In this document: positions 1-64,000 of the stretch, piece after piece
Layout of the letters: each line of letters begins with the position of its first letter
Position numbering within the stretch: the first letter of the stretch is position 1
Virus record (IMG/VR): IMGVR_UViG_3300020473_000016
Source of the DNA: a virus
Length of the DNA: 64,000 nucleotides
Strand: one strand, 5' to 3'
Notes under the pieces: model-generated
What the model was told of the DNA's origin: nothing
Databases searched by the model: none
The model's input: the letters and a program-made list of their open reading frames with translations, nothing else
Position numbers and translations under genes: made by a program

Positions 1-2
1 GC

Positions 3-1343
3 TGTTACACCACAAGCATCACCAGAAGTATAGTTTTCACCAGAATTAGTAATATTAACTTCACTAATTTTACCTGGAACCTTTGTAATAACATATTGGA
101 ATCCAGAACCATTAGATGCATCAGTTAAAGTAACACCTCCTCCCATATTATTATGGAGAGAACAACTAACATAAAGATTATCTGTTACAGGAGCAGCAGG
201 AACCGCCCAAGTTATTTGTCTAGTCGTAGCAGTTGTAAAATTAGCAAGCCAATCTGTTGTAGATACATTAGAACCATCTAATGTGTATGTAATTCCATCT
301 GTACTAATACTCGCAGCATCATCCTGTGTTGTAGAGAAGAATAATGGGTGACCAGCAGCAGTACTATCATTCAAATCGAAGACATATGTCTTACCTTTTA
401 ATAAATTGAAATTATCAATTTGAGATCCATCAAGATAATATTTGCCACTAGCAGCTTTTACTACAAATGTTTGTGTGCCAGCAACATCAATCGTAGCAGA
501 AATTGTATCGTTTACTGCAAATCCTGTACCAGATACCCAGACACTTGCTCCAACTCCCCCAGTGAAATCCTGAATAGCACCATTTTGTACAACTAAGTTA
601 ACAAGACCATTTGTACCACTACCACCTGTTACAGGAATACTTCTCCAAGTACCATTTGGATAGTTTGAACCAGCAGTTAATGTACCCTCAATACCATCAA
701 CTACAAATGTTCCTGTTAAGTTTGTACCACTACCACCTGTGATAGAAATATTACTGTAAGTACCAGGTGTATAGTTATCACCACCATTTGTTATAGAACC
801 TGATACTTCAGGAATAGTAAAGTCGAATAATGCTCCACTACCAGTTCCACCAATTAATGCTATGTTCTGATAAACACCAGGAGTATATCCAGATCCCTGA
901 TTGGTTATTGCTCCACTAAATCCATCAACTTCAATACTTAATAATCCACCGTCACCAGTACCACCTAAAGCAGGAACACTAGCATACGTACCACCATCAT
1001 AGTTTTCACCTGGTGTAAGAATAGAAACAAACAGACTATCAAGACTATTCTTCTCAATAACAAAATTTCGATAATACTTTGTCGAAACAGCAGATAGATC
1101 TGCTATTTTTTTACTGGCATGGGCAAAACCAAATACTCCAGCAGAAGGTCTATAGACACCTAACTGAGTGTCATTTGTAAAAGCTAAAGAAGGAGCTGCG
1201 ACAGTTCCATCTCCTAATCTCAGTAGTCCTGTTGAGAGGTTTGACCCTCCTGAAGTAACAGAAAATATCTGAGAACTGATTGTATTAATTTTTTGCCTTT
1301 GACTCTCAAAGGTGTCGGTTCTCGCTACATTAATTGCTGGCAT
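3..1343 (-). CDS. Tail fibre-like virion protein, N-terminal 447 aa (runs off window start)
   Basis: Hand translation from ATG at 1343 (MPAINVARTDTFESQRQKIN...) is open to position 3; repeated ITNxGxxY-type beta modules; not in the ORF track because it is truncated. Confidence 0.8.
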   Translation of the reverse strand, partial: MPAINVARTDTFESQRQKINTISSQIFSVTSGGSNLSTGLLRLGDGTVAAPSLAFTNDTQLGVYRPSAGVFGFAHASKKIADLSAVSTKYYRNFVIEKNSLDSLFVSILTPGENYDGGTYASVPALGGTGDGGLLSIEVDGFSGAITNQGSGYTPGVYQNIALIGGTGSGALFDFTIPEVSGSITNGGDNYTPGTYSNISITGGSGTNLTGTFVVDGIEGTLTAGSNYPNGTWRSIPVTGGSGTNGLVNLVVQNGAIQDFTGGVGASVWVSGTGFAVNDTISATIDVAGTQTFVVKAASGKYYLDGSQIDNFNLLKGKTYVFDLNDSTAAGHPLFFSTTQDDAASISTDGITYTLDGSNVSTTDWLANFTTATTRQITWAVPAAPVTDNLYVSCSLHNNMGGGVTLTDASNGSGFQYVITKVPGKISEVNITNSGENYTSGDACGVT

Positions 1344-1536
1344 TTGATACTAACTCTCGCAACAGGGATTTGATCTCAAGAATTTCTTCTTTCAACTTAT
1401 TTATGTCTTCAAACGCGGAATTGAAGTTCCGCGTTTTACGTCTTGCCTCTATAGCAGAACTGTCACGATTCAAGATAGCACCTGTGTTTTGGTCTCTTAC
1501 AAGACCGTCATGACCACTTACCTTAAGATAATCCAT
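1330..1536 (-). CDS. Small conserved hypothetical protein with C-terminal coiled coil
   Basis: 68-aa ORF between two structural genes; heptad-like EDINKLKEEILEIKSLLRELV. Confidence 0.7.
   Translation of the reverse strand: MDYLKVSGHDGLVRDQNTGAILNRDSSAIEARRKTRNFNSAFEDINKLKEEILEIKSLLRELVSNASN
1398..1405 (-). promoter_or_regulatory. Probable T4-like late promoter (CATAAATA)
   Basis: One mismatch to TATAAATA, ~55 nt upstream of the fibre ATG. Confidence 0.45.
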
Positions 1537-1545
1537 TCGCGGAGT

Positions 1546-4500
1546 TTAGAATGATGCTACTGCCCTAAGATCCTGAATCTTAGACACATATGCTGGATCA
1601 ACAGATTTCATTACAACTTTAACAGCAAATGAAGAGAATTCAGCAATGTCTGAAGCACTGTAACTTAGTTCTTGATAAGAAGATTGTTTCTCTACAACAC
1701 CAGATATTGTATTCTCACTAGTAGCAACTTCACTCTGATCTGGTACACCTGTACCATTGAAATACTGCCAATCAATATCTTCAAAGTTTTCTTGACTTGA
1801 TGCCTTCTTAGTTCTATAAAGAACTTCAACATTTGAAATATCTTTAACATTAACTGTCAATTTAACATTGACATTTGTTGCTGGATTACTAATTCCAATT
1901 TCCTTAGTAACATACTTAGCAATAGATGATCCATTCTTAGAAGTATTCTCAGGAATGAAATCTAAACCATTAGTATAACTCACTTTACCAACTTCTAAGT
2001 AATATGCTTCATCATCTACTTGATTTGGATATTTAATTATATCTCCAACACGGAATATATCAGGAGTCTGACTAGCAATAGTTGCATTTCTATTATAATC
2101 AGCACTATCTATTATTCTAGCAGTAAAGTTATCATTGATTGGTTGTGTATCAGTTCTTACAGTAAGTTCCTTACTATTAGAATCCCACTGTTGACTTGTA
2201 CCAAGTATACCGTAACTTGGACTATCATATACCTCAGTTATAACACTAGGATTACGTGCAACTATAGTTGCTTCATCAGCAATAGATGTAATAACTTCTT
2301 GAGGATAAGAATTAACTGTAACAGTATTATTATCTGTCACTGTACTCTGAACACTTAAACGAATACGTTCTCCTTTCTGGAAATACTGACTAGTTTTAAC
2401 TCTTACAACTACTTCACTTGAATTTACTGCTGCAATAGTACCAGATGCTTTTGAAGAATCACCTGTAATTGTTTGATTACTTGTTATAGCAGTACCGCCA
2501 TTACCAGTAAGATTGAATTTGTATATTGGATAGAATTCTAGTATCTGATCTTTTCTACCAAACCTATCTTCTTTACCACTTCCATTTTCAACTCTATTAG
2601 AAACTGTCTTAACAGATGAAGATGAAAGATCCACAACTGGACTCAAATGAGACACAGTAGACGTAAGAAGTAATTTATAAGTTAAAGATTCACTCAAACT
2701 ATTCATTGTTTCATTAATCTTAGAAGCAATAAACTTCTGATTTGTGAAATAATGTGGTTCATTTAAGAATGTCTTCTCATAATCACTAGATCTTGAATAT
2801 GAAACATAGTTAGTTGTACTAGAATCAACTGGAACTACATTAGTTGTTTTAACAGATGTTTCTATTTTAGTTCCACCTGTAGTTAAATATTGAACTTGTG
2901 GATATAGTATCTCATACTTTCTATTATGAGATGCATAAGTAGTAGTTCCACCACCTATAGCGTTACCTGATGCTTGAGAAGCACTAGTAATAGTGTAACT
3001 ATCAACACCTCCATTATCTGTTTGGAATAAATTAGTGTTAAGATTATCTGCGGTAATACCTGCTACTTCTGTTGCAGACCTATAGAATACATATGATTTT
3101 CCAGTATCTTCAAAACCATTATCTCTGTGATTAACTTTGATAATCTTATTGTTATTCTTGAATAACTTAGAAGTTGCTGAAGTTGCAGCACTAGCATTAG
3201 TTTCAAATGGATTTTCACTTAGTAGTGTATATCCTAGATTACCATTCTTAAGTAACAATTCTGCTGGTCTAGTAATAATAAACTCAGCACGATATAACTT
3301 AAACTTAAGATCTTCAAATATATCTTCTGTCCAGTTATCTACGTTTTGTGATTTATATACAGAACCTAATGATGGTTGAGAAGTAATAACTGTACTTGTA
3401 GAAACATCAGTATCACCTAATTTAGATGCCCATAATTCATAATCTATTGAATCTGTTTCAATTGCAATAGCATACTCAGTATCATTTTCTAGATATACTG
3501 GATAGTCAAATGCAAAGTATGTTGGAGTTGTTGAATTAGTAACACCAGTCTGATCTGTTGCTACACCCATTCTTACAGCAGGAGTATCTATTTCAATAGC
3601 AGTTACTATTTCACATCCACCTGCTCCATTACCAATACCTTTAACAACAACTGATGGTGCTTCAGTATATCCATAACCTGGAAGTAGTACTTCTGTATTA
3701 TAGACTTTACCTCCTGATACAAATATGCTTGCAGTAGCAGTAGATCCACCAGGTAATTGAGGACTCTCAATAGTTAATAAAGCACTATCATAATTTTGAC
3801 CAACGGCAGTTACCTTAATATCAGATAACTTACCACTATCCTTAGCAATAGTTAATTTCAATTCAGTAGCATTAGTATTATTTGCTAATGTAACTGAAGG
3901 TATAGTTAAATCTTCATTCTGTTTGAATGCTTTACCATTATGATTACTAAGAACAAGAGTATAACATTGCTCATTAGTTAATGTGTATACACCAGATGCA
4001 GTTGCAACTAGATCAACACCATTTCTATCAATAACTTTCTGAATTGGACCACTAGCAGAAGAACTTGCACCAGTTGCACTTTCTCCTTTAGTAACACTAA
4101 CATTTCCATTAGTATAAACTTTAAGATATGTACTAGGTGCTAAAACTTTTTCTGTTCCAGGAACAACATTCTTTCCTGGTTTATCACTATCAACATTACT
4201 TACATAAACTTTAACTGGAATATCATTACTCTTCTTACTGAAGTATAAATCAGCACCAGTTACAAATACACCACCATCAAAGTTCTCAACTTTAAATGTC
4301 TGAGCAAGAGGATTGGGTCTTACTGGATTATCTGTATTATTGTCTATTATTTGAACACCTTCATTTGCTTTGAAGTATGCTGGTCTAGTAGAGACAATAC
4401 TTGATGGATTCTCTGGAAGAATACCAGTTGCATAGTACTTAACTTCTGCATATGTATCAACAGTTGACTTATCAGCATCAATATCACTAGATGTAAATCT

Positions 4501-7500
4501 AAATGTCTTGATACCAGTTGTTACACGAATCTCTTCTGCAACAGTATCATAAGATACAGTATCAACATCACCACTCCAAGTTGCATTCTCTCTTGGTGGT
4601 TGTCCAGCAGGAAGTAAAATTATACCACTAGCATTACCATTATTGTCTGTAATAACATCTCCATTAAATGCAGATGGTGAGTTACCAGCAGTACCAGTAA
4701 ATCTAAGGTCAGGGTTAACCCAACGATTAACATTTCTACCTTCTAAGAAAACATTAATCTTAGTATTTGGTTTTAATCTATTAACAACAAACTTAATTGC
4801 TTGACTTCTAGCAAAGAACTGAAGTGCAGTAGATACAATCTTTCCATCAACAGTCTTAGTTTGAATACCCTTACCAACTTCATTATTCTGAGGACTTACA
4901 TTAGAAGAACTTGCAACAGATGCTGAATCAACAGAAGCAGCAGCTTGTTGTGAAGCAACCTCACCTAATGAATTAATAGCAGTAAATGATGGTGATGTTC
5001 CAACCCAGTTACATACAAATGAATTGTATAGACTAGAGAAACTCTCACTAACATGATCCTTAGCAAGGAATATACTATAAAGATTAGTATTTGTATCAAC
5101 AACTAATGGTTCGATACTCTGATCATACCATTGATCTATTGCTGGAGAAATAACACTATCTCCAACATATTGAAGAACAACAAATGGATTTGGATTTATT
5201 GTCTTAGATGCAAAATCATTTCCTAATAAAGATAATGATGTATATGGAAGTGTAATAATATCACCAGACTTCTTATAACCAGAAACTGCTCTCTGATCTT
5301 CTCTTGAGTTAACCTCTTCTAAAGATACAGAATCTTCTTTGGATTGTGGACGTAATACTGACTGTTGACTATCTATAGCACACTGATAATCTAAAGATGT
5401 TAAATTACCTAATCCATGTGTTTCAAAATTATCAACAAAGAATCCACTCTTAAATCTATCAAGTCCTATTTCATCCTTGATCTGCATATTTAATGCTTGT
5501 TGCTCAAGAATGCTTAGTGTTGTATAGAACTCTAATCTCTCAACACGCTTCTCCAACTTACCAATATCACGCATTGTATAACGCTTGTTATCAACAGGAG
5601 TTATTCTTACATCTTTAGTTGTCTTAGTATATGCAGGAATATAAGCATAGAATAGAGGAACCGCATCTGCAATAGGATCTGGTTTAGATGGGTTGAGTGA
5701 AGAGTTACCTTGCTTGATAACAAACTCACCTTTTTTATTAAGGAATATACCATCAATACGATCTAAGTATTGAACAGTACTAAATGAGAATGTAAATTCT
5801 AAATTACTATCTGGAGCAGGAGTAGATGTAACAACAGCACCAGCACCAGAGAATGCTCCACTAGTATCTGCTAGAGAAGATACATCCTGATAACCAGCAA
5901 TAATAGTAGTACTATCTACTTTAGGTCTAAAATCAAGTACGTTCTTAAGTTCAACCATTCCATGAACATTAGAATCGAAAGTAGGTATCTCATCTTCAGG
6001 AACACCTGCTTCATGTAGATAACTATCAATAGTACAGAAGTCACCTTGTGATTGTTCAAAATAATCGAAACCAATTACTAATTGTCCTGTTGTTGCTTGT
6101 GCTCCTGGTTTAATAACGATTCTAGAAACGTCGTAAACCGTATCTCTTTGACCATTGTCGAAGGTAAACCTGTTAGTAACGTCAGTACCAACAATAAGAT
6201 TACCAGCACTATCGACTTCAGGCGGTTGTGATGAAGTTCCTTCATAAACATATCTTAGTTTATATGCATCTGCATAAGATAGAATTTCAATTACCTCAGT
6301 ATCATAGTCAGTTCCTCTGAAAGGAATAACACGATCACCAGATGAAGCAACAATAATTCTCTTATTGCTAACTGATGTCTTTAGTCTAGGCTTAGCATTG
6401 CTAACTTCAAGAGTAGCAGTTAGTTTTAATTTAGGGAATGTTCCATAATTATTTGGATCTCCACCAAAATAATTCGCTGCTAATTGTAATGTAATACTAC
6501 CAGATGTCAAACCACTAGCAGTATCAGTAGCAGAAGTAATTTCTACACTATCAGGTGGAAGATATATAATATCTCCAGCAGCAATATCTGGAGCACCACC
6601 TGGATCTAGTACAGTTACTATATAATTTTCTTCACTGTATGAAACAAACCTTTGTGTACCAAATGGCAACTGTGCAGCAAAAGTAATTAAACCACCACCA
6701 GTAGATGTCTCTGCAACAAAATCTCTACGGAAGAAATATTTAATCTTAGTATCATTACCACCAGCAGAAATTTTCTGTACTTGCTTACTACCAGTAGGAT
6801 ATATTAATGTACCAGCAGCAGTGTTACCTACTTTAGGACGTAACCTAACAATATTTGTATTATTTACATCTGCTGGAAGAACAGTATCTAGATATACTCT
6901 AGTTTTAGCAGCACCTTTTGGTTCAGTTGCATATTGAACTATTGCACGAACTAAAGCATTGTTACTATCAGAGAATTGAACTATATCTCCTTGTTGTAAA
7001 TCTTTTGAAGCATCTGCACTAAAACTAGTGGATTCAATAAAATTGGATCCGTTGCTACCAAAGAATGTATATTCTGTTACATCTTTAATATCTGAGAAGG
7101 ATCTATCATCAACCACAACATCAGCACTAAATTTATTAGCACCACCAGATCCATACTGACAACCAACAGACTTAACATTCTGTGGTGTATAAGTTGTTAC
7201 AGCATTTCTTACAAGTACAGGAACAACAGCAGCAGCGTCACCTGGATCAGATCCTGGTCCATTCTTAACTGTGACTGCTGGAGGTTGAGCATATGTTACA
7301 TTTAATCCAGTTCTATTGATAATATCACAAGAATAGATCTTACCATCATTATCCTTAGATATAGTAATAACAGAGTTATCGTAATCAACACCATTAATTG
7401 TTAATTCAGAATCATCATTATAACCAAGACCTCTCTTCTGAACTACAAAATGAGAGATAGTATTATCTTTAGCAATCTTTATTGTATTTCCTGCTTCATC

Positions 7501-9669
7501 TTTAATAGTTTCACCAGATTCAAATTTTCCTGAAAGTGTTTTGATAAAGAGAATCTTTCCAGTTGAATAAACACCATTAGATGCTCCTTCAATGACACCA
7601 TAAGCATCACTAGATAATCCAAAGATGTATTTACCTATTTCAAATGTACCACCTGTTCTTGGTCTCTCAAGAATAATCTTAGTATAGAATTCGGGATCAA
7701 AATAAGAGAATCCAAATGTAGTATTATATGCTGCACCACCTTGAGATAAACGTCCTTTAGAAAGAACAATATCAGAATCAGAATTGAATCCTAATCCTCT
7801 TTCTTGTAGTACAAAGTTACTAGGCTTAGCAGTTCCTATTACAGGAGTAATAGTTTCACTATAATCTACAATAAATCCTAGAGCTTGATCAGCAACTACA
7901 TCAGCAGAAGCATTAGCAGATGTAAGGAATATCTTTCTTTGCTTACCCTGATCACCTAGATCACTCTCAGTTAATAATGCTTCAATCTCATCCTTATTAC
8001 CAGTAACAGTTAACTCTAAGTAGAATACTGAGGTGTTAGGATTGATTAATGGTTTATTAACCTTAGCAAATGCTAATGATTTAATCGAACTAGTAGATGT
8101 TGGAGAATTAGCACCATCTCTAGTTTTAATATAATAAAGAGTTCCTAATAAACTTTGGAAGTTAGAATCATCTACAGAAGCAAGTGTATTGGTAGTATTC
8201 GTTACTTGAATAGTAATAGTTTTTATACCATCATTAGAAGATAGTATAGAACCTCTCTTATTAGTAGTCTGTCTATGATCAGTTGCTGCTTCTGTACCAT
8301 TTAAACCTACACTACCATCATTAAATGTAGAGTATAAAAATACTGTTGGGTATGAAGTTAAATCAGAACCTTCTTGGTTAAGAGGAACACTTCCATAAAC
8401 ATTGTTTATACTATAAGTAGGTAATCCTTTAGTCTTTAATGTTACATTATCACTAGTAACACTTTCCTTTGCTTTATCGACTGTTAAATATTTGGTTTCT
8501 TTATTAACAATCTCATATCCTTTAATATATGCTTTACCAGGTCCAATACTGGCAACCATTTTCTTAGATGCATCAGCAGCAGATAATCCGTTATAAAGTC
8601 CAAATTCATCAGCAGCATAGATGCCCTGATTACCATCTTTCTGTGTATATTCTCTTATGTCAGTAGCAAAACTGTCTACTACATAATCTCCACTCTCATC
8701 AAAAGTTCTACGAGCAAGAGTTTGTTCTAATAGATTATAATCTGTTGGAGATACTTTCTTTTGTACAACTCCTCTAGAAACTCTAAGAAGTTCTATGAAG
8801 TTTTTATCTGTAATTGTATCAAGAGAAAATTCTTTTAACTGAAGACCAATCTTTAATCTATGAGCACCAGGTGCAGTAGCATTAGAAGATCCTATTGAAT
8901 TATCATACAATGATGCATCTTCTTCAGGAGTTATAATGTCTTCAACAATAGTAAATCCAATCTTTGCAGATGGTTTGTCGTAATATTCATCAATGACAAG
9001 AAGATTAGAATCGTTACGAACAAAATAACCATTAATAAAGTAAATACCTTCTTCTACTTTAACAGCAGAACCATATCCCATTGCAGGACTTTCAAGTGAA
9101 GTAACCTCGCTAGTATCAGGGTTAGTTACTTGAATACTCGTAGGAAGTACACTACCGTCTGTACCTACTACGAGTAAAGGAGTATTGACACCATCAACAA
9201 CTTCTAGAGTCTCACCTTGTCTAAAAGTAGACTCAGTATTAGAATTACCACTATTCAGATAATTAACAAAGACTGTATCTGCTGATGCTTCTGTTGCTAG
9301 TTTCGTTGCTAGTATCGTTCCTACAACACCAGAAGTTATCCCTTTCAGTTGTTGTCCAACTAATAGAGATATATCGTATTTCTTATAAACAATCTCTCCA
9401 CCCTCGTTAACTGCTACTTCCGAAACAGAAGATAGTTTAACGTAATCCAATTTGGTGTTGAGACCTACCTCTCCAGGTATGACAAGTTCACCTTGTTTAA
9501 AGGCATACTTACCAAAAGATTCAATCTGATTCTGAAGAATAGATTGAACCTGTGTTAATTCTCGACCCTGTATAGAGTAACCAGGACGAAATAGAATTTT
9601 ATAAAAATTCTTGTTTACGTCAAAGTCCTCGTAATAAGGGCTTACATTTAAGTTCGTCTTTTGTGGCAT
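1546..9669 (-). CDS. Large virion structural protein (DUF4815-like)
   Basis: 2,707 aa; N-terminus NLNVSPYYEDFD...ILFRPG...RELTQVQSILQNQIE is typical of this cyanomyovirus family; lies directly after gp8. Confidence 0.8.
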   Translation of the reverse strand: MPQKTNLNVSPYYEDFDVNKNFYKILFRPGYSIQGRELTQVQSILQNQIESFGKYAFKQGELVIPGEVGLNTKLDYVKLSSVSEVAVNEGGEIVYKKYDISLLVGQQLKGITSGVVGTILATKLATEASADTVFVNYLNSGNSNTESTFRQGETLEVVDGVNTPLLVVGTDGSVLPTSIQVTNPDTSEVTSLESPAMGYGSAVKVEEGIYFINGYFVRNDSNLLVIDEYYDKPSAKIGFTIVEDIITPEEDASLYDNSIGSSNATAPGAHRLKIGLQLKEFSLDTITDKNFIELLRVSRGVVQKKVSPTDYNLLEQTLARRTFDESGDYVVDSFATDIREYTQKDGNQGIYAADEFGLYNGLSAADASKKMVASIGPGKAYIKGYEIVNKETKYLTVDKAKESVTSDNVTLKTKGLPTYSINNVYGSVPLNQEGSDLTSYPTVFLYSTFNDGSVGLNGTEAATDHRQTTNKRGSILSSNDGIKTITIQVTNTTNTLASVDDSNFQSLLGTLYYIKTRDGANSPTSTSSIKSLAFAKVNKPLINPNTSVFYLELTVTGNKDEIEALLTESDLGDQGKQRKIFLTSANASADVVADQALGFIVDYSETITPVIGTAKPSNFVLQERGLGFNSDSDIVLSKGRLSQGGAAYNTTFGFSYFDPEFYTKIILERPRTGGTFEIGKYIFGLSSDAYGVIEGASNGVYSTGKILFIKTLSGKFESGETIKDEAGNTIKIAKDNTISHFVVQKRGLGYNDDSELTINGVDYDNSVITISKDNDGKIYSCDIINRTGLNVTYAQPPAVTVKNGPGSDPGDAAAVVPVLVRNAVTTYTPQNVKSVGCQYGSGGANKFSADVVVDDRSFSDIKDVTEYTFFGSNGSNFIESTSFSADASKDLQQGDIVQFSDSNNALVRAIVQYATEPKGAAKTRVYLDTVLPADVNNTNIVRLRPKVGNTAAGTLIYPTGSKQVQKISAGGNDTKIKYFFRRDFVAETSTGGGLITFAAQLPFGTQRFVSYSEENYIVTVLDPGGAPDIAAGDIIYLPPDSVEITSATDTASGLTSGSITLQLAANYFGGDPNNYGTFPKLKLTATLEVSNAKPRLKTSVSNKRIIVASSGDRVIPFRGTDYDTEVIEILSYADAYKLRYVYEGTSSQPPEVDSAGNLIVGTDVTNRFTFDNGQRDTVYDVSRIVIKPGAQATTGQLVIGFDYFEQSQGDFCTIDSYLHEAGVPEDEIPTFDSNVHGMVELKNVLDFRPKVDSTTIIAGYQDVSSLADTSGAFSGAGAVVTSTPAPDSNLEFTFSFSTVQYLDRIDGIFLNKKGEFVIKQGNSSLNPSKPDPIADAVPLFYAYIPAYTKTTKDVRITPVDNKRYTMRDIGKLEKRVERLEFYTTLSILEQQALNMQIKDEIGLDRFKSGFFVDNFETHGLGNLTSLDYQCAIDSQQSVLRPQSKEDSVSLEEVNSREDQRAVSGYKKSGDIITLPYTSLSLLGNDFASKTINPNPFVVLQYVGDSVISPAIDQWYDQSIEPLVVDTNTNLYSIFLAKDHVSESFSSLYNSFVCNWVGTSPSFTAINSLGEVASQQAAASVDSASVASSSNVSPQNNEVGKGIQTKTVDGKIVSTALQFFARSQAIKFVVNRLKPNTKINVFLEGRNVNRWVNPDLRFTGTAGNSPSAFNGDVITDNNGNASGIILLPAGQPPRENATWSGDVDTVSYDTVAEEIRVTTGIKTFRFTSSDIDADKSTVDTYAEVKYYATGILPENPSSIVSTRPAYFKANEGVQIIDNNTDNPVRPNPLAQTFKVENFDGGVFVTGADLYFSKKSNDIPVKVYVSNVDSDKPGKNVVPGTEKVLAPSTYLKVYTNGNVSVTKGESATGASSSASGPIQKVIDRNGVDLVATASGVYTLTNEQCYTLVLSNHNGKAFKQNEDLTIPSVTLANNTNATELKLTIAKDSGKLSDIKVTAVGQNYDSALLTIESPQLPGGSTATASIFVSGGKVYNTEVLLPGYGYTEAPSVVVKGIGNGAGGCEIVTAIEIDTPAVRMGVATDQTGVTNSTTPTYFAFDYPVYLENDTEYAIAIETDSIDYELWASKLGDTDVSTSTVITSQPSLGSVYKSQNVDNWTEDIFEDLKFKLYRAEFIITRPAELLLKNGNLGYTLLSENPFETNASAATSATSKLFKNNNKIIKVNHRDNGFEDTGKSYVFYRSATEVAGITADNLNTNLFQTDNGGVDSYTITSASQASGNAIGGGTTTYASHNRKYEILYPQVQYLTTGGTKIETSVKTTNVVPVDSSTTNYVSYSRSSDYEKTFLNEPHYFTNQKFIASKINETMNSLSESLTYKLLLTSTVSHLSPVVDLSSSSVKTVSNRVENGSGKEDRFGRKDQILEFYPIYKFNLTGNGGTAITSNQTITGDSSKASGTIAAVNSSEVVVRVKTSQYFQKGERIRLSVQSTVTDNNTVTVNSYPQEVITSIADEATIVARNPSVITEVYDSPSYGILGTSQQWDSNSKELTVRTDTQPINDNFTARIIDSADYNRNATIASQTPDIFRVGDIIKYPNQVDDEAYYLEVGKVSYTNGLDFIPENTSKNGSSIAKYVTKEIGISNPATNVNVKLTVNVKDISNVEVLYRTKKASSQENFEDIDWQYFNGTGVPDQSEVATSENTISGVVEKQSSYQELSYSASDIAEFSSFAVKVVMKSVDPAYVSKIQDLRAVASF

Positions 9670-9703
9670 CTTACTATCGCCAATACTAGCATCTTGTCCT
9701 TAG

Positions 9704-9710
9704 TATTTAG
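9704..9710 (-). promoter_or_regulatory. Late promoter variant (CTAAATA)
   Basis: In the short intergenic gap upstream of the 2,707-aa gene. Confidence 0.55.
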
Positions 9711-9727
9711 CGAAGTAAATGAAGTGC

Positions 9728-11545
9728 TTAGAACTCAATGACTAGTTTAATATCTTCGATCTGGTCAGGAGCACGAGTAATTAGTCTTCTGTTCTCGATG
9801 TAGATAACATCACCAGAGTTATTTGCAATCTCAGGATTAGCAAGACCACTGGAGAATGTAGAACCTAATAGAGAGTTACTATAACCAGTATCAACATTAC
9901 CACTAGCAGCAGATAAACCACCAGTAATAGCATTAGAACCGTTACTCTCAAAATCTTCTACAACACCATTGTGTGTATGTTCATCGTTAACTTGGATGTA
10001 CTTAAGAACACCTGTTGTTGTTTGACCTTGATCTAATGTCCAAGAAACAACAGTACCCTTAGCAGTACCACCTGCTGCTGTTGATTGAGTAATTTCTTCA
10101 TCAGGAACGAAATCAGCAGTCGCACCTGTAATCTTAACTGCTTTCAATCCACTTAATGTATCAGCAGTGGAGAAAGTTGTAGTTCCGAAGTTGTATGGAT
10201 CTTTAATAATACCAATTCTACGGAAGTCGTTATCTACTGGGAAGTCTCCAGAACCCTCAGCATAAGTTAGACGAATATTCGTCATAACTCTCTTACCATT
10301 AAGTTCTGTCTCGAAGTCTGAACCGTGACCACCTTGTGAAGGAAGAATTACTTCTATTTCACCTTTAGCAGAAGCACCAGTTGCTACAGCACTAGATAGT
10401 CCAGCATTACTGAATAAGTTACCATTTCCTAATAGAACATTAGCATAGGTATAACCTGTTCCACGTGCTTCGATCTCAGCAGATGTGATAGTTCCAGAAC
10501 CATCTGTGGCGAATTTAACCTTACCACCTGTTCCGTCACCTTTAATACTTGTGTATAGAGTCTGTGAAGCAGGAAGACCTGATCCAGCATTCTCAATAAG
10601 AGCAACATCAATAGCACCAGCGACTGCTAGAGCCTCAGTTGCTTGACGAGTTGCGTTTGTAGAAAGCACAACAGGAATGAAGTCAGAAGATAAGAACTTC
10701 AAAACATCATCAGTTGGGATGGTGTACATATACTTCCAAATGTATCCAGCACCAGTAGTCTCTGTATAAAGACCTGTTGCGGAAGCATAGTTAGCACCAG
10801 ATGTGCTTGGTTCCTCAGTAGCGTTTTGTCCAGTAGCATTTGAAGGATTCTCTCCATTATAGAGACACTTGAATACTTCGTATGAGGAGTTCAGTACATA
10901 AAACTTTGCGGTAGAGATGCTATCTTGTCCTGTAGCAGTCTGCTTACCTATTTGACCACCGCCACCTGGAGTAGCAGAGTAGTCAGGTTTCCACATATCG
11001 AACTTAGGGTTTGCAACTAAGTCCCAATTGTAACGACGAATTACTGTACGAGCATAAGCACCAGTAACACGCTTGGCTGCAATAATCTCATCATAAAGAT
11101 TAACTTTCTCTGTTGCGTTATCTAGTGGTAGAGGTGGCACATCCTCTGTTGCATAACGATAAACGCCAGATACTGCTTCTGCACCAGTGTCAGATCCACC
11201 TGATCCACCAGTTCTACCTTTCAGAGTAGATCCTAGAGTAGGAACAGAGTTAACACCGTTACTTCCAAATACGTCGGTAAGAAGTAATGCATTGTCATAT
11301 ACTGCGGCTATTGTCGCACGAAAGGCAGTGCTTCCGTAAGTACCAACATACACTTCTTGTCCTACTACAAATGCTGTAGCGTTTTGAGAATGGATTTCGA
11401 GATTTGCTTTCCACGGTTGTGGTCTACCCACAAAGAAATACATCCTAGAGCGTTCCGCACTAGCATCCGTTGCACCCTCAGTGAGAGATTCAAGGAATTG
11501 TTTCGCATTGAAAATCCTAAATTTATCAGATATAATAGCAGCCAT
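9728..11545 (-). CDS. gp8: Baseplate wedge subunit gp8
   Basis: MAAIISDKFRIFNAKQF start, YIWKYMYTI core, RAPDQIEDIKLVIEF end; synteny gp6-gp7-gp8. Confidence 0.9.
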   Translation of the reverse strand: MAAIISDKFRIFNAKQFLESLTEGATDASAERSRMYFFVGRPQPWKANLEIHSQNATAFVVGQEVYVGTYGSTAFRATIAAVYDNALLLTDVFGSNGVNSVPTLGSTLKGRTGGSGGSDTGAEAVSGVYRYATEDVPPLPLDNATEKVNLYDEIIAAKRVTGAYARTVIRRYNWDLVANPKFDMWKPDYSATPGGGGQIGKQTATGQDSISTAKFYVLNSSYEVFKCLYNGENPSNATGQNATEEPSTSGANYASATGLYTETTGAGYIWKYMYTIPTDDVLKFLSSDFIPVVLSTNATRQATEALAVAGAIDVALIENAGSGLPASQTLYTSIKGDGTGGKVKFATDGSGTITSAEIEARGTGYTYANVLLGNGNLFSNAGLSSAVATGASAKGEIEVILPSQGGHGSDFETELNGKRVMTNIRLTYAEGSGDFPVDNDFRRIGIIKDPYNFGTTTFSTADTLSGLKAVKITGATADFVPDEEITQSTAAGGTAKGTVVSWTLDQGQTTTGVLKYIQVNDEHTHNGVVEDFESNGSNAITGGLSAASGNVDTGYSNSLLGSTFSSGLANPEIANNSGDVIYIENRRLITRAPDQIEDIKLVIEF

Positions 11546-11575
11546 TTAATTTACCGACGTGTTTTGTGCCAAAGT

Positions 11576-11589
11576 TATTTATATTTATA
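11576..11589 (-). promoter_or_regulatory. Two overlapping perfect late promoters (TATAAATA x2)
   Basis: Plus strand tatttatatttata in the gp7-gp8 gap. Confidence 0.8.
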
Positions 11590-11593
11590 CGAG

Positions 11594-14500
11594 TTATGTA
11601 GGGTTGTACGGAACTAACTCCTGTCCATTAGCAATGCTATTAGGTCCAGAGTAGAGTGTACATCCTTCAAAAGTTGTAGAAGTTTTACTAGTGTACTGTA
11701 TAACTGTTCCACCAGATGTAAATATGTAGCCAGTAGATGGCCAATGAGTTGTGTCTTGTACGACAATATTTCCTCCAATAGTTCCACTGGAACTAGTGAT
11801 GGCCACTGGGTTCTGGGTAGTTGGTCTACCAAGATTGAAGTAGTCACCTGAAAGCGTATAATTAGACTGTGATCTTAAGATGAAGTCTTTAATTGTCATA
11901 GAAGCAAATATTCTATCAATCTCACCAATAGTAAGAGCAGAAACTCCAGCTGCTCCAACATCAATACCAGATTGGTCATACATTCCTATAGTACTACCAA
12001 CATTACCAATAATATAATCACCAATTAGTAGAACTTCTCTACCAAATACTTGGTTAACAACTTCAATTATAGTAGTATCTCTCTTAGTAACAGTATATGG
12101 TTCAGTAAGATCAACCAAATTACCATTTCTCTGTTCAACAGGATCACTAAGGAAAGCAACCTCTTCATACTGATCAACAATACCAGTCTCAGGTGGTTTT
12201 ACTACAATTTCAGTCTTACTATCAGATAAAGTATTAACTGGAGTCTGTATTTGACGCTCATACTCACTCTCTGTTACTGCACCAGCAGAAGCATTTATTA
12301 TTGATACATCAGATGATTCAGATTCAATCTTAACGATACCAACAGGTGCGATAGAAATAAGTTCTGGAACTTGACGTACATATGTACCAGCAGCATGGAA
12401 CTGATCAGAAGTTCCATACAATCCACGATCAACAGCAAGGAATCTATCAGATAACTTCCTCCAATAACGAATACGCTCGTTACCTATTAATAAATGTCCA
12501 TTAGAATTGAACTTAGAAGTATCTGGAATATAGACAATACTATCACCGATATTAGTATCAACGTTAGTATATGCAGCATCCTCAAAGTAATTAATATTGG
12601 TTAATGCAGTATTGCGGATCTCATGAGTTAAAGTAGAAACTATATGTTTCTGAACTTTAGTAACAGAATTAAGAGATACAATATCTTGAAGTTCTGCACT
12701 TAGAACAGTTGCTTCATATGAATTCTCTAATGCTCCACCTTTTCCTACAATCTCTACAGGTTCTGGTTCAATGTAAACAATATTCGCACCACCTGGTTGT
12801 TCTTGACCAACTGGCATATCAAATCCAGATTCACCTGATGCAATATTATCAGTATCAATCTGAAGTTCTGCTGTTATCTTCTTAGTAACATCATGAGGAC
12901 TGTTGAATAATGTACTTGTGAAAGTATCAACATTCTGAACCTGAGTACCAATAACAGTAATCCTAGATGCGGAAACAGCACCTTGTCCTATTTCAACTTG
13001 AGGAACCATCTCAGCATTGATAAGAGATACACCAATATCTCTTTCAGTTAAGATATCAAATCTTCTAGCAACTACAACAATAGGTGCTTTAGTATATCCA
13101 GAACCACCATCAAGTAGATCAACACTAAGTACTTGACCTTTACTTACAATAACTTCTGCTCTCGCACCACCACCAGTACCATCTTCAGGAATGAATTCTA
13201 AAACAGGAGGTGTGAAGTATTGATATGCAGTAGGTTGAGTTAATGGATCATAACTACGACGGTTCCATGTTAAAGCAGTAACCTTACCATTTTCAACAGT
13301 TGCAACAACACTAAGACCTTCACCTCTAGTAACACCATTAAAACCTTCTACAGAAATGTTACTATAAACATCATCTGTTAATTGTTCTCCACCTCTACCA
13401 TCTTTACTTGTAGTACTTTCAGGTACTTTCTTAATTCTTCTAAATTTATCTTCACCTTCTACTCTTACAAGATCTCCATTAGACAAATAAGCAAATGGAT
13501 TTCTATATGTTGTACCTAATGTTGTACCAAACCAAATAGAATTATCACTGAATAATTGTTTTCTTCCAGTAGAATCTATTGGGAATGTTAATGTAGGATT
13601 AGTAAATTCAGGTTCTGGGAATGTATATGTCTTACTATAATCTGTTTTAACAGCAAAGATAAGATCTAATCCTGGTTCTACAGAAGCATTCTGTGATTTA
13701 ATACTAAAGGATAATGTAGTTGAAGTCTTGTATGCACTACTTACTTCACCAATAACGTTATATGTTCCATTTGCTCTTACTTGCCAGCAATGTATTCCAG
13801 TACCTACCTTCTCACCCATCCAAGCATAAGTAAGGAAAGGATCTACCCAAGCAGAAGTAGTTTCTAGTACAAATGTACCAACGGCAAAATAAGTATCAGG
13901 AGCAAAATCGTATATATTTAAAGTTTGACCTGCGTCTCTACCATAGAGATAACGCATATCAACCTTCATCTTCTTATTAATAGGAACATTAAAGAAGATA
14001 TTTGGTCCTGCGATTGTGTAACTATATCCTTCTCTTTGAAGAACTCCATCTAAGAAGACATATAGATAATCTTTCTGTTCAACAGTTTGAGAAGTACCAT
14101 CTTCTACATCAAGAATTAAGAATGGACCAGACTTTACATTGTCTACTAAATCGTAGTCGATTGTAAGACGCTTGTAATTACCAACTCCAATACCTACTAC
14201 TTTCTCAACTGCTGTTGCTTCACCTAAATTCTTAGCACCAAGATCTTGATCCCAAATAGGAGCAACACTAAACTTTAATACGTTAGGTACATTAGTTCTA
14301 TCAATAAAGTATGAATCAGGTGATACACCAGCACTATATTTTGGTGTCTGTAATACTGCATTAATAGTTAAGAAGAAATCTTCATCTTCATTAGTATCTA
14401 CAGCAGTACCATCATCCCAATACAATTCAAAATCTGTATTCTCACCATCAACATAATCTGGATTACTTCTAGTAACAGATCTTTCACTTATTATATCTTG

Positions 14501-17500
14501 GAAACTATCATATAAAGAATCTACAGCAGAAACTACATTATCACAATCCTTTGCAATTAACTGAGGATCTGGAATAATATTATGATTTGCATAAGTTGTT
14601 GTACTTGTCCAGTTACCAGTCTTATTAACGTTAATAGATGTTGGTACAACTAAACCTTCACCTTCTGTAAGAACTGTCTTAGTAATAGAACCAAAGGTAT
14701 CTAAAGCAGCTGCTACCTCAGCACATGCAGGTGCTAACTTATCAACTGTAATAGTATTATCTGGATTTGGATCTACTGTTGAGTAAACTTTTGGTTGCAA
14801 TGAGTTTCTCATAGCAAGAGTCATATACTCAGATGCTTTAACAAACATCGAAGACATATCTCTCTTCCATTCATCTAATAGAGTAGTAAACCCTGCTGAT
14901 GGATTACCTGTTATAGTTGTTGGTAGATTTTTAAAATCTAATCTCTTGTAAATTTCAGCAACTCTTTCATTACCACCAAGACGTAAATGATATATTACAG
15001 ATTCGACATAATACTGTACATATGGATGGTAAGTAGTTGGGTTAGTTTGATAATCAGTAATACTAGCAATAATTGCTTGAGTTGATTCTTCTACAATATG
15101 CTGTTTGTTTCTTTCAATCAAATATGCAGCATCATAGAATATACCATCTGTTCTACCAGTAAGATGGAATATAATTTCAGGTGATCCACCAGGATCTTCA
15201 CCTATTCTAACAGTATCACCTAAAGAAACAGTATAGGTATCATTAAGAATAACTTGTCCTACACCAGCTAAATTAACATCACCACTTGTAGTTCCACTTA
15301 AACTATTAGGAGATGTATTACTAGATGCACTAGAATTACCAAGTATAGTTTTATCAACAGTTATTTGAGTTAAGCTGTCTATAGAAGCAATCCTAGTATC
15401 TGGTTGGAATGCTCTACCAGATGTCAAATACATTCCAACTGTTAAGTTATTAGTATCTGTTACTGTGACAGTTGTAGTATTGGTACTATATGTCGCATTA
15501 GTCTCAATATAGTCCCAATTTCTAATAGCAAGTCTTGCTAAGTTGGTAGCATATTTGAATATCTTAAATGACTCATCTTTATTATCTTTAATATAAGGAG
15601 TATCAGCAAATATAGTTGAATAATCAACAGTCTTAACATTACCACCAAATCTTAAATCATGTTCATATGCATCAATGATGAAACCTATATCCTTGATATA
15701 GTCATCAGTCTTAGTAGCCCAATCTAATGATGGATAAGTTGATTTACCATACCCAACTGCTTCGGATGTAATAAACTCTTTATTTCTCGCAAGTTGATTT
15801 GCAGAGTCTAACCACCTTCCACTACGTTGGAATATATTTTTAATCTTCTTAAGATACCTTGTATTATAAGCAGCACCAGGTGCTTTCCAGTAAAATACCT
15901 TACCATAGAAGGTAACACCATCATAAGCAGCACCAGCTTTTACGCCTGGTCCTAATGGTGGTTGTGCAAAGGTAATATTGTCACCTGATACCGTGTATGC
16001 TACTTTTGGCTCTTGTAGAATACCATCAAGTGTTATAATAAGTGATTCTTCCTTAATTGGAGTGAATGGAACTCCATTCTGGTCCAGAACTTGGAATGTC
16101 TTTGTACCTACTAACTGACCATCACTATTGTATGTTCCATCAAATGCACCATTGAGTTTAAATTCAAATGCACGAGTTTCATTGAAGTTAAAATCAGATG
16201 TAGCAACAGATCCAATACCTCTACGAACTCTCTGACTCTCAACGTTTTGAATACTTTGAGTAACTACTCTTGAAGTATTTTCAACAGTAATTTTATTCTT
16301 TTCTGGATCCCAAAGTTGAATGACACTAAAATGATCTGCCTTAGCAACCTCAGATGGCATAGATGTACTAGCATCAGTCTCTACATCAACCTGACCAAAG
16401 AGTTTAAATCCAGCAGGGTGTGTTGTAGACTTGATTAAGTCTCTCCATTGCTCTATAGAAGTCTTAGACTTAATAACATATGAATAATCCTGATAGAAAT
16501 TACTATCAATCAATCTTTGATTAGATACACCAAGTTTTCCTCTATCAGATTTAGAGAATCCTTGATTATCAAAGAAACTACTAATCTCTTCAGTAAACGT
16601 AGTGACAAATACAGCAGTAACAATACCAGTAGATGTTGATGCTAATCCAGTAATGGCAATATCTTCCCTCAAGATCCCAGTCAGGGACTGGAGTTTCAGG
16701 AGGTTAGATCCTAGTCTCCACTCATAGACCTTTGCTCTTGCAATTTCTGTATTACCAATCTTTTGTACTACAGTTTCACCTTTTTGGAAATCTCCATTAA
16801 TAGATTTTAATGATACTGTATATGGAGAACTAAAAGTAGATGCAATAGATCTGTCTAAATGGAAAGCACTTCCATTATTAGTAAATCTAACACTTTGAGG
16901 TATGCCTATAGTGCTACTATTGACATATGCTTTAACATCTCCTTCTATTATTGCTATTTTTGGTGCAGATTTGTATCCTTCACCAGGAGAAGTTACATTT
17001 ATCTGATAAATTTCTCCTGCTCTAGCAATAACTTCAAATGAAGCATTTTTTCTTGGTGAAGGACTAGGAATATCAGGATCTAAAGCACTAGCACCAAATG
17101 CTGCACCTTCTCCTGTATCTTCAACAATTATAACTTTAGGGTTAACATAATTAGAACCCTTATTAGTAATGTTAACACCAGTTACAACTTGAGTTGCAAG
17201 ATCAAATAATACTGTGGCTTCTGCCTGATAATCAGATCTAGGTGATACACCTACAACTACAGGAACCTTAGTATAATTAGATCCTAAGTTAATAACTTTA
17301 AAATCATTAATCTCACCAGTTGCAAATTGACCTGTAGTTGTATATGTTATCGTTCCTGACCCGTCCCAGAGAGGAGAATCGCCAACCAAATCATATACAA
17401 AACGATTGCTAGTAACATAATTGATAACCTTCGTACCTTGTAGTGGATCAGTAATGAGTTTTAATTTTCCATCACCACTATTAACAATATTGTTATTATC

Positions 17501-20500
17501 AAAGTAATAGAAATTAGTAAAATCAGTTCCAACCTTAGTTGTATAAGTATTAGTTTTTAATCTTGATCCAAATCCAAACTTAACATCTGTATATGCACCA
17601 TCATTACCTGGTAATGTTGTTGATGCTAATTTCTCAACAGTTATTAAGTTATAATTCTTACTAGGACTGATATCAAAGTAAGTCCCACTGAGACTACTAT
17701 GAGACGTATCAAATTTATACTTATAAAATTCTTGTATATCTAATTCTGGATTTGGTACAAATGTACTATTATCTTCTGAGAATTCAAATTTATACTCTAT
17801 GGAAGAGAACGCATTAACAGAGACTAATCTCTTAGGATTACTAGAGTCAAAGAATGTAGTACTAATATCAACAGAACTAGCAGATGACTTCTCTATACCA
17901 TAATCAAATACAACTGTTGCTTTTTGTGTTGTACTATCATATGACTTAATATAACCAGAACCAGCAATATCTCCTATTTGGAAATTATTAGTAAAATTAT
18001 ATTGTGCTTTATATAAAGTAATTTCCTTGTTATCGTAGTGGTCAACAGCAATTGTAGACTCTTGACCTCTATCAACAGATAAAGTATTGCTATTAATAGC
18101 AGTAATCTTGATTACTTCATCTCCTATTAATAGAAGATCATCTACAGCAAATCCTGTAGCATCATCAACTGTAACAGAAGTATTATTAGATGCAAAACCT
18201 GCATGATCAACAAATATAGTTAATCTTGCTGTACTTTGAGATCCACCAGATCTTACAAGACTTTCATCAGCAACTCCTAATTGATCACCAAACTTATATC
18301 CACTACCAGCATTCTGTATTGTAACATTTGATACAACACCAGCAGCAGATACAGTAATAGACGCAGTTGCACCAGTACCACTACCACTAGTTAATGGAAT
18401 ATTAGTATATGAATTTTCTGTGTAATCAGCACCACCATTTAATATAGTAAATCTACCAATACCACTATCATTAACCTTTGTCTTATTAGATGGTGTTTTA
18501 AAAGTAACTTCTTGATATAAACGTTTTCTTAAATACCAAGTTTTAGTTTTAGTATCATCATCTGGATTAATATCAATAGTTACCTTATCACCAATACCCA
18601 ATCCATGCTCAGATGATGTCTCAATAAGAGCAACACTTTGATTGACAATAAATGGTTCTAAATTATCACTTAATGATGTAAGTGTTATTATCTTAGATCC
18701 TGAAGTATTGAATAAATTACTTGACTGTATATAATAAGTATCATCAATAATCCATGTTCCTGAAAGAACTTTTATCTTAAGTACGTTCTGACTTGATGTA
18801 CCTTCTAGTACTTGAGCAGTAGCTATAGGAGTATTAACACCATCAGTAAGGCTTAAAGTAGCACCTTCAGTGTAAGAACTGTTCTGATCAACTAAAATAC
18901 TGAAAGTCTTAATGTCTGCTGAGAATGTTCCTGTATTATCAAACGTTCCTTGTACGTTTTTCAACACAATGTCATTATCACTGGCAACTGTACCTACTAT
19001 CTCACCATAAGCACCAGAAGATGGCTGCCTCAATGTATCATCAGCAAACAGATATGCAGTTTGAATTGTTGTTAACTTAACTACCTTATTTTCTTTTGAT
19101 TGTAGATAACTAACAGTTTCACCTTTAACAGAATTAACTCTTGCCTCTGCTTCTGAACCATCTGTTCCTACTTCATTAAAATAAACTTTTGAATTAACTG
19201 AGAAATTAGAAGATGAACTTTCTATAGCAACATCATCAATAGAACCAGGAGTAATATCAGAAATACTAGCAATTACACCTTCACCATTTATAGGTGTAGC
19301 ATCAACATAAAATCTCTTAGCATTCTTAGGAAGATCATTCTGATTAATCTTAGAGTTATAGTTACTATCTACAGGTAATGAATAGAAATTCTCTCCTAGT
19401 ACATAAGGGAACTGTGGTACTTGATTACTATCAATAGTTAAGAAGTATGCATAAGTTCCTTTTGGAAAATCTGGAGTAACACAAAATCTACCATTATTCT
19501 GATCTAACGTCCCTGACTTATGATTGTAAGTATAATCATTATTAAATGTCCCTAGAGGATATGTTACCTTAGAAGGACCATCTATACGATCACCATTGAG
19601 AGAATAACTAGATGTCATTCTAATTATTGATGTCGTAGCATCTAATGGATCTTCATATCCAAATGCACCATATATGGGGTTACCATCATAAGCAAAACCT
19701 ATGATAGGTGAATGAGTCTTAGTTGCTGGTTCACTACCAGTATTACTTAAATTATCATTGAGAGAAACACGAAGTGCTTTCGGGTTTGCTACATGAGCAT
19801 ATCCGTAGTAAAGATTATTGTCAAAGTTTTCAAACAGATAACCATACTCAGTATCTAAATTGGATTTAAACTTTTCAAACCTATTATAGTTCCATTCTTT
19901 AAGTAATGGAATTCCTGTGGCATTCTCTCCAACAGGGATAATATCTACATTTACATTCTCTTGTGTATAAAAGTTACCCTCATCTACCTTTTCAAATTCT
20001 TTCAGTTTACCATCAGTATCAAGGATTGCATTGAATTCAGCAAATCTACCTTTACCTGCATTGTCACGAATTCTTACGATTGGTTGAGAACTGTAAAACT
20101 CTCCTTTGTTAGCGATTGTAAGGCTTGTAACTTTACCTTGTGTTACTACAGCATTTACTACAGCATTCCTACCAGATGTAATAACAATATCTGGAGTTCT
20201 TGGAAATACATCATCAGTATCAACTATAATACTCTCTACAACTTCTCCTGATAATATTGCTCGTGCTTTGTTTGCAACACCATCTACAAGAACAAAGGGC
20301 GGTTTAACGTACCCTCTTCCTTGTACACTAACATTAATACTTTCTAGTTTACCGAACCTTATACTTTCTGTATCCTTGTAACCGTAGACAGGGACACCGT
20401 TTACAAGGATTCCAACATCTCTCTTAGGAGTCTTATATACTTCTGTAGTTCTTGTTGCTTGCTTTCTTATAAGACGAAGTAATCTTTGATCCTTTACAGT

Positions 20501-21964
20501 TTGAGTAACAGTAGACCCATCTAAAATGTCATATGATGGATAACTGGAACTAGTAATATAATAATACTGTTCATCTTCATGGATAGAAGAAACATTGGTC
20601 ATTACCTGGTCCAATGCAGTTTCCACAGCAGCATGTGTAGAAGAATTAACATCACCAGTAGTAAGAACCCAACGTGATTGACCATTTAACATGATCTTAG
20701 GATCGTTGGTCTCAAATCCTGGCTGGGAGACTTGTATGTTATCTCCTGGACTTGAATATGCTGCCGTATCAGTAGCATTCAAGTTGTATATTACACCAAG
20801 GCTTAAAAGAGTAACATTAGATCCTTTAAGTAGTACTGGTTTGTACACAGATGATCCAATTACGTGAGTTAATGGATTATCCCGTTTGGAAATGATGAAT
20901 TGTGAAACTGTACTCTCATCAAATGAGATTGTTTCGTCACCTATTAAGATTTCTCCAGTATCATCCCATCCTTGAGTAGAGAATACATTAATACGTTTAC
21001 CAACACCATCAGTATTAGGAAGTTCTTTCTCAAGACGAGTCTTAGTTGAGACAGAGAAGAGACCATTAACAGTTTCTGGTGCTAAAACGATATTCCATAT
21101 TACTTCATTATCAGAAGTACCTTCTGCATATACATTGTCAACAGTAGCAGAAGCATATCCATATTCTTCAGTAGCAGTCTGGACAATAGTCTGTCCTATT
21201 AAATCTTTTGCGTTACCACTAACAACTTTTGCTTTTAAAGCATATACATTGATCCAATCAGCATTGGATGCTTTGTAAGTAAAATCTCTTGGTTTGTAAA
21301 CTTCTGGTTTATTTTCTACATCTTTCGCAATAATAGTATTGAAAATAAACTTAATGGAACTATCAGTTCCCTTTGCCTTATAAAATTTCTGTATATTCTT
21401 AATAAGGGTTCTCTTGTCAACTTCACCTCTGAGATACTTCTCAGGGAAAGAACCCAAATACTGATTCTCAAAACTCTTTATAAACGCATAGATGAAAAGG
21501 TTACTAACGTTATATACCTTCTCTCCTGAGTTGTGAGGGGCAGCAGTAGTAGTTTTATAGTCTGATTCAGAATAAAGGTCACCTAGCGTTGTATTGCCAC
21601 TGACACCCCTTACACAACCACTTAGTGTTGTAGCAGTACGAGTATCATAAAATACAATCTCATCACCAATTCTTACGTATCCGTTTTTCTTTGGAAAACT
21701 CGTCGCATCTTGTAATACAATTGTATCATCACTAGCAGAAAGACTAGTGTCCAAGATATCAGACTGTCTAAGAAGATTTTGTTCATAATAATCTATATCT
21801 CTATATTTTTGTATATTAGAAATAATGTCTAAAGGACCACCTTGCAATTCCTGTGCTTCATAATACTTCTGTATGAACTTAGTAAACAATTCATACTCTG
21901 AAGTTATAAAATCAGGTATCTGTGACTCAATAAGAGTAGATATTCTTTTGGTCTTAACTGCCAT
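11594..21964 (-). CDS. gp7: Baseplate wedge initiator gp7-like, enlarged (3,456 aa)
   Basis: N-terminus ISTLIESQIPDFI...FIQKYYE, FYKAKGT motif, DSNFYQDYSYVIKS...HPAGFKLFG segment; lies between gp6 and gp8. Confidence 0.8.
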   Translation of the reverse strand: MAVKTKRISTLIESQIPDFITSEYELFTKFIQKYYEAQELQGGPLDIISNIQKYRDIDYYEQNLLRQSDILDTSLSASDDTIVLQDATSFPKKNGYVRIGDEIVFYDTRTATTLSGCVRGVSGNTTLGDLYSESDYKTTTAAPHNSGEKVYNVSNLFIYAFIKSFENQYLGSFPEKYLRGEVDKRTLIKNIQKFYKAKGTDSSIKFIFNTIIAKDVENKPEVYKPRDFTYKASNADWINVYALKAKVVSGNAKDLIGQTIVQTATEEYGYASATVDNVYAEGTSDNEVIWNIVLAPETVNGLFSVSTKTRLEKELPNTDGVGKRINVFSTQGWDDTGEILIGDETISFDESTVSQFIISKRDNPLTHVIGSSVYKPVLLKGSNVTLLSLGVIYNLNATDTAAYSSPGDNIQVSQPGFETNDPKIMLNGQSRWVLTTGDVNSSTHAAVETALDQVMTNVSSIHEDEQYYYITSSSYPSYDILDGSTVTQTVKDQRLLRLIRKQATRTTEVYKTPKRDVGILVNGVPVYGYKDTESIRFGKLESINVSVQGRGYVKPPFVLVDGVANKARAILSGEVVESIIVDTDDVFPRTPDIVITSGRNAVVNAVVTQGKVTSLTIANKGEFYSSQPIVRIRDNAGKGRFAEFNAILDTDGKLKEFEKVDEGNFYTQENVNVDIIPVGENATGIPLLKEWNYNRFEKFKSNLDTEYGYLFENFDNNLYYGYAHVANPKALRVSLNDNLSNTGSEPATKTHSPIIGFAYDGNPIYGAFGYEDPLDATTSIIRMTSSYSLNGDRIDGPSKVTYPLGTFNNDYTYNHKSGTLDQNNGRFCVTPDFPKGTYAYFLTIDSNQVPQFPYVLGENFYSLPVDSNYNSKINQNDLPKNAKRFYVDATPINGEGVIASISDITPGSIDDVAIESSSSNFSVNSKVYFNEVGTDGSEAEARVNSVKGETVSYLQSKENKVVKLTTIQTAYLFADDTLRQPSSGAYGEIVGTVASDNDIVLKNVQGTFDNTGTFSADIKTFSILVDQNSSYTEGATLSLTDGVNTPIATAQVLEGTSSQNVLKIKVLSGTWIIDDTYYIQSSNLFNTSGSKIITLTSLSDNLEPFIVNQSVALIETSSEHGLGIGDKVTIDINPDDDTKTKTWYLRKRLYQEVTFKTPSNKTKVNDSGIGRFTILNGGADYTENSYTNIPLTSGSGTGATASITVSAAGVVSNVTIQNAGSGYKFGDQLGVADESLVRSGGSQSTARLTIFVDHAGFASNNTSVTVDDATGFAVDDLLLIGDEVIKITAINSNTLSVDRGQESTIAVDHYDNKEITLYKAQYNFTNNFQIGDIAGSGYIKSYDSTTQKATVVFDYGIEKSSASSVDISTTFFDSSNPKRLVSVNAFSSIEYKFEFSEDNSTFVPNPELDIQEFYKYKFDTSHSSLSGTYFDISPSKNYNLITVEKLASTTLPGNDGAYTDVKFGFGSRLKTNTYTTKVGTDFTNFYYFDNNNIVNSGDGKLKLITDPLQGTKVINYVTSNRFVYDLVGDSPLWDGSGTITYTTTGQFATGEINDFKVINLGSNYTKVPVVVGVSPRSDYQAEATVLFDLATQVVTGVNITNKGSNYVNPKVIIVEDTGEGAAFGASALDPDIPSPSPRKNASFEVIARAGEIYQINVTSPGEGYKSAPKIAIIEGDVKAYVNSSTIGIPQSVRFTNNGSAFHLDRSIASTFSSPYTVSLKSINGDFQKGETVVQKIGNTEIARAKVYEWRLGSNLLKLQSLTGILREDIAITGLASTSTGIVTAVFVTTFTEEISSFFDNQGFSKSDRGKLGVSNQRLIDSNFYQDYSYVIKSKTSIEQWRDLIKSTTHPAGFKLFGQVDVETDASTSMPSEVAKADHFSVIQLWDPEKNKITVENTSRVVTQSIQNVESQRVRRGIGSVATSDFNFNETRAFEFKLNGAFDGTYNSDGQLVGTKTFQVLDQNGVPFTPIKEESLIITLDGILQEPKVAYTVSGDNITFAQPPLGPGVKAGAAYDGVTFYGKVFYWKAPGAAYNTRYLKKIKNIFQRSGRWLDSANQLARNKEFITSEAVGYGKSTYPSLDWATKTDDYIKDIGFIIDAYEHDLRFGGNVKTVDYSTIFADTPYIKDNKDESFKIFKYATNLARLAIRNWDYIETNATYSTNTTTVTVTDTNNLTVGMYLTSGRAFQPDTRIASIDSLTQITVDKTILGNSSASSNTSPNSLSGTTSGDVNLAGVGQVILNDTYTVSLGDTVRIGEDPGGSPEIIFHLTGRTDGIFYDAAYLIERNKQHIVEESTQAIIASITDYQTNPTTYHPYVQYYVESVIYHLRLGGNERVAEIYKRLDFKNLPTTITGNPSAGFTTLLDEWKRDMSSMFVKASEYMTLAMRNSLQPKVYSTVDPNPDNTITVDKLAPACAEVAAALDTFGSITKTVLTEGEGLVVPTSINVNKTGNWTSTTTYANHNIIPDPQLIAKDCDNVVSAVDSLYDSFQDIISERSVTRSNPDYVDGENTDFELYWDDGTAVDTNEDEDFFLTINAVLQTPKYSAGVSPDSYFIDRTNVPNVLKFSVAPIWDQDLGAKNLGEATAVEKVVGIGVGNYKRLTIDYDLVDNVKSGPFLILDVEDGTSQTVEQKDYLYVFLDGVLQREGYSYTIAGPNIFFNVPINKKMKVDMRYLYGRDAGQTLNIYDFAPDTYFAVGTFVLETTSAWVDPFLTYAWMGEKVGTGIHCWQVRANGTYNVIGEVSSAYKTSTTLSFSIKSQNASVEPGLDLIFAVKTDYSKTYTFPEPEFTNPTLTFPIDSTGRKQLFSDNSIWFGTTLGTTYRNPFAYLSNGDLVRVEGEDKFRRIKKVPESTTSKDGRGGEQLTDDVYSNISVEGFNGVTRGEGLSVVATVENGKVTALTWNRRSYDPLTQPTAYQYFTPPVLEFIPEDGTGGGARAEVIVSKGQVLSVDLLDGGSGYTKAPIVVVARRFDILTERDIGVSLINAEMVPQVEIGQGAVSASRITVIGTQVQNVDTFTSTLFNSPHDVTKKITAELQIDTDNIASGESGFDMPVGQEQPGGANIVYIEPEPVEIVGKGGALENSYEATVLSAELQDIVSLNSVTKVQKHIVSTLTHEIRNTALTNINYFEDAAYTNVDTNIGDSIVYIPDTSKFNSNGHLLIGNERIRYWRKLSDRFLAVDRGLYGTSDQFHAAGTYVRQVPELISIAPVGIVKIESESSDVSIINASAGAVTESEYERQIQTPVNTLSDSKTEIVVKPPETGIVDQYEEVAFLSDPVEQRNGNLVDLTEPYTVTKRDTTIIEVVNQVFGREVLLIGDYIIGNVGSTIGMYDQSGIDVGAAGVSALTIGEIDRIFASMTIKDFILRSQSNYTLSGDYFNLGRPTTQNPVAITSSSGTIGGNIVVQDTTHWPSTGYIFTSGGTVIQYTSKTSTTFEGCTLYSGPNSIANGQELVPYNPT

Positions 21965-23760
21965 TACTCTTTATACGCAACGAAACTGGAATTTGCTATA
22001 TCAACGTCAAGATACATCTCTCGAAGTGCCTTGATGTCATTAGAAAGGGGTTTAACCGTTAGGGAAATACGATTGTCGAAGAAACTACCTTTAATAATAG
22101 TCATGTTGTGTAACATAATCTCACCTTTCGCATAATCAATATCACCAACTTCCTTGTCCAGGACTACCTTATCGCCAGTCACAGGATCTAGTCTATATAG
22201 GACAATTTTCTTATCCCTGTCCTCTAGATAGACATCATAAGTAGGATGTTCTGTCACCCTAAACCCAGTAGAGGAAAGAACTGGATCATCACAATCGCTA
22301 TCAAATGCATTTTGATAGCACACTTCATAAAAATAAGTAGAATTTAATTGAGGGTAGAAATCTCTCCTCATAGAAAGAGATGTCAAGTTAGAATTAATAG
22401 TACGATCCGCATCATCTATCACTCCAATAAACTTACTGTAACGGAATGTACCCTTAAACTTCTCAGTATCAGAGTTATCAACATAGTTTTGTATAGATCC
22501 AATAACCTTATCTCTTATTTGAGAAGGAGTTTGATCTGTTTGTAAACTGTTATAATAGATTTTACTATTCATTTCAACGTGAAGAATAGCAGGATCTACA
22601 ATTACTGGTTGAACAGATGCTACGACATACTTCTTTAACTGCTCAACAATCTGATTTTTAGTTAAAGATGTCAAATATGATGCATCTGATGGTTTTAAAA
22701 CTATAAAAACTTTTCCATAATCAGGTGGATCTTGATCTTCTCCACCAAATATTATTATATCGCTAGTAGCAGGATAGATATTTCTTACGATTGCACCATA
22801 ATCGTCAGAGGTCACTGCACGATCCTGTGACCCATATGTTTTTGGTGCGTTATATTTGATCTTATCAGTAGTTTCAATGACCTCTCCACCTGCTGAGGCG
22901 ATGGTAGAGTTGATTGTAACGTTAAATGCATTAGGAGAAACACCACTAGGGTTCTCAAGAACACCAGAAAAGACAAAAGTCTTCACTCCATTGGACGCTG
23001 GACCATTAGTAGTGATGTAAGAAACTTCAACAATAGTGTTATTTTCTAATTTTTTACCTAAAACACCATCACCAAAGATCAATTCATACCTTTCATCTGC
23101 AATTTCATCAAGGAAAAACACTTTAGAGTTAGCATCTATACCTAAAATGTTATCAGAAACCAAATATGGTTCGTTAAATGATCCTCCTGTTGGAAAAACT
23201 TTAACACTAATTGTATTAGTATCAATATTTTGGTTGTTTAATACGAACTTTTGTCCTTTAACTGATGTATTAACAACAAATCTTTGTACAACTTGAGTTC
23301 CTTCCCTTATAGGAATACCAGAAAACACTGCTGTATCGTTAGAAACCTGTGCTTTTGTGTCCTCTAATGTTACATAATTGAAAAGAGTGTTATCATATGA
23401 CGCAATAAACCCTGTTCCCTTCTTAAGAATCAACTCTGTGTCTGTTGTAGGGTTAGAATAATTGACAGTAAATGAAATATAAGCAGTAGGAGACGTAGCA
23501 CTCTTAGGTCTATACCCTAGTTGCTTTGCAATTGCTATTACATTGTCTCTCAAGGAGGCAGAATCAATGAATAGTTCATTGACTACCATGTTAGTATTAA
23601 ACGCCGTGTAGTACGTATTATACGCAAGTACATCTAGCATGTTTGATAGTGCCGAACCATCAAAATCATAATCAGTAAAATCTGACTGTGCTCTCAAGTA
23701 TTCTTTGAGAGAAGATTTAATCTGATCAAAATCTAAATTAGCGACCTGTGTATATGGCAT
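21964..23760 (-). CDS. gp6: Baseplate wedge subunit gp6
   Basis: LDFDQIKSSLKEYL...DYDFDGS...LAYNTYY; SQDRAVTSDDY; PPDYGKVFI. Confidence 0.92.
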   Translation of the reverse strand: MPYTQVANLDFDQIKSSLKEYLRAQSDFTDYDFDGSALSNMLDVLAYNTYYTAFNTNMVVNELFIDSASLRDNVIAIAKQLGYRPKSATSPTAYISFTVNYSNPTTDTELILKKGTGFIASYDNTLFNYVTLEDTKAQVSNDTAVFSGIPIREGTQVVQRFVVNTSVKGQKFVLNNQNIDTNTISVKVFPTGGSFNEPYLVSDNILGIDANSKVFFLDEIADERYELIFGDGVLGKKLENNTIVEVSYITTNGPASNGVKTFVFSGVLENPSGVSPNAFNVTINSTIASAGGEVIETTDKIKYNAPKTYGSQDRAVTSDDYGAIVRNIYPATSDIIIFGGEDQDPPDYGKVFIVLKPSDASYLTSLTKNQIVEQLKKYVVASVQPVIVDPAILHVEMNSKIYYNSLQTDQTPSQIRDKVIGSIQNYVDNSDTEKFKGTFRYSKFIGVIDDADRTINSNLTSLSMRRDFYPQLNSTYFYEVCYQNAFDSDCDDPVLSSTGFRVTEHPTYDVYLEDRDKKIVLYRLDPVTGDKVVLDKEVGDIDYAKGEIMLHNMTIIKGSFFDNRISLTVKPLSNDIKALREMYLDVDIANSSFVAYKE

Positions 23761-24156
23761 TTATCTTGTACGTTCTAAGAAGAATTCAACAGCCACTGTT
23801 CTACCATCATCTATTCCAACAATCTGGTAAGATAATTCTACATTAAAACCATTATTTTGAAAATCAGGATTGCATCCTATAGTATCAATTTGTATACGAG
23901 GTTCATATGTTACTAGAGTTTCTGCAATTTCTGCTTTAATCAAAGCAGCAGAACCATAATCTAATGGTTCAAATAATATATTTCTAACTCCACAACCAAG
24001 TGTAGGTTGAAATGGTCTCTCACCCTTTTCAGTAAGGATAAGATTCTGTATTGCTTGTACAATTGCAGCCTTATCCTTCACACAAACGAGATCATCCGTA
24101 ACTGGATGTGTCTTGAATGTGACGCTTAGATCTTTAAACGTCTGGAAGGTGGGCAT
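23761..24156 (-). CDS. gp25: Baseplate wedge subunit gp25
   Basis: FKDLS...HPVTDDL...IQNLILTEKGERPFQP...YEPRI; ATG at 24156 preferred over the TTG at 24171. Confidence 0.92.
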   Translation of the reverse strand: MPTFQTFKDLSVTFKTHPVTDDLVCVKDKAAIVQAIQNLILTEKGERPFQPTLGCGVRNILFEPLDYGSAALIKAEIAETLVTYEPRIQIDTIGCNPDFQNNGFNVELSYQIVGIDDGRTVAVEFFLERTR

Positions 24157-24180
24157 ATGTAGATACAGCAAGGCTGTTTT

Positions 24181-24188
24181 TATTTATC
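24181..24188 (-). promoter_or_regulatory. Late promoter variant (GATAAATA)
   Basis: 25 nt upstream of the gp25 ATG. Confidence 0.55.
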
Positions 24189-24472
24189 TACCCAATGCTA
24201 TAGAACGTATAACTTAAGGTCAGTTCTTGCTGAGGTCTTATAGGTTTTATTGTCTTAATATAATATCTGTCACCTATTTGGTATTTCTCACAGTTAGGTG
24301 TATCACTGTGATTAATGAAACCGCCAAGCGGAGTTCTTATTATCTCTTCGTCTATAATAAGATGAGACATGCCAAGTTCCGCACCTACCGCGAGGGGTAG
24401 ACGCGAAAATAAACCTTGACCTGCTATAGAACTGTAATCTATATAACAGCCTCTAGGTAGTGCTTGGTACAT
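24188..24472 (-). CDS. SET-domain protein (putative lysine methyltransferase)
   Basis: SIAGQGLF, GGFINHSDTPNC and ELTLSY match SET motifs GxG, NHSxxPN and ELxxDY; ATG at 24472 has a GAGG SD. Confidence 0.8.
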   Translation of the reverse strand: MYQALPRGCYIDYSSIAGQGLFSRLPLAVGAELGMSHLIIDEEIIRTPLGGFINHSDTPNCEKYQIGDRYYIKTIKPIRPQQELTLSYTFYSIG

Positions 24473-24632
24473 TTGTTTCCTCACGGCAGCATTCATGTCC
24501 TTCTTCCTGCCTATGCATGTGCTCTAAAACATGCTCTAACTTACTCTCTATCCTTTCCAATACATCTAATAGAGGATCATCATAATAGTACATATTAGAA
24601 TTCTCAGGTGCTCTGGTCTCGTCGTTAGTCAT
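24453..24632 (-). CDS. Hypothetical protein
   Basis: AAGGAG SD before ATG 24632; CTAAATA at 24662-24668 upstream. Confidence 0.6.
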   Translation of the reverse strand: MTNDETRAPENSNMYYYDDPLLDVLERIESKLEHVLEHMHRQEEGHECCREETNVPSTT

Positions 24633-24698
24633 AGTCCTCACTCCTTTATTGAATAATACAATATTTAGTCGGAGATTCGCTCGGCGTTTTCGGCGGTA

Positions 24699-24830
24699 TT
24701 AACCAAAAGTGTGTGTATTGTAACTCTTACGGATAGGAGGATACTTTACCTTCTTCCTAGTAACAGTTTGATATATCTTATAGAGAGTATGGGAAGGTAT
24801 CTCAGAAGTTTTTTGGGTGAGTAACAACAT
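24699..24830 (-). CDS. Small basic hypothetical protein (43 aa)
   Basis: Hand translation MLLLTQKTSE...KKVKYPPIRKSYNTHTFG; fills a gap in the operon; start uncertain. Confidence 0.5.
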   Translation of the reverse strand: MLLLTQKTSEIPSHTLYKIYQTVTRKKVKYPPIRKSYNTHTFG

Positions 24831-24951
24831 CTCCATGTATTTCTCCTATATCGTCTATGTGTGCATGATCAATCTTCTCAATATGAAGATGTTCTAAAGA
24901 ATTAGCAATTCTTTCGAGTGCATTAGCAATGCGTGTAAAATCTTCGCTCAT
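24802..24951 (-). CDS. His-rich micro-protein (49 aa)
   Basis: MSEDFTRIANALERIANSLEHLHIEKIDHAHIDDIGEIHGDVVTHPKNF; ATGA overlap with the upstream stop. Confidence 0.65.
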   Translation of the reverse strand: MSEDFTRIANALERIANSLEHLHIEKIDHAHIDDIGEIHGDVVTHPKNF

Positions 24952-25136
24952 TTTAAATGTGATGTACCTGAATCTAAGTGTTCTTCCATTTTCTTATTAA
25001 TCTCCTCCATCTTTGCCTCCACAGACTCTGGCGTTGCCATAACCCTGTATAAGACTTTATCTCTCGTAGAGAGTTCATTAATCATCTTAGTGACTTGTTC
25101 CCACAAATGATCAGAACCCACGCCCTTCATGCTCAT
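24948..25136 (-). CDS. Hypothetical protein
   Basis: 62-aa ORF with ATGA couplings on both sides. Confidence 0.65.
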   Translation of the reverse strand: MSMKGVGSDHLWEQVTKMINELSTRDKVLYRVMATPESVEAKMEEINKKMEEHLDSGTSHLK

Positions 25137-25267
25137 TTGCCCTGACCTCTGTAACGCTTACGAGCACCATTGCGAGAAGATGCTGAGAGTTTTGTGTTCT
25201 TACTCTTACCTTGCCTAGTCACCTTTGCTGGTGGTGCTTGGTATTCTGAGTTGTTATAAAGTGCCAT
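25133..25267 (-). CDS. Small basic protein (44 aa)
   Basis: MALYNNSEYQAPPAKVTRQGKSKNTKLSASSRNGARKRYRGQGK; TAATG overlap with the upstream stop. Confidence 0.7.
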   Translation of the reverse strand: MALYNNSEYQAPPAKVTRQGKSKNTKLSASSRNGARKRYRGQGK

Positions 25268-25680
25268 TAACCTGACCTACGTGTTCCTATGTGTATTGTA
25301 GCACCAATACCAGGTGGTTGGCAAGTCCTTTGTTGGGAAGTGTTACCACATACACTATAATCCCCGACCAGTGCTATAGGTCTTCCATTAAACTTAACCT
25401 TCTGACATTTCAGATCATCATCATTAAATGTTCGTGATGTTGCAGTACAACCTGTTAAGGTTCTTGGAACTCCTGGAACTGGTGCTGGTGTTGCAGCACT
25501 GTTATATGCTAACAACGGAGCTTTCTCGATAAAAATCTTACCACCAGCAACTCTACCAATTCCTGTGGTTCTAGCAACATTAGGTGCAGGTGCACCTCCT
25601 AATGCAAGAGGGTTATAGAAACAGTTAGGATCTTGAGTGGGCGAATCTAATGTTCCTGGATGTACTATCTGTAATGCCAT
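25267..25680 (-). CDS. Divergent PAAR-like spike-tip protein (gp5.4-like)
   Basis: KVKFNGRPIALVGD resembles the PAAR VxINGxPxAxxGD motif; several Cys; ends ATIHIG; located near gp25. Confidence 0.6.
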   Translation of the reverse strand: MALQIVHPGTLDSPTQDPNCFYNPLALGGAPAPNVARTTGIGRVAGGKIFIEKAPLLAYNSAATPAPVPGVPRTLTGCTATSRTFNDDDLKCQKVKFNGRPIALVGDYSVCGNTSQQRTCQPPGIGATIHIGTRRSG

Positions 25681-25913
25681 TACCTTATTCTATTTCCGAA
25701 TTTTACTAAGTCCACTTTCAGACCCTCGACGTTATTGTGCAAATAATCTAAAGTATCAGAGACGGTTTCGTAATCACTCGACGATGGTCGTCGGTACATT
25801 AACGATGGCCGCTCGAGCTGGGATATCCTCTGCTCCTGTTCTTGGCACTTCTCTGACAACATCAGGAGTGCCTGTTCCAATTTCTTCTGATTTGCTAATA
25901 ACTCTTCCATCAT
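25680..25913 (-). CDS. Coiled-coil hypothetical protein
   Basis: GGAG SD 6 nt before ATG 25913 (MMEELLANQKK...); TAATG coupling to the PAAR-like gene. Confidence 0.65.
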   Translation of the reverse strand: MMEELLANQKKLEQALLMLSEKCQEQEQRISQLERPSLMYRRPSSSDYETVSDTLDYLHNNVEGLKVDLVKFGNRIR

Positions 25914-26022
25914 TTTGATCTCCACGTAAGAAGGCGTTTGCGGCTCGACTCTCAAATTCATCACAGAACTCATCGAAGTGATTCAGAATGTGCTCATAGT
26001 TTAGTTCGGGTTTTTCAGTCAT
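25774..26022 (-). CDS. Acidic hypothetical protein overlapping the next gene
   Basis: First ATG after the CTAAATA promoter; N-terminus NYEHILNHFDEFCDEFESRAA looks protein-like. Confidence 0.6.
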   Translation of the reverse strand: MTEKPELNYEHILNHFDEFCDEFESRAANAFLRGDQNDGRVISKSEEIGTGTPDVVREVPRTGAEDIPARAAIVNVPTTIVE

Positions 26023-26079
26023 TTTTTACCGCGGAAATTTTTTTCAAATTTATGGTTTTAAAAAAACCATTTTCAAATT

Positions 26080-26086
26080 TATTTAG
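26080..26086 (-). promoter_or_regulatory. Late promoter variant (CTAAATA) heading the baseplate operon
   Basis: In the intergenic region upstream of 26022. Confidence 0.55.
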
Positions 26087-26178
26087 CTGTCGTCTGGATA
26101 CTTTTGTAGGTTAGCTCTTTTGGATTTTCGCTCGGGCTAAGGGGGTAGGGGTCGCACACCCCAAAACACTGTCCGTGC

Positions 26179-26880
26179 TCACCGTGTTGCGATCCACTGT
26201 GGATCTGTGGTGACACATCCGACAGGTGCAAATCCTGTAAGTGTGCGATAATCCCAAATGAATTTCAATTTTTGTTCTTTAATCGGTCCACCTCTGCGAC
26301 CTGCCATGTCTGCTGTTGGTTGGTCTATGGCATTCAATTTGAATTTAACAGGTGAATTCTTTGCAGTCTCACCCACCCAACCTGATTTCCATGCATCTGG
26401 TTTGCCATGTCTATCATATGATTTTAATGCAAGGCGTGTCATAAATTTGTCTAGCATAGGACGTGTCATTACAAACCACTCATTGCCACCTGCCTGTTCT
26501 GAATAAAAATGCTTATAACGCTCAGGCACTTTATGGTCATGTCCATGTAGTGTTGAATATCCTTGCTTACGGAGTAGGGTATGTATCCACTCTTCGGACC
26601 AACCACAATTATTCACTGCAAGCATGTCTATAATAATTTGATCACCAGCGAGTTTAGTGCGTGACCCCTGCATGATTTCCCATGCAGCAGATTCGCCACC
26701 AGCAGCAAGACCAATTTTGACAGCGACGTATTGTGACTTGTCATTAGTCACGGCGTTGTCCTTTGATGTCCAAACGTATATGCTACCAGGTGCGAACTTT
26801 AAATTTCCAGGTTGTAAGTGTGAAGGATCTGCTACGCTTCCAAACTTATGACCTTTAGGGAGTGATGTTCTTGTTGGCAT
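26179..26880 (-). CDS. T5orf172/MUG113 (GIY-YIG-like) domain protein
   Basis: GSIYVW...VAVKIGLA...SEEWIHTLL...GGNEWF pattern; ATG at 26880 preferred. Confidence 0.6.
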   Translation of the reverse strand: MPTRTSLPKGHKFGSVADPSHLQPGNLKFAPGSIYVWTSKDNAVTNDKSQYVAVKIGLAAGGESAAWEIMQGSRTKLAGDQIIIDMLAVNNCGWSEEWIHTLLRKQGYSTLHGHDHKVPERYKHFYSEQAGGNEWFVMTRPMLDKFMTRLALKSYDRHGKPDAWKSGWVGETAKNSPVKFKLNAIDQPTADMAGRRGGPIKEQKLKFIWDYRTLTGFAPVGCVTTDPQWIATR

Positions 26881-26908
26881 GATGTAGAGAGAAAGAGAGT
26901 TGAACAAT

Positions 26909-26944
26909 AAAAAAAAATCGGGTCGCCGTTAGTGGCGATCCGAT
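26909..26944 (-). terminator. Rho-independent terminator
   Basis: Minus strand ATCGGATCGCC-ACTAAC-GGCGACCCGAT followed by a long T run. Confidence 0.8.
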
Positions 26945-27096
26945 ATGTACCAAGTCCCACCAGTGGGAACTTCAAGTGTTTCAAAATTGCGTTTTGCCAT
27001 TGCGTCAAGGGCAGCACGTACAACTGGATCTTTAGATGCGGTCTCATTCATTAAGACCTGTCCGTTGTAGAATGATTTTAGTTCTTTGTTGTTCAT
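26929..27096 (-). CDS. Hypothetical protein (55 aa), probably leaderless
   Basis: MNNKELKSFYNGQVLMNETASKDPVVRAALDAM...; ATG 6 nt after TATACT. Confidence 0.7.
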   Translation of the reverse strand: MNNKELKSFYNGQVLMNETASKDPVVRAALDAMAKRNFETLEVPTGGTWYISDRH

Positions 27097-27102
27097 GTCT
27101 TA

Positions 27103-27160
27103 AGTATAAACAGAAAATGCCCCAAGTGGGGGCATTAGTGGACACTAATCCGATTGGCAC
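27103..27160 (-). promoter_or_regulatory. Palindrome promoter P1
   Basis: tggacacta-atcc-gattggcac (27139-27160); 30-bp gap; TATACT. Confidence 0.75.
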
Positions 27161-27291
27161 AGACTAGGGTCGATTCTGCAAATTTGTTCGTTACGCTGTT
27201 CGAGGTTCTCCCACAATTGAGCGTCACGGATGGCAAGTGCTACATTCGCACCGATTGCGATAACCACGCCAGCAAGAATAATTCTGATCAT
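27145..27291 (-). CDS. Small membrane or secreted protein (48 aa)
   Basis: MIRIILAGVVIAIGANVALAIRD...CRIDPSLCQSD; hydrophobic N-terminus; ATGA coupling. Confidence 0.65.
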   Translation of the reverse strand: MIRIILAGVVIAIGANVALAIRDAQLWENLEQRNEQICRIDPSLCQSD

Positions 27292-27443
27292 GCGTGGTTC
27301 AATGTGAATTCACAACGAATGCCAGCACCTTGATAAAATGCGAGCATCTCCTGTGCTTTCGCAAAACTGCTAAACGTTATATGCCTTGGTTGACCTTGGT
27401 CGAATGGCATCCAATAGCGAATAGTGTTTTTTGATGATTGCAT
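27288..27443 (-). CDS. Hypothetical protein (51 aa)
   Basis: Start moved to MQSSKNTIRYW because promoter P2 lies inside the longer ORF-track version. Confidence 0.65.
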   Translation of the reverse strand: MQSSKNTIRYWMPFDQGQPRHITFSSFAKAQEMLAFYQGAGIRCEFTLNHA

Positions 27444-27466
27444 AGAATGATTTGCTGTATAGTGTA

Positions 27467-27524
27467 AGTATAGGACATAACAAGCACGTCGCAAGACAGT
27501 TAGTGCCAGTTTAAAAATTGCCAT
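27467..27524 (-). promoter_or_regulatory. Palindrome promoter P2
   Basis: gtgccagtt-taaa-aattgccat (27503-27524); 30-bp gap; TATACT. Confidence 0.75.
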
Positions 27525-27562
27525 ACCTTCTATCCTGGGAAGGTATGGCATAGTGTAGGATG

Positions 27563-27868
27563 TCAAGTCAAACTCATGTACGTAAGCACTTGCGAGATCA
27601 TCACGGCATCCTGTCTGAATTGTTTTTTGTATGCTGCTGCGATACAGTGAAAGTTGACCAGCATATCGTCAACCTCAGAGTCTGGGAGTTCAACGTAGAG
27701 AATCTTGCAGTCCTCACGCTTGCCCTTCCAAAATCCTTCACCGTCGATAAATGTTCCGTACTCAAGGAGTGGCATCACTTCGCGTCTGATAAAATCATCC
27801 ATCATTGCGTCGGTGACTTTGCCGTTGTCTGGGATATCGCGTCCCATGGTTAGTTCAAGTCGGATCAT
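27563..27868 (-). CDS. DUF3574-like protein
   Basis: ELTMGRDIPDNGKVTD...FIRREVMP...DGEGFWKG..RE..KIL...AYKKQFRQDAV matches my recollection of DUF3574. Confidence 0.65.
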   Translation of the reverse strand: MIRLELTMGRDIPDNGKVTDAMMDDFIRREVMPLLEYGTFIDGEGFWKGKREDCKILYVELPDSEVDDMLVNFHCIAAAYKKQFRQDAVMISQVLTYMSLT

Positions 27869-27890
27869 AGAAATTCGTTGGTACAATACA

Positions 27891-27948
27891 AGTATAACAA
27901 AAAACCCTCACCGTGTAAGGTAAGGGTGTCCAGTTATTCTATTGGCAC
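27891..27948 (-). promoter_or_regulatory. Palindrome promoter P3
   Basis: tgtccagtt-attc-tattggcac (27927-27948); 30-bp gap; TATACT. Confidence 0.75.
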
Positions 27949-28097
27949 ATCTCTTCAAATCTTTTGATTGCGAGTCGTGCTGCCTTGTCTGCGATCTCAT
28001 CCTCAGAGTAGACTCCCTTGTTTAACCTTGCTTCAAGTTCGGTTAAGCAGTCGTCAAAAATTCCTTCAAGGATTGCTTCGTTTTGTAGGGTGGACAT
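27939..28097 (-). CDS. Acidic hypothetical protein (52 aa)
   Basis: MSTLQNEAILEGIFDDCL...KRFEEMCQ; the stop lies inside the palindrome. Confidence 0.7.
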   Translation of the reverse strand: MSTLQNEAILEGIFDDCLTELEARLNKGVYSEDEIADKAARLAIKRFEEMCQ

Positions 28098-28121
28098 AGA
28101 CCTTCGATTGATTACATTTTA

Positions 28122-28179
28122 AATATAAACCATTTTTGAACAGAATGGTGAAACTGTGTGCCAGTTTGTCAACTGGTCT
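28122..28179 (-). promoter_or_regulatory. Palindrome promoter P4
   Basis: gtgccagtt-tgtc-aactggtct (28158-28179); 30-bp gap; TATATT. Confidence 0.75.
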
Positions 28180-28306
28180 CTATTTGGATGATTGGTTCCC
28201 ATACATCCAGTACAATGTCAGCACGTGCTGCTGCCTCACTTAAGAGGTCGGTAATCTGCTCACGCTCTCTAAACGTGAGCAAATCATAAATGTCGTAACG
28301 CATCAT
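28169..28306 (-). CDS. Hypothetical protein (45 aa)
   Basis: MMRYDIYDLLTFREREQITDLL...; ATGA coupling; stop inside the palindrome. Confidence 0.6.
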   Translation of the reverse strand: MMRYDIYDLLTFREREQITDLLSEAAARADIVLDVWEPIIQIETS

Positions 28307-28482
28307 GCAAATAAGGGACGCATGTAATCTTTGAACTGTTCACGCTTGTAATCAGCGAGAACTCTCAACTCATCTTCAGGTAATATATACCCTTCGAGTT
28401 TCATCTCATCATAACATGCTTGAGAGATGCCCTTGTCTGTGATGTCGTACTCATGCAGTTGCACGTGTTTAAAAAATGACAT
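28303..28482 (-). CDS. Hypothetical protein
   Basis: MSFFKHVQLHEYDITDKGI...; TAATG coupling at 28482. Confidence 0.65.
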   Translation of the reverse strand: MSFFKHVQLHEYDITDKGISQACYDEMKLEGYILPEDELRVLADYKREQFKDYMRPLFA

Positions 28483-28727
28483 TAACCCATACCCCAATAT
28501 TTGAGATCTGTGCCAGCGTGCATTTCGTTAAACATGGACTGGATTTCGTAGTAGTCTGCGTCATCCCATTTCACACCGTCACGTGTTTCAAAAAATCCAC
28601 AGTCGTTTTTCATTACGTTCTTGAATTCTGTGAATCCACAGCACTCAAGTGCGAGACGGTAAAGGCACTCTGTATTCTGAATCCAGAGAGCGACGTTCCA
28701 AGTCTCGTAATCTTTCCAACCGTTCAT
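28482..28727 (-). CDS. Conserved phage hypothetical protein (NGWxxYETWNVALW family)
   Basis: Recognisable N-terminal motif MNGWKDYETWNVALWIQN. Confidence 0.7.
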   Translation of the reverse strand: MNGWKDYETWNVALWIQNTECLYRLALECCGFTEFKNVMKNDCGFFETRDGVKWDDADYYEIQSMFNEMHAGTDLKYWGMG

Positions 28728-28755
28728 AAAATGCTTTGATTTGTTTGACTCTTTA

Positions 28756-28813
28756 AATATAAACGATTTTGAGTGAGAATAGGGAAAGTGTGTGCCACTA
28801 ATATAATTGGCAC
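28756..28813 (-). promoter_or_regulatory. Palindrome promoter P5
   Basis: gtgccacta-atat-aattggcac (28792-28813); 30-bp gap; TATATT. Confidence 0.75.
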
Positions 28814-28910
28814 GAGGTCAGCCAGAATTTTGTTTCATTATGTAACGATATTGTCTATATGGGTGCATCTGTGTTTATAATGGAAGGGTTCAAATGAATT
28901 CAATCATTTT

Positions 28911-29240
28911 ATGCCAGTCGCAACCGTTTCCAAGTCAACCGCAGCAAAACCAGCACGCAAGACAAGGACACGCAAAGCACCTGCTAAAAAAACAGCAGTA
29001 CGCAAAGTCACCGTTACAACCTTCAAAGGTGGCAAGGCAGTCGCAAAGATCACAACTCTCAAACGTCCTTCATCTCGCAACCTGATTTCAAGTGATCGCT
29101 ATCTCAAGGATTTTCAGACAAGATGGGCAATCCATTCATTTGAGATCCAAGAATTAGTTAAGGACTTTCGCAAGGGTTTCGATTTCATCACTCCCTATCA
29201 CGCTCAACTCGTAAATCAAGTTAAGCAGTGGACAGTTTAG
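28911..29240 (+). CDS. Basic protein with a Lys/Arg/Ala/Thr-rich histone-tail-like N-terminus
   Basis: KSTAAKPARKTRTRKAPAKKTAVRK; TATAAT at 28876-28881 upstream; terminator downstream. Confidence 0.7.
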   Translation: MPVATVSKSTAAKPARKTRTRKAPAKKTAVRKVTVTTFKGGKAVAKITTLKRPSSRNLISSDRYLKDFQTRWAIHSFEIQELVKDFRKGFDFITPYHAQLVNQVKQWTV

Positions 29241-29286
29241 AAAGTTGCACACAAGCACCCCACAGGGTGCTTTTTTCATGTATTAT
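29229..29286 (+). promoter_or_regulatory. Palindrome promoter P6 (plus strand)
   Basis: tggacagtt-taga-aagttgcac (29229-29250); 30-bp gap; TG-TATTAT. Confidence 0.7.
29253..29276 (+). terminator. Rho-independent terminator
   Basis: AAGCACCC-CACA-GGGTGC followed by T6. Confidence 0.8.
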
Positions 29287-29314
29287 TAAAGAGTAAAGCA
29301 ATTCACTTCATTTC

Positions 29315-29461
29315 ATGCCCTACAACCAAGACTTCGTTGAATCACGTGCCGAAGACATCTTTGACGGTTGGGTTCAAGAGTTTTTCAGAGACCTAACCGA
29401 ATTGGATGAACAGGCACTATACTCCCTCGCTCTAGACACTGCGATTGCCGAAGCACTTTAA
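29315..29461 (+). CDS. Acidic hypothetical protein (48 aa)
   Basis: MPYNQDFVESRAEDIFDGWVQEFFRDLTELDEQALYSLALDTAIAEAL; sits between P6 and a terminator. Confidence 0.65.
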   Translation: MPYNQDFVESRAEDIFDGWVQEFFRDLTELDEQALYSLALDTAIAEAL

Positions 29462-29492
29462 AAAATATCACCCCTCGAAAGAGGGGTATTTT
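29462..29492. terminator. Probable bidirectional terminator
   Basis: ACCCCTC-GAAA-GAGGGGT flanked by A and T runs, between convergent genes. Confidence 0.7.
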
Positions 29493-29514
29493 CATGCCCA
29501 AAAAAAGAACGGTC

Positions 29515-29697
29515 TTAGAGACCGTTCATGTAATCGTGAAGAGCATCTCTGTACTCTTCGTAATTTGAGTAGCGATCTTTGAACGCAGCAGGGACCTCTT
29601 GAGAGATCGCTGCTTCCATGCTTTCATGGATTTCACGAGACGTGTATCCCTTTTGAGTGAGTTGGGGATAGAACTCATTTAAAATTGAATCATTCAT
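29515..29697 (-). CDS. Hypothetical protein, probably leaderless
   Basis: MNDSILNEFYPQL...; ATG 6 nt after TATAAT. Confidence 0.7.
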   Translation of the reverse strand: MNDSILNEFYPQLTQKGYTSREIHESMEAAISQEVPAAFKDRYSNYEEYRDALHDYMNGL

Positions 29698-29703
29698 ATA
29701 CTC

Positions 29704-29762
29704 ATTATACACACACAACAGACCCAAATAGGAAAAATGTGTGCCAGTTTCTCAACTGTCTT
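29704..29762 (-). promoter_or_regulatory. Palindrome promoter P7
   Basis: gtgccagtt-tctc-aactgtctt (29741-29762); 31-bp gap; TATAAT. Confidence 0.75.
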
Positions 29763-30075
29763 CGGCAGCTGACTTGTGAACTGGAAATGATAATGTTTCA
29801 CCTGGTTTCATTGAGTAAGTTGTAACCCCTTTGTCATCGGGTGTCCATGCTTTGACATCTTTAACATTGTCACAAAGATCTTTCCATAACTCTTCATCAT
29901 ATGTTTCAATATGTTCTCTAAGGTCATGGTATCCCAAACCTTGATGATAATCGCAAAGCGTATCATAAACATATTGGTACATGGTCTTCCAATCCATACC
30001 ATCTGCAACGATTTCGGAATACTGTTCAGCGATGGCATCAAGTTGGGCAGCGTTCATAGAGTTTGAATTAGACAT
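29752..30075 (-). CDS. Hypothetical protein, probably leaderless
   Basis: MSNSNSMNAAQLDAIAEQY...; ATG 6 nt after TATAAT. Confidence 0.7.
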   Translation of the reverse strand: MSNSNSMNAAQLDAIAEQYSEIVADGMDWKTMYQYVYDTLCDYHQGLGYHDLREHIETYDEELWKDLCDNVKDVKAWTPDDKGVTTYSMKPGETLSFPVHKSAAEDS

Positions 30076-30081
30076 AGTAAT

Positions 30082-30138
30082 ATTATACCATATGGCGAGC
30101 ACAGGTCAGCTGACCTCAGACAGTTTGACAGGTGGCAC
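30082..30138 (-). promoter_or_regulatory. Palindrome promoter P8
   Basis: cagacagtt-tgac-aggtggcac (30117-30138); 29-bp gap; TGG-TATAAT. Confidence 0.7.
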
Positions 30139-30152
30139 ACCTTCGGTTGATA

Positions 30153-30311
30153 TCACCTGTAACTTGGTGTAATATAGTACTCTCCGTCATAGTAGTCTTG
30201 ATCAACCCAATTCTTTATACCTATGTCTTCACCATACGTATTAATTAACTCTTCTCTTTGTTCATTTAATTCATTAATGAAAAACTGTTTGTTCTTGTTA
30301 ACATTTTCCAT
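30153..30311 (-). CDS. Hypothetical protein (52 aa)
   Basis: MENVNKNKQFFINELNEQREELINTYGEDIG...; TATAAT at 30338-30343. Confidence 0.55.
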   Translation of the reverse strand: MENVNKNKQFFINELNEQREELINTYGEDIGIKNWVDQDYYDGEYYITPSYR

Positions 30312-30387
30312 AATAGATTAGAGCGAGGTTAGTATTAATTATAACACAGCATGTGTTAAACACGCTCTGTTAAATCTTAAGTTTTTA

Positions 30388-30442
30388 TAAAAACAAAAAA
30401 ACGCACTTTCTGAGAATATCAAAAAACTCAAAAAGTGCGTTT
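30388..30442 (-). terminator. Long stem-loop, probable terminator
   Basis: 15 of 16 bp stem (30399-30414 with 30427-30442), 12-nt loop, T-rich tail on the minus strand. Confidence 0.55.
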
Positions 30443-30449
30443 CTTAAGT

Positions 30450-30797
30450 TTATGCAACTTCGAGAGTTTCTGAGTTATGTAATATCATACCATCAAAGAA
30501 TGGTACAATTTTACCTCTGAAACTTACGAACCATTCAAATTGCTTTTGAAACACACCTGCACCGTATTTGACTTCATCAAGTAATGCATTTAGTCTGGAC
30601 TTAGTAGTCACAGTCTCCCATCCGCATGATGATATCTTTAATGCACGTGTGTTATGGTCATACGTAGCAATGTTATGACCATGTAAATAAACTGAACTGC
30701 AATTTGTATTCTCATTGTAATGAACATCGGTGTTAGATCCAGACCAGTTGCCTTTGTTGCTAACTGCGAAGTTCATTTGCTTTTCAAGTTTACGCAT
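30450..30797 (-). CDS. Conserved cyanophage-type hypothetical protein
   Basis: Start moved to MRKLEKQMNFAV; VYLHGHNIA...GWETVTTKSRLNALL motif. Confidence 0.7.
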   Translation of the reverse strand: MRKLEKQMNFAVSNKGNWSGSNTDVHYNENTNCSSVYLHGHNIATYDHNTRALKISSCGWETVTTKSRLNALLDEVKYGAGVFQKQFEWFVSFRGKIVPFFDGMILHNSETLEVA

Positions 30798-30826
30798 GAA
30801 TGTAAGAAAGAATAGGTTAATAAAAG

Positions 30827-30847
30827 TTTTCAACAGGGTGTGGAAAA
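30827..30847. promoter_or_regulatory. Inverted pair of DnaA-box-like 9-mers
   Basis: TTTTCAACA-ggg-TGTGGAAAA in an intergenic gap. Confidence 0.45.
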
Positions 30848-30853
30848 ACATCA

Positions 30854-31042
30854 CTAAACCACAGGGTCTAGTGATGCTTCTATTGATGCGTCCAATTTGG
30901 CATTTAATGTCCAAAGGTTTTGGCACTCATCGTCATCCTGTATGAAAGGGTTGTCAAGAGCACGATCCAAAGAGGCAACGTATGCTTGTGCTTCTTCGAT
31001 TGTGAGTTCTAGAGTGATCATGTTGGGAACTTTGTTTGACAT
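30854..31042 (-). CDS. Hypothetical protein, probably leaderless
   Basis: ATG 6 nt after TATAAT. Confidence 0.65.
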   Translation of the reverse strand: MSNKVPNMITLELTIEEAQAYVASLDRALDNPFIQDDDECQNLWTLNAKLDASIEASLDPVV

Positions 31043-31048
31043 GTACTT

Positions 31049-31105
31049 ATTATAGACGAGATTGGCAACAGTGGGGAGAAAAGTGGACAGTTTGTGAACT
31101 GGTCT
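31049..31105 (-). promoter_or_regulatory. Palindrome promoter P9
   Basis: tggacagtt-tgtg-aactggtct (31084-31105); 29-bp gap; TATAAT. Confidence 0.75.
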
Positions 31106-31140
31106 ACCTCTCTCTTATCCACTGCTGCTCAACCATATCT

Positions 31141-31198
31141 ATTATATACGATCACCTTACCTTTTCTACCTGCCTTGTGCCACTTTAATAACTGTCCT
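31141..31198 (-). promoter_or_regulatory. Palindrome promoter P10
   Basis: gtgccactt-taat-aactgtcct (31177-31198); 30-bp gap; TATAAT. Confidence 0.75.
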
Positions 31199-31340
31199 CC
31201 TCCCAACTCTTATATTCCTTAAAACGTGTTACCTTTTTTTTACCTGATCTCTTGACGTTCTTAATATTATATCCATAATCCTCTATATCTTCATCTATTT
31301 GATTGTACTTACTATGATCTAACTTAGTAGGTTTAGTCAT
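31185..31340 (-). CDS. Hypothetical protein (51 aa)
   Basis: MTKPTKLDHSKYNQIDEDIEDYGY...; stop inside the palindrome. Confidence 0.6.
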   Translation of the reverse strand: MTKPTKLDHSKYNQIDEDIEDYGYNIKNVKRSGKKKVTRFKEYKSWEEDSY

Positions 31341-31362
31341 TGGTATGAAATGAACAGTTGTA

Positions 31363-31602
31363 TTATTTATTTTCAGTGAGAGCACCAGATTTGATGCTTT
31401 TATGTAATAATTTCCCTACACTTTCCTTGTTTGATATACAATTAAGGAATGATTGTGTAAATTCTAATACATTTTCACAATTAAATTCGTATTCTTTGTT
31501 TATATTACTGTTATATGTGATTATAACAGTATTTTCAGTGAATTTAACTGTTTTTACGGCGGATGAGTTTAAATCATCGAATATGCCAGTGATTTTGACC
31601 AT
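31363..31602 (-). CDS. KTSC-like domain protein
   Basis: SSAVKTVKF...VIITYNSN..KEYEF...ESVGKLLHKSIK resembles the KTSC pattern. Confidence 0.5.
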   Translation of the reverse strand: MVKITGIFDDLNSSAVKTVKFTENTVIITYNSNINKEYEFNCENVLEFTQSFLNCISNKESVGKLLHKSIKSGALTENK

Positions 31603-31722
31603 TTTAAAGAAAATAGAAAAGATTTAAAACTTAAAAAACTCAAAAAGTCAAAAATACAAACTTTTTAAAATGTTGAAAAACTTAAAAAGTGAGATTTCCG
31701 AGTTTTTTGGATTTATGACTTT

Positions 31723-31780
31723 ATTATACTCCTCCTCAGAGGGATTTGGTGGGTTTCTGTGCCACTTTGAGAACTGTCAC
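31723..31780 (-). promoter_or_regulatory. Palindrome promoter P11
   Basis: gtgccactt-tgag-aactgtcac (31759-31780); 30-bp gap; TATAAT. Confidence 0.75.
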
Positions 31781-31873
31781 ACTACTCCTTGACTTTCGGT
31801 AGGTGGCACGCTAAGACAACAAGAAGAGAGCACGTTACCTATATTTTTTTAACCATTTCTAAATGATTCAGAG

Positions 31874-31896
31874 TTATCCACAACCACTGTGGAAAA
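31874..31896. promoter_or_regulatory. Inverted pair of DnaA boxes
   Basis: TTATCCACA-accac-TGTGGAAAA: one perfect R-box and one TTTTCCACA box. Confidence 0.55.
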
Positions 31897-31960
31897 CCCT
31901 AGTCATACCAATGTGCGGATGGTTACTATAGGATAGTATCCTGAGAACATTTCTCAATAG

Positions 31961-32254
31961 TTATCCTGCCTTCTCTCTCAACCACTTTGGTACATATATT
32001 AAACACAATGCACCTACCCAAAACACTCCAAGTGACCACAACTCAACAACCCTATGACCTACACTTATCCACAACCCTATTCCTATTAATACTATCCATA
32101 ACCAATCTAATGTACTATGGATTTGTTGCCATCTACTACCAAAGTCTTTAATCAGTTCTTGTCTTATTTGTGCGAATAGAGGTGATACATGTCTCATCAT
32201 AACAAATCCTTCATTTAGAACCATTATCACGTATCCTATTATGAATATTATCAT
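31961..32254 (-). CDS. Membrane protein
   Basis: Three hydrophobic, Trp-rich segments. Confidence 0.65.
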   Translation of the reverse strand: MIIFIIGYVIMVLNEGFVMMRHVSPLFAQIRQELIKDFGSRWQQIHSTLDWLWIVLIGIGLWISVGHRVVELWSLGVFWVGALCLIYVPKWLREKAG

Positions 32255-32340
32255 TGTGTAGTTTATCTCTCTTTCTTAAGGGTGTTTTGTAACCATATTT
32301 CAGGTCATGTTTTAATCGTTGCAAGTATTTAAGATGATCT

Positions 32341-32532
32341 TTAATCTCTTTGCTTGATATCATATTCAATAACGATCTTCTTACTTATTCGTCCAGTTGA
32401 ATTGCTTGTTTCTAGTCTAGTCATGTTACCATTTAATAATGCTGTTAATGTTAATAGTTCGGATATGATCTCACCTTCATCAGTGTTCATATCACAATGC
32501 TTTAGGTCAGTTAAATTTGAGTAATTATGCAT
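32341..32532 (-). CDS. Hypothetical protein
   Basis: ORF track; true start may be MNTDEGEII. Confidence 0.6.
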   Translation of the reverse strand: MHNYSNLTDLKHCDMNTDEGEIISELLTLTALLNGNMTRLETSNSTGRISKKIVIEYDIKQRD

Positions 32533-32565
32533 AGTTAATATATGTGTTAAAATGGGGTTAATTCA

Positions 32566-32573
32566 TATAAATA
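32566..32573 (+). promoter_or_regulatory. Perfect late promoter TATAAATA (plus strand)
   Basis: Exact match upstream of the plus-strand micro-ORF. Confidence 0.7.
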
Positions 32574-32643
32574 ATTATGTATTCAATCGAGGGCAATGTA
32601 ACCAAATCTACTACATTATGAGTTCAATTCAAAGAGAGGTCTT

Positions 32644-32811
32644 ATGCATAACATCGTATCGCAAAATCAACTAAGAGGATGGAATCATTCATTACATGCA
32701 TCAAATACAAGAGATGACAATACCACGAGACTTAATGATTACTATGATTGTATGATAGCGAGCGAGCAAGACCATACGAGTAAACAAATCTGTAAGGACA
32801 TACTTCAATGA
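32644..32811 (+). CDS. Small Cys-containing protein (55 aa)
   Basis: MHNIVSQNQLRGWNHSLHASNTRDDNTTRLNDYYDCMIASEQDHTSKQICKDILQ; GAGG SD; own promoter and terminator. Confidence 0.7.
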   Translation: MHNIVSQNQLRGWNHSLHASNTRDDNTTRLNDYYDCMIASEQDHTSKQICKDILQ

Positions 32812-32832
32812 ATCCAAATTAAATACTGTCAT

Positions 32833-32858
32833 AAGCACCTCGTAAGGGGTGCTTTTTT
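32833..32858 (+). terminator. Rho-independent terminator
   Basis: AAGCACCTC-GTAA-GGGGTGCTT followed by a T run. Confidence 0.8.
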
Positions 32859-32864
32859 ATTGTA

Positions 32865-32954
32865 TCATACATGTGGATCATACTTTCTGATTATGTACAA
32901 TGCAAGAGCAACACCGATTGATGTTGAACCAAGTATAATAATAACTAAAGGCAT
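32865..32954 (-). CDS. Single-TM micro-protein (29 aa)
   Basis: MPLVIIILGSTSIGVALALYIIRKYDPHV; start overlaps the upstream gene end. Confidence 0.5.
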   Translation of the reverse strand: MPLVIIILGSTSIGVALALYIIRKYDPHV

Positions 32955-33259
32955 TTGTCACTCCTAATTTTTAATGAATAATGTTGGGGTTTAAGGTTAT
33001 ATTTTATTATGTGCTCACATGCATCATAATAATATCTGAACCATGCTACTGGCAATGGATCTTTCTTTCTTTTATCATCGAAACGTATCTTAAATGTGCT
33101 CCCATGTGGAAACAGTTCTAATTTACGTGATGCTGGACACTTAGGTGCATCAGGATGAGTACTAATCACATCAGGATTATAGGGATCATTTTCCCATTTC
33201 TTTCTGCGTGTAGTTAGTTTCTTTAGATTAGCATCCAAACTCTTTTGAGTGCGTGCCAT
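32945..33259 (-). CDS. Basic hypothetical protein
   Basis: ORF track; TAATG coupling. Confidence 0.65.
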   Translation of the reverse strand: MARTQKSLDANLKKLTTRRKKWENDPYNPDVISTHPDAPKCPASRKLELFPHGSTFKIRFDDKRKKDPLPVAWFRYYYDACEHIIKYNLKPQHYSLKIRSDKCL

Positions 33260-33381
33260 TAAGTTTTCTGCTCCATGCGTAGAATGTTGATCTCTTCAAG
33301 TAGTCTCTCTGCTTCCTTGTCTTGACCTTTGTTCTTTGCGTTAATGTAGTCTAGTATTAAGTTTTTAAGATCTTCCCTCAT
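33259..33381 (-). CDS. Hypothetical protein (40 aa)
   Basis: MREDLKNLILDYINAK...; ATG 1 nt after the upstream TAA. Confidence 0.6.
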   Translation of the reverse strand: MREDLKNLILDYINAKNKGQDKEAERLLEEINILRMEQKT

Positions 33382-33382
33382 T

Positions 33383-33622
33383 TTATCGTTCAAGGGAATG
33401 GAATAATTCTTTGAGTTCATCCTCATTATAGAAGAATGTCTGCTCCTTATGTAGCATAGTTTCTTCCATCCATTCGTGGTATTCTTGACATAAACAGAGT
33501 GCATCGTCATGTCTTTCCTCCGCAAACAGCGTCAATAGACGACTTACGACACCCTCACATATCTCATCCCTGCGGTGAGATATGCGGAAACTTTCGTTGT
33601 CATCTAGGTCAAATGAGTTCAT
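33383..33622 (-). CDS. Hypothetical protein
   Basis: Coupled to both neighbours. Confidence 0.65.
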   Translation of the reverse strand: MNSFDLDDNESFRISHRRDEICEGVVSRLLTLFAEERHDDALCLCQEYHEWMEETMLHKEQTFFYNEDELKELFHSLER

Positions 33623-33870
33623 TTTGCTCTCAACTGGAATACATTATTTAGATGATCGTAGGATACGAACTCTACATCTTTAGGTAACGCTTTCACTGCG
33701 GATGCTGCAAAATCGTTGGGATACCTAGAGAATAGTCTCCAGTACTTCTTAACACCTTCATCATCCAATCCTGCTTTTGGTACTGGACGGACTACTGCAT
33801 CACCATCTGCGTAGTCAAAGCGGAAATCTATGAACTCCGAGATGTATTCGTGGAATAGATTTTTAGACAT
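33619..33870 (-). CDS. Hypothetical protein
   Basis: ORF track; promoter directly upstream. Confidence 0.65.
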   Translation of the reverse strand: MSKNLFHEYISEFIDFRFDYADGDAVVRPVPKAGLDDEGVKKYWRLFSRYPNDFAASAVKALPKDVEFVSYDHLNNVFQLRAK

Positions 33871-33893
33871 GAATAAAAGAGGTTACATTTAAT

Positions 33894-33922
33894 AGTTTAG
33901 CGTATTTAGATATGATTGTCAA
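33894..33922 (-). promoter_or_regulatory. Canonical sigma70-type promoter with a nested late box
   Basis: TTGACA-N17-TAAACT; CTAAATA (33903-33909) lies in the spacer. Confidence 0.7.
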
Positions 33923-34368
33923 CCATGTGGATACATGTATAAGTATCCACCTGCCCAGTCTGCACGACCAAGACACTCAGATCTTGATCTCTCATCTAAT
34001 AAATTATATCTTACATGCTGTGCTGGTTTTGCCCAACCTGCTGGTTTATATACGTCACCAGTCTTCTTATCTACAAATGCATTAACACTTCCATCACGAT
34101 ACTCATTTCTATCTCTGAATGTATCATACTCTTGTGATACAATCTTATAATACTTTCTACCATTATAGACCTTAAACTTCATAAGGTTAGCAGTGCCATT
34201 ATTGGTTGCTTCAATTTCATTTCTTGTGTACTCTGAAGCACTCTCAAGGTGCATACGCTCCATTGATCTTAGATGAGACTGTTTATAGTCTTCCTCTAAT
34301 GCTCTGCATAGTTCTTGTGTATATTGCTCTACCGCTTCTTGTGTCCTTGTTTTAACTGCGGATGGCAT
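33919..34368 (-). CDS. Conserved phage hypothetical protein
   Basis: GRKYYKIV...SVNAFVDKKTGDVYKPAGWAKPAQHVRYNL motif; AAGGAG SD. Confidence 0.75.
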   Translation of the reverse strand: MPSAVKTRTQEAVEQYTQELCRALEEDYKQSHLRSMERMHLESASEYTRNEIEATNNGTANLMKFKVYNGRKYYKIVSQEYDTFRDRNEYRDGSVNAFVDKKTGDVYKPAGWAKPAQHVRYNLLDERSRSECLGRADWAGGYLYMYPHG

Positions 34369-34384
34369 GTTTGAACTCCTTATG

Positions 34385-34792
34385 GTATAGTGAAAAAAGT
34401 GTGGACTTATAACAATAAGAGCGAATCATTGATGTACGCCACACTATGTAAAATGTTGAGAGAGTGGGGCATCAACATAGGTTTCACCTATATGCCCAAA
34501 TTTACCCTACGGGAATCGCTTACACCTGAACCCCCACCACTTGCACATCTTAGTAGGTCTAACAAGACGTAATTTCTCTGCTGAACAGAGACAACCATAG
34601 ATCTTTGCCCACACTATGCTCAACCATCTGTCTGTGCAGTAATAGGTGTCTACCAACGTCATGTGACTGCTTCTGCCTGAAACCATAATCTCATAATTAA
34701 AAACCTAGTAAACTAGGGGGATTGAGTAACAGGTCGGTCAGTCTAGTTGGTAGGTTTGGGGCGTAGGAACCACATATCCCTCAACATTTATA
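34385..34792 (-). ncRNA. Candidate structured non-coding RNA or long regulatory leader
   Basis: ~410 nt without a convincing ORF, starts at TATAAATG, carries several hairpins (see findings). Confidence 0.45.
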
Positions 34793-35207
34793 TAATACCA
34801 TTTTTTTGATCCTCTGCATCATCCTTTGTGACACTTTGTAATCTGTCCTTACGAATAGGCACTTCTAACTCCCATGCACTATTCTTAATGGTAATCATCG
34901 TGAAATCACGTTTAAATCGCTTCTGTGCTTCCTCAAATGACTTTGCTGGTTCATTACCTGCAATCTCACCATAATGCGGATCCCAGATCTCAGGATGTTC
35001 GTGACAGTCAAAGAATTCTAATATAGAACTATCTACCATGTGATATAATGTATCCCATGTTAATGTAGTTCTTAATCTTTCAGCGATATAATCTATTTGA
35101 TTAGGTGTTATAGATGAGTCTTTCTCATCTTTAAATAGAAATTCACATCTTGTTTCAACCAATTCATTTAGATCAATGGTGATCTGTACATTATTATATA
35201 CTGCCAT
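34788..35207 (-). CDS. Hypothetical protein, paralog of 35210-35473
   Basis: MAVYNNVQITIDLNELVETR. Confidence 0.7.
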   Translation of the reverse strand: MAVYNNVQITIDLNELVETRCEFLFKDEKDSSITPNQIDYIAERLRTTLTWDTLYHMVDSSILEFFDCHEHPEIWDPHYGEIAGNEPAKSFEEAQKRFKRDFTMITIKNSAWELEVPIRKDRLQSVTKDDAEDQKNGII

Positions 35208-35209
35208 GT

Positions 35210-35473
35210 TTAATCCTCAAGGTCAGGTAAATGTGGTTCAACCCAGTGTTCAGTATTATCAATACCTGCTGCTTTTACATAGTTCATAATATGTTCATCA
35301 ACTTGATGGAATATTGGATGTAAATCTAATTCCATATTAATATCATGTGCTATCTCAGCAACTTGTGCTTCAGTGAAGCAATGATCCTTATGTAATAGGT
35401 TACAAGTGGGTATTCTCTTTTCAATCAATTCATTTAGATTGATTCTAATTTCATAGTCTCTATATACTGGCAT
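35210..35473 (-). CDS. Hypothetical protein, paralog of 34788-35207
   Basis: Start moved to MPVYRDYEIRINLNELIEKR (GAGG SD). Confidence 0.7.
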   Translation of the reverse strand: MPVYRDYEIRINLNELIEKRIPTCNLLHKDHCFTEAQVAEIAHDINMELDLHPIFHQVDEHIMNYVKAAGIDNTEHWVEPHLPDLED

Positions 35474-35636
35474 GATCCCTCTTATTGTGGTAAATGATCT
35501 TCTTACCATCAAACTCACTCTGAGTTGCATTTGGATTTGCATACCGAGTATATGTACCATCCTCAATGTCCTCACCTTTGTGAGTACCAACATTGATGGT
35601 CGTAATAGCACGATAAATCCAATCTAAAATGTTCAT
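35460..35636 (-). CDS. Hypothetical protein
   Basis: GGAGG SD before MNILDWIY. Confidence 0.55.
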   Translation of the reverse strand: MNILDWIYRAITTINVGTHKGEDIEDGTYTRYANPNATQSEFDGKKIIYHNKRDHASI

Positions 35637-35664
35637 GCTAACCTCCATGCACTATAAGTATCTA

Positions 35665-35847
35665 TCATACCAACCACCAGTCATACTTGTCAATACTTGT
35701 GTTACATGACTGACATGTTAGTGCTGACCATGCGAAATGGTACACATTAAAACATTCATTACATTTGGGGCATTGTATTCCTTTACCATGATTCCCAGAT
35801 CTAGTGAATCTATTAACTTTAATTTGATGACTATGCATGTTAAGCAC
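35665..35847 (-). CDS. Zinc-ribbon protein
   Basis: CPKC...CQSC; start uncertain. Confidence 0.6.
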   Translation of the reverse strand: MLNMHSHQIKVNRFTRSGNHGKGIQCPKCNECFNVYHFAWSALTCQSCNTSIDKYDWWLV

Positions 35848-36067
35848 CTTGTAATGATATGGAATTGTGATAGTTTTGCTTAGTATTTAAGCATGTCTTG
35901 TGAATGTTAAAGAGTAAGTCAAAGTTTACTCCTTCCCAGTCACACCACTCTGACACATAATCAGCGTTATCAAAATCGCCTGTGCCATCAGTATATTGTG
36001 GGCATGATCTAAATTCAAGATCATCATCAACCCAGAAGAGTCTGCCAAAGAATTCAGATGAATACAT
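35840..36067 (-). CDS. Hypothetical protein
   Basis: GAGG SD before MYSSEFFGRLFWVDD. Confidence 0.6.
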   Translation of the reverse strand: MYSSEFFGRLFWVDDDLEFRSCPQYTDGTGDFDNADYVSEWCDWEGVNFDLLFNIHKTCLNTKQNYHNSISLQGA

Positions 36068-36069
36068 GA

Positions 36070-36291
36070 TTAATTTACCTCCTCTTCTTGTATAATATCC
36101 CATACTTGAATATACTTTTCTAACCAATTCTTAGCATATTCTGTTAAACTATCTCTTAAATCACCATATAAAATGTCATCTGCTGACATAAATGGTAGTT
36201 CTTGTTGTTCACAGAAGTCACCTAATACATCAGATAAAAAATCTAATTTATCATGTGATAATCGTGTGTTGTAGTGTTTAACTTTAGACAT
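36070..36291 (-). CDS. Acidic hypothetical protein
   Basis: ORF track; coupled. Confidence 0.6.
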   Translation of the reverse strand: MSKVKHYNTRLSHDKLDFLSDVLGDFCEQQELPFMSADDILYGDLRDSLTEYAKNWLEKYIQVWDIIQEEEVN

Positions 36292-36524
36292 TACTCAACC
36301 TCCTCAAAATAGATACCATGAATAGTATTGAACTCATCAATACTTAAATACTCATCATTATGATAATTTGCTATGTTCTCTCCAGTAAATATAAACTCTT
36401 CACAAAAATATTGTACACTTACACCCATATTATCAGCACAACCGATTAATTCATCAGTTTGTTCGTGATTACATCCTAAGTATTGGATGCAATATGCAAT
36501 GTCATTTGTGAAGTCCTTAAACAT
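36291..36524 (-). CDS. Acidic hypothetical protein
   Basis: AAGGAGG SD before MFKDFTNDIAY. Confidence 0.65.
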   Translation of the reverse strand: MFKDFTNDIAYCIQYLGCNHEQTDELIGCADNMGVSVQYFCEEFIFTGENIANYHNDEYLSIDEFNTIHGIYFEEVE

Positions 36525-36621
36525 TGGTTTCCTCCTTAAGTTCTTTAATCTTTTGGACTCTCTCACTATGAGTTAGTTTAGTATTCCAAAGAATGACCTT
36601 GAGTTTATCATAATAAGTCAT
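36517..36621 (-). CDS. Micro-protein (34 aa)
   Basis: MTYYDKLKVILWNTKLTHSERVQKIKELKEETNV; ATGA coupling. Confidence 0.5.
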   Translation of the reverse strand: MTYYDKLKVILWNTKLTHSERVQKIKELKEETNV

Positions 36622-36755
36622 TTGTTTTCCTCCTCATAAGATGGTTGAGCAATGGTAACAACTATGTTGTCAGTATTATCAATGTATTGTAGTATTTCAG
36701 TGGGACATTGATTTAACCACTCGTGAAACTGTTCGTATTGAGATGGACTAATCAT
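36618..36755 (-). CDS. Micro-protein (45 aa)
   Basis: MISPSQYEQFHEWLNQCPTEILQY...; TGATG coupling. Confidence 0.55.
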   Translation of the reverse strand: MISPSQYEQFHEWLNQCPTEILQYIDNTDNIVVTIAQPSYEEENK

Positions 36756-36958
36756 CAATATTCCTCCTGTGCCTGAAATGTTACATAATTATCTTGCTGT
36801 ACATGATAACCTACAACCTCAGCATTTCTATGATCTTCTTCATCATAGTAATGTAAATTACTGTTCAAATATGCCTGTATTTCTTCACATAAATGAACTG
36901 GATTTGGTTCGTCACCATCTTCAGCAACGATACGGAATGAATAAGTAACAAGTTTCAT
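36755..36958 (-). CDS. Acidic hypothetical protein
   Basis: ORF track; TAATG coupling. Confidence 0.6.
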   Translation of the reverse strand: MKLVTYSFRIVAEDGDEPNPVHLCEEIQAYLNSNLHYYDEEDHRNAEVVGYHVQQDNYVTFQAQEEY

Positions 36959-37134
36959 TAGTTGTTCTCCAAGATGTGTAGGAATTCGTTGTATTCTTGA
37001 TCTGAATATGGTCTTCTATCTTCCTTTACAAAATCTTGCCAATCTGTTCCTTCTAACTTGTATGATAGTGTGCCATCATTATTATGATAGTATTCAATGA
37101 CTGCACCATCTACATTTGATATAAAACTATTCAT
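36958..37134 (-). CDS. Hypothetical protein (58 aa)
   Basis: MNSFISNVDGAVIEYYHNNDGTLSYKL...; coupled on both sides. Confidence 0.6.
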   Translation of the reverse strand: MNSFISNVDGAVIEYYHNNDGTLSYKLEGTDWQDFVKEDRRPYSDQEYNEFLHILENN

Positions 37135-37307
37135 TCTACTTCCTCCACTTCATAGACCTCATAGTCATCATCATCAAGTAATTCCCAATCGGTACTGTCA
37201 TTTAATGCGAGGAATTCTGCTTCCCCTTCATCTGCTGCTTCAACATAGGCAATATAGTTTGTTACTCTTGATGCAACCACTCTGTATTCTTTGAGTTTGG
37301 TAGTCAT
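37131..37307 (-). CDS. Highly acidic protein (58 aa)
   Basis: MTTKLKEYRVVASRVTNYIAYVEAADEGEAEFLA...DDDDYEVYEVEEVE; AGGAG SD; first gene after P12. Confidence 0.7.
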   Translation of the reverse strand: MTTKLKEYRVVASRVTNYIAYVEAADEGEAEFLALNDSTDWELLDDDDYEVYEVEEVE

Positions 37308-37338
37308 TGGAATTGCTCCTTTTGTTGAGTACTTTGTT

Positions 37339-37395
37339 ATTATAGGTCAAATTGGAATGAGATGGGAAATTAGTGGACACTAATTAAAGTGTCCA
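37339..37395 (-). promoter_or_regulatory. Palindrome promoter P12
   Basis: tggacacta-atta-aagtgtcca (37374-37395); 29-bp gap; TATAAT. Confidence 0.75.
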
Positions 37396-37407
37396 CTATT
37401 ATTGACA

Positions 37408-37620
37408 TTAACCGTTGCTTCCTGAGAAGATGTAGTTATTTGAACCATCGGTATCAGTACCAATATACACATCAGTGTACTTAAAGAATCCCTCTAATAA
37501 TGATAACAGTTCGTTACCATTGTTACATTCGTTCTCTAATGCATCTAATACAAGTAAACGTGCATCTGATTCAACATCAGAGCGAGAGTGAAAAGTTGTT
37601 GATCCGAGTTGGAATGTCAT
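37408..37620 (-). CDS. Hypothetical protein
   Basis: ORF track; downstream of P13. Confidence 0.6.
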   Translation of the reverse strand: MTFQLGSTTFHSRSDVESDARLLVLDALENECNNGNELLSLLEGFFKYTDVYIGTDTDGSNNYIFSGSNG

Positions 37621-37641
37621 AGTAATTTGACTGAACTATAC

Positions 37642-38583
37642 TTAGTATAACGGAAGTTTGTTCGGAATGGTAGAAATACGGTCAGTTTGTAAACTGGCAT
37701 AGTCCTTGTTGAGTTCACATCCAATATATGATCTACTATACTTCTTAGCAACCATTGCTGTAGTTCCTGAACCCATAAATGGGTCTAATACTACGTCACC
37801 GACCTCTGATCCTGCTAGGATACAAGGTTCTATTAGTTCAGGTGGATAGACTGCAAAGTGAGCACCTTTATAAGGTTTACATGCTACTTTCCATACTGAT
37901 CTCTTATTCCTTTTATCATAGACCATCTTACGAGGTCTTGTAAGACCACTGAATTGATTGTTAGTGTCCTTAGTATTATCCATGTTGATAGGTTTGTTGC
38001 CACCCCAACGCTCACCTACTGCCTGTTCTTTAATTGCTTCGTGATCATAATAATAGTTTCTGTTCTTACTCAATAGAAAGATATACTCATGTGATTTAGT
38101 ACATCTATCCTTAACTGATTCAGGCATTGGATTTGGTTTATGCCATATAATATCTTGTCTAAGATACCAACCGTCTGCTCTCAGTGCAAATGCCAACATC
38201 CAAGGTATACCAATTAGATCCTTTTCTTTTAATCCTTCTAGTTTGTTACCTCGTCTTGCACATTTGTTAGGTAAATCTTGGTTAGTATTGCTAACAGTTT
38301 GTTTAACTAATCCCTGACCTTTACCAGGTCTATAGTTATAATAACTGTCACCAATGTTTAACCACAATGTACCATCATCAGTAAGTACATTTCTTACTTC
38401 TCTAAACACATCTACAAGGTTTTGAATATACTCTTCAGGTGTATCTTCAAGTCCTATTTGTTTACTTTCATCGCCATAATTGCGAAGTCCGTAATAAGGT
38501 GGGGATGTAATACATGTTCTTGCTTTACATTTAAACTGCTTAAGTGTGTCTTTACAATCACCATATAATATCAAATCTTTCAT
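37642..38583 (-). CDS. DNA methyltransferase, beta class (N4-C/N6-A)
   Basis: TSPPYY (motif IV) precedes VLDPFMGSGTT (motif I); RQDIIWHKPNPMPES. Confidence 0.92.
   Translation of the reverse strand: MKDLILYGDCKDTLKQFKCKARTCITSPPYYGLRNYGDESKQIGLEDTPEEYIQNLVDVFREVRNVLTDDGTLWLNIGDSYYNYRPGKGQGLVKQTVSNTNQDLPNKCARRGNKLEGLKEKDLIGIPWMLAFALRADGWYLRQDIIWHKPNPMPESVKDRCTKSHEYIFLLSKNRNYYYDHEAIKEQAVGERWGGNKPINMDNTKDTNNQFSGLTRPRKMVYDKRNKRSVWKVACKPYKGAHFAVYPPELIEPCILAGSEVGDVVLDPFMGSGTTAMVAKKYSRSYIGCELNKDYASLQTDRISTIPNKLPLY
37644..37700 (-). promoter_or_regulatory. Palindrome promoter P13 (inside the MTase 3' end)
   Basis: cggtcagtt-tgta-aactggcat (37679-37700); 29-bp gap; TATACT. Confidence 0.7.
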
Positions 38584-39380
38584 GTTAAAAAGTTATTTAG
38601 TGGTTGAAATTTCTTGAGTCTATTGATACTTTTCTGGACATATTCTTCATGCAATTCTATACCTAAAAAATGACGATTGTAATCTTTACATGATATTGCA
38701 GTTGTTCCACTTCCCATGAATGGATCTAGAACTAAGTCATCAACAAAACTATAGTATTGAATGAGTTTGTCACTCAACTCTTTAGGGTATGGTGCAGGAT
38801 GATCAGAGTTTGTCTCTGGGTGTATATTCCACACGTTACTACGCTCGTATGCGTCGGTGACTTTTGACTTTTCAACTATTTCATTTTTTTGAGATTTTAG
38901 GATTTTATCAATTAAGAAATTTCCTGGTTTTTGGAAAATTAATATAACCTCAGAAACTATATTTGGTTTGTATGCTACTGGTTTACGGTGCTGATAGAAT
39001 CCACCATTGCGATTGATGGCAGCACCTTCAGGTTTAACCCATACTATGTCATCAATATACTTCCACCCCATCTGTTCCATGATGGAGAAGAAGTGGAATG
39101 GTATTGCGAGTCTCTTGCTCTCATGTGCTCGTGACTCTCTTGCTTGAATGACTGGTGATAGATTAACAGCACACATGCGTCCATCAGCAGTCACTCGATA
39201 TACTTCAGTGAATACATTGTGTAAGAACTCAAGGTACTCATCATAAGTTGGCCAAGTTGAGTATGCTCTTGCATTATAATATGGTGGCGAAGTACATGTT
39301 AAATGTACTATACCATCATCAACTTCCTTTAATACCTCTTGTGAATCACCAATTAATAATGTGTCTTCAAATATGCTCAT
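38580..39380 (-). CDS. Second DNA methyltransferase, beta class
   Basis: TSPPYY; HPAPYP; VLDPFMGSGTT. Confidence 0.9.
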   Translation of the reverse strand: MSIFEDTLLIGDSQEVLKEVDDGIVHLTCTSPPYYNARAYSTWPTYDEYLEFLHNVFTEVYRVTADGRMCAVNLSPVIQARESRAHESKRLAIPFHFFSIMEQMGWKYIDDIVWVKPEGAAINRNGGFYQHRKPVAYKPNIVSEVILIFQKPGNFLIDKILKSQKNEIVEKSKVTDAYERSNVWNIHPETNSDHPAPYPKELSDKLIQYYSFVDDLVLDPFMGSGTTAISCKDYNRHFLGIELHEEYVQKSINRLKKFQPLNNFLT

Positions 39381-39781
39381 ACCATTTTACGTGATGATGA
39401 CTTGTTACTGTGACAGTCACCATTTTCTAGTGACTTACGTCCATGACATAATTTACAGTATGTCTTGACGTTCTCTGGTATATTATTATAATGGTTTCCG
39501 TCCAAATGGTCAAGGTCTAATGAGTTTTCAAATCCAGTCCATTCATTTACAGGACACAACCATCCGAGATGACCATCGTGGTTCTCACAATATGTTTTCT
39601 TGTGTCTTGTCACACCAGCAACAGTTCTACCTTTCTTACGTGCAGTAGCACATGTAGAACATTCTGATTTGAATGACCAGTACTTCCACTCTCTTACTTG
39701 CACATTGTTACTACACCCATCATTAACACATGTTGGTAATGTATGTCCTTCAGCGAAGAACTTTTCTTTCATTGCATTCAT
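39377..39781 (-). CDS. Small HNH endonuclease with an N-terminal Cys cluster
   Basis: LDLDHLDGNHYNNIPENVKTYCKLCH; CVNDGC...CSTC. Confidence 0.8.
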   Translation of the reverse strand: MNAMKEKFFAEGHTLPTCVNDGCSNNVQVREWKYWSFKSECSTCATARKKGRTVAGVTRHKKTYCENHDGHLGWLCPVNEWTGFENSLDLDHLDGNHYNNIPENVKTYCKLCHGRKSLENGDCHSNKSSSRKMV

Positions 39782-40110
39782 TGGATGTCTTCGTAACGAC
39801 CCTCTTGTGATTTGTATGTACTTGTATTATCTTCCCTTCTATTCTTGATGTACTTTAATTCACTCCAATTTGATTCATAACATAATAATAATGTATGAAT
39901 AAATTTATGTCTTGGGTTTTTCTCAAACTCACAATATGGTTTGGGTTTAACACCTGTCTCTATAGTAATGTATCTTACTGGTGTAGGAAATCCCTTCTTT
40001 TTTTCTACTGGATCACCTACAAAATATACCCACCCTTCATCTCTCATTATACCTGTCCAAGATTCTCTCTCCCAGACGACGTAATCATCGACACGAGGCA
40101 TGTATGACAT
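39778..40110 (-). CDS. Hypothetical protein
   Basis: ORF track; coupled. Confidence 0.65.
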   Translation of the reverse strand: MSYMPRVDDYVVWERESWTGIMRDEGWVYFVGDPVEKKKGFPTPVRYITIETGVKPKPYCEFEKNPRHKFIHTLLLCYESNWSELKYIKNRREDNTSTYKSQEGRYEDIQ

Positions 40111-40325
40111 TACTCATCCACCTCTTCTACATCATAGTACTCAAATGGTTCACGATTTTGATTCTTTAATTGAGGCAACCTAAACATTTCTTTTAAATCT
40201 TTTAGATCAGCGATCTCTTTACGCAATGCATCAATCTGTGCTTGTAACAAAGAGAAGTTGTGATCGTTATTGTTTTGAGCAATAAGAAAATTCTTAAGAG
40301 TTGCTTTGTATTCTTCTTCAGTCAT
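40110..40325 (-). CDS. Coiled-coil hypothetical protein
   Basis: ORF track. Confidence 0.6.
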   Translation of the reverse strand: MTEEEYKATLKNFLIAQNNNDHNFSLLQAQIDALRKEIADLKDLKEMFRLPQLKNQNREPFEYYDVEEVDE

Positions 40326-40573
40326 CAGTACCTCGTAGGAATATTATTATAAGATGATGTATCAGTGGTATGAGGATTTTTCATACTCTTTACATATTCT
40401 ACCATACTATCTCTGATTGCAAGTAGTTCGTAATAACATTTCTGGTTATGAGCACATGCTCTTAACGCAGGGTCTGGTTTATAAAGAGATTCCAAAAAAA
40501 TAGAGCGAGCACGATCCCATTTCTCATGGGTCGTCTCACCTCCTTCTATTGATCTCTGATCTTTACTAGGCAT
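40325..40573 (-). CDS. Hypothetical protein
   Basis: ORF track. Confidence 0.6.
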   Translation of the reverse strand: MPSKDQRSIEGGETTHEKWDRARSIFLESLYKPDPALRACAHNQKCYYELLAIRDSMVEYVKSMKNPHTTDTSSYNNIPTRY

Positions 40574-40595
40574 AATAATGTTAGTACTGTATTAA

Positions 40596-40778
40596 TTATA
40601 CAGGTTTTTCGACTGGTGTCTCTGTCCCTTGTGACAGTTTATCTAGTGACACTATATCTGGCACTTTCATACCAGTGTTCATTATAATATTTACAACAAA
40701 CGCTTCGAGATATATTAATGATATGTAAATATAATCCTCTCCACTTAGTTCACGAACTCGATCTATCCATGTTTTCAT
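40596..40778 (-). CDS. Hypothetical protein
   Basis: ORF track. Confidence 0.5.
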   Translation of the reverse strand: MKTWIDRVRELSGEDYIYISLIYLEAFVVNIIMNTGMKVPDIVSLDKLSQGTETPVEKPV

Positions 40779-40899
40779 AATCAGGAAGTCCCATAGTTTT
40801 AAATTCTAGCTGAGTCTTAAGGAAGAGGATCTCTTCTCTGAGTTCCTCATTCTCTTTCTCAAGATACTCACAATGTTCTTGGTAGATTATAACACTCAT
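40750..40899 (-). CDS. Coiled-coil micro-protein (49 aa)
   Basis: MSVIIYQEHCEYLEKENEELREEILFLKTQLEFK...; CTAAATA at 40905-40911 immediately upstream. Confidence 0.6.
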   Translation of the reverse strand: MSVIIYQEHCEYLEKENEELREEILFLKTQLEFKTMGLPDYENMDRSSS

Positions 40900-40912
40900 A
40901 AACGTATTTAGA

Positions 40913-41296
40913 TTAATTCGATCCTTTTCTTAATGTATCGTTATCATATTCTATAACACCATCCTGTCTTACAACATAACAGTGATACCAATATGGGTCG
41001 CCAGCAACTCCATCAGTCAGTTCATCACGACGTGGGAAATAGTCTATACAAAACTCAAATGCTAAGTCTGGATCACGAAACTCTATGTATCCATAGTACT
41101 TGCTCTCTAGTATTGTTACTAAATCAGTAGGTACATCTTCGTCATCACGATAGTATGTTATGACTTCTGTCTTGGTTGATGAATCTGCTGCTTCTAGTCT
41201 TGGGTTCTCAAAATATATTGTTGCCCCTGACACTCCAGCAGCGTAGTCTTCGATTTCATCCCATGTAGCAGCGGAGTCAAGGGTCTTTATTTCCAT
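40913..41296 (-). CDS. Acidic hypothetical protein
   Basis: ORF track. Confidence 0.65.
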   Translation of the reverse strand: MEIKTLDSAATWDEIEDYAAGVSGATIYFENPRLEAADSSTKTEVITYYRDDEDVPTDLVTILESKYYGYIEFRDPDLAFEFCIDYFPRRDELTDGVAGDPYWYHCYVVRQDGVIEYDNDTLRKGSN

Positions 41297-41828
41297 CTAT
41301 GGTCTCCGTTTTCTTTAATTTATAAGCAGCACTAACTCTAAGTCCGTAAAAGTCTCTAGTTGTATCCTCTGCCCAGTGTAGTATTTCTGATGGAAAACAT
41401 ATAGCAGATCCTGGTTTAGGAAACACTGCATCAAACCTCCCATCATCTTGTACAAATATTGTTTTGCCTCCCCACATTAAATCCCATTGTGGATTACAAT
41501 AGAGGAGAAATGTATAGTCACTCGCATCTCTATGTATAGAACCATCTAATCCATGAGTATGTCCGTTCATATAATAGTCAAGGATCTCAAACTTAAATGG
41601 TAGCAAGATCTCCATCTTCTCTGGTATATATGTATCAAACATAGCAGTGCCTTTGACATCCATCTTCCAAAACTTCTTGTGTGGAAAATTATGGTCACTT
41701 GTTGCACCAAACTGCCAACGTGGACGACTAGCAATTCGATCCACTTCTAACATCTCATCTCTGTCTAGTATAGTATCAAAAGATAATATGTCAGTTAATT
41801 TAGCAGATCCTTCAAGTTGAAATGTCAT
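41277..41828 (-). CDS. 2OG-Fe(II) oxygenase
   Basis: IHRD...TFLLYCN..W....GG.T...H...R facial-triad pattern. Confidence 0.85.
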   Translation of the reverse strand: MTFQLEGSAKLTDILSFDTILDRDEMLEVDRIASRPRWQFGATSDHNFPHKKFWKMDVKGTAMFDTYIPEKMEILLPFKFEILDYYMNGHTHGLDGSIHRDASDYTFLLYCNPQWDLMWGGKTIFVQDDGRFDAVFPKPGSAICFPSEILHWAEDTTRDFYGLRVSAAYKLKKTETIDGNKDP

Positions 41829-41830
41829 AA

Positions 41831-42484
41831 TTAATCTCTAAAATGTGTGTGGTTTCTCATCATTGCCATACGAAACCAATCTAGTTCGAGGATGTCCTCA
41901 TCATCTAATTGATTTTTATCATATAGTCTTTGATATAATTTATTAAATCTAACGATTGGTTCTCTCATAGATGCATCTTGAATAGCACTCTCCATCCAGA
42001 ATGTTACACATCTACGTTCTCCTTTAGTTATAGGATTAACACCATGTATTTGATTGGTATCATACATGAGTAAATCACCTGGTTTTAATTCATGTAGAGT
42101 CTTATTACCATTCATATCTTTAGTATAATGTTCACCTCCTTCAAAATCATCATTTAGATTCATAACACAAGTATAATCTGTACGTATTCCATACATGTGT
42201 ATGAAATCAACATGATCATTGTAGTGCATACCCTCATTATACTTAAGCATAAGAACTTCTGATGCTTTAGATATTAAATAGAACCCACTAAACTCTCTTA
42301 ACATACGATGAACTTCTACATTCACCATCTGTCTAACAGTCTTATCTGTCTGTTGTAGATTGTGTTTGATCTGTTTATCACTTGGTCCACTAATAGAACC
42401 ATCTTCCCATATACCTTGATCAAATACACTATTTAATTGTAATAATTTATTCTTATCAAAGAAATTATTAAATGTTTCAATCAT
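41831..42484 (-). CDS. 2OG-Fe(II) oxygenase (PKHD-type-like)
   Basis: YNDHVD...FEGGE...HGVNPITKGERRCVTFWMES. Confidence 0.85.
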   Translation of the reverse strand: MIETFNNFFDKNKLLQLNSVFDQGIWEDGSISGPSDKQIKHNLQQTDKTVRQMVNVEVHRMLREFSGFYLISKASEVLMLKYNEGMHYNDHVDFIHMYGIRTDYTCVMNLNDDFEGGEHYTKDMNGNKTLHELKPGDLLMYDTNQIHGVNPITKGERRCVTFWMESAIQDASMREPIVRFNKLYQRLYDKNQLDDEDILELDWFRMAMMRNHTHFRD

Positions 42485-42816
42485 GTAATTCCCATCGTAG
42501 TATTTGGCCTATGACCCATAGCATCTATAACTCTCATATAATTCTGGGATGCAGTTGCAAACTCTCGTTCCATATTAGGCCATACAGCACACATGTTTAC
42601 TATTATATCATATGATATTAAATATTCGGTATCACGAGACCATTTCTTCCATGGTGTGAATGTTAACTTACCATCGTGTTCATCAACAACGAATGGATAT
42701 ACTAATTTGTAACATACTTCTTGCTCAAGTCCATCGACAACTTCGATGTGCTTGGATACATTACAAATCAATTCGTCACCATTTAAGAGAGTGACGAGCA
42801 TAATATTATCTAACAT
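42481..42816 (-). CDS. Hypothetical protein (possible Sm-like fold)
   Basis: LVTLLNGDELICNV...LVYPF...FTPW; fold call is tentative. Confidence 0.55.
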   Translation of the reverse strand: MLDNIMLVTLLNGDELICNVSKHIEVVDGLEQEVCYKLVYPFVVDEHDGKLTFTPWKKWSRDTEYLISYDIIVNMCAVWPNMEREFATASQNYMRVIDAMGHRPNTTMGIT

Positions 42817-42819
42817 AGT

Positions 42820-43692
42820 TTATGTGTTATTTGCTTCGATTGACGCTAGTATTGCTGCGATCTCGTCTTCCACAGTTTCATACTGTGACTGAACATCCGC
42901 AGGTTTGAATACATCTTCAGGATTCTTGATTCTATACTTGTTAGCAATCTCAGTAGTTATCCTTCTTGACCATGTATTCAATGATTTGTCTGGGAATACA
43001 CCAAACTGATCATCTGTTGCTAAGTAATCCTTTGCTTCATTAGGTTTCTTTACTTCCATCACATTATTATCAGCTTCAGATGGTGCTGTTACTTCTAATT
43101 GTTTCCACTTAGCATAATATATTGGATTGTATGGAAACTTAACAACATCTGCTTCTTGACCAGTATAATCTTGAGGTATTGCTCTTAGTTTAGAACGATA
43201 TGTAACCCACTGTGCTTTTGTAGCAGCATCAAGAGCATTATCACTATTTTGTGTCCAATCAGAATCATCTAATAGGAAGTTACGAACCATTCTAATTCCA
43301 TCCCATGATATCTTATTCCACTTACCATACTGTTGATACAATTCATCTTGTATCTCTTCCTGTTCTACATCTTGATACTCAAAATACTTTGCCCTTACAC
43401 CGTCAGCAATTTCTTTTGCTTGTGCATCGGTTGGTTCTTTCCAATCATATGTTACCCACTTCTTCTCGTTACTAACACGATTGTAAGTGAACTTCTTCTT
43501 TTCGCAACCATATGATCCATTATCAAAGTAATTGAAGTATATCAATCTATCATTGTCTGATGTCCAGAATGGAAATAATTGGTTTTGGATATTTGCATTC
43601 CAAAATGCTTCACTTATCACCTGTTGCTTTCCATCAACAGTAATAATGCGTGAAAGAGCATTAATTTGTAGTACTACACGAAATTCTGCCAT
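42820..43692 (-). CDS. Tail fibre assembly chaperone-domain protein
   Basis: RMVRNFLLDDSDWTQ...QWVTYRSKLRAIPQ is the typical tail-assembly chaperone motif; GATAAATA at 43731-43738 upstream. Confidence 0.8.
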   Translation of the reverse strand: MAEFRVVLQINALSRIITVDGKQQVISEAFWNANIQNQLFPFWTSDNDRLIYFNYFDNGSYGCEKKKFTYNRVSNEKKWVTYDWKEPTDAQAKEIADGVRAKYFEYQDVEQEEIQDELYQQYGKWNKISWDGIRMVRNFLLDDSDWTQNSDNALDAATKAQWVTYRSKLRAIPQDYTGQEADVVKFPYNPIYYAKWKQLEVTAPSEADNNVMEVKKPNEAKDYLATDDQFGVFPDKSLNTWSRRITTEIANKYRIKNPEDVFKPADVQSQYETVEDEIAAILASIEANNT

Positions 43693-43696
43693 TGTT

Positions 43697-44314
43697 TTAA
43701 GGGAGTTTAAGATACCATCCTGTCAATATGTATTTATCTTTAGTAAAAACAGTATTGCCACGATGTACATGTGTCATACCAGCAGGCCAAATAACTATTG
43801 TACCTGCCTCTGGTTTAATTCTACGTTTTTGAAACAAAAATTCAGTTTCTGCTTCACCATCTGGCATATCATTTAAGTATACCATCCATGCTAACTCACG
43901 ATTTGCTGCTCTAAAACTAGAGTTTTCATAGTGCCATGTATGGTAACCACCACCAGGCTCTGTCTTTTGTATCTTGAGACCAATAGTACCTAACTTTATC
44001 TTAGATATATGATCGTATTTTATTCTATAATTTTCAAATGCTGTATTTATATACTGATAGAAATGACTAGCAAGACCTACTTTAACATCATCTAATGTAA
44101 ATGCACTATCTTGTCTTCCCATCTTACCTTGTGGGAACTGCTCATGTCCTTGTTGTAATTTATTATTAGCACTAGCAAACTTATCAAACTCTGCTATAGC
44201 ATCAATACATAATTTTTTATTTACAAACTTACGATATACCCCGATGAAATCATCGTATTCACCTGGTGCTTGACTGGGTTCCATAATATATCCATGTTCA
44301 CTACCCAACTCCAT
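43697..44314 (-). CDS. 2OG-Fe(II) oxygenase
   Basis: IQKTEPGGGYHTWHYE...AWMVYLND...THVHRGN...KYILTGW. Confidence 0.88.
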   Translation of the reverse strand: MELGSEHGYIMEPSQAPGEYDDFIGVYRKFVNKKLCIDAIAEFDKFASANNKLQQGHEQFPQGKMGRQDSAFTLDDVKVGLASHFYQYINTAFENYRIKYDHISKIKLGTIGLKIQKTEPGGGYHTWHYENSSFRAANRELAWMVYLNDMPDGEAETEFLFQKRRIKPEAGTIVIWPAGMTHVHRGNTVFTKDKYILTGWYLKLP

Positions 44315-47300
44315 TTAATATGCTCGAATCATATACTTCACTAAATGATACCTCGTAACGAGTGGAATGTCAACCTCTGGTTGCAAACTGGGTGTAACAT
44401 TTAACTTAACAGCAGATGACAGGGTGAATTTACCATCATTCACAGTGATACCAGCAGAGTTTACTGGGTCACCCTGTGGTGCGATAACTTCTTGTATAGA
44501 TTCTATACCTAGATCTAATCTACCTGACTGTGTAGTATATGTTGTTACTTCACCTTCTGCATGTATCATTGATACCTTAGCAATACCATAGTTATCTAAG
44601 TTTTCATTACCTGATGCTGATCTACTCTGTCTTACTTCCATTATTAAATTAGAAACTCTATATGTAGTAGGAATAGCAACATCTACATTTTCCCATGTAG
44701 TAGCACCACCACTGGTTGATATAGTTCCAAACTTAACATAACTACCACCACCATCATTACTACCAAATAGTTCTAATGGTGCAGTAGGTGACTCACCTCC
44801 ATTACTATCATTACCACGTATAACTTCAAATCGTACCGATTCTGTAACTGTACCAGCAGTATTACTACTACTAGCATTATATGTTATAGTTCTAGCCCAA
44901 CGTTCTTGAGGAGTTCCTCTGAATCTTAAATATTTTTGTGTATCTGGAGATACGAAACCACCATTACTTCCACTACCAGTACCACTATCAACATAATCAC
45001 ATCCATCACTAGATCTATCAAATAATCCTACAGTCTGACTAGTACCTGTTGTTGGGTTAGAAGAAGTGAGGACACCATATCCAATACGTCCATCACCATC
45101 TTGGTTACCATTACCAATATACATTGTACCAGAAGGAACACTAGTACCAGAGAGATTGTCTAACATGAAATCAAAATAACATCCTGATCCACCACCACCT
45201 CCACCAGGTCCATACTCTGTAGTATTCTGGTTGGTTGTTATCTTAACGTAACCATCAGTACCATCTATTTCTTGTCCAATATTTACATCACCACCATTAT
45301 TAGCATCACCTTCACTAATAATACTCTGACCTGACACCAATGAAGACTGTCCTCTAGAAGCACCGAAACCTGGTTTAACAGCGTTGGATCCGTTTCCAGC
45401 ACCTCCACCACCACCGATACCAGCACCAGATCCGACACCACCGCCTCCGCCTCCTCCGCCACCACCAGTACAGACGGAGTTGTTACCATTACCACCAGAA
45501 CCAGCGAAGCATCCAGCGACTAATTGAAAAGCATCATTATTAGGATTTGGTTGACCATTCATAGATGATAGTTGTGTGCCATCTCCAGCAGCACCTCCAC
45601 CACCTCCTCCACCAGCACCGATGAGAGGACCAGAACCAATACCAATAGCAGAGGAGCCACCTCCTCCACCTCCTCCTCCACCGCCAGTACCGCTACCGCC
45701 GTTACCACCGTCAGAGAATCCTTTACCACCTGTACCTGGATTTCTACCACTACCAGATGTTCCTTTTTCACCAACCCATATTTGTAAAGATTGTCCTGCA
45801 CCAGCATTTATACTTGCAAGAACATGTTTACCATCTCCACCATCACCAGCATACCAACCAGCACCACCATCACCAGTACCACCTGATCCACCACCAGCAC
45901 CTTTTAATTCAGCATTGACTTGGCTAACAGGATAGTTACTTGGAATACTATATGAAATAGAAGTACCACCAGTATTGGTAGTCCATTCCGAAATTGCATT
46001 CTGTGATCCAGTGAATAAAGTTCTAGATCCATCACCACCTGCACCATTTACAAAGATAGTAGCACCTCCAATACCTCCAGTTGATCCTGCACCACCAGCA
46101 GTACCTGCATTACCTTCAATATAATTGTTGACATTTATTGAAAGACCGCCTGTTAAACTAATAGCATTACCAATATCTGATACAGAAATATTTTGAGTCT
46201 GAACTAAACTACCACCAGAATATACTTCAACCTTTGCAGTACCACCAGCACCACCAGTTCCACCTGTCAGTAAATTCCATTTGCTTGTTGTTCCACCTGT
46301 ACATGTTGTTCTAGAATTAAATATGGTTGCACCAGTATCATTTCTTACTGCATTAAATGCAATACCACATGGGTTACTATCCCAATCATTTTGTGTGGAA
46401 CTGAGATTCTTAATTCTAAATTTTAACTGATTCCAACCAGGAGTAAATGTAGTTGCACCATTGGATTGCCCAACTGTCCAAGTTTTATCTCCTGTCCAAG
46501 GTGTAGATCCAGAGTTTACTGATGATGTTGCGTTACCATGCTGCCAACTTCCATCAGGTCTATACCAATCAAGTTCACACTGACCATCACATGCAAATTC
46601 AATTGTTACACCAGAAGTAGGAAAACCTGCTGGTACTTCAAAAGCAACACCACCTTCTACCCATTGTTCTAAGTAAGGGTCTGTAGAAGTACCTGATGGA
46701 GCAGTAATATAAATTGCATTGTTCAACATAAATGTTGACCACACACTAGCAGCACCAGCAGATATTTGTCCTGATCCTATCGCAACCCAATCTCTTGTTT
46801 GTAATAATTCATCAAAATCATTTCCTCCTTTACCACCACCAGCAATTACTTTATATTGATAACCATTAAGTGTTACTTGATAATAACTATCCAAACCATC
46901 AACACCAGAAATATTAGTAGATGCTCCTAATCCACCTGATCCAGTCATTCTACCAACAATATATTCTACTGGTTCTTGACTAGAAGTAGATGCAGGAATA
47001 GTATAACTACCACCAACATTTTGCTCACTAAACCATTCAGTATCTCCAAACTCAGTACCTGGAATAGTTATTGTTTTACCACCAATAACATAGTTATTAT
47101 CAATATCATAAACTGTAGGTGCTGGTGTAGTAATTGTAGTTGTTGGTTCTGAAGGGAAGTTACCAGCAGCATTATATGCTACTTCAACAATTATAGTTGC
47201 TGCATCGCCATTAGTTGTAATATCAACAGTATTATTTCTTAAAGCATTCCATTTAGATGTGGCTATCTTAACAGTATTATCATCAACCTTAACCACATAC

Positions 47301-49102
47301 CAATTAGTATTTGGAGAGAATGTTGCGTTAATAGTTGCACCTGCTGGTGGATTACCTGGTGCATATGTAAAGACAGCAGGGTTTGTAGCAGGGTTAGATT
47401 GTACTCTTAATTTATGTCCTGTTACCATACCATGACCAGTGATAGTAATAGTATCATCTGTTGTATTAAATGCTGACTCGGTAAATGTTTTTGTAATCTT
47501 AGTACCAACACCTGCGACATTACCATAAGTTGAAGCAAGTGGATCAGTAATAATATAATCTACAATACCATGAGTATGGAATAATGGTACACCTCCAGCA
47601 GGTTGGAAGAAGTTTACACCACCAGTACCATTTTTATATCCAGTAGAGTGGTTATCCACAAAGTATCCAGCACCAGACATTGCTCCTGCCTGTGGTGCAT
47701 TTGATGTCATTATTGCATGTTCATGCTCTGGAGGAGCAGCAATCATTTTCTCTTGTAATGGTCCTACTGTCATTGTAACTTCACCAGTAAGACTAGCACT
47801 AACAAATTCAGTAACATTATCATAACCAGTTATAACAACATTACCTATGTCTATTAAATTTTCTTGTTCACTCTTACTAAAATACCATTTACCTCCTGTT
47901 GCACCAACAGCAGAAATTACAGTACCAGATACAGGAGATCCTCCACCTGATACACCTCCACCAGCACCAACTAATTTTCTTGTCTTATAATCTGGTACTT
48001 GAAATGTTACTGTTGATGCGGATCCAAAATCTTTTTTCTCATATGATCCACCAGTACCACCATAATTATTTTTAATTACTTCATATAACAGTGGATAGTC
48101 TGCTGCACCATATGTTGATCCATCACAATATAAGAATCCTGGATACTGATCCATTGGATTATCAGCAGTATTAGATGATACTGTTTGTATTCTTATCTTA
48201 CCATCACCATTTGATCCAGGTTGTAAAACTTTCATTGTATCACCTGGTGCATACCCATAACCTGCTTGTTTGATTGTAGTATAATCAATAGCACCAGTAC
48301 CTTGAGCAGCAACACCAACTCTTAAACCAAACCCTTGAGACGTAACTAAAACAATACTACCAGATGATCCTAAATTTGTAATGTTAAAGAAGTAACCAGA
48401 TGATATATCACCAGCACTTCTTGCTAATCTAAATGTATTTGCTCCTGTTACATCAACAATATATTCTTGACCTTCATCAATTAATACACCACCAGTACCA
48501 TTAGATGCTAGAGTTGCCGTTGCTTGAGCACCAGCTCCACCACCACCTGAAATAGTAACTGTTGGGAATTGATATCCTGTACCACCTTCAATCACATTAA
48601 TACCAGTAACAGCACCACCAGATGTAGCAACTTGGAAGTTACCAGCAGAAGTAGGACCACTTCCATTATCTCCTACTTGTACAGTTGGTGTTCCTACATA
48701 TCCAGAACCACCATTGGTAATAGTAAATGATGCTATAGATCCACCCAATGCTGCTTTGTTTGGTGCTTGTGCAGTACTCTTAACAATAACTTTATCACCA
48801 GTGCTTAATATACTACTAATAGCAGGATATGTTATAGTATCATTACTTACAGAGAATGTAGTAGCAGGGTTGACAGCAATTTCTACTGGTTCTGTTGCAA
48901 ATCCAGCTGGTGTCATTATATCTGTTGTGTAACCACTACCAGAGTTGATAGAATATTGTGCTATTGCTACAACAACACCATCATCAATAACTTTATCATC
49001 GTTTGCTTTAAACACAGGAATAACTGTGCCAATAGGCGTTGTAGATGACGTATAAGTCACCTTATCTGCGAGATAATTGGAACGAATATTTCTTATGCTC
49101 AT
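44315..49102 (-). CDS. Tail fibre with split collar domain, Gly-rich segment and putative receptor-binding modules
   Basis: PIGTVIPVF...YPGFLYCDGSTY....YPLLYEVI...FQVPD collar motif; long GGGGG tracts. Confidence 0.8.
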   Translation of the reverse strand: MSIRNIRSNYLADKVTYTSSTTPIGTVIPVFKANDDKVIDDGVVVAIAQYSINSGSGYTTDIMTPAGFATEPVEIAVNPATTFSVSNDTITYPAISSILSTGDKVIVKSTAQAPNKAALGGSIASFTITNGGSGYVGTPTVQVGDNGSGPTSAGNFQVATSGGAVTGINVIEGGTGYQFPTVTISGGGGAGAQATATLASNGTGGVLIDEGQEYIVDVTGANTFRLARSAGDISSGYFFNITNLGSSGSIVLVTSQGFGLRVGVAAQGTGAIDYTTIKQAGYGYAPGDTMKVLQPGSNGDGKIRIQTVSSNTADNPMDQYPGFLYCDGSTYGAADYPLLYEVIKNNYGGTGGSYEKKDFGSASTVTFQVPDYKTRKLVGAGGGVSGGGSPVSGTVISAVGATGGKWYFSKSEQENLIDIGNVVITGYDNVTEFVSASLTGEVTMTVGPLQEKMIAAPPEHEHAIMTSNAPQAGAMSGAGYFVDNHSTGYKNGTGGVNFFQPAGGVPLFHTHGIVDYIITDPLASTYGNVAGVGTKITKTFTESAFNTTDDTITITGHGMVTGHKLRVQSNPATNPAVFTYAPGNPPAGATINATFSPNTNWYVVKVDDNTVKIATSKWNALRNNTVDITTNGDAATIIVEVAYNAAGNFPSEPTTTITTPAPTVYDIDNNYVIGGKTITIPGTEFGDTEWFSEQNVGGSYTIPASTSSQEPVEYIVGRMTGSGGLGASTNISGVDGLDSYYQVTLNGYQYKVIAGGGKGGNDFDELLQTRDWVAIGSGQISAGAASVWSTFMLNNAIYITAPSGTSTDPYLEQWVEGGVAFEVPAGFPTSGVTIEFACDGQCELDWYRPDGSWQHGNATSSVNSGSTPWTGDKTWTVGQSNGATTFTPGWNQLKFRIKNLSSTQNDWDSNPCGIAFNAVRNDTGATIFNSRTTCTGGTTSKWNLLTGGTGGAGGTAKVEVYSGGSLVQTQNISVSDIGNAISLTGGLSINVNNYIEGNAGTAGGAGSTGGIGGATIFVNGAGGDGSRTLFTGSQNAISEWTTNTGGTSISYSIPSNYPVSQVNAELKGAGGGSGGTGDGGAGWYAGDGGDGKHVLASINAGAGQSLQIWVGEKGTSGSGRNPGTGGKGFSDGGNGGSGTGGGGGGGGGGSSAIGIGSGPLIGAGGGGGGGAAGDGTQLSSMNGQPNPNNDAFQLVAGCFAGSGGNGNNSVCTGGGGGGGGGGVGSGAGIGGGGGAGNGSNAVKPGFGASRGQSSLVSGQSIISEGDANNGGDVNIGQEIDGTDGYVKITTNQNTTEYGPGGGGGGSGCYFDFMLDNLSGTSVPSGTMYIGNGNQDGDGRIGYGVLTSSNPTTGTSQTVGLFDRSSDGCDYVDSGTGSGSNGGFVSPDTQKYLRFRGTPQERWARTITYNASSSNTAGTVTESVRFEVIRGNDSNGGESPTAPLELFGSNDGGGSYVKFGTISTSGGATTWENVDVAIPTTYRVSNLIMEVRQSRSASGNENLDNYGIAKVSMIHAEGEVTTYTTQSGRLDLGIESIQEVIAPQGDPVNSAGITVNDGKFTLSSAVKLNVTPSLQPEVDIPLVTRYHLVKYMIRAY

Positions 49103-50472
49103 TATACTTTAATTAGATAATCGACCATAGTAAAGGGAGCGATCAAACCATCCATTTTTCTGGTTTGATCTGGAGTAATCTGAATTGTAGATGACATACC
49201 ATCTGTACTAATAAAGAACTCATCAGTAACCAAATCATAATTGGTAGTACCTGTTGTGTATGTTATAGTATGATTATGTTCTGTTGGATCAGATTCATAT
49301 CCCAAAGCATTAGTAACTTCAACAATGTTAGAAACCTGTGGATATACAGTACCAGCAACACCACCATCAACTACAGTATCGTATGGTAATACGTTTGCTG
49401 TAGATGCAGTATGTGAATAACCATTGTCACCTGTTTGTGGAATGTCATCATCATCCACACCAGCAGCACCAGTTATATAATTTGGTTGAATAGCAAGATC
49501 CGTAGAAGTACATCCCATAGATCTTTGACCTACAGGCCATGGTGCTGTAAAATAACATGAATTAGGAGTAGTATCAACTAATAATGGAATAATGCTAGGG
49601 TTTTGTCCAGCAATATTATCACCAGATTGTGTTGTTGCTTGGTTAGAAGGAACTAAACAGAATTGATCAAAATTAATACAAGCATTCTTACAAACACCAT
49701 AGTACTGGAAACTAGCAACAGTTCCTCCTGGAACATAATTTCCTGGAGTAAATTTAACTGATTCACCATATAATCTACAAGCTGGTTGTGCTTCCTGGTT
49801 TCCACCAGGTCCATCAACCATTGTATGATAATACCATTCATGAACACCTATTGTAGAAGCGTTCTTATAATAATTTAATTCAAACATATCATTACCAGCT
49901 CTTCTCTTAATCCTACATCTCCTAGTGGTGGTATAGTGAGCATGTGGTTGGAATGCATTGATAGCAACCACTTCATCATCAGTATATCTTGGTCTGGTAA
50001 ATGAAACTTGTCCTCTTAATGAGTTTGTTTGTGGTGGTACTCTAAACTGTCCTGTCAAATCTATCTCAGCAGTTGTTCCCACGTTGCTTGAGACTTGAAT
50101 ACCAACACCAGATTTATCTATTGTTTGTCCACCAGCATTAGTTACTTCTCTATCATTAATTACACCTTGATCGGATCCACTAGATCCTCTAATAAATTTT
50201 GATCTTAAATCTGGTACTTGGAATTGACTTGTTGAAAGGGTTTGATCTGGTTGTTTAAAGACACATGAATCTCCTAGTCCTAGAATTTCAGCAAGAGCAG
50301 GATATTGTGTTTCATTGTATATACTACCATCACATCTCAAATAACCAGCAGGTAATAATGTAGCACTTAAACCTGCTATTGGATCATTAACATCTAGTTC
50401 TCTACTAAATGCTATGATAGAACCTGTAGTAGTTCCTAATTTGTTTCTTTCTTCGGATAAAAATGCTGCCAT
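49102..50472 (-). CDS. Tail collar-domain (short fibre-like) protein
   Basis: GSIIAF...AGYLRCDGSIY....YPALAEILG...FQVPDLRSKFIRG. Confidence 0.85.
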   Translation of the reverse strand: MAAFLSEERNKLGTTTGSIIAFSRELDVNDPIAGLSATLLPAGYLRCDGSIYNETQYPALAEILGLGDSCVFKQPDQTLSTSQFQVPDLRSKFIRGSSGSDQGVINDREVTNAGGQTIDKSGVGIQVSSNVGTTAEIDLTGQFRVPPQTNSLRGQVSFTRPRYTDDEVVAINAFQPHAHYTTTRRCRIKRRAGNDMFELNYYKNASTIGVHEWYYHTMVDGPGGNQEAQPACRLYGESVKFTPGNYVPGGTVASFQYYGVCKNACINFDQFCLVPSNQATTQSGDNIAGQNPSIIPLLVDTTPNSCYFTAPWPVGQRSMGCTSTDLAIQPNYITGAAGVDDDDIPQTGDNGYSHTASTANVLPYDTVVDGGVAGTVYPQVSNIVEVTNALGYESDPTEHNHTITYTTGTTNYDLVTDEFFISTDGMSSTIQITPDQTRKMDGLIAPFTMVDYLIKV

Positions 50473-51674
50473 TAGAATGCCCTTATTATCATTATGACCG
50501 TTTGAGATGGTGTGTTGTTATCCATTACTATATTTAACGCACTATCAATGTTAGATACATTAACAGTATAAGATTGTACATTATTAATAGCAATATTTGA
50601 AGGTGGTCTCAGTCCAGCAGCAGTCATAGAAATATCAAATGAAAAATGATTATGCGGAGCAAGAGTTCCTTCTGTAAAATCTTCACCTGAATGACTTATA
50701 TTTGTTGGGTATGTAGTAGTCTGATCACCATTCAAATAGTTTACTCTACCCATAATATTTGTTGGTGGTGGAAAGACACCAGTGTGTCCAACCATTGAGT
50801 GTCCATAATTATAAGTGTCACTAAACTCAGGTGTATTACCACCTCCTTGTGGTAGAGTTCTTACTAAACCAGTTTCAGGTACAAGAGTCTTTGTTGCAGG
50901 GTCAAAAGTTAATGTTTGATCTGTTACAGGAAGAGTATTCTCATCATAATATGTGACAGATCCAGTACCATTAGCCCATCTATCAGGACTATCACCAGTA
51001 GCACCACTACCAGTTAAGTTAGCAGATTCATAATCAGGTGAACCACTTACTTGATATGCAGATGTTTCAAATACCTGTACATATTTACCCTCAGTTTGAG
51101 CAGTTGTATATTGACCTGGATGTCTATGAGCAGGTGTATGATCTATACCTAATTTTCTACCAATAACATAATATGTTTTAGACCATGTAGGATCATTAAG
51201 AGTAAACTCAGTGATTCTACCTGCCATGTTATTAAGAACTGCCATATTAAATGTTATGTCAGTATCAGCACTGTAGATAGCAGGTGGTGTTACAGCAGTA
51301 CCATCACCATCTATTAAATCACCAACAACATTATTTGCGTCAGGTTGACCATACTGATACTTACCTTCCAATAACATAGACCTTTCAACGTCTACCATTG
51401 CCCTACCATTTAAGTCAGGGACACGAAAAATATCAGAAGCTTCATAATCTGGAAACTGACCTTTAATTCCAGTATCACTAGGACCATAGGTATTACCTAT
51501 CATAGATGCTAGTAATGGATAATCCTCAGCAGGATGTGTGTTTCCATCACATAGTATCCACCCATGTGGTACATTAGGGGGATTAGAACCCCTAAGCGTT
51601 GAATTACCTCCCCATGGCATTATAGTGCCAATGGGGGCGTTCTTCATTGTTTTGACTCTGTTGTAAAATGCCAT
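50472..51674 (-). CDS. Tail collar-domain (short fibre-like) protein
   Basis: PIGTIMPWGG...GWILCDG....YPLLASMIG...FRVPDLNGR; start moved to MAFYNRVK (TAATG coupling). Confidence 0.85.
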   Translation of the reverse strand: MAFYNRVKTMKNAPIGTIMPWGGNSTLRGSNPPNVPHGWILCDGNTHPAEDYPLLASMIGNTYGPSDTGIKGQFPDYEASDIFRVPDLNGRAMVDVERSMLLEGKYQYGQPDANNVVGDLIDGDGTAVTPPAIYSADTDITFNMAVLNNMAGRITEFTLNDPTWSKTYYVIGRKLGIDHTPAHRHPGQYTTAQTEGKYVQVFETSAYQVSGSPDYESANLTGSGATGDSPDRWANGTGSVTYYDENTLPVTDQTLTFDPATKTLVPETGLVRTLPQGGGNTPEFSDTYNYGHSMVGHTGVFPPPTNIMGRVNYLNGDQTTTYPTNISHSGEDFTEGTLAPHNHFSFDISMTAAGLRPPSNIAINNVQSYTVNVSNIDSALNIVMDNNTPSQTVIMIIRAF

Positions 51675-54600
51675 TATAGTTCTGTTAACCACCAACCTTG
51701 ATATGCAGCAGGAATAAAGTTATTTCCGTCTGACGAACCTACGAATATTAATCCGAAGGAAGCATTCTTATTCTGGATCACGAGTTCACCTGATCCATAT
51801 GGTGTGGACAATCCACCCAACTTAGTACCCTCAGTATCACCTTGAATTGCAACTGGTTCTCCATTTACGATTGGAGCACGTACAACTAGAGAGTTGTTAT
51901 AAGTTAGTGAACCACCAACCTCAGTAAATCTAATGATGTCTCCTGTTTCAGGAGTAGATGGTAATGTTAATACCAATGCACCTGTAGAAGGAGCAACAGC
52001 AACAATATAATTTACATTACTTGTAATGTTAGCATTGCTGTTAACGAATGTAGACTTATGTCCACCATTCTTATTCTTCCAACCAGTGTAACCAAAGGCA
52101 TCAATAGAACAATCTTGATTGATTGTATAACCCTTAGTACCACCATCACCTAATTGTCTTACTGTTAGTATTTGCTGTGTACTTGAAGCAGTTGTAGCAG
52201 GAATACCAGCAACATCTAGTAAGCGACCAACATATGTATCACCATATTCAGGTTCAACACGGAATGTTGGATTAAATGTTTTATTAGTAAACTGAATTGC
52301 ATCAGGATCCTCAACACACTTACTTGGGAATACTCTTAGGAATCCACTTATGTCTGTAGCAGCATTAACAACTAACTTACCAGCTTCAAAGTGATGTTCA
52401 TCGTTATTCTGTATTGTTAAGATAGGTACGTTATTATCAGTACCCATGATGTCAAAGGAAGATCCAATGAACTTAACATCATCATATACTGTTAGACGAC
52501 CATGATGGAAGTTCTTCTTAACCATCTGGATACCACCATCAGTTGTGGCAGTATTGGTTACTTCAAAGATCTCATCACCTATCAATAATGCATAGAAACG
52601 ATCTAAGAAGAATGGAACTACATCAGAGTTCTTGACATTAACAGCGACAACTGAAGTTCCTGTACTTGGAATTGCATCCTCTAATACAGTTGTTTCTCTG
52701 GTAAGAACTCTCCATACAGTTTCACCATCAGAGTGTGTCTTAGCAGCACCAGGCCAGTTAGCAACGTTGTTAACACGAGTTACAGGTAAGTAACCAGCAG
52801 TACCAGATGTTACAACTGGAGTACCAGACACCTGCATGAATTCTTCATTACCACCAGATCCATAACCAACTAAGATAAAGTCATTGATAGCAAAATCTGT
52901 GACGTTATCAACTGTTAGTTGTGTTGCTGTTGTGCTTATTGGAGTTACAGTATCAACGAATGTTGTTGCAATTCCGTTATCAACTTTAGGATCCTTAAGT
53001 ACTGTGTAAACTGTAGCACCTTTAGCATGTGCAGCAGCAGTTGTACCCCACTTAGATCTTACAGTATAGATTGTACCACTTGGATTACCAAGTACAGTAT
53101 CACCACTGCAAGCATCAATACTAAAGACATCACGTACACGGTCAGTTATACTAAACTTCTCGTTAACAGATGCTCTGAGTGTTGCACCAGTAGCAGTACC
53201 AGCACCACCAAACGCTACGTTAAGTGTAACAGTACTACCAACAATACTTACGATCTGAGGATCAGTTTGTCTTGTTTGACCACCAGTAGTTACAAACTGG
53301 TTCTGTTCTAATGTTACAGCACCACCGTTACTACTCAACTCTACATAATCACCAACTTCAAGTCCTTGTGTGTTAGTGACGTTGGTAATAGTTGTAAGAT
53401 TTGCTTGAATATCACCAACAATGAATCCATCACCATTAGCAGTTTCTTTCCATGCAGTCTTACATCCACCAATGAAGTTCAATGAACCGTTAACAGTTAA
53501 CTTACCATTCTCTCCATCAACACCATCATTACCAACTATTACATTACCAGTTACAGTATCAACCTCGAACAATACGTTACCAGGACATCCATCAAGAACT
53601 TGGAAGTTCTTATTGTTCTGTGTAAGAGGTGTTGCAAGTTTGAATACTTCACCTTGATCAAAGATTCCGTTACCGTTAGTATCTTCACGATCAATAATAA
53701 CGTAATCTCTCTGTGTTTGTAATGTTCCACCGAATGATGCTAGGTAGATATTTTCCTGAACACCAGATGCATCAATTGCTTGCTCTGTCCAAGTACCATC
53801 AAATGCAATATTACACTTGTAGATTGGAGTCTTAGTAGTTAAAGTATCAGGATGATTAGTCTTAATTGCTGTGTAAGTACCAAGTGGTTGTCTCTGAACT
53901 GTTACGATATAAGGAGCAGAAGTTGCACCAGCTAATCCACCAGGTATAATCCTTACAATTTCAGGATGTGTTCCTGCATTAACATCTAATGGTGCGTCAA
54001 GGATCATATAATCCCCTTCAGCAAAGTAACTACCAGGATCAACTTCAAGTGGTAAGTAATACTGATCTCCACTTAGAGCAGGTAGATCTGTACCGCCAGG
54101 TCCCTCTCCAACTCTAAGTGCTTGCCATGTAGTTCCACCCCATTGTCCTGCACCAGTAGTATCAAGACGGTTCCAACCAGATTGTGATTGAGTTAACTCT
54201 AGTACGTTAATAATATCAACGTTCTTATTGTAGTTACCTACACCTAAGATACCGCTTGCGTGAGCAAATGCAGTAGATCCTAATGCTGCTCTATTACCAA
54301 TGAAGGAGAATGCAGCAGTACCACCACATAGTTTGACACTACCGTTAAGTGTTGTCTCACCATCAACTTCAAAGTTGTTTCTAACTGTAGTTGATCCACC
54401 TTGACCAGCAATATTAATTTCAGAAGCATTTAAACCAAAATCAATAGTCTGTGTGTTACCTGAGAAGAATGAAACAATACCTGCTTCAGTGTTAAGAGTT
54501 ACGGTCTGTTCTGGTTGTGTTCTATCACCACCAAGTATCTTGTCTGCACCAAATGTTGCGTCACCTGCGTAGGATACCTTTCTATTTCCAAACTTAACAT

Positions 54601-57600
54601 AGGATAGTGATTCGTTGTTACCGTATGCACCACCAATTTCAATCTTAGAAATGTTAGTTGCGGTATCAGCAATAGCACCAAAGAAGATGTTACTGTCAAC
54701 AGAAGCACTACCAATCTTGATAGTTTGTTGTCCTGTTACTGAATCACCAATGTCGATTGTCTGAGCTGCTGTTGTAGTATCACCAAGTGTTAATGCAGTT
54801 GCATCACCAGCAATATTAACTGTGGTTGCAGTAGTATTAACAACATTGAATGTTGTAGAAGCAGTAGTAAGATCTCCACCATCAATCTGAACATCTAGAT
54901 CAAATAGAGCATTACCAGTGAAATTAGAGGTTCCATTAACATATAAACCATAAGTAGATAGATTTGTATCTGTTGCATTGATACCAACCTGTCCAGTACC
55001 TACAGTATTAGAGGTCTTAACCCTTAATGTTGCTTGATTAAGAGGATTATCTGCATCACCACCAACTAGGAATGCATCAGCACGACCAGCCTTAGTACGA
55101 CTAGCAAACTCTGGCTCAGTTAAGAAGTCTGTAGTTGTTGTACCACTAATGAATGCACTACCAACAACATCTAAGTTTGCTCTAGGATTAGTATATGTAT
55201 CAACAAATCCAGTCGCATGAGAATCATGTGATGCTCTTGTGACAGTGTTAATACCGACTCTATAATCACCTATAGAACCAGCACCAGATGCTAGAGTGTT
55301 TCTAACAAGAGTTCTGATTGCATCAGCACCAACAACACCTAGTTCCTTAAATTCAGAAGTAGATACATATAATTTCGCTGAAGCATTTTGAGAAATAATT
55401 GTTGTCCAACTTATAACAGCCTGTGCCTGTGCAGTAGTTACTTGGAAGTGAACATAGTTATTTGCAGGGTCAAATGCATCTCCAGAAGGTGAGTAAACAG
55501 GCCAACCTTGAGGGATGTTTATTAATGAAACTGGGTAGTTAGTGAATCTAATTCTAGAAGCACTTGTAATACCAAGTGAAGAGTTAGATAACTGAACACC
55601 ACTTGCTTCAAATGTTAATTTAACTACGTTACTACCATCAAATGTTATTGTGAATATATTTGATCCTGCAATTTCACTGAAGTAGTTGGCATATATCCAA
55701 CCAAGTGATCCAGATTCTCCAACCTCATCACCCTTAAGTAGAATGTCACCAGACGTAGGCTGAACACCACCGTAAGAAATATCCTGATTAGAATTAATTC
55801 TAGTACCACCAGCATTAACCATGCTTGTCTGGTTAGGTGTCATATTTGTTGGAGCACCAGCAGAAGTGGTGTGGGTCTGAATCATATAATTCTGACCATC
55901 ACCTCTGGCGTTAAATCCAAATACAGCAGCATCTACTCTGTTCTTACTGATACGAATATCTCCTTTCGTAGCAGGAGTGAAGCTAGTTCTATCAAGACCT
56001 TCATCCTGTTCTAATAGAGTAACAGGATCAGTAGGACTTACATTAGAACGTATAATAAGTACGTCTCTATTCTGTATTAGATCATTATCTTGAACACTGA
56101 TTAATACAGGAGATTCAAATGTATTAACAAGACTTCCATTACCACCAACAACTGTTATATTCTGGTTGAATGTTACAGCAGTATCAAATGTGGTTACTAG
56201 ACCTCCTACTACGTCATCCTTATCTCCATCATCTTGTAGTGTAGCAGCGTCAAGGAAGGTCTCTTCGCCTGTGATAGCGTTGATCTTCTTGTTACCTATG
56301 TAAAGGTCTCCATTGGAGTTTAGACCTGTATAGAAGACTATACCACCATCTTGCTTCTTAGACTGAGCATAGAAGTCTTCAGTTGGTGTTAGTACAACTT
56401 CCTGTCTGATTGGAAGACCAGTTGAATAGTTACCTGGTCCGAAACCAAGATATTCAAACGTATGGTTACCTGCACGAGCAATAGATGGTCTACGGAATTC
56501 AACGTAGAACTTATCATCTGTCATTACTGTGCTTGTACCAGCAATAGGAATACGACGGTCTTCAGAACCAGATGTAGCATTACCACTCTGTGCCTGAACT
56601 GAGTAAGTATTCTCTATAAATGCTGATTGTCTAACTAGATCCTCAACACCTTCTCTTGTAGTAGAGTTCTTATAGTCGTTAACTGTAACTAAACCATGAG
56701 TATAGTTATCAGCAGCAGAATATGCTTGAGGTGGATCAACTAATCCAGCAAATACGTTTTTCTCTTCTGCTGTTGTACCAGACTTCTGGAACCAAAGAGG
56801 ATCGTTTCTGTAGTTTAGAGGATATAGTTTGCTAACTGGCTGGGAGAACTTGAAGCTCTTGAAGTTATTAACAACACCAGGTCCAGTTGGGAATGGAGAA
56901 ATGTTACCACGTAAGCAAGTTAGATAGTAAATACCTTCTTGCTGTCCGAAGATACGTTTCTGTAATGTCTCTACGTTAAAGATATAGAATGTATCTTCAA
57001 TGATACCTACATCATTTACACTATCAACGTAGTATTCAATACCAGCATCGTCAGTAATACGATCACCTGGTGTTATGGTGTAGACATTAGCACCATTTTG
57101 TCTGTAGTAGTACTCAGGATATCCCTTAGAGATAAGTCTCTTAAGTGGTAGTGACTTACCAAAGTCTTGATCCTCTACCATCTCAGCAAATACATTACCT
57201 TGTGTAAATCTTGTATTTGCAAAATCACTATACTCTAATTTTCCACCGCGGATATTTTTTAGGATTAGGTAGTGTGAACTTCCAACATTGTAATAAGCAT
57301 GTATATTAGCAAGACCAGAAGAATAACCAGTCCAACTAATTTCATTGGTGCTACTATTCTGTGTCTTATTCGCTACGAATGATCCACCTTGAGGAGCATC
57401 AATTCTAACAGTAGTGAAGATCTCATTCTTAAGACCAGGATAGTTAACAACATCAACTGCATGGTCAAAGACATTAAGTTCTAAGTACTTGATATTAGGA
57501 TCTAATGGATCTTCTACATAACGACCACTTTGAATAGTGGCTGTAATACCACTCGTAGTCTTAACAAATGCTCTATACTCAACACCAGCGTTAGTTAGAT

Positions 57601-60600
57601 CCTTCTTATATGGATCATACTTAGCAGGTACACTAAGTGAATTACTTGCGAAGTCTGCTTCAGTGTATCCAATGTACTCATTCTGTTGTCTTGGGTTCTT
57701 GAATCTAGCACCGTATACTGATCCAGTTACAGGCTTAAGTACAATCTTCTGAGGTATTAACTTACGAGTATCGTCAGTTCTTCCCTTGATAACGAATCCA
57801 TTGATAGGATCTCTTGCGTTCTCAATATCTTTTGGAATAACATAACGTAACTTGTATGTTCTTTCATTTGCTTCACGCTGATCTTTAAGACGCTCATACC
57901 ACATATCAGTAGTACGAGGAGTAGATGACATATCTGTCTGTTTGATTCTCCAGATGATATTGTCATAGAAAACAGATGAAGGTTGACCAGTAACATCATC
58001 CTTAACTTTGATGTACCACTTACCTGAAGTAGTAACAGCATCAGTAAAGGTTGGATCAAATGCCATTGGTGATCTACGCTTGTTAGCATAGGTTGTAAAC
58101 TTAATACCAGTTTGACCAGGATCAAATGTAATTCTTACATCATTCAGTGCATCTGCCTTGCTTAGGTGGATGGTGAATACTCTATCATTTTGATAGCGAA
58201 CATAGAATGATACGTTAGGGTTAAGTCTACCGAAATCTGGGCTGGAACTATTTGTTACAGCAACATTAGGATTATTTGCAAATGATGTAGATACTAATGG
58301 TAGTTGTGATCCTTCTTCAGGTCTAAAGAATACTTGTTGAGCATCAGTAGAAGTAGATGGTTTGTCAACGATGTTTGGTATCTCTGTCTCAAATCCACCG
58401 TTACCAGAGAATGCAGAGGTTGTTGCTAAGTTAGTTCTATATGAATGTAGATCATATGAATCATCTAATACAAACTGATAGATATCAATCTCTACATCAG
58501 GATCAACAGAAGTTGTTTCAGATGCATAGATGTAGATACCAGCAGCAGCATTCTCTCTAGATGTTGCAAGCATCAACTTAGTTTGGTCACTACCATCGAA
58601 GTAGGTTCCACCACTATAATCAATAGGTGATGTAGTTCTACCTGGAGAAATTACATAGTATGTTCTGTTAGTTTCAAATCCATTAGGTAGTCTAACAACA
58701 CGCTTATCAACATCAACATATTTCTTAGTTACAGTATCAAAACGAGGACGTGGAACCAACCTTACTGGTGTTCCTGTCTCGAAGTTATGTGCGTTAGATG
58801 ATCCAGTACCAGTTGTATCAATAGTGAATACTGTTGCTCTGGAAGCAAGTAATGATGTGTTAACTGTCTGCTCTTGACGAGTAACTGATCCAAGACCACT
58901 ACTAATGATAGTAGTAATGTTACCAATTAATGTGTTAATAGCAGCAGCAGTTGCAGCACACTCAGCGTTGCTAGAGTTAGTTGTTGAGTCTCTAGTAATA
59001 TCTCTGTCAGCATCAGTAACAGGTCCGATTACTTTAGTATCAGGTAATGTATCAGCCCATGCACCCTCACTATATGTGAAGTATAGATTGATTGAACTGC
59101 TACTTAGGATAGCATTAACAGTATTTCCTGTTACTAACTTAGATCCTTTAACACCCAATTCAATCTGAGTGTTGCTAACAATTCTCTTAACGTATGTTCC
59201 TTCAGGAATGGTTGTGTATATTGGTGTAACACCAGAAGACTTAAGTACACCTTGCTCATAAGGTGATACTCCAGACTCATCATATTCAACAACACTCATA
59301 CCGATAACCATACCGCTTGAGTCATTAACATCGACTATGGCAGATCCAGCAGTAGTTGTACAGTTGAATGCCAAGAAGTCAAAGTTCCTCATAGCTGCGG
59401 TACACATGTTACCGACATAGTTCCAAGCATCAATAGTCTCAGATGCTTGACCATCAACGAAGTCTAATTGAGCATTAACAAAGTATGCTTCACCAGCCTG
59501 TACACTGTTGATGTTACCACCAAGACGTAAGTCATTGACAACAGCATCTACGATGTAAGCAACGTCTCTGAAGCACTTAGAAGACTCATTGTTAATAGTA
59601 AAGTCACCCTTGTTAATTGTTGGTAGTCCATTAAGATTACCAGCAGTAATAGAATCTACAAGGATATCGAATAATGTTTCAATAGTATTTCTTACGTTAG
59701 CACAATCCCACTCACCATTGCTTACGCTAGGTAGATCATTAAGATTGCCAGCAAGTAAACTATCAGTAAAGACACCAATTAAAGTATCAACTGTAGAAAG
59801 AACCTCAGCACAATTACCTTGAGTATATGTGGTTGGTTGTGTTGGTTCTGTTCTTGTAATGCTGTTAAGGTTACCAACAGCAGCATCAGTACCTACACCC
59901 TGAATAATAATATCCATCAAGGTGTCTGTTGCTGATACCATAGAAGCACATGTAGGTGCATCAAATAGGTTGATCAATGTTAGATCTTTAACCTGTTGGT
60001 TAGTAGCATCAGGAGTCCAGTTGGTAGGTGTAACTGTTACGTTCTGAATTACATCTTCTACAACTGCTTTTACTTTCTTATAAACTTCAGCAACTTCTGT
60101 ACGCTCACTCTGTGGCATAAGAAGTGGAACACCATTGAAGTTATTAGTTACGAAACCATTACCTATATCATAGATCTTATGGTTACCACCATACTTCATG
60201 TTGTATGCTAAGTCTCTAACAACGTCATAAACGTCATCAAGACAATCTTGCTCTGTGTATCCAGCAGCAGGAGTATAAGAAGGATGAACTACCTTCATCT
60301 GTTCGTATGCTTCCTTAGCAATGAACTTAGAGTTAGCAAGAAGTAATACAGATACATCAGCATTAGCATCAGATACTATTGGTGGTTCACCAGTAGTGTC
60401 AGTAGTAATACTTGTATCTTTCTGTGATAGTTGGTTATTAATTGCAAGATTGATTTGATCTTGAATCTTATTCAAACCAACAACTGTTTGGTTAACCTCT
60501 CCTTGTACACCATTGCTTAGTAGTGCATTACCAGAGAAGTATGTCTTAAGATAAGAGATAGTGTACTCGTTACCACCGAACCAAAGATCTTGTGCTATAG

Positions 60601-63600
60601 CATCAATGATTCTACCTAAGTCTCTTCTACACTTAGTTTCATAGTTTGTAGAAGCATGGTTAGAATCGTATACATTGATAGCATTGATTGCTTCAGTGAT
60701 AATGTTATTCTTGTTAGCAAGTATAAGGTTGCGTGCATCCTTGTTACGGCTAGCATTTAGAGAAGAATCATCTCTAAAGATTGTAACTGCATTATTCTCA
60801 GCAGATACAAATGTGTGAGGATATTCACCACCTTGAATTACAAGTGCTCTCTCAATACCATTTGTTTGAGCAGATACAAATGTATGTGCAGTAGTATTTG
60901 TGGATGGAACATTCTTAAGAACTTGTACATCAAATGTATTTGAAGTTACATTAGAGATCTTTAACCACTTACCTGAAGATGGATCTGTTGCACGAGGATA
61001 AGTATGGTTTGTAGCATTACTATCCTGAGCACAAGTGAATGTTAGAGAGTTGTTTGCAATCTTAATATGCTCACCCTCTACAAAACCATGACCATTAACG
61101 GTCAATGTCATCACACCAGTAGAAGGATTGTAAACAGCATTAGTTGCTGTAGTTGTATTGCTGGTGTTAACGAATGTATGAGTGTAGTTACCTCCAGCGA
61201 TGACTGCTCCTGTTGCAGCAGATACAAATGTATGTGCTGTAGTATTAGAAGAAGTACCAACGTTAAGTGTAATACTATCTGAAGTTACAGATGCAATACT
61301 AATTGCAGTATCGTATGCAGGATCTCCAGATCTAGGATAGGTATGGTTAGTAGCATTGCTATCCTGATCACATGTAAATGTTAATGAGTTGTTACCTAGT
61401 TTTATAGATGTGCCAGCTGTAAGTGTGTGAGCACCAATTGTAAGTACCAAGACACCAGAGGTGGGATTGTAGGTAGCTCCACTAACATTGTAGTTAACAA
61501 TAGGAGATTGGCCAACGTTAACTGTGACTGTACCAGTCTGTCTTTCGAGTCCATTTGATGTAGCAGATACGAATGCATGAGTAGATGTTTCTGAAGTAGC
61601 ACCAACATTAACTTTGAATGTATCAGCAGTAACAGCAGAAATTTGTAACCACTTGCCACTTACAGGGTCAGTTGCTCTAGGATAAGTATGCTGAGAAGCA
61701 TTACCATCTAAAGCACAAGTCATTGTCAATGAATTGTCAGCGATCTTAACCATATCGCCATTAGCAAATCCATGAGCAGTGACTGTAAGAATTAATTCTC
61801 CAGTAGAAGGAGTATATGCAGCACCACTTACTGTATGATTTGTTGATCCAACTGCGGTAACATCTAATGCAGTGTTATACTTAGGATCAGTTGTTCTAGG
61901 ATAGGTATGGTTTGTACCATTATTATCCATACCACATGTAAAGGTTAAAGCATCTTTTGCTAACCTGATACTTGTTCCTACGTTAATAGTATGACTAGGA
62001 AGAGTAAGAACTAAGTCACCTGTTACAGGATTGTATGTGGCATTATTAATATCATATCCATTTGCCTGTGTCTTACCAACGTTAACAGTAATTGTATTGG
62101 TTGTAGTAGAACTAATAGGTAGTTTCTCACCATATACAGGATCAGTAGCACGAGGATATTTGTGCTGTGTAGCGTTGTTATCTTGAGCACATGTGAATGT
62201 TAATGAATCTGCATTAATGCTAAGTGAATCACCTGCTTTCTCGATACCATTAGCAGTTGCAGATACAAAGTTATGTGGATAGTTACCACCAGTTGTAATG
62301 GCATTAGCATTAGCACCAGCCCAAACATGAGTGTATGTTCCACCAGTCTTAACAGAACTTGCAACAGCACTAACAAATGAGTGTGCAGTTGTGTTAGAAG
62401 ATACACCAATGAATAACTTTATAGTACCACTCTGCTTGATTAATCCATTAGTGGATGCAGAAACAAATGAGTGTGTGTACTGGTCATTAACACCAGAGAT
62501 ACCTACATTAACTTCAAATGTATTTGCAGTCTTATTAGCAACAGTTAACCACTCATCATATGATGGGTCTGTTGTACGTGGGTAACTATGGTTAGTTGCG
62601 TTACTATCTTTAGAACATGTAAATGTTAGAGATTCCTTAGCAAACTTAATCTTGTCACCGTTGTTTAATCCATGACCATTAAGAGTTAATACCATTACAC
62701 CACTAGCAGGTGTATAAGTTGCACCAGTTACAGTAGCAGTTGTAGTACCAACTTCCTCAATGTAGATAGAGTTGTCATAGAATGGGTCTTTCTTATATGA
62801 TAGACCATTAGCACTTGCACTTACAAATGTATGTGCAGTTACGTTAGTAGAAGGTTGTTGTGCTAGTACTTGTACTTGGAAAGTATTTGTTTGTACATTA
62901 AAGATCTTCAACCACTTACCACTTACAGGGTCGGATGCTCTTGGATATGTGTGGTTAGTATTGTTACTGTCTTGAGCACAAGTAAATGTTAATGAATCAT
63001 CTGCTAACTTGATTTGCTCACCATTATTAAATCCATGATTAGCAATAGTTAGTTCTAAGATACCAGTAGTAGGATTGTAGTCTGCATCAGTTACAGTTGC
63101 AGTCTCTACAGTAGTTCTAGGATAACTGTGGTTAGTTGCGTTACCATCCTGAGCACAGGTAAAGGTTACAGCACCATCAGCTAACTTGATACTATCATTA
63201 GGTTTAGTAATACTGTTGGCAGCAGCAGAAACAAAACTATGTGTAGTTGTGTTTGTAGAAGGTACTGCGGCTAATACTTGTACATCAAATGTATCTGTAG
63301 TTACACCACTAATCTCTAACCATGAACCACTTACAGGGTCAGTAGCACGAGGATATGAGTGGTTAGTACCATTACTATCTTGATCACAAGTAAAGGTTAA
63401 AGCACCATCATCAATTCTAACTTTCTCTCCATTCTGGAAACCATGTCCAGCAACAGTGATTGTAATAATACCTGTATTAGGATTATAGTTAGCAGCAGTT
63501 GGTGTATATCTATCAGCACCACGTAGATTATGCTGACCAATGGTTAGTTCCATCAAACCTGTTGTAGGTACAAAGGAAGCATTGGAAGGAGTATATTCTA

Positions 63601-64000
63601 CAAGAGGTGATGCTCCAACATTAACTGTTATACTATTTGAAGTAGTTCCTGTAATCTGTATTGCTTCACCAGATACAGGGTCAGTTAGTCTTGGATATGA
63701 ATGAACTGAAGAATAGTCATCCATTGAGCAGGTAAACTTCAATGAGTTATCTGCAATCTTAATGAATGTACCAGTCTGTAAAGTGTGACTACCTATTAGT
63801 AATTCTAGATCACCTGTGGTAGCATTGTAAGTACCTTGTTGAGGAGTGAAGTTAACAGTAGGAGATGCTCCAACGTTTACATCAACTGTATTCGTTGTTG
63901 CTCCTGTAATTGTTAACCATGCTCCACTAGCAGGGTCGGATGCTCTAGGATAAGTATGATTAGTATAATCTCCATCCATTCCACATGTGAATGTTAGAGA
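51674..64000 (-). CDS. Giant tail-fibre-like protein, C-terminal >4,100 aa (start beyond window end)
   Basis: The frame stays open from 64000 (SLTFTCG before the track Met); multiple repeat families. Confidence 0.8.
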   Translation of the reverse strand, partial: SLTFTCGMDGDYTNHTYPRASDPASGAWLTITGATTNTVDVNVGASPTVNFTPQQGTYNATTGDLELLIGSHTLQTGTFIKIADNSLKFTCSMDDYSSVHSYPRLTDPVSGEAIQITGTTSNSITVNVGASPLVEYTPSNASFVPTTGLMELTIGQHNLRGADRYTPTAANYNPNTGIITITVAGHGFQNGEKVRIDDGALTFTCDQDSNGTNHSYPRATDPVSGSWLEISGVTTDTFDVQVLAAVPSTNTTTHSFVSAAANSITKPNDSIKLADGAVTFTCAQDGNATNHSYPRTTVETATVTDADYNPTTGILELTIANHGFNNGEQIKLADDSLTFTCAQDSNNTNHTYPRASDPVSGKWLKIFNVQTNTFQVQVLAQQPSTNVTAHTFVSASANGLSYKKDPFYDNSIYIEEVGTTTATVTGATYTPASGVMVLTLNGHGLNNGDKIKFAKESLTFTCSKDSNATNHSYPRTTDPSYDEWLTVANKTANTFEVNVGISGVNDQYTHSFVSASTNGLIKQSGTIKLFIGVSSNTTAHSFVSAVASSVKTGGTYTHVWAGANANAITTGGNYPHNFVSATANGIEKAGDSLSINADSLTFTCAQDNNATQHKYPRATDPVYGEKLPISSTTTNTITVNVGKTQANGYDINNATYNPVTGDLVLTLPSHTINVGTSIRLAKDALTFTCGMDNNGTNHTYPRTTDPKYNTALDVTAVGSTNHTVSGAAYTPSTGELILTVTAHGFANGDMVKIADNSLTMTCALDGNASQHTYPRATDPVSGKWLQISAVTADTFKVNVGATSETSTHAFVSATSNGLERQTGTVTVNVGQSPIVNYNVSGATYNPTSGVLVLTIGAHTLTAGTSIKLGNNSLTFTCDQDSNATNHTYPRSGDPAYDTAISIASVTSDSITLNVGTSSNTTAHTFVSAATGAVIAGGNYTHTFVNTSNTTTATNAVYNPSTGVMTLTVNGHGFVEGEHIKIANNSLTFTCAQDSNATNHTYPRATDPSSGKWLKISNVTSNTFDVQVLKNVPSTNTTAHTFVSAQTNGIERALVIQGGEYPHTFVSAENNAVTIFRDDSSLNASRNKDARNLILANKNNIITEAINAINVYDSNHASTNYETKCRRDLGRIIDAIAQDLWFGGNEYTISYLKTYFSGNALLSNGVQGEVNQTVVGLNKIQDQINLAINNQLSQKDTSITTDTTGEPPIVSDANADVSVLLLANSKFIAKEAYEQMKVVHPSYTPAAGYTEQDCLDDVYDVVRDLAYNMKYGGNHKIYDIGNGFVTNNFNGVPLLMPQSERTEVAEVYKKVKAVVEDVIQNVTVTPTNWTPDATNQQVKDLTLINLFDAPTCASMVSATDTLMDIIIQGVGTDAAVGNLNSITRTEPTQPTTYTQGNCAEVLSTVDTLIGVFTDSLLAGNLNDLPSVSNGEWDCANVRNTIETLFDILVDSITAGNLNGLPTINKGDFTINNESSKCFRDVAYIVDAVVNDLRLGGNINSVQAGEAYFVNAQLDFVDGQASETIDAWNYVGNMCTAAMRNFDFLAFNCTTTAGSAIVDVNDSSGMVIGMSVVEYDESGVSPYEQGVLKSSGVTPIYTTIPEGTYVKRIVSNTQIELGVKGSKLVTGNTVNAILSSSSINLYFTYSEGAWADTLPDTKVIGPVTDADRDITRDSTTNSSNAECAATAAAINTLIGNITTIISSGLGSVTRQEQTVNTSLLASRATVFTIDTTGTGSSNAHNFETGTPVRLVPRPRFDTVTKKYVDVDKRVVRLPNGFETNRTYYVISPGRTTSPIDYSGGTYFDGSDQTKLMLATSRENAAAGIYIYASETTSVDPDVEIDIYQFVLDDSYDLHSYRTNLATTSAFSGNGGFETEIPNIVDKPSTSTDAQQVFFRPEEGSQLPLVSTSFANNPNVAVTNSSSPDFGRLNPNVSFYVRYQNDRVFTIHLSKADALNDVRITFDPGQTGIKFTTYANKRRSPMAFDPTFTDAVTTSGKWYIKVKDDVTGQPSSVFYDNIIWRIKQTDMSSTPRTTDMWYERLKDQREANERTYKLRYVIPKDIENARDPINGFVIKGRTDDTRKLIPQKIVLKPVTGSVYGARFKNPRQQNEYIGYTEADFASNSLSVPAKYDPYKKDLTNAGVEYRAFVKTTSGITATIQSGRYVEDPLDPNIKYLELNVFDHAVDVVNYPGLKNEIFTTVRIDAPQGGSFVANKTQNSSTNEISWTGYSSGLANIHAYYNVGSSHYLILKNIRGGKLEYSDFANTRFTQGNVFAEMVEDQDFGKSLPLKRLISKGYPEYYYRQNGANVYTITPGDRITDDAGIEYYVDSVNDVGIIEDTFYIFNVETLQKRIFGQQEGIYYLTCLRGNISPFPTGPGVVNNFKSFKFSQPVSKLYPLNYRNDPLWFQKSGTTAEEKNVFAGLVDPPQAYSAADNYTHGLVTVNDYKNSTTREGVEDLVRQSAFIENTYSVQAQSGNATSGSEDRRIPIAGTSTVMTDDKFYVEFRRPSIARAGNHTFEYLGFGPGNYSTGLPIRQEVVLTPTEDFYAQSKKQDGGIVFYTGLNSNGDLYIGNKKINAITGEETFLDAATLQDDGDKDDVVGGLVTTFDTAVTFNQNITVVGGNGSLVNTFESPVLISVQDNDLIQNRDVLIIRSNVSPTDPVTLLEQDEGLDRTSFTPATKGDIRISKNRVDAAVFGFNARGDGQNYMIQTHTTSAGAPTNMTPNQTSMVNAGGTRINSNQDISYGGVQPTSGDILLKGDEVGESGSLGWIYANYFSEIAGSNIFTITFDGSNVVKLTFEASGVQLSNSSLGITSASRIRFTNYPVSLINIPQGWPVYSPSGDAFDPANNYVHFQVTTAQAQAVISWTTIISQNASAKLYVSTSEFKELGVVGADAIRTLVRNTLASGAGSIGDYRVGINTVTRASHDSHATGFVDTYTNPRANLDVVGSAFISGTTTTDFLTEPEFASRTKAGRADAFLVGGDADNPLNQATLRVKTSNTVGTGQVGINATDTNLSTYGLYVNGTSNFTGNALFDLDVQIDGGDLTTASTTFNVVNTTATTVNIAGDATALTLGDTTTAAQTIDIGDSVTGQQTIKIGSASVDSNIFFGAIADTATNISKIEIGGAYGNNESLSYVKFGNRKVSYAGDATFGADKILGGDRTQPEQTVTLNTEAGIVSFFSGNTQTIDFGLNASEINIAGQGGSTTVRNNFEVDGETTLNGSVKLCGGTAAFSFIGNRAALGSTAFAHASGILGVGNYNKNVDIINVLELTQSQSGWNRLDTTGAGQWGGTTWQALRVGEGPGGTDLPALSGDQYYLPLEVDPGSYFAEGDYMILDAPLDVNAGTHPEIVRIIPGGLAGATSAPYIVTVQRQPLGTYTAIKTNHPDTLTTKTPIYKCNIAFDGTWTEQAIDASGVQENIYLASFGGTLQTQRDYVIIDREDTNGNGIFDQGEVFKLATPLTQNNKNFQVLDGCPGNVLFEVDTVTGNVIVGNDGVDGENGKLTVNGSLNFIGGCKTAWKETANGDGFIVGDIQANLTTITNVTNTQGLEVGDYVELSSNGGAVTLEQNQFVTTGGQTRQTDPQIVSIVGSTVTLNVAFGGAGTATGATLRASVNEKFSITDRVRDVFSIDACSGDTVLGNPSGTIYTVRSKWGTTAAAHAKGATVYTVLKDPKVDNGIATTFVDTVTPISTTATQLTVDNVTDFAINDFILVGYGSGGNEEFMQVSGTPVVTSGTAGYLPVTRVNNVANWPGAAKTHSDGETVWRVLTRETTVLEDAIPSTGTSVVAVNVKNSDVVPFFLDRFYALLIGDEIFEVTNTATTDGGIQMVKKNFHHGRLTVYDDVKFIGSSFDIMGTDNNVPILTIQNNDEHHFEAGKLVVNAATDISGFLRVFPSKCVEDPDAIQFTNKTFNPTFRVEPEYGDTYVGRLLDVAGIPATTASSTQQILTVRQLGDGGTKGYTINQDCSIDAFGYTGWKNKNGGHKSTFVNSNANITSNVNYIVAVAPSTGALVLTLPSTPETGDIIRFTEVGGSLTYNNSLVVRAPIVNGEPVAIQGDTEGTKLGGLSTPYGSGELVIQNKNASFGLIFVGSSDGNNFIPAAYQGWWLTEL
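60780..64000 (-). repeat. Eleven nested copies of a ~100-aa protein domain
   Basis: 11 copies of TC-x2-D-x5-H-x-YPR; 9 opening (Y.P.TG...LT...H-like) and 11 closing (H.FV-like) segments. Confidence 0.85.

Follow-up and report, generated by a model that had tools for sequence, protein, structure and literature searches.

A repeated palindrome at the early-gene promoters of T4-like cyanophages and its possible recognition by the host regulator PlmA

Introduction

The stretch of viral DNA analysed here, 64,000 nucleotides in full and referred to below as the window, carries a palindrome that recurs at a fixed distance upstream of -10 boxes, and the question raised by this locus is what kind of promoter these paired elements form and which protein, of phage or of host origin, would read them. 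An earlier note on this DNA had listed 13 copies and had offered two readings, namely a phage-specific early/middle transcription switch and the capture of a host regulator.

Promoter architecture in the window

All 13 listed copies were found at their coordinates, 12 of them on the minus strand and only that at 29229 on the plus strand, each lying 29-31 bp from a -10 box of the form TATAAT, TATACT, TATATT or TATTAT. A position weight matrix adds two sites, 34828 and 40631, each exactly 30 bp from a -10 box, which independently bears out the spacing rule and brings the regulon, previously put at 13, to 15 promoters. These share the consensus element GTGNCA(G/C)TT-N4-AA(C/G)TGNCAC, separated from the -10 box by 29, 30 or 31 bp (mode 30), and are organized as follows.

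Unit 1, 27103..27160, minus strand: palindrome 27139-27160; -10 box TATACT 27103-27108; intrinsic-terminator-like hairpin in the spacer; predicted start at about 27096, the ATG of a 55-aa ORF (27096-26929) matching phrog_27623.
Unit 2, 27467..27524, minus strand: palindrome 27503-27524; -10 box TATACT 27467-27472; predicted start at about 27460; ORF 27443-27288 (51 aa).
Unit 3, 27891..27948, minus strand: palindrome 27927-27948; -10 box TATACT 27891-27896; terminator-like hairpin in the spacer; ORF 27868-27563 (101 aa, DUF3574).
Unit 4, 28122..28179, minus strand: palindrome 28158-28179; -10 box TATATT 28122-28127; ORF 28097-27939 (52 aa).
Unit 5, 28756..28813, minus strand: palindrome 28792-28813; -10 box TATATT 28756-28761; ORF 28727-28482 (81 aa, DUF7249).
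Unit 6, 29229..29286, the sole plus-strand unit: palindrome 29229-29250; -10 box TATTAT 29281-29286; terminator-like hairpin in the spacer; ORF 29315-29461 (48 aa).
Unit 7, 29704..29762, minus strand: palindrome 29741-29762; -10 box TATAAT 29704-29709; spacer 31 bp; predicted start at the ATG (29697) of a 60-aa ORF.
Unit 8, 30082..30138, minus strand: palindrome 30117-30138; -10 box TATAAT 30082-30087; spacer 29 bp; predicted start at the ATG (30075) of a 107-aa ORF (DUF7326).
Unit 9, 31049..31105, minus strand: palindrome 31084-31105; -10 box TATAAT 31049-31054; spacer 29 bp; predicted start at the ATG (31042) of a 62-aa ORF.
Unit 10, 31141..31198, minus strand: palindrome 31177-31198; -10 box TATAAT 31141-31146; in tandem with unit 9.
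Unit 11, 31723..31780, minus strand: palindrome 31759-31780, the best copy; -10 box TATAAT 31723-31728; 114-nt leader, then ORF 31602-31363 (79 aa).
Unit 12 (new), 34792..34849, minus strand: palindrome 34828-34849; -10 box TATTAT 34792-34797; spacer 30 bp.
Unit 13, 37339..37395, minus strand: palindrome 37374-37395; -10 box TATAAT 37339-37344; spacer 29 bp; ORF 37307-37131 (58 aa).
Unit 14, 37644..37700, minus strand: palindrome 37679-37700, in the last codons of the methyltransferase ORF 37642-38583; -10 box TATACT 37644-37649; ORF 37620-37408 (70 aa).
Unit 15 (new), 40595..40652, minus strand: palindrome 40631-40652; -10 box TATAAT 40595-40600; ORF 40573-40325 (82 aa, phrog_495).

The copy at 31177, to which a 10-codon ORF had earlier been assigned as target, is more plausibly a tandem promoter that precedes the copy at 31084 by 93 bp. 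The layout of unit 14 recurs in P-HM2 (site 32985, inside dam) and in P-TIM40 (52467), and terminator-like hairpins with a T-run lie within the spacer not only at 27139, 27927 and 29229 but also in many IMG/VR copies. In the structural blocks, where no copy had been seen earlier, palindrome-like orphans without a -10 box occur at 15465, 8657, 63768 and 1153.

These elements greatly exceed chance expectation: the strict consensus, allowing up to three mismatches, has 5 matches in the window against 0.03 expected, and a matrix trained solely on five other cyanophages recovers 15/15 sites among 19 window matches against 0.63 in shuffled sequence. Across six genomes, -10-like hexamers occur at offsets 29, 30 and 31 in 11, 34 and 10 of 226 site directions, respectively, compared with about 0.5 at each other offset. 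The aligned spacers of the window promoters contain no conserved -35 hexamer. With the start predicted 7 nt past the -10 box, the palindrome would span about -64 to -43; the two-fold site centred near -53 that had been proposed earlier keeps its place to the extent that these predicted starts are correct. Metatranscriptome contigs yielded no transcription starts.

Distribution among phages and association with early genes

The same combination of palindrome and -10 box is present in five cultured phages, namely Syn9, P-TIM40, S-RSM4, S-PM2 and P-HM2. In Syn9 the composite sites (44775, 48559, 51001, 52997 and 127493) fall among the small ORFs gp60-gp93, and those of P-TIM40 (45030-55025, 135384 and 157278) likewise lie in small-ORF regions. 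The architecture is present in at least 120 IMG/VR stretches, with 151 matches among the stretches fetched, whereas a wrong-gap control of the same letters with N6 gave 0 matches in IMG/VR; in a close relative of about 89% identity, every orthologous palindrome is kept.

The composite sites of P-HM2 precede the Early (A) genes 057, 060, 064, 066, 068 and 135 (the last followed by cobS) and, in three cases, genes of the Mid cluster B rather than A (044, 053 and 148), whereas clusters C, D and E, to which 71% of its genes belong, have no such site before any gene. Genes 135-136, which alone among the early genes lie apart from the main early block, have a site of their own. Homology with these published P-HM2 expression clusters, by which the class of the window promoters was assigned, supports reading them as the putative promoters of early genes in a T4-like (Kyanoviridae-type) cyanophage. 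Of the early/middle switch suggested previously, the early class is therefore retained on the strength of this homology, the P-HM2 sites standing only before genes of the earliest clusters, while its phage-specific character has become less likely.

The element itself has probably been published before, in work on the early genes of T4-like cyanophages. The abstract of a study of Syn9 and P-TIM40 by Doron et al. (2016; ISME J 10:1437) reportedly describes a novel element that controls early-gene transcription and occurs abundantly, in conserved form, both in T4-like cyanophages and in metagenomes; the study is not known to have named a binding factor. The window palindrome is probably this "novel early regulatory element", its identity with the published logo being presumed, and the likeness extends to the occurrence of palindrome and -10 box in the small-ORF regions of both phages and widely in IMG/VR.

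Host Yfr2 promoters and the CGRE1 element

In cyanobacteria, the same palindrome stands 32 bp before a -10 box of TATTCT type, and the RNAs concerned score as members of Rfam RF01701 Cyano-1 (Yfr2 family). In an unbiased collection of Cyano-1 loci, 14 of the 21 genomes outside the small-genome (picocyanobacteria-like) set have their best matrix match between -59 and -63. The host family carries GTGNCAGTT at a fixed register before a GTGAGGAG box, with the partner half of GTGNCAGTT lying either to its left, as in CGRE1, or to its right, as in the phages, and the half-sites of seven host loci agree with the phage logo (GTGNCAGTT / AACTGNCAC). The Cyano-1/Yfr2 promoters thus resemble those of the phages in having an inverted GTGNCAGTT-N4-AACTGNCAC, a fixed spacer and then a -10 box, but differ in the spacer (32 bp to TATTCT/TATCCT versus 29-31 bp to TATAAT) and in number (one to few copies per genome versus 10-20 in phages). 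No binding protein for their inverted form is reported in the literature examined.

CGRE1 is the responsive element, in yfr2 promoters, of the GntR-family protein PMM1637 (PlmA), which was pulled down by a yfr2 promoter without bias, shifted that promoter in an EMSA (a shift lost in the R50A mutant) and raised expression from a yfr2-promoter reporter in E. coli; its homologues occur in all cyanobacteria and exclusively in them (Lambrecht et al. 2018, PMC6191309). As described there, the element is a 21-22 nt palindrome flanked by (C/T)AAC ... GTT(G/A), its everted halves 1-2 bp apart, which begins 55-57 nt upstream of the transcription start (position -57 to -35) and is known only from host yfr2 genes, phages being unmentioned (PMC6191309); the rest of the MED4 genome is reported to lack it (PMC6778093). 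Our literature search returned no work tying CGRE1, PMM1637 or PlmA to cyanophage promoters.

What CGRE1 shares with the phage element is the 9-bp half-site GTGNCAGTT / AACTGNCAC, its palindromic nature, its place upstream of a -10 box without a -35 and, before the sRNA, the fixed register of the half-site; the role of CGRE1 as an activator site would be shared as well. The two differ in that the halves of CGRE1 are in the opposite order and everted, whereas those of the phages are inverted around N4, and they would also differ in position, the phage site being predicted at about -64 to -43. Counts of half-pair arrangements in six phage genomes show enrichment for the inverted N4 form alone, and a reading of the phage palindrome as the CGRE1 arrangement itself was rejected because everted pairs with a gap of 1-2 number 0-1 per genome.

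A candidate mechanism and its alternatives

We lean towards the view that these are host-dependent early promoters, probably driven by PlmA, whose binding of the phage arrangement, activation there and exact transcription starts are what we infer. In such promoters, a sigma-70-type -10 box would function without a -35, the place of which would be taken by a two-fold protein-binding site some 53 bp upstream of the predicted start, and the factor bound to the palindrome would recruit the host RNA polymerase. This factor would most likely be a resident host protein, because expression begins with the genes concerned and because GntR proteins are missing from the phages: a search for the GntR domain found none in five cyanomyovirus genomes, while control genomes were positive. 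The best candidate is PlmA (PMM1637 in Prochlorococcus MED4). It is the single GntR-type regulator that every cyanobacterium possesses, and at host Yfr2 promoters it binds these 9-bp half-sites and activates transcription. Capture of a host regulator is accordingly the branch of the earlier note that we favour, in that the half-site, and in many cyanobacteria also the arrangement and register, do precede host Yfr2/Cyano-1 sRNA genes, and PMM1637/PlmA has been shown to bind the marine form of that element and to activate it (PMC6191309).

A phage protein, either carried in the virion and delivered with the DNA or translated from the earliest transcripts, could instead bind the palindrome as a phage-owned activator that replaces the -35 contact and is functionally comparable to Alt or MotA of T4. 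The genes alt, modA/B, motA and asiA are missing from cyanomyoviruses (PMC2984593), which so need some other control, the arrangement differs from the CGRE1 form bound by PMM1637, and a set of 61 host-family genomes shows no enrichment of the phage-type palindrome (46 matches versus 194 for a reversed control). We nevertheless consider this unlikely, as the same arrangement and register precede a host sRNA family in many cyanobacteria beyond the hosts of these phages, so that a cellular factor must exist; the missing GntR domain also counts against it, and the ten small genes downstream of window promoters include no candidate DNA-binding protein. Still less probable is a host factor other than PlmA, for instance of the CRP/FNR type, with the CGRE1 half-site likeness being coincidental or the site shared: the 5-N4-5 core CAGTT-N4-AACTG has an FNR-like geometry, MED4 possesses three Crp-type regulators (PMC6778093), and PMM1637 is placed on the inverted N4 arrangement by inference, but the match extends beyond the inner pentamer to the whole 9-bp half-site, with its outer GTG and its free fourth position, and concerns the same gene family, yfr2, for which the unbiased pull-down identified the regulator.

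Two further readings concern the role of the site rather than its ligand. Many GntR-family proteins are repressors, and the palindrome might be an operator through which a later repressor, or host PlmA until some signal, silences the early promoters, as the drop of P-HM2 early transcripts after 1.5 h (Table 1, PMC5082946) would allow; we regard this as very unlikely, given that the palindrome lies upstream of the would-be -35 and clear of the -10 box and start, that promoters without their own -35 hexamer fit dependence on an activator, and that PMM1637 increased yfr2 promoter activity in the reporter assay. Already disfavoured, and scarcely credible to us, is a mere PeSL-like recombination cassette or a DNA or RNA hairpin devoid of a protein-binding role. 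Mosaic breakpoints do coincide with palindrome and -10 elements, both in the close relative and in metatranscriptome contigs, and terminator hairpins sit inside spacers, yet complementary arms account for 386/603 cells, compared with 399 +/- 7.6 after shuffling, and at positions 7/16 the same base is favoured and complementarity avoided. Given this lack of arm covariation, with the same base at 7/16, the palindrome is taken to be a putative duplex protein-binding site rather than a hairpin; moreover, the sequence itself is conserved, at the same positions in both halves, and distant phages and hosts alike keep the spacing to the -10 box constant to within +/-1 bp.

Extending the PlmA reading, we suggest tentatively, with slightly more reserve than for PlmA-driven promoters as such, that at the onset of infection T4-like cyanophages connect their early genes to the PlmA-Yfr2 stress circuit of the host, the palindrome being a PlmA site built from CGRE1 half-sites that are inverted as at most cyanobacterial yfr2 genes. 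If this is true, one promoter design would serve every host, since PlmA and the half-site are universal in cyanobacteria, and the start of infection could be coupled, through the control of PlmA, to light and nitrogen status.

Comparison with known promoter systems of T4-like phages

The middle promoters of T4 governed by MotA/AsiA likewise combine a -10 box with an upstream activator box in place of a -35 and serve a temporal class of phage genes. The MotA box, (a/t)(a/t)TGCTT(t/c)A, is, however, asymmetric, centred at -30 and dependent on phage MotA and AsiA, both absent from cyanomyoviruses (PMC2984593), whereas the window element, of other sequence and position, is two-fold, would have its centre near -53 and belongs to the earliest genes.

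The PeSL (promoter-early stem-loop) cassettes of T4-like phages (Arbiol 2010; Comeau 2014, PMC4122927) are similar in being dense repeats of an early promoter and a terminator hairpin that flank small variable ORFs in hyperplastic regions, with mosaic junctions at the repeats, but their promoter is a near-consensus -35/-10 sigma-70 promoter without an activator palindrome. Puxty et al. (2015, PMC4503421) studied the ORFanage region of S-PM2, which lacked a high PeSL density. The PeSL-type series of a TTGACA-like sigma-70 -35, N17 and -10 is not shared by the window promoters, whose aligned spacers have no conserved -35, while a stem-loop joined to the promoter, small variable ORFs and mosaic junctions were all found.

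The palindrome and its spacing rule

The earlier note had listed 13 copies of a 22-bp imperfect palindrome, each at a fixed distance ahead of a -10 box, and this observation was confirmed as a whole: all 13 copies are found in the window, and at every listed site the palindrome, read on the coding strand, is followed after 29-31 bp by TATAAT, TATACT, TATATT or TATTAT. Its core consists of G-N-C-A-(G/C)-T-T, four free bases, and A-A-(C/G)-T-G-N-C, flanked by outer bases that are G/A-T/G in the left arm and A/C-C in the right arm; with up to three mismatches, the strict consensus has five matches in the window against 0.03 expected. A weight matrix adds the sites at 34828 and 40631, both with a -10 box at exactly 30 bp and neither used in the earlier note, so that the spacing rule predicted correctly and the number of promoters rises to 15. 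When the matrix was built from five other phages only, all 15 sites were recovered, with 19 hits in the window compared with 0.63 in shuffled sequence. Pooled over six genomes, offsets of 29, 30, and 31 bp carry -10-like hexamers in 11, 34, and 10 cases, respectively, against about 0.5 for any other offset. At four minus-strand promoters (27096, 29697, 30075, and 31042) the predicted +1, taken as the seventh nucleotide after the -10 box, is the ATG of the first ORF, which suggests that their mRNAs would be leaderless.

Good but orphan palindrome matches, with no -10 box at the right distance, occur in the giant structural ORFs at 15465-15486 and also at 8657, 63768, and 1153. The 3' end of the DNA methyltransferase gene (37642-38583) carries the palindrome promoter (37679) of the small early genes that follow it, a layout that is conserved, with the promoter either carried by or abutting the methyltransferase gene, in P-HM2 (32985, in dam) and P-TIM40 (52467).

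Temporal class of the genes behind the palindrome

T4-like cyanophages lack Alt, ModA/B, MotA, and AsiA, and ever since the first genomes it has been asked how they time early transcription (PMC2984593). All genes of P-HM2 (NC_015284) have been clustered by expression (Thompson et al. 2016, PMC5082946, S2 Table), and composite sites, consisting of the palindrome and its -10 box, precede the early (A) genes 057, 060, 064, 066, 068, and 135 (with cobS, gene 136, next in line) as well as the mid (B) genes 044, 053, and 148, with no gene of clusters C, D, and E (173 of the 242 genes) being preceded by one. This restriction to clusters A and B indicates that the motif marks the earliest transcription units, a role which, for the window, we infer from homology with P-HM2. 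The only early P-HM2 genes outside the main early block, 135-136, have a site of their own. The divergent early genes PHM2_064 and PHM2_066 flank a single palindrome (39293-39314) with -10-like boxes 31 bp off on both sides, and one palindrome serving two divergent early promoters fits a symmetric site.

Distribution among cyanomyoviruses

The window has a G+C content of 36.8% and giant structural ORFs, and its proteins are nearest, at a distant, protein-level similarity, to those of the Synechococcus and Prochlorococcus myoviruses S-RSM4, MED4-213, P-SSM3, and P-TIM40. No near-identical DNA was found for it among cultured phages; with an IMG/VR contig (L001/G001) it shares about 89% identity. 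The first ORFs behind the palindrome promoters match a PHROG family in 7 of 10 scanned cases, and three of the ten also match Pfam DUFs above the cut-off, all of unknown function. Marine RNA libraries from three studies contain parts of the 26.8-32 kb region, with exact copies in one of them (P1), these being contigs that prove neither starts nor transcription.

Syn9, P-TIM40, S-RSM4, S-PM2, and P-HM2 are all enriched in the core, with 9-14 matches per genome where the reversed control has 0-4, and the 30-bp rule is also kept in these five phages, mostly in blocks of small ORFs. Across IMG/VR, the core followed by 30 free positions and TATAMT occurs in at least 120 stretches, with 151 matches among those listed, and a composition-matched negative control, in which the same letters were spaced by N6 rather than N4, has 0 matches there. 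The element is an ordinary, family-wide feature of cyanomyoviruses. Doron et al. in 2016 reportedly described a novel regulatory element, conserved among T4-like cyanophages, by which the early genes of Syn9 and P-TIM40 are controlled, and the palindrome is very probably that element; the motif itself is not given in the citing works consulted.

Hairpin or protein-binding site

Palindromes of this kind may be read as hairpins or cruciforms, a reading that was ruled out here by the lack of covariation between the arms: over 67 oriented sites, arm complementarity amounts to 386 of 603 cells against 399 +/- 7.6 with one arm shuffled among sites, and the variable pair 7/16 more often consists of two identical bases (G..G 21, C..C 12) than of two complementary ones (19). 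Since both halves obey one consensus independently, a dimeric DNA-binding protein is expected rather than a hairpin. The two variable G/C positions of the 22-mer, 7 and 16, tend in the phage sites to carry identical rather than complementary bases on one strand (G..G or C..C), which makes the site slightly asymmetric.

PlmA as candidate activator

CGRE1 is a palindromic element of yfr2 promoters, described from Prochlorococcus and marine Synechococcus, with which the GntR regulator PMM1637 was pulled down; EMSA shifts by PMM1637 were specific and lost in the R50A mutant, and activity of an E. coli reporter was higher with wild-type PMM1637, a homologue of PlmA, which is present in all cyanobacteria and nowhere else (Lambrecht et al. 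2018, PMC6191309). The CGRE1 copies fetched from the host family read AACTGNCAC, one or two bases, and GTGNCAGTT, and thus share the 9-bp half-site of the phage element, although the halves are swapped. The arrangement seen in the phage differs from CGRE1, and halves in the everted order of CGRE1 are absent from phages. Because the phage half-site is the experimentally defined PlmA/PMM1637 half-site, a concrete host factor can be named, and this shared half-site makes PlmA the likely activator of the phage palindrome promoters. No GntR domain is encoded in five cyanomyovirus genomes.

With few exceptions, the host-family copies have GTGNCAGTT ending about 55 nt ahead of the GTGAGGAG box; the partner half lies on its left where the G+C content of the genome is low (CGRE1) and on its right, in a degenerate but phage-like form, where it is high. 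If CGRE1 lies at -57 to -35, as published, the Prochlorococcus transcript would start ~18 nt ahead of GTGAGGAG, whereas the GC-rich host copies and the phage sites are consistent with a predicted start ~43 nt after the palindrome.

No paper linking CGRE1, PMM1637, or PlmA to a cyanophage was found in the literature searched. The element itself seems known; the valuable and testable part is the naming of PlmA as its likely activator. If true, this would explain how broad-host-range cyanophages could use one early programme across hosts, would add phage promoters to a very small PlmA regulon, and would suggest that, in the most abundant phototrophs of the sea, the first infection step is gated by the light and nitrogen status of the host.

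The inverted arrangement in host genomes

When prokaryotes were scanned for the perfect palindrome at one genome per species, the matches were rich in cyanobacteria, in which the palindrome has TATTCT or TATCCT 32 bp behind it and the transcript begins GTGAGGAG or GCAAGGAG. All eight tested loci of the GTGAGGAG type match the Cyano-1 family (Rfam RF01701), which we take to be the Yfr2 sRNAs, above the gathering cut-off, and five loci of the GCAAGGAG type (Nostocales) have no Rfam match. In a second Cyano-1 set, picked by the RNA model alone, and leaving aside the small-genome (picocyanobacteria-like) genomes, 14 of 21 genomes have their best matrix hit within the 95 upstream nucleotides at -59 to -63, scoring at least 14. 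Neither the small phylum-sample genomes nor the family of assembly G009 had Cyano-1; both are probably non-photosynthetic Cyanobacteriota, and their tallies are therefore uninformative on hosts. Within the window, scans for Rfam families and tRNAs had no match, and no Cyano-1-like RNA was detected behind the phage promoters in the Rfam scan.

Outside the marine picocyanobacteria, in Nostocales and other cyanobacteria, GTGNCAGTT-N4-AACTGNCAC stands 32 bp ahead of the -10 box of sRNA genes of the Cyano-1/Yfr2 type (loci L129, L133, L140, L141, L153, L228, L250-L252, and others), and this inverted form may be the one that PlmA generally binds. The phage-type palindrome as a general host site was rejected, there being no enrichment in 61 host-family genomes (46 matches, the reversed control having 194). 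Two picocyanobacterial assemblies, G534 (C1:114042, 128295) and G515 (contig C28), have perfect or near-perfect copies of it clustered on single contigs, which probably represent cyanophage DNA within these assemblies. Further afield, GTGACA(C/G)TT-N4-AA(G/C)TGTCAC recurs in intergenic DNA of Acidobacteriota (L134, L149, L215, and others) and forms back-to-back tandem pairs in alphaproteobacterial, Sphingomonad-like MAGs (L157, L208, L223, L244).

Spacer hairpins and cassette shuffling

The spacer between palindrome and -10 box holds a GC-rich hairpin and a T-run at 27109-27138, 27897-27926, and 29251-29280 of the window, and a terminator hairpin lies within the 30-bp spacer in many IMG/VR copies (for example, L008, L013, and L053), so that the terminator of the upstream gene appears to be nested in the next promoter. 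Such a terminator-promoter composite resembles the promoter-early stem-loop (PeSL) cassette of T4-like phages, the papers on which do not cover cyanophages. The homology between the window and L001 (89% identity) breaks at or near palindromes and -10 boxes (28111-28305 and 29505-30107), and in RNA contigs of related phages -10 boxes are joined to palindromes from other units (31054 to 28154, 28756 to 31083, and 31101 to 28316), a pattern that fits a shuffling of cassettes by recombination at the promoter elements.

What the first reader, a model, noticed from the sequence alone, without database searches (positions are those of the whole stretch)
60780..64000. Recursively nested (tree-like) domain architecture in the giant fibre
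Seen: the ~100-aa domain (opening A.Y.P.TG.L.LT...H, core LTFTC..D....H.YPR..DP, closing H.FVSA..N) is not a simple tandem repeat. Whole copies are inserted inside other copies, and closing segments stack like brackets (three in a row at ~62230-62400). The 11 cores parse as Y[X[a[b[c,d,e]]], f[g,h,i]], five levels deep with several distinct insertion loops. For example, YPRT is separated from its ..DP continuation (KKDPFYD) by a full copy. Eleven closers versus nine openers predicts at least two openers beyond 64000. Inference: a branched, antenna-like polypeptide grown by intragenic self-insertion, possibly multivalent for sugars or metals (invariant Cys, Asp, His). I do not know of a described case this deep.
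Basis: partly seen in the sequence, partly recalled or inferred. Interest (0 to 1): 0.82.

Follow-up and report, generated by a model that had tools for sequence, protein, structure and literature searches.

The report
Self-nested beta-barrel tree in cyanophage fibre
A giant virion fibre protein of an uncultured marine T4-like cyanophage carries eleven copies of one small beta-barrel domain inserted inside each other's loops, five levels deep, which gives a tree-shaped rather than bead-like polypeptide that I could not find described anywhere.

Summary
Window 60780-64000 (minus strand) encodes part of a 4991-aa fibre protein. It holds 11 copies of a 96-residue domain.

- **Split copies:** Six copies are contiguous. 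Five are split by whole copies inserted in four loops.
- **Profile tiling:** A profile built from contiguous copies tiles the region in complementary pieces.
- **Splice test:** Spliced in silico, all five split domains match the profile end to end (95-126 bits, against 114-143 for contiguous copies).
- **Upstream prediction:** There are two.
- **My parse:** D7[D1[D2[D4[D3,D5,D6]]], D8[D9,D10], D11]. It is five levels deep.
- **Structure prediction:** AlphaFold2 folds one copy as an eight-strand beta-barrel (pLDDT 96). It folds the D8[D9,D10] sub-tree at pLDDT 90 and pTM 0.71, with the outer pieces confident and each insert on a two-strand stalk. No coordinates were returned, so reassembly of the outer barrel is inferred.
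- **Relatives:** In 121 relatives, 81% of interrupted domains resume where they broke (29% after permutation). Depth reaches 8.
- **Closest folds:** E1 FCCH and the endosialidase beta-barrel, both weak matches and both themselves inserted domains.
- **Function:** Multivalent host adhesion, perhaps with a His/Cys/Asp/His metal clamp, is inference only.

First-stage notes of this scan report the same nesting in at least five other genomes. I found no paper describing it.

The parts
51674..64000 (-). In-window part (4108 aa) of a 4991-aa giant fibre protein. The start codon lies 883 codons beyond the window edge.
   Evidence: The backbone matches PHROG 4527 'short tail fiber protein' with E = 0.
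63854..64000 (-). D1, profile positions about 31-78. Its opener lies beyond the window edge. Level 2.
63602..63838 (-). D2, profile 3-77. Level 3. Inserted in the 78/79 loop of D1.
63512..63583 (-). D4 piece a, profile 1-24. Level 4.
63209..63493 (-). D3, a complete copy. Level 5. Inserted in the 21-24 loop of D4.
   Evidence: 136.9 bits
63110..63202 (-). D4 piece b, profile 22-52. Ends at YPRTT.
62801..63088 (-). D5, a complete copy. Level 5. Inserted in the 52/53 loop of D4. Absent from relative P0030.
62729..62794 (-). D4 piece c, profile 51-72. Begins KKDPFYD.
62441..62725 (-). D6, a complete copy. Level 5. Inserted in the 66-72 loop of D4.
62351..62431 (-). D4 piece d, profile 69-96 (strand 7 and the closer).
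62297..62341 (-). D2 closer (GGTYTHVWAGA).
   Evidence: The spliced D2 scores 99.7 bits over profile 3-96. HMMER does not detect this closer on its own.
62243..62296 (-). D1 closer (GGNYPHNFVSA), profile 79-96.
62060..62236 (-). D7 piece b, profile 22-78. D7 is the outermost domain. Its opener piece (profile 1-21) lies beyond the window, at residues 824-844 of the full protein.
61829..62050 (-). D8 piece a, profile 1-72. Level 2.
   Evidence: AlphaFold2 pLDDT 79-95 per 10-residue block.
61547..61825 (-). D9, a complete copy. Inserted in the 66-72 loop of D8.
61481..61546 (-). D8 piece b (strand 7, TGTVTVNVGQSP) plus the outgoing stalk to D10.
   Evidence: pLDDT 96 for residues 171-180, 82 for 181-190 of the model
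61202..61480 (-). D10, a complete copy. Inserted in the 78/79 loop of D8.
61142..61201 (-). Return stalk and D8 closer (GGNYTHTFVNT).
   Evidence: AlphaFold2 strand at model residues 293-295, pLDDT about 67-80.
60854..61141 (-). D11, a complete copy. Inserted in the 78/79 loop of D7. This is the copy folded alone.
   Evidence: 143 bits; pLDDT 96.4
60782..60841 (-). D7 closer (GGEYPHTFVSA). It closes a barrel whose opener is about 1100 residues upstream.
   Evidence: the spliced D7 scores 121.8 bits over profile 1-96

Best explanation
The region encodes a module of eleven homologous 96-residue beta-barrel domains. They are joined by recursive domain insertion, not head to tail.

**Shown**
- Each barrel has eight strands.
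- Whole copies, or whole sub-trees, sit in four inter-strand loops: after profile positions about 21-24, 52, 66-72 and 78.
- The polypeptide leaves a parent barrel, builds one or more child barrels, returns and finishes the parent.
- The topology is D7[D1[D2[D4[D3,D5,D6]]], D8[D9,D10], D11].
- The whole tree sits in a linker of the helical part of a 4991-aa fibre protein.

**Predicted (AlphaFold2)**
- One copy is a compact barrel.
- In the D8 sub-tree, the outgoing and returning linkers pair as two-strand stalks that carry the inserted barrels.

**Inferred**
- Outer barrels close only when their last strand is made. For D7 that is about 1100 residues after its first strand, so folding runs last-in-first-out.
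- His18, Cys37, Asp40 and His86 are kept in all eleven copies. They come from the opener, core and closer pieces, and may form a metal site that clamps the pieces of a split barrel.
- The tree displays many lectin-like barrels on the baseplate-proximal fibre for multivalent, low-affinity adhesion to the cyanobacterial surface.
- New leaves arise by copy-and-insert events.

My confidence is about 0.8 for the architecture and about 0.4 for the adhesion function.
For: **Sequence**
- Complementary profile tiling.
- The five spliced split domains score 95-126 bits end to end.
- There are 11 openers, 11 cores and 11 closers, with the two predicted upstream openers found.
- All eleven copies keep G9, H18, C37, D40, H46, YPR48-50, DP53-54 and H86, whether contiguous or split.

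**Comparative**
- P0030 lacks the D5 insert and its D4 reads through profile 21-72 in one piece. In P0016 and P0030 the D10 equivalent carries two further inserts.
- In 288 triplets from 121 homologues, 81% resume within 5 positions of the break, against 29% after permutation.
- Break sites cluster at 20-24, 52-55, 66-73 and 77-81.
- Iterative excision recovers 1123 complete domains. Of these, 459 are split, and depth reaches 8.

**Structure prediction**
- Single copy: pLDDT 96.4, pTM 0.85, eight strands. All four insertion sites fall between strands.
- D8[D9,D10], 307 aa: pLDDT 90.0, pTM 0.71. The outer pieces reach block means of 79-98 and keep the strand pattern of the single copy. The closer forms a strand at 293-295.

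**Closest folds are themselves inserted barrels**
- E1 FCCH: Z 8.7, rmsd 2.5 over 76 residues. phi92 endosialidase barrel: Z 7.9, rmsd 2.2 over 80 residues.
- Sub-threshold Pfam hits to the same two families, and an ESM Atlas neighbour cluster that carries E1_FCCH.

**Context**
- The gene is followed by three Collar-domain proteins and a tail assembly chaperone.
Against: - No coordinates or contact maps are returned, so pairing of each closer with its predicted core was not observed directly.
- The D8 closer has only moderate confidence (pLDDT about 67) and six alignment rows.
- Only one two-level sub-tree was modelled. The five-level branch was not.
- The fold search on the nest model matched only the contiguous inner barrels, so it gave no independent view of the outer barrel.
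- His46 is often Lys in relatives, which weakens a four-ligand site that includes it.
- No ligand, metal or host-binding test was possible.
- The structural matches (Z 5-9) lie in the range the tool calls common for small barrels.
Confidence: 0.8

Rival explanations
1. Domain swapping in a trimeric fibre. The pieces are genuine parts of barrels, but an opener and core from one chain are completed by a closer from a neighbouring chain. The nesting seen in sequence would then be an intertwined trimer, not a tree within one chain.
For: Phage fibres are usually trimers with intertwined strands (established knowledge of T4 gp12, gp34 and gp37). The closers are short single strands, and the D8 closer has the lowest confidence in the monomer model.
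Against: The monomer folds at pLDDT 90 and pTM 0.71 without partner chains, with stalks pairing the outgoing and returning linkers of the same chain. The strict stack order of the pieces is what an intrachain return needs, and swapping does not require it.
Confidence: 0.08
2. Beads with orphan strands. Only contiguous copies and the long 1-78 pieces fold. The short resumed pieces and the stacked closers are linkers or a separate small sheet. The order that looks like balanced brackets is a by-product of partial duplications.
For: Several closers are too weak for HMMER to detect alone (D2 and D8). A naive stack parser on raw fragments is only moderately better than permutation (47% against 29%).
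Against: Spliced domains score as well as contiguous ones over the whole profile. Resumption coordinates match break coordinates in 81% of triplets. The conserved His86 of each closer is kept in all eleven copies. The split arrangement is kept in orthologues at 55-94% identity. AlphaFold2 puts the resumed pieces in confident strands.
Confidence: 0.05
3. The architecture is nested but the role is purely structural. The tree would be a rigid, protease-resistant spacer or strut that sets fibre geometry or thickness, with no ligand binding by the barrels.
For: pTM 0.71 for three domains suggests fixed relative orientations through the two-strand stalks. The S-RSM4 orthologue has helical repeats instead of the module at the same place, as if the two were interchangeable filler. 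The conserved residues could be purely structural.
Against: Copy number and topology vary strongly between close relatives, which is typical of host-interaction parts. The nearest structural analogue in a phage protein, the endosialidase barrel, is known from the literature to bind sugar (my own knowledge, not tested here).
Confidence: 0.3

Closest known systems
Beta-barrel domain of phage endosialidases (K1F, phi92; Pfam PF12195 End_beta_barrel)
   Same: A small closed beta-barrel in a phage tail protein that is itself inserted into another domain. It is the best or near-best structural match. For the single copy: Z 5.4, rmsd 2.5 over 72 residues, Foldseek probability 0.98 at E 0.17. For the copy with its stalk: Z 7.9, rmsd 2.2 over 80 residues, 18% identity. 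Four of 53 copies give sub-threshold Pfam hits.
   Different: A single copy inserted in a different fold (a propeller). It is never inserted into itself. No Pfam hit reaches threshold. The Cys/His/YPR/DP signature is not a described feature of that family, as far as I know.
FCCH domain of ubiquitin-activating enzyme E1 (Pfam PF16190)
   Same: An inserted beta-barrel of about 80-90 residues on a two-strand connection. It is the top structural match to the nest model: 4p22_B, Z 8.7, rmsd 2.5 over 76 residues. Eight of 53 copies give sub-threshold Pfam hits. Several homologues carry precomputed PF16190 hits. An ESM Atlas neighbour cluster, 91% viral, carries it.
   Different: A eukaryotic enzyme context with one copy per protein and no recursion. 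The window's own copies do not reach any Pfam threshold.
Heterotypic nested insertions such as the integrin beta subunit (PSI / hybrid / beta-I) and pilus adhesin RrgA (from my own knowledge, not checked here)
   Same: A domain within a domain within a domain, with each parent completed after its child.
   Different: About three levels, each level a different fold, with a fixed topology. Here one fold is reused 11 times, five levels deep (up to eight in relatives), in several loops, and the topology varies between relatives.
Sandwich-barrel hybrid motif (SBHM) repeats in lineage-specific insertions of bacterial RNA polymerase beta-prime (from my own knowledge, not checked here)
   Same: A small beta domain repeated inside an insertion. 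As I recall, one copy can be interrupted by others.
   Different: Shallow nesting, a cytoplasmic enzyme, an unrelated sequence family, and no tree of this depth or variability described, to my knowledge.
Ig-like decoration domains on phage virions (Hoc, BACON and similar)
   Same: Small beta domains multiplied on virion proteins, thought to give weak multivalent adhesion.
   Different: Arranged in tandem or as single insertions. Not recursively nested.

Membership tests
Nested (discontinuous) domain insertion | The parent domain is interrupted by a complete domain and resumes at the same point. | tested here: met
   The profile fragments are complementary to within 3 positions for D1, D2, D4, D7 and D8. 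In 81% of 288 triplets from relatives, the domain resumes within 5 positions of the break.
Nested (discontinuous) domain insertion | The parent pieces together make one full domain. | tested here: met
   Spliced domains score 95-126 bits over profile 1-96 (D8 over 1-93), against 114-143 bits for contiguous copies.
Nested (discontinuous) domain insertion | The insertions lie in surface loops of the parent fold. | tested here: met
   The sites at 21-24, 52, 66-72 and 78 fall between strands E10-14 / E25-27, E45-48 / E59-61, E59-61 / E69-73 and E69-73 / E86-91 of the pLDDT-96 model.
Nested (discontinuous) domain insertion | The parent pieces reassemble in three dimensions. | tested here: inconclusive
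   The AlphaFold2 model of D8[D9,D10] has pLDDT 90 and pTM 0.71, with the outer pieces in confident strands. No coordinates were returned, and the fold search aligned only the inner barrels.
Pfam PF16190 E1_FCCH | Sequence match at the Pfam gathering score. | tested here: not met
   No family is reported for the window's D11. Eight of 53 copies match, with best E 0.005. The whole protein has no Pfam hit above its cut-off.
Pfam PF16190 E1_FCCH | The same fold. | tested here: inconclusive
   4p22_B gives Z 8.7, rmsd 2.5 over 76 residues, 13% identity. For the single copy, Z is 5.2. This lies within the range the tool calls common for small barrels.
Pfam PF12195 End_beta_barrel | Sequence match at the Pfam gathering score. 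| tested here: not met
   Four of 53 copies match, with best E 0.0073.
Pfam PF12195 End_beta_barrel | The same fold, and a sugar-binding site. | tested here: inconclusive
   For the fold, 4hiz_A gives Z 7.9, rmsd 2.2 over 80 residues. The binding residues could not be compared without coordinates.
PHROG 4527 ('short tail fiber protein') backbone | Profile match along the non-repeat parts. | tested here: met
   E = 0 for the N-terminal 814 aa and the middle part, and 1e-217 for the C-terminal part. The orthologue is S-RSM4 SRSM4_214.
T4 gp12-type short tail fibre | Phage Tail Collar domain, or another gp12 signature, in this protein. | tested here: not met
   There is no Pfam hit in any part of this protein. 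The Collar domain is in the three downstream genes instead. The name 'short tail fiber' is therefore an inherited label, not a tested identity.

The most novel reading that the evidence does not exclude
A protein domain family that inserts into itself recursively and builds tree-shaped polypeptides: five levels here, up to eight in relatives, with about 40% of all copies split. The trees sit on the virions of the ocean's dominant cyanomyoviruses. Each barrel would be clamped by a His/Cys/Asp/His metal site whose ligands can lie more than 1000 residues apart. Topology turns over between close relatives, which would make the tree an evolvable multivalent host-recognition antenna. That would be a new principle of protein architecture and of receptor-binding diversification, and an extreme case for folding (last-in-first-out closure of barrels).
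Probability: 0.45. Interest if true: 0.88.

Novelty: new variant of a known kind. Interest (0 to 1): 0.78.

Why it matters
Domain insertion is textbook knowledge, but the known cases are shallow and mix different folds. Here one fold is reused recursively to build a branched chain.

**Protein folding.** An outer barrel is completed by a strand made about 1100 residues after its first strand. It must wait for, or tolerate, ten other barrels folding inside it.

**Domain annotation.** Tools that assume contiguous domains will systematically miss or mis-split these proteins. About 40% of copies in 121 relatives are discontinuous.

**Phage biology.**
- The module occurs only in cyanophages among 50,697 phage records (332 records).
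- It sits in giant baseplate and fibre proteins.
- It changes topology between relatives at 55-80% identity, which is the behaviour expected of host-range determinants in Synechococcus and Prochlorococcus phages.

**Protein engineering.** It offers a natural scaffold with four permissive loops for building branched display proteins.

Tried and rejected
**Searches that found nothing useful**
- DNA tandem-repeat search: nothing relevant. The copies are 56-69% identical at DNA level.
- Megablast of the region against phage records, and an exact-word scan of viral contigs for the window edge: no match.
- No whole genome is held for this window. The upstream part came from the protein collection and its ENA contig.
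- PDB sequence searches with the region and with the N-terminal 814 aa: no hits. A profile search gave only spurious repeat-driven hits to iota-carbonic anhydrase and BurrH.

**Parsing methods that did not work well**
- A heuristic parser with a regex closer mis-closed D8 and left many leftovers in relatives. I did not use it for topology claims.
- A naive stack parse on raw fragments gave 47% matches against 29% permuted. Undetected short closers derail it, so I replaced it with the triplet test.
- A jittered-excision control for the iterative peel was confounded. Shifted excisions in tandem stretches create chimeric full-length copies, so it is not a valid null.

**Alignment problems before the second fold**
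- MAFFT piled single-domain rows onto one copy and misplaced closers. Alignments A2, A3, A5, A6 and A7 were discarded for that reason.
- Only A8, checked row by row, was folded.

**Checks that gave no answer**
- The fold search on the nest model matched only the inner barrels, so the ranges could not confirm the outer barrel.
- Split-barrel complementation with complex prediction (D1 core plus the D2/D1 closer peptide) returned no verdict. It counts neither way.
- A global alignment to the S-RSM4 orthologue did not give a clean indel. That protein has extra helical repeats where this one has the module.

**Literature**
- Seven searches found no description of the nesting.
Full report
**What the region is**

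The window comes from an uncultured marine T4-like cyanomyovirus.
- Its nearest named relative is Synechococcus phage S-RSM4, at 71% DNA identity over the gene's 3' part.
- The same sequence lies on a 105.7-kb metagenome contig, ENA ERZ909118.
- The finding lies in a minus-strand ORF, 51674..64000, that runs off the window.
- The protein collection holds the full-length form: P0005, 4991 aa, with 2 mismatches to the window part. The window begins at its residue 884.
- The non-repeat parts match PHROG 4527 and 529, both fibre proteins. No Pfam family reaches its cut-off and no solved structure matches by sequence.

**Checking the observation**

A motif scan found 11 cores and 11 closers in the window.

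I built a 96-position profile from six contiguous copies and rebuilt it from 547 non-identical contiguous copies in 121 homologues. Searched back, it tiles the region in complementary pieces. For D4 these are profile 1-24, 22-52, 51-72 and 69-96, with three complete copies between them.

When the predicted pieces of the five interrupted domains are joined in silico, each aligns to profile positions 1-96 (D8 to 1-93) at 95-126 bits. Contiguous copies score 114-143 bits.

The full-length protein has two, at residues 824-844 and 853-882, followed upstream by helical sequence.

My parse is D7[D1[D2[D4[D3,D5,D6]]], D8[D9,D10], D11]. It is five levels deep and uses four insertion loops.

No DNA-level tandem repeat exists. 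The copies are 34-70% identical in protein and 56-69% in DNA, so the events are old.

**Evidence from relatives**

Close relatives (94%, 81%, 55% and 44% identity) keep the D1[D2[D4[..]]] branch. There are two informative differences:
- P0030 lacks D5, and its D4 reads through profile 21-72 in one piece. This is a natural presence/absence of a whole domain at a loop.
- In P0016 and P0030, the D10 equivalent is itself split by two more copies.

Across 121 giant homologues:
- In 288 cases, a full copy is flanked by an open left piece and a resuming right piece. In 81% of them the domain resumes within five profile positions of the break. After permutation the mean is 29% and the maximum 37%.
- The breaks cluster in four places: 20-24, 52-55, 66-73 and 77-81.
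- Iterative excision of complete copies recovers 1123 domains. Of these, 459 appear only after their inserts are removed. Bracket depth reaches 8 in two proteins. That maximum comes from an automated parse and I did not verify it by hand.

On distribution:
- The S-RSM4 orthologue has no copy of the domain.
- In this window only this ORF carries it.
- In other cyanophages the module sits in gp7-like wedge proteins, which carry YHYH and Baseplate_wedge Pfam hits.
- The module is therefore a cassette found in different giant virion proteins.

**Structure prediction**

One copy (D11), folded with a 53-row alignment, gives pLDDT 96.4 and pTM 0.85. It has eight strands, and all four insertion sites fall between strands.

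For the nest I needed an alignment whose rows link the pieces correctly. MAFFT repeatedly misplaced short rows, so I harvested same-topology segments from 125 loci and checked the final alignment row by row.

The D8[D9,D10] sub-tree (window 61136-62056) then folds at pLDDT 90.0 and pTM 0.71.
- The outer pieces have block means of 79-98 and repeat the strand pattern of the single copy.
- The closer forms a short strand at lower confidence (about 67).
- The strand pattern is consistent with the outgoing and returning linkers forming two-strand stalks (E64-74 with E170-180, and E187-189 with E285-287). The pairing itself is my reading of the secondary-structure string.
- The tools give no coordinates, so closure of the outer barrel is inferred from confidence and strand state. 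It was not seen in contacts.
- A fold search on this model aligned only the inner barrels.

**What it resembles**

The best structural matches are the FCCH barrel of E1 enzymes (Z 8.7) and the beta-barrel of phage endosialidases (Z 7.9). Both are themselves inserted domains.

The same two Pfam families appear as sub-threshold sequence hits for 8 and 4 of 53 copies, alongside DUF7243 for 9 copies. An ESM Atlas neighbour cluster, mostly viral, carries E1_FCCH. None of these reaches a curated threshold. I treat them as the nearest fold relatives and do not claim family membership.

The family is narrow:
- 732 representatives among 1.84 billion proteins.
- 332 of 50,697 phage records, all of them cyanophages.

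**How it probably works**

The barrel evidently tolerates insertion in four loops, and a compact domain can be spliced into a loop on a short two-strand stalk.

All eleven copies keep His18, Cys37, Asp40, His46 and His86, along with the YPR and DP motifs. These residues come from the opener, core and closer pieces. A metal site that staples the pieces together is therefore an attractive explanation, but it is inference only. His46 is often Lys in relatives.

The gene sits with three Collar-domain proteins and a tail assembly chaperone. [quoted passage not shown] Topology turns over between close relatives. Taken together, these make multivalent host adhesion my preferred function (about 0.4). 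A purely structural strut is the main alternative (about 0.3).

**Novelty**

Seven literature searches found no description of this architecture.

From my own knowledge, nested insertions are known to about three levels and use different folds, as in integrin beta and RrgA. Shallow same-fold interruption occurs in RNA polymerase SBHM inserts. Recursion of a single fold to five to eight levels, with variable trees, would be a new extreme.

First-stage notes of this scan record the same pattern in at least five other genomes. That agrees with my survey of relatives, but I do not count it as independent evidence.

Noticed in passing
L002:5100-5440 and window 60500-60780 (residues about 733 and 2003 of the full protein): The nested module sits between helical units that carry a KC(K/R)RD(I/L)G...D..DGGN motif. 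Earlier notes of this scan read such units as phycobiliprotein-like, and several homologues carry precomputed PF00502 hits. Pfam found no PF00502 in this protein at E <= 0.01.
   Followed up: partly
window 44315-51695 (minus strand): Three consecutive genes directly downstream of the giant gene (1595, 456 and 407 aa) each carry a Phage Tail Collar domain. A tail assembly chaperone gene lies at 42820-43692. These, rather than the giant protein, look like the gp12-type fibres.
   Followed up: partly
window 1546-23760 (minus strand): A baseplate wedge cluster: gp6-like (21964-23760), a 3456-aa gp7-like giant with a YHYH domain (11594-21964), gp8-like (9728-11545) and a 2707-aa DUF4815 protein (1546-9669). 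None of them carries the nested domain in this phage, although gp7-like proteins of other cyanophages do.
   Followed up: partly
L002:1-2959 (just upstream of the gene, outside the window): Two 2OG-Fe(II) oxygenase genes (one of the prolyl-hydroxylase type), CpeT and a tryptophan halogenase-like gene come before the fibre gene. Similar oxygenases are scattered among the structural genes of S-RSM4. Whether they modify the invariant YPR/DP prolines of the barrels is an open idea.
   Followed up: no
window 24000-30000: G+C rises to 0.41-0.43 against about 0.35 elsewhere. There are no tRNA genes in the window. The cause was not examined.
   Followed up: no
L056, L067, L086, L061, L059, L058 (about 4990-5950 in each): In these relatives the D8-like domain has no closer between its second insert and the next copy, so the D11-like copy lies inside D8.
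   Followed up: partly
window 63209-63493, 62801-63088, 60854-61141: The leaves D3, D5 and D11 form a subtype (QVQVL...PSTNTTAH, 64-70% identical). They sit in three different loops of two different parents, as if one source copy had been pasted repeatedly.
   Followed up: partly
window 37642-38583 (minus strand): An N6/N4 DNA methylase gene lies among the structural genes.
   Followed up: no
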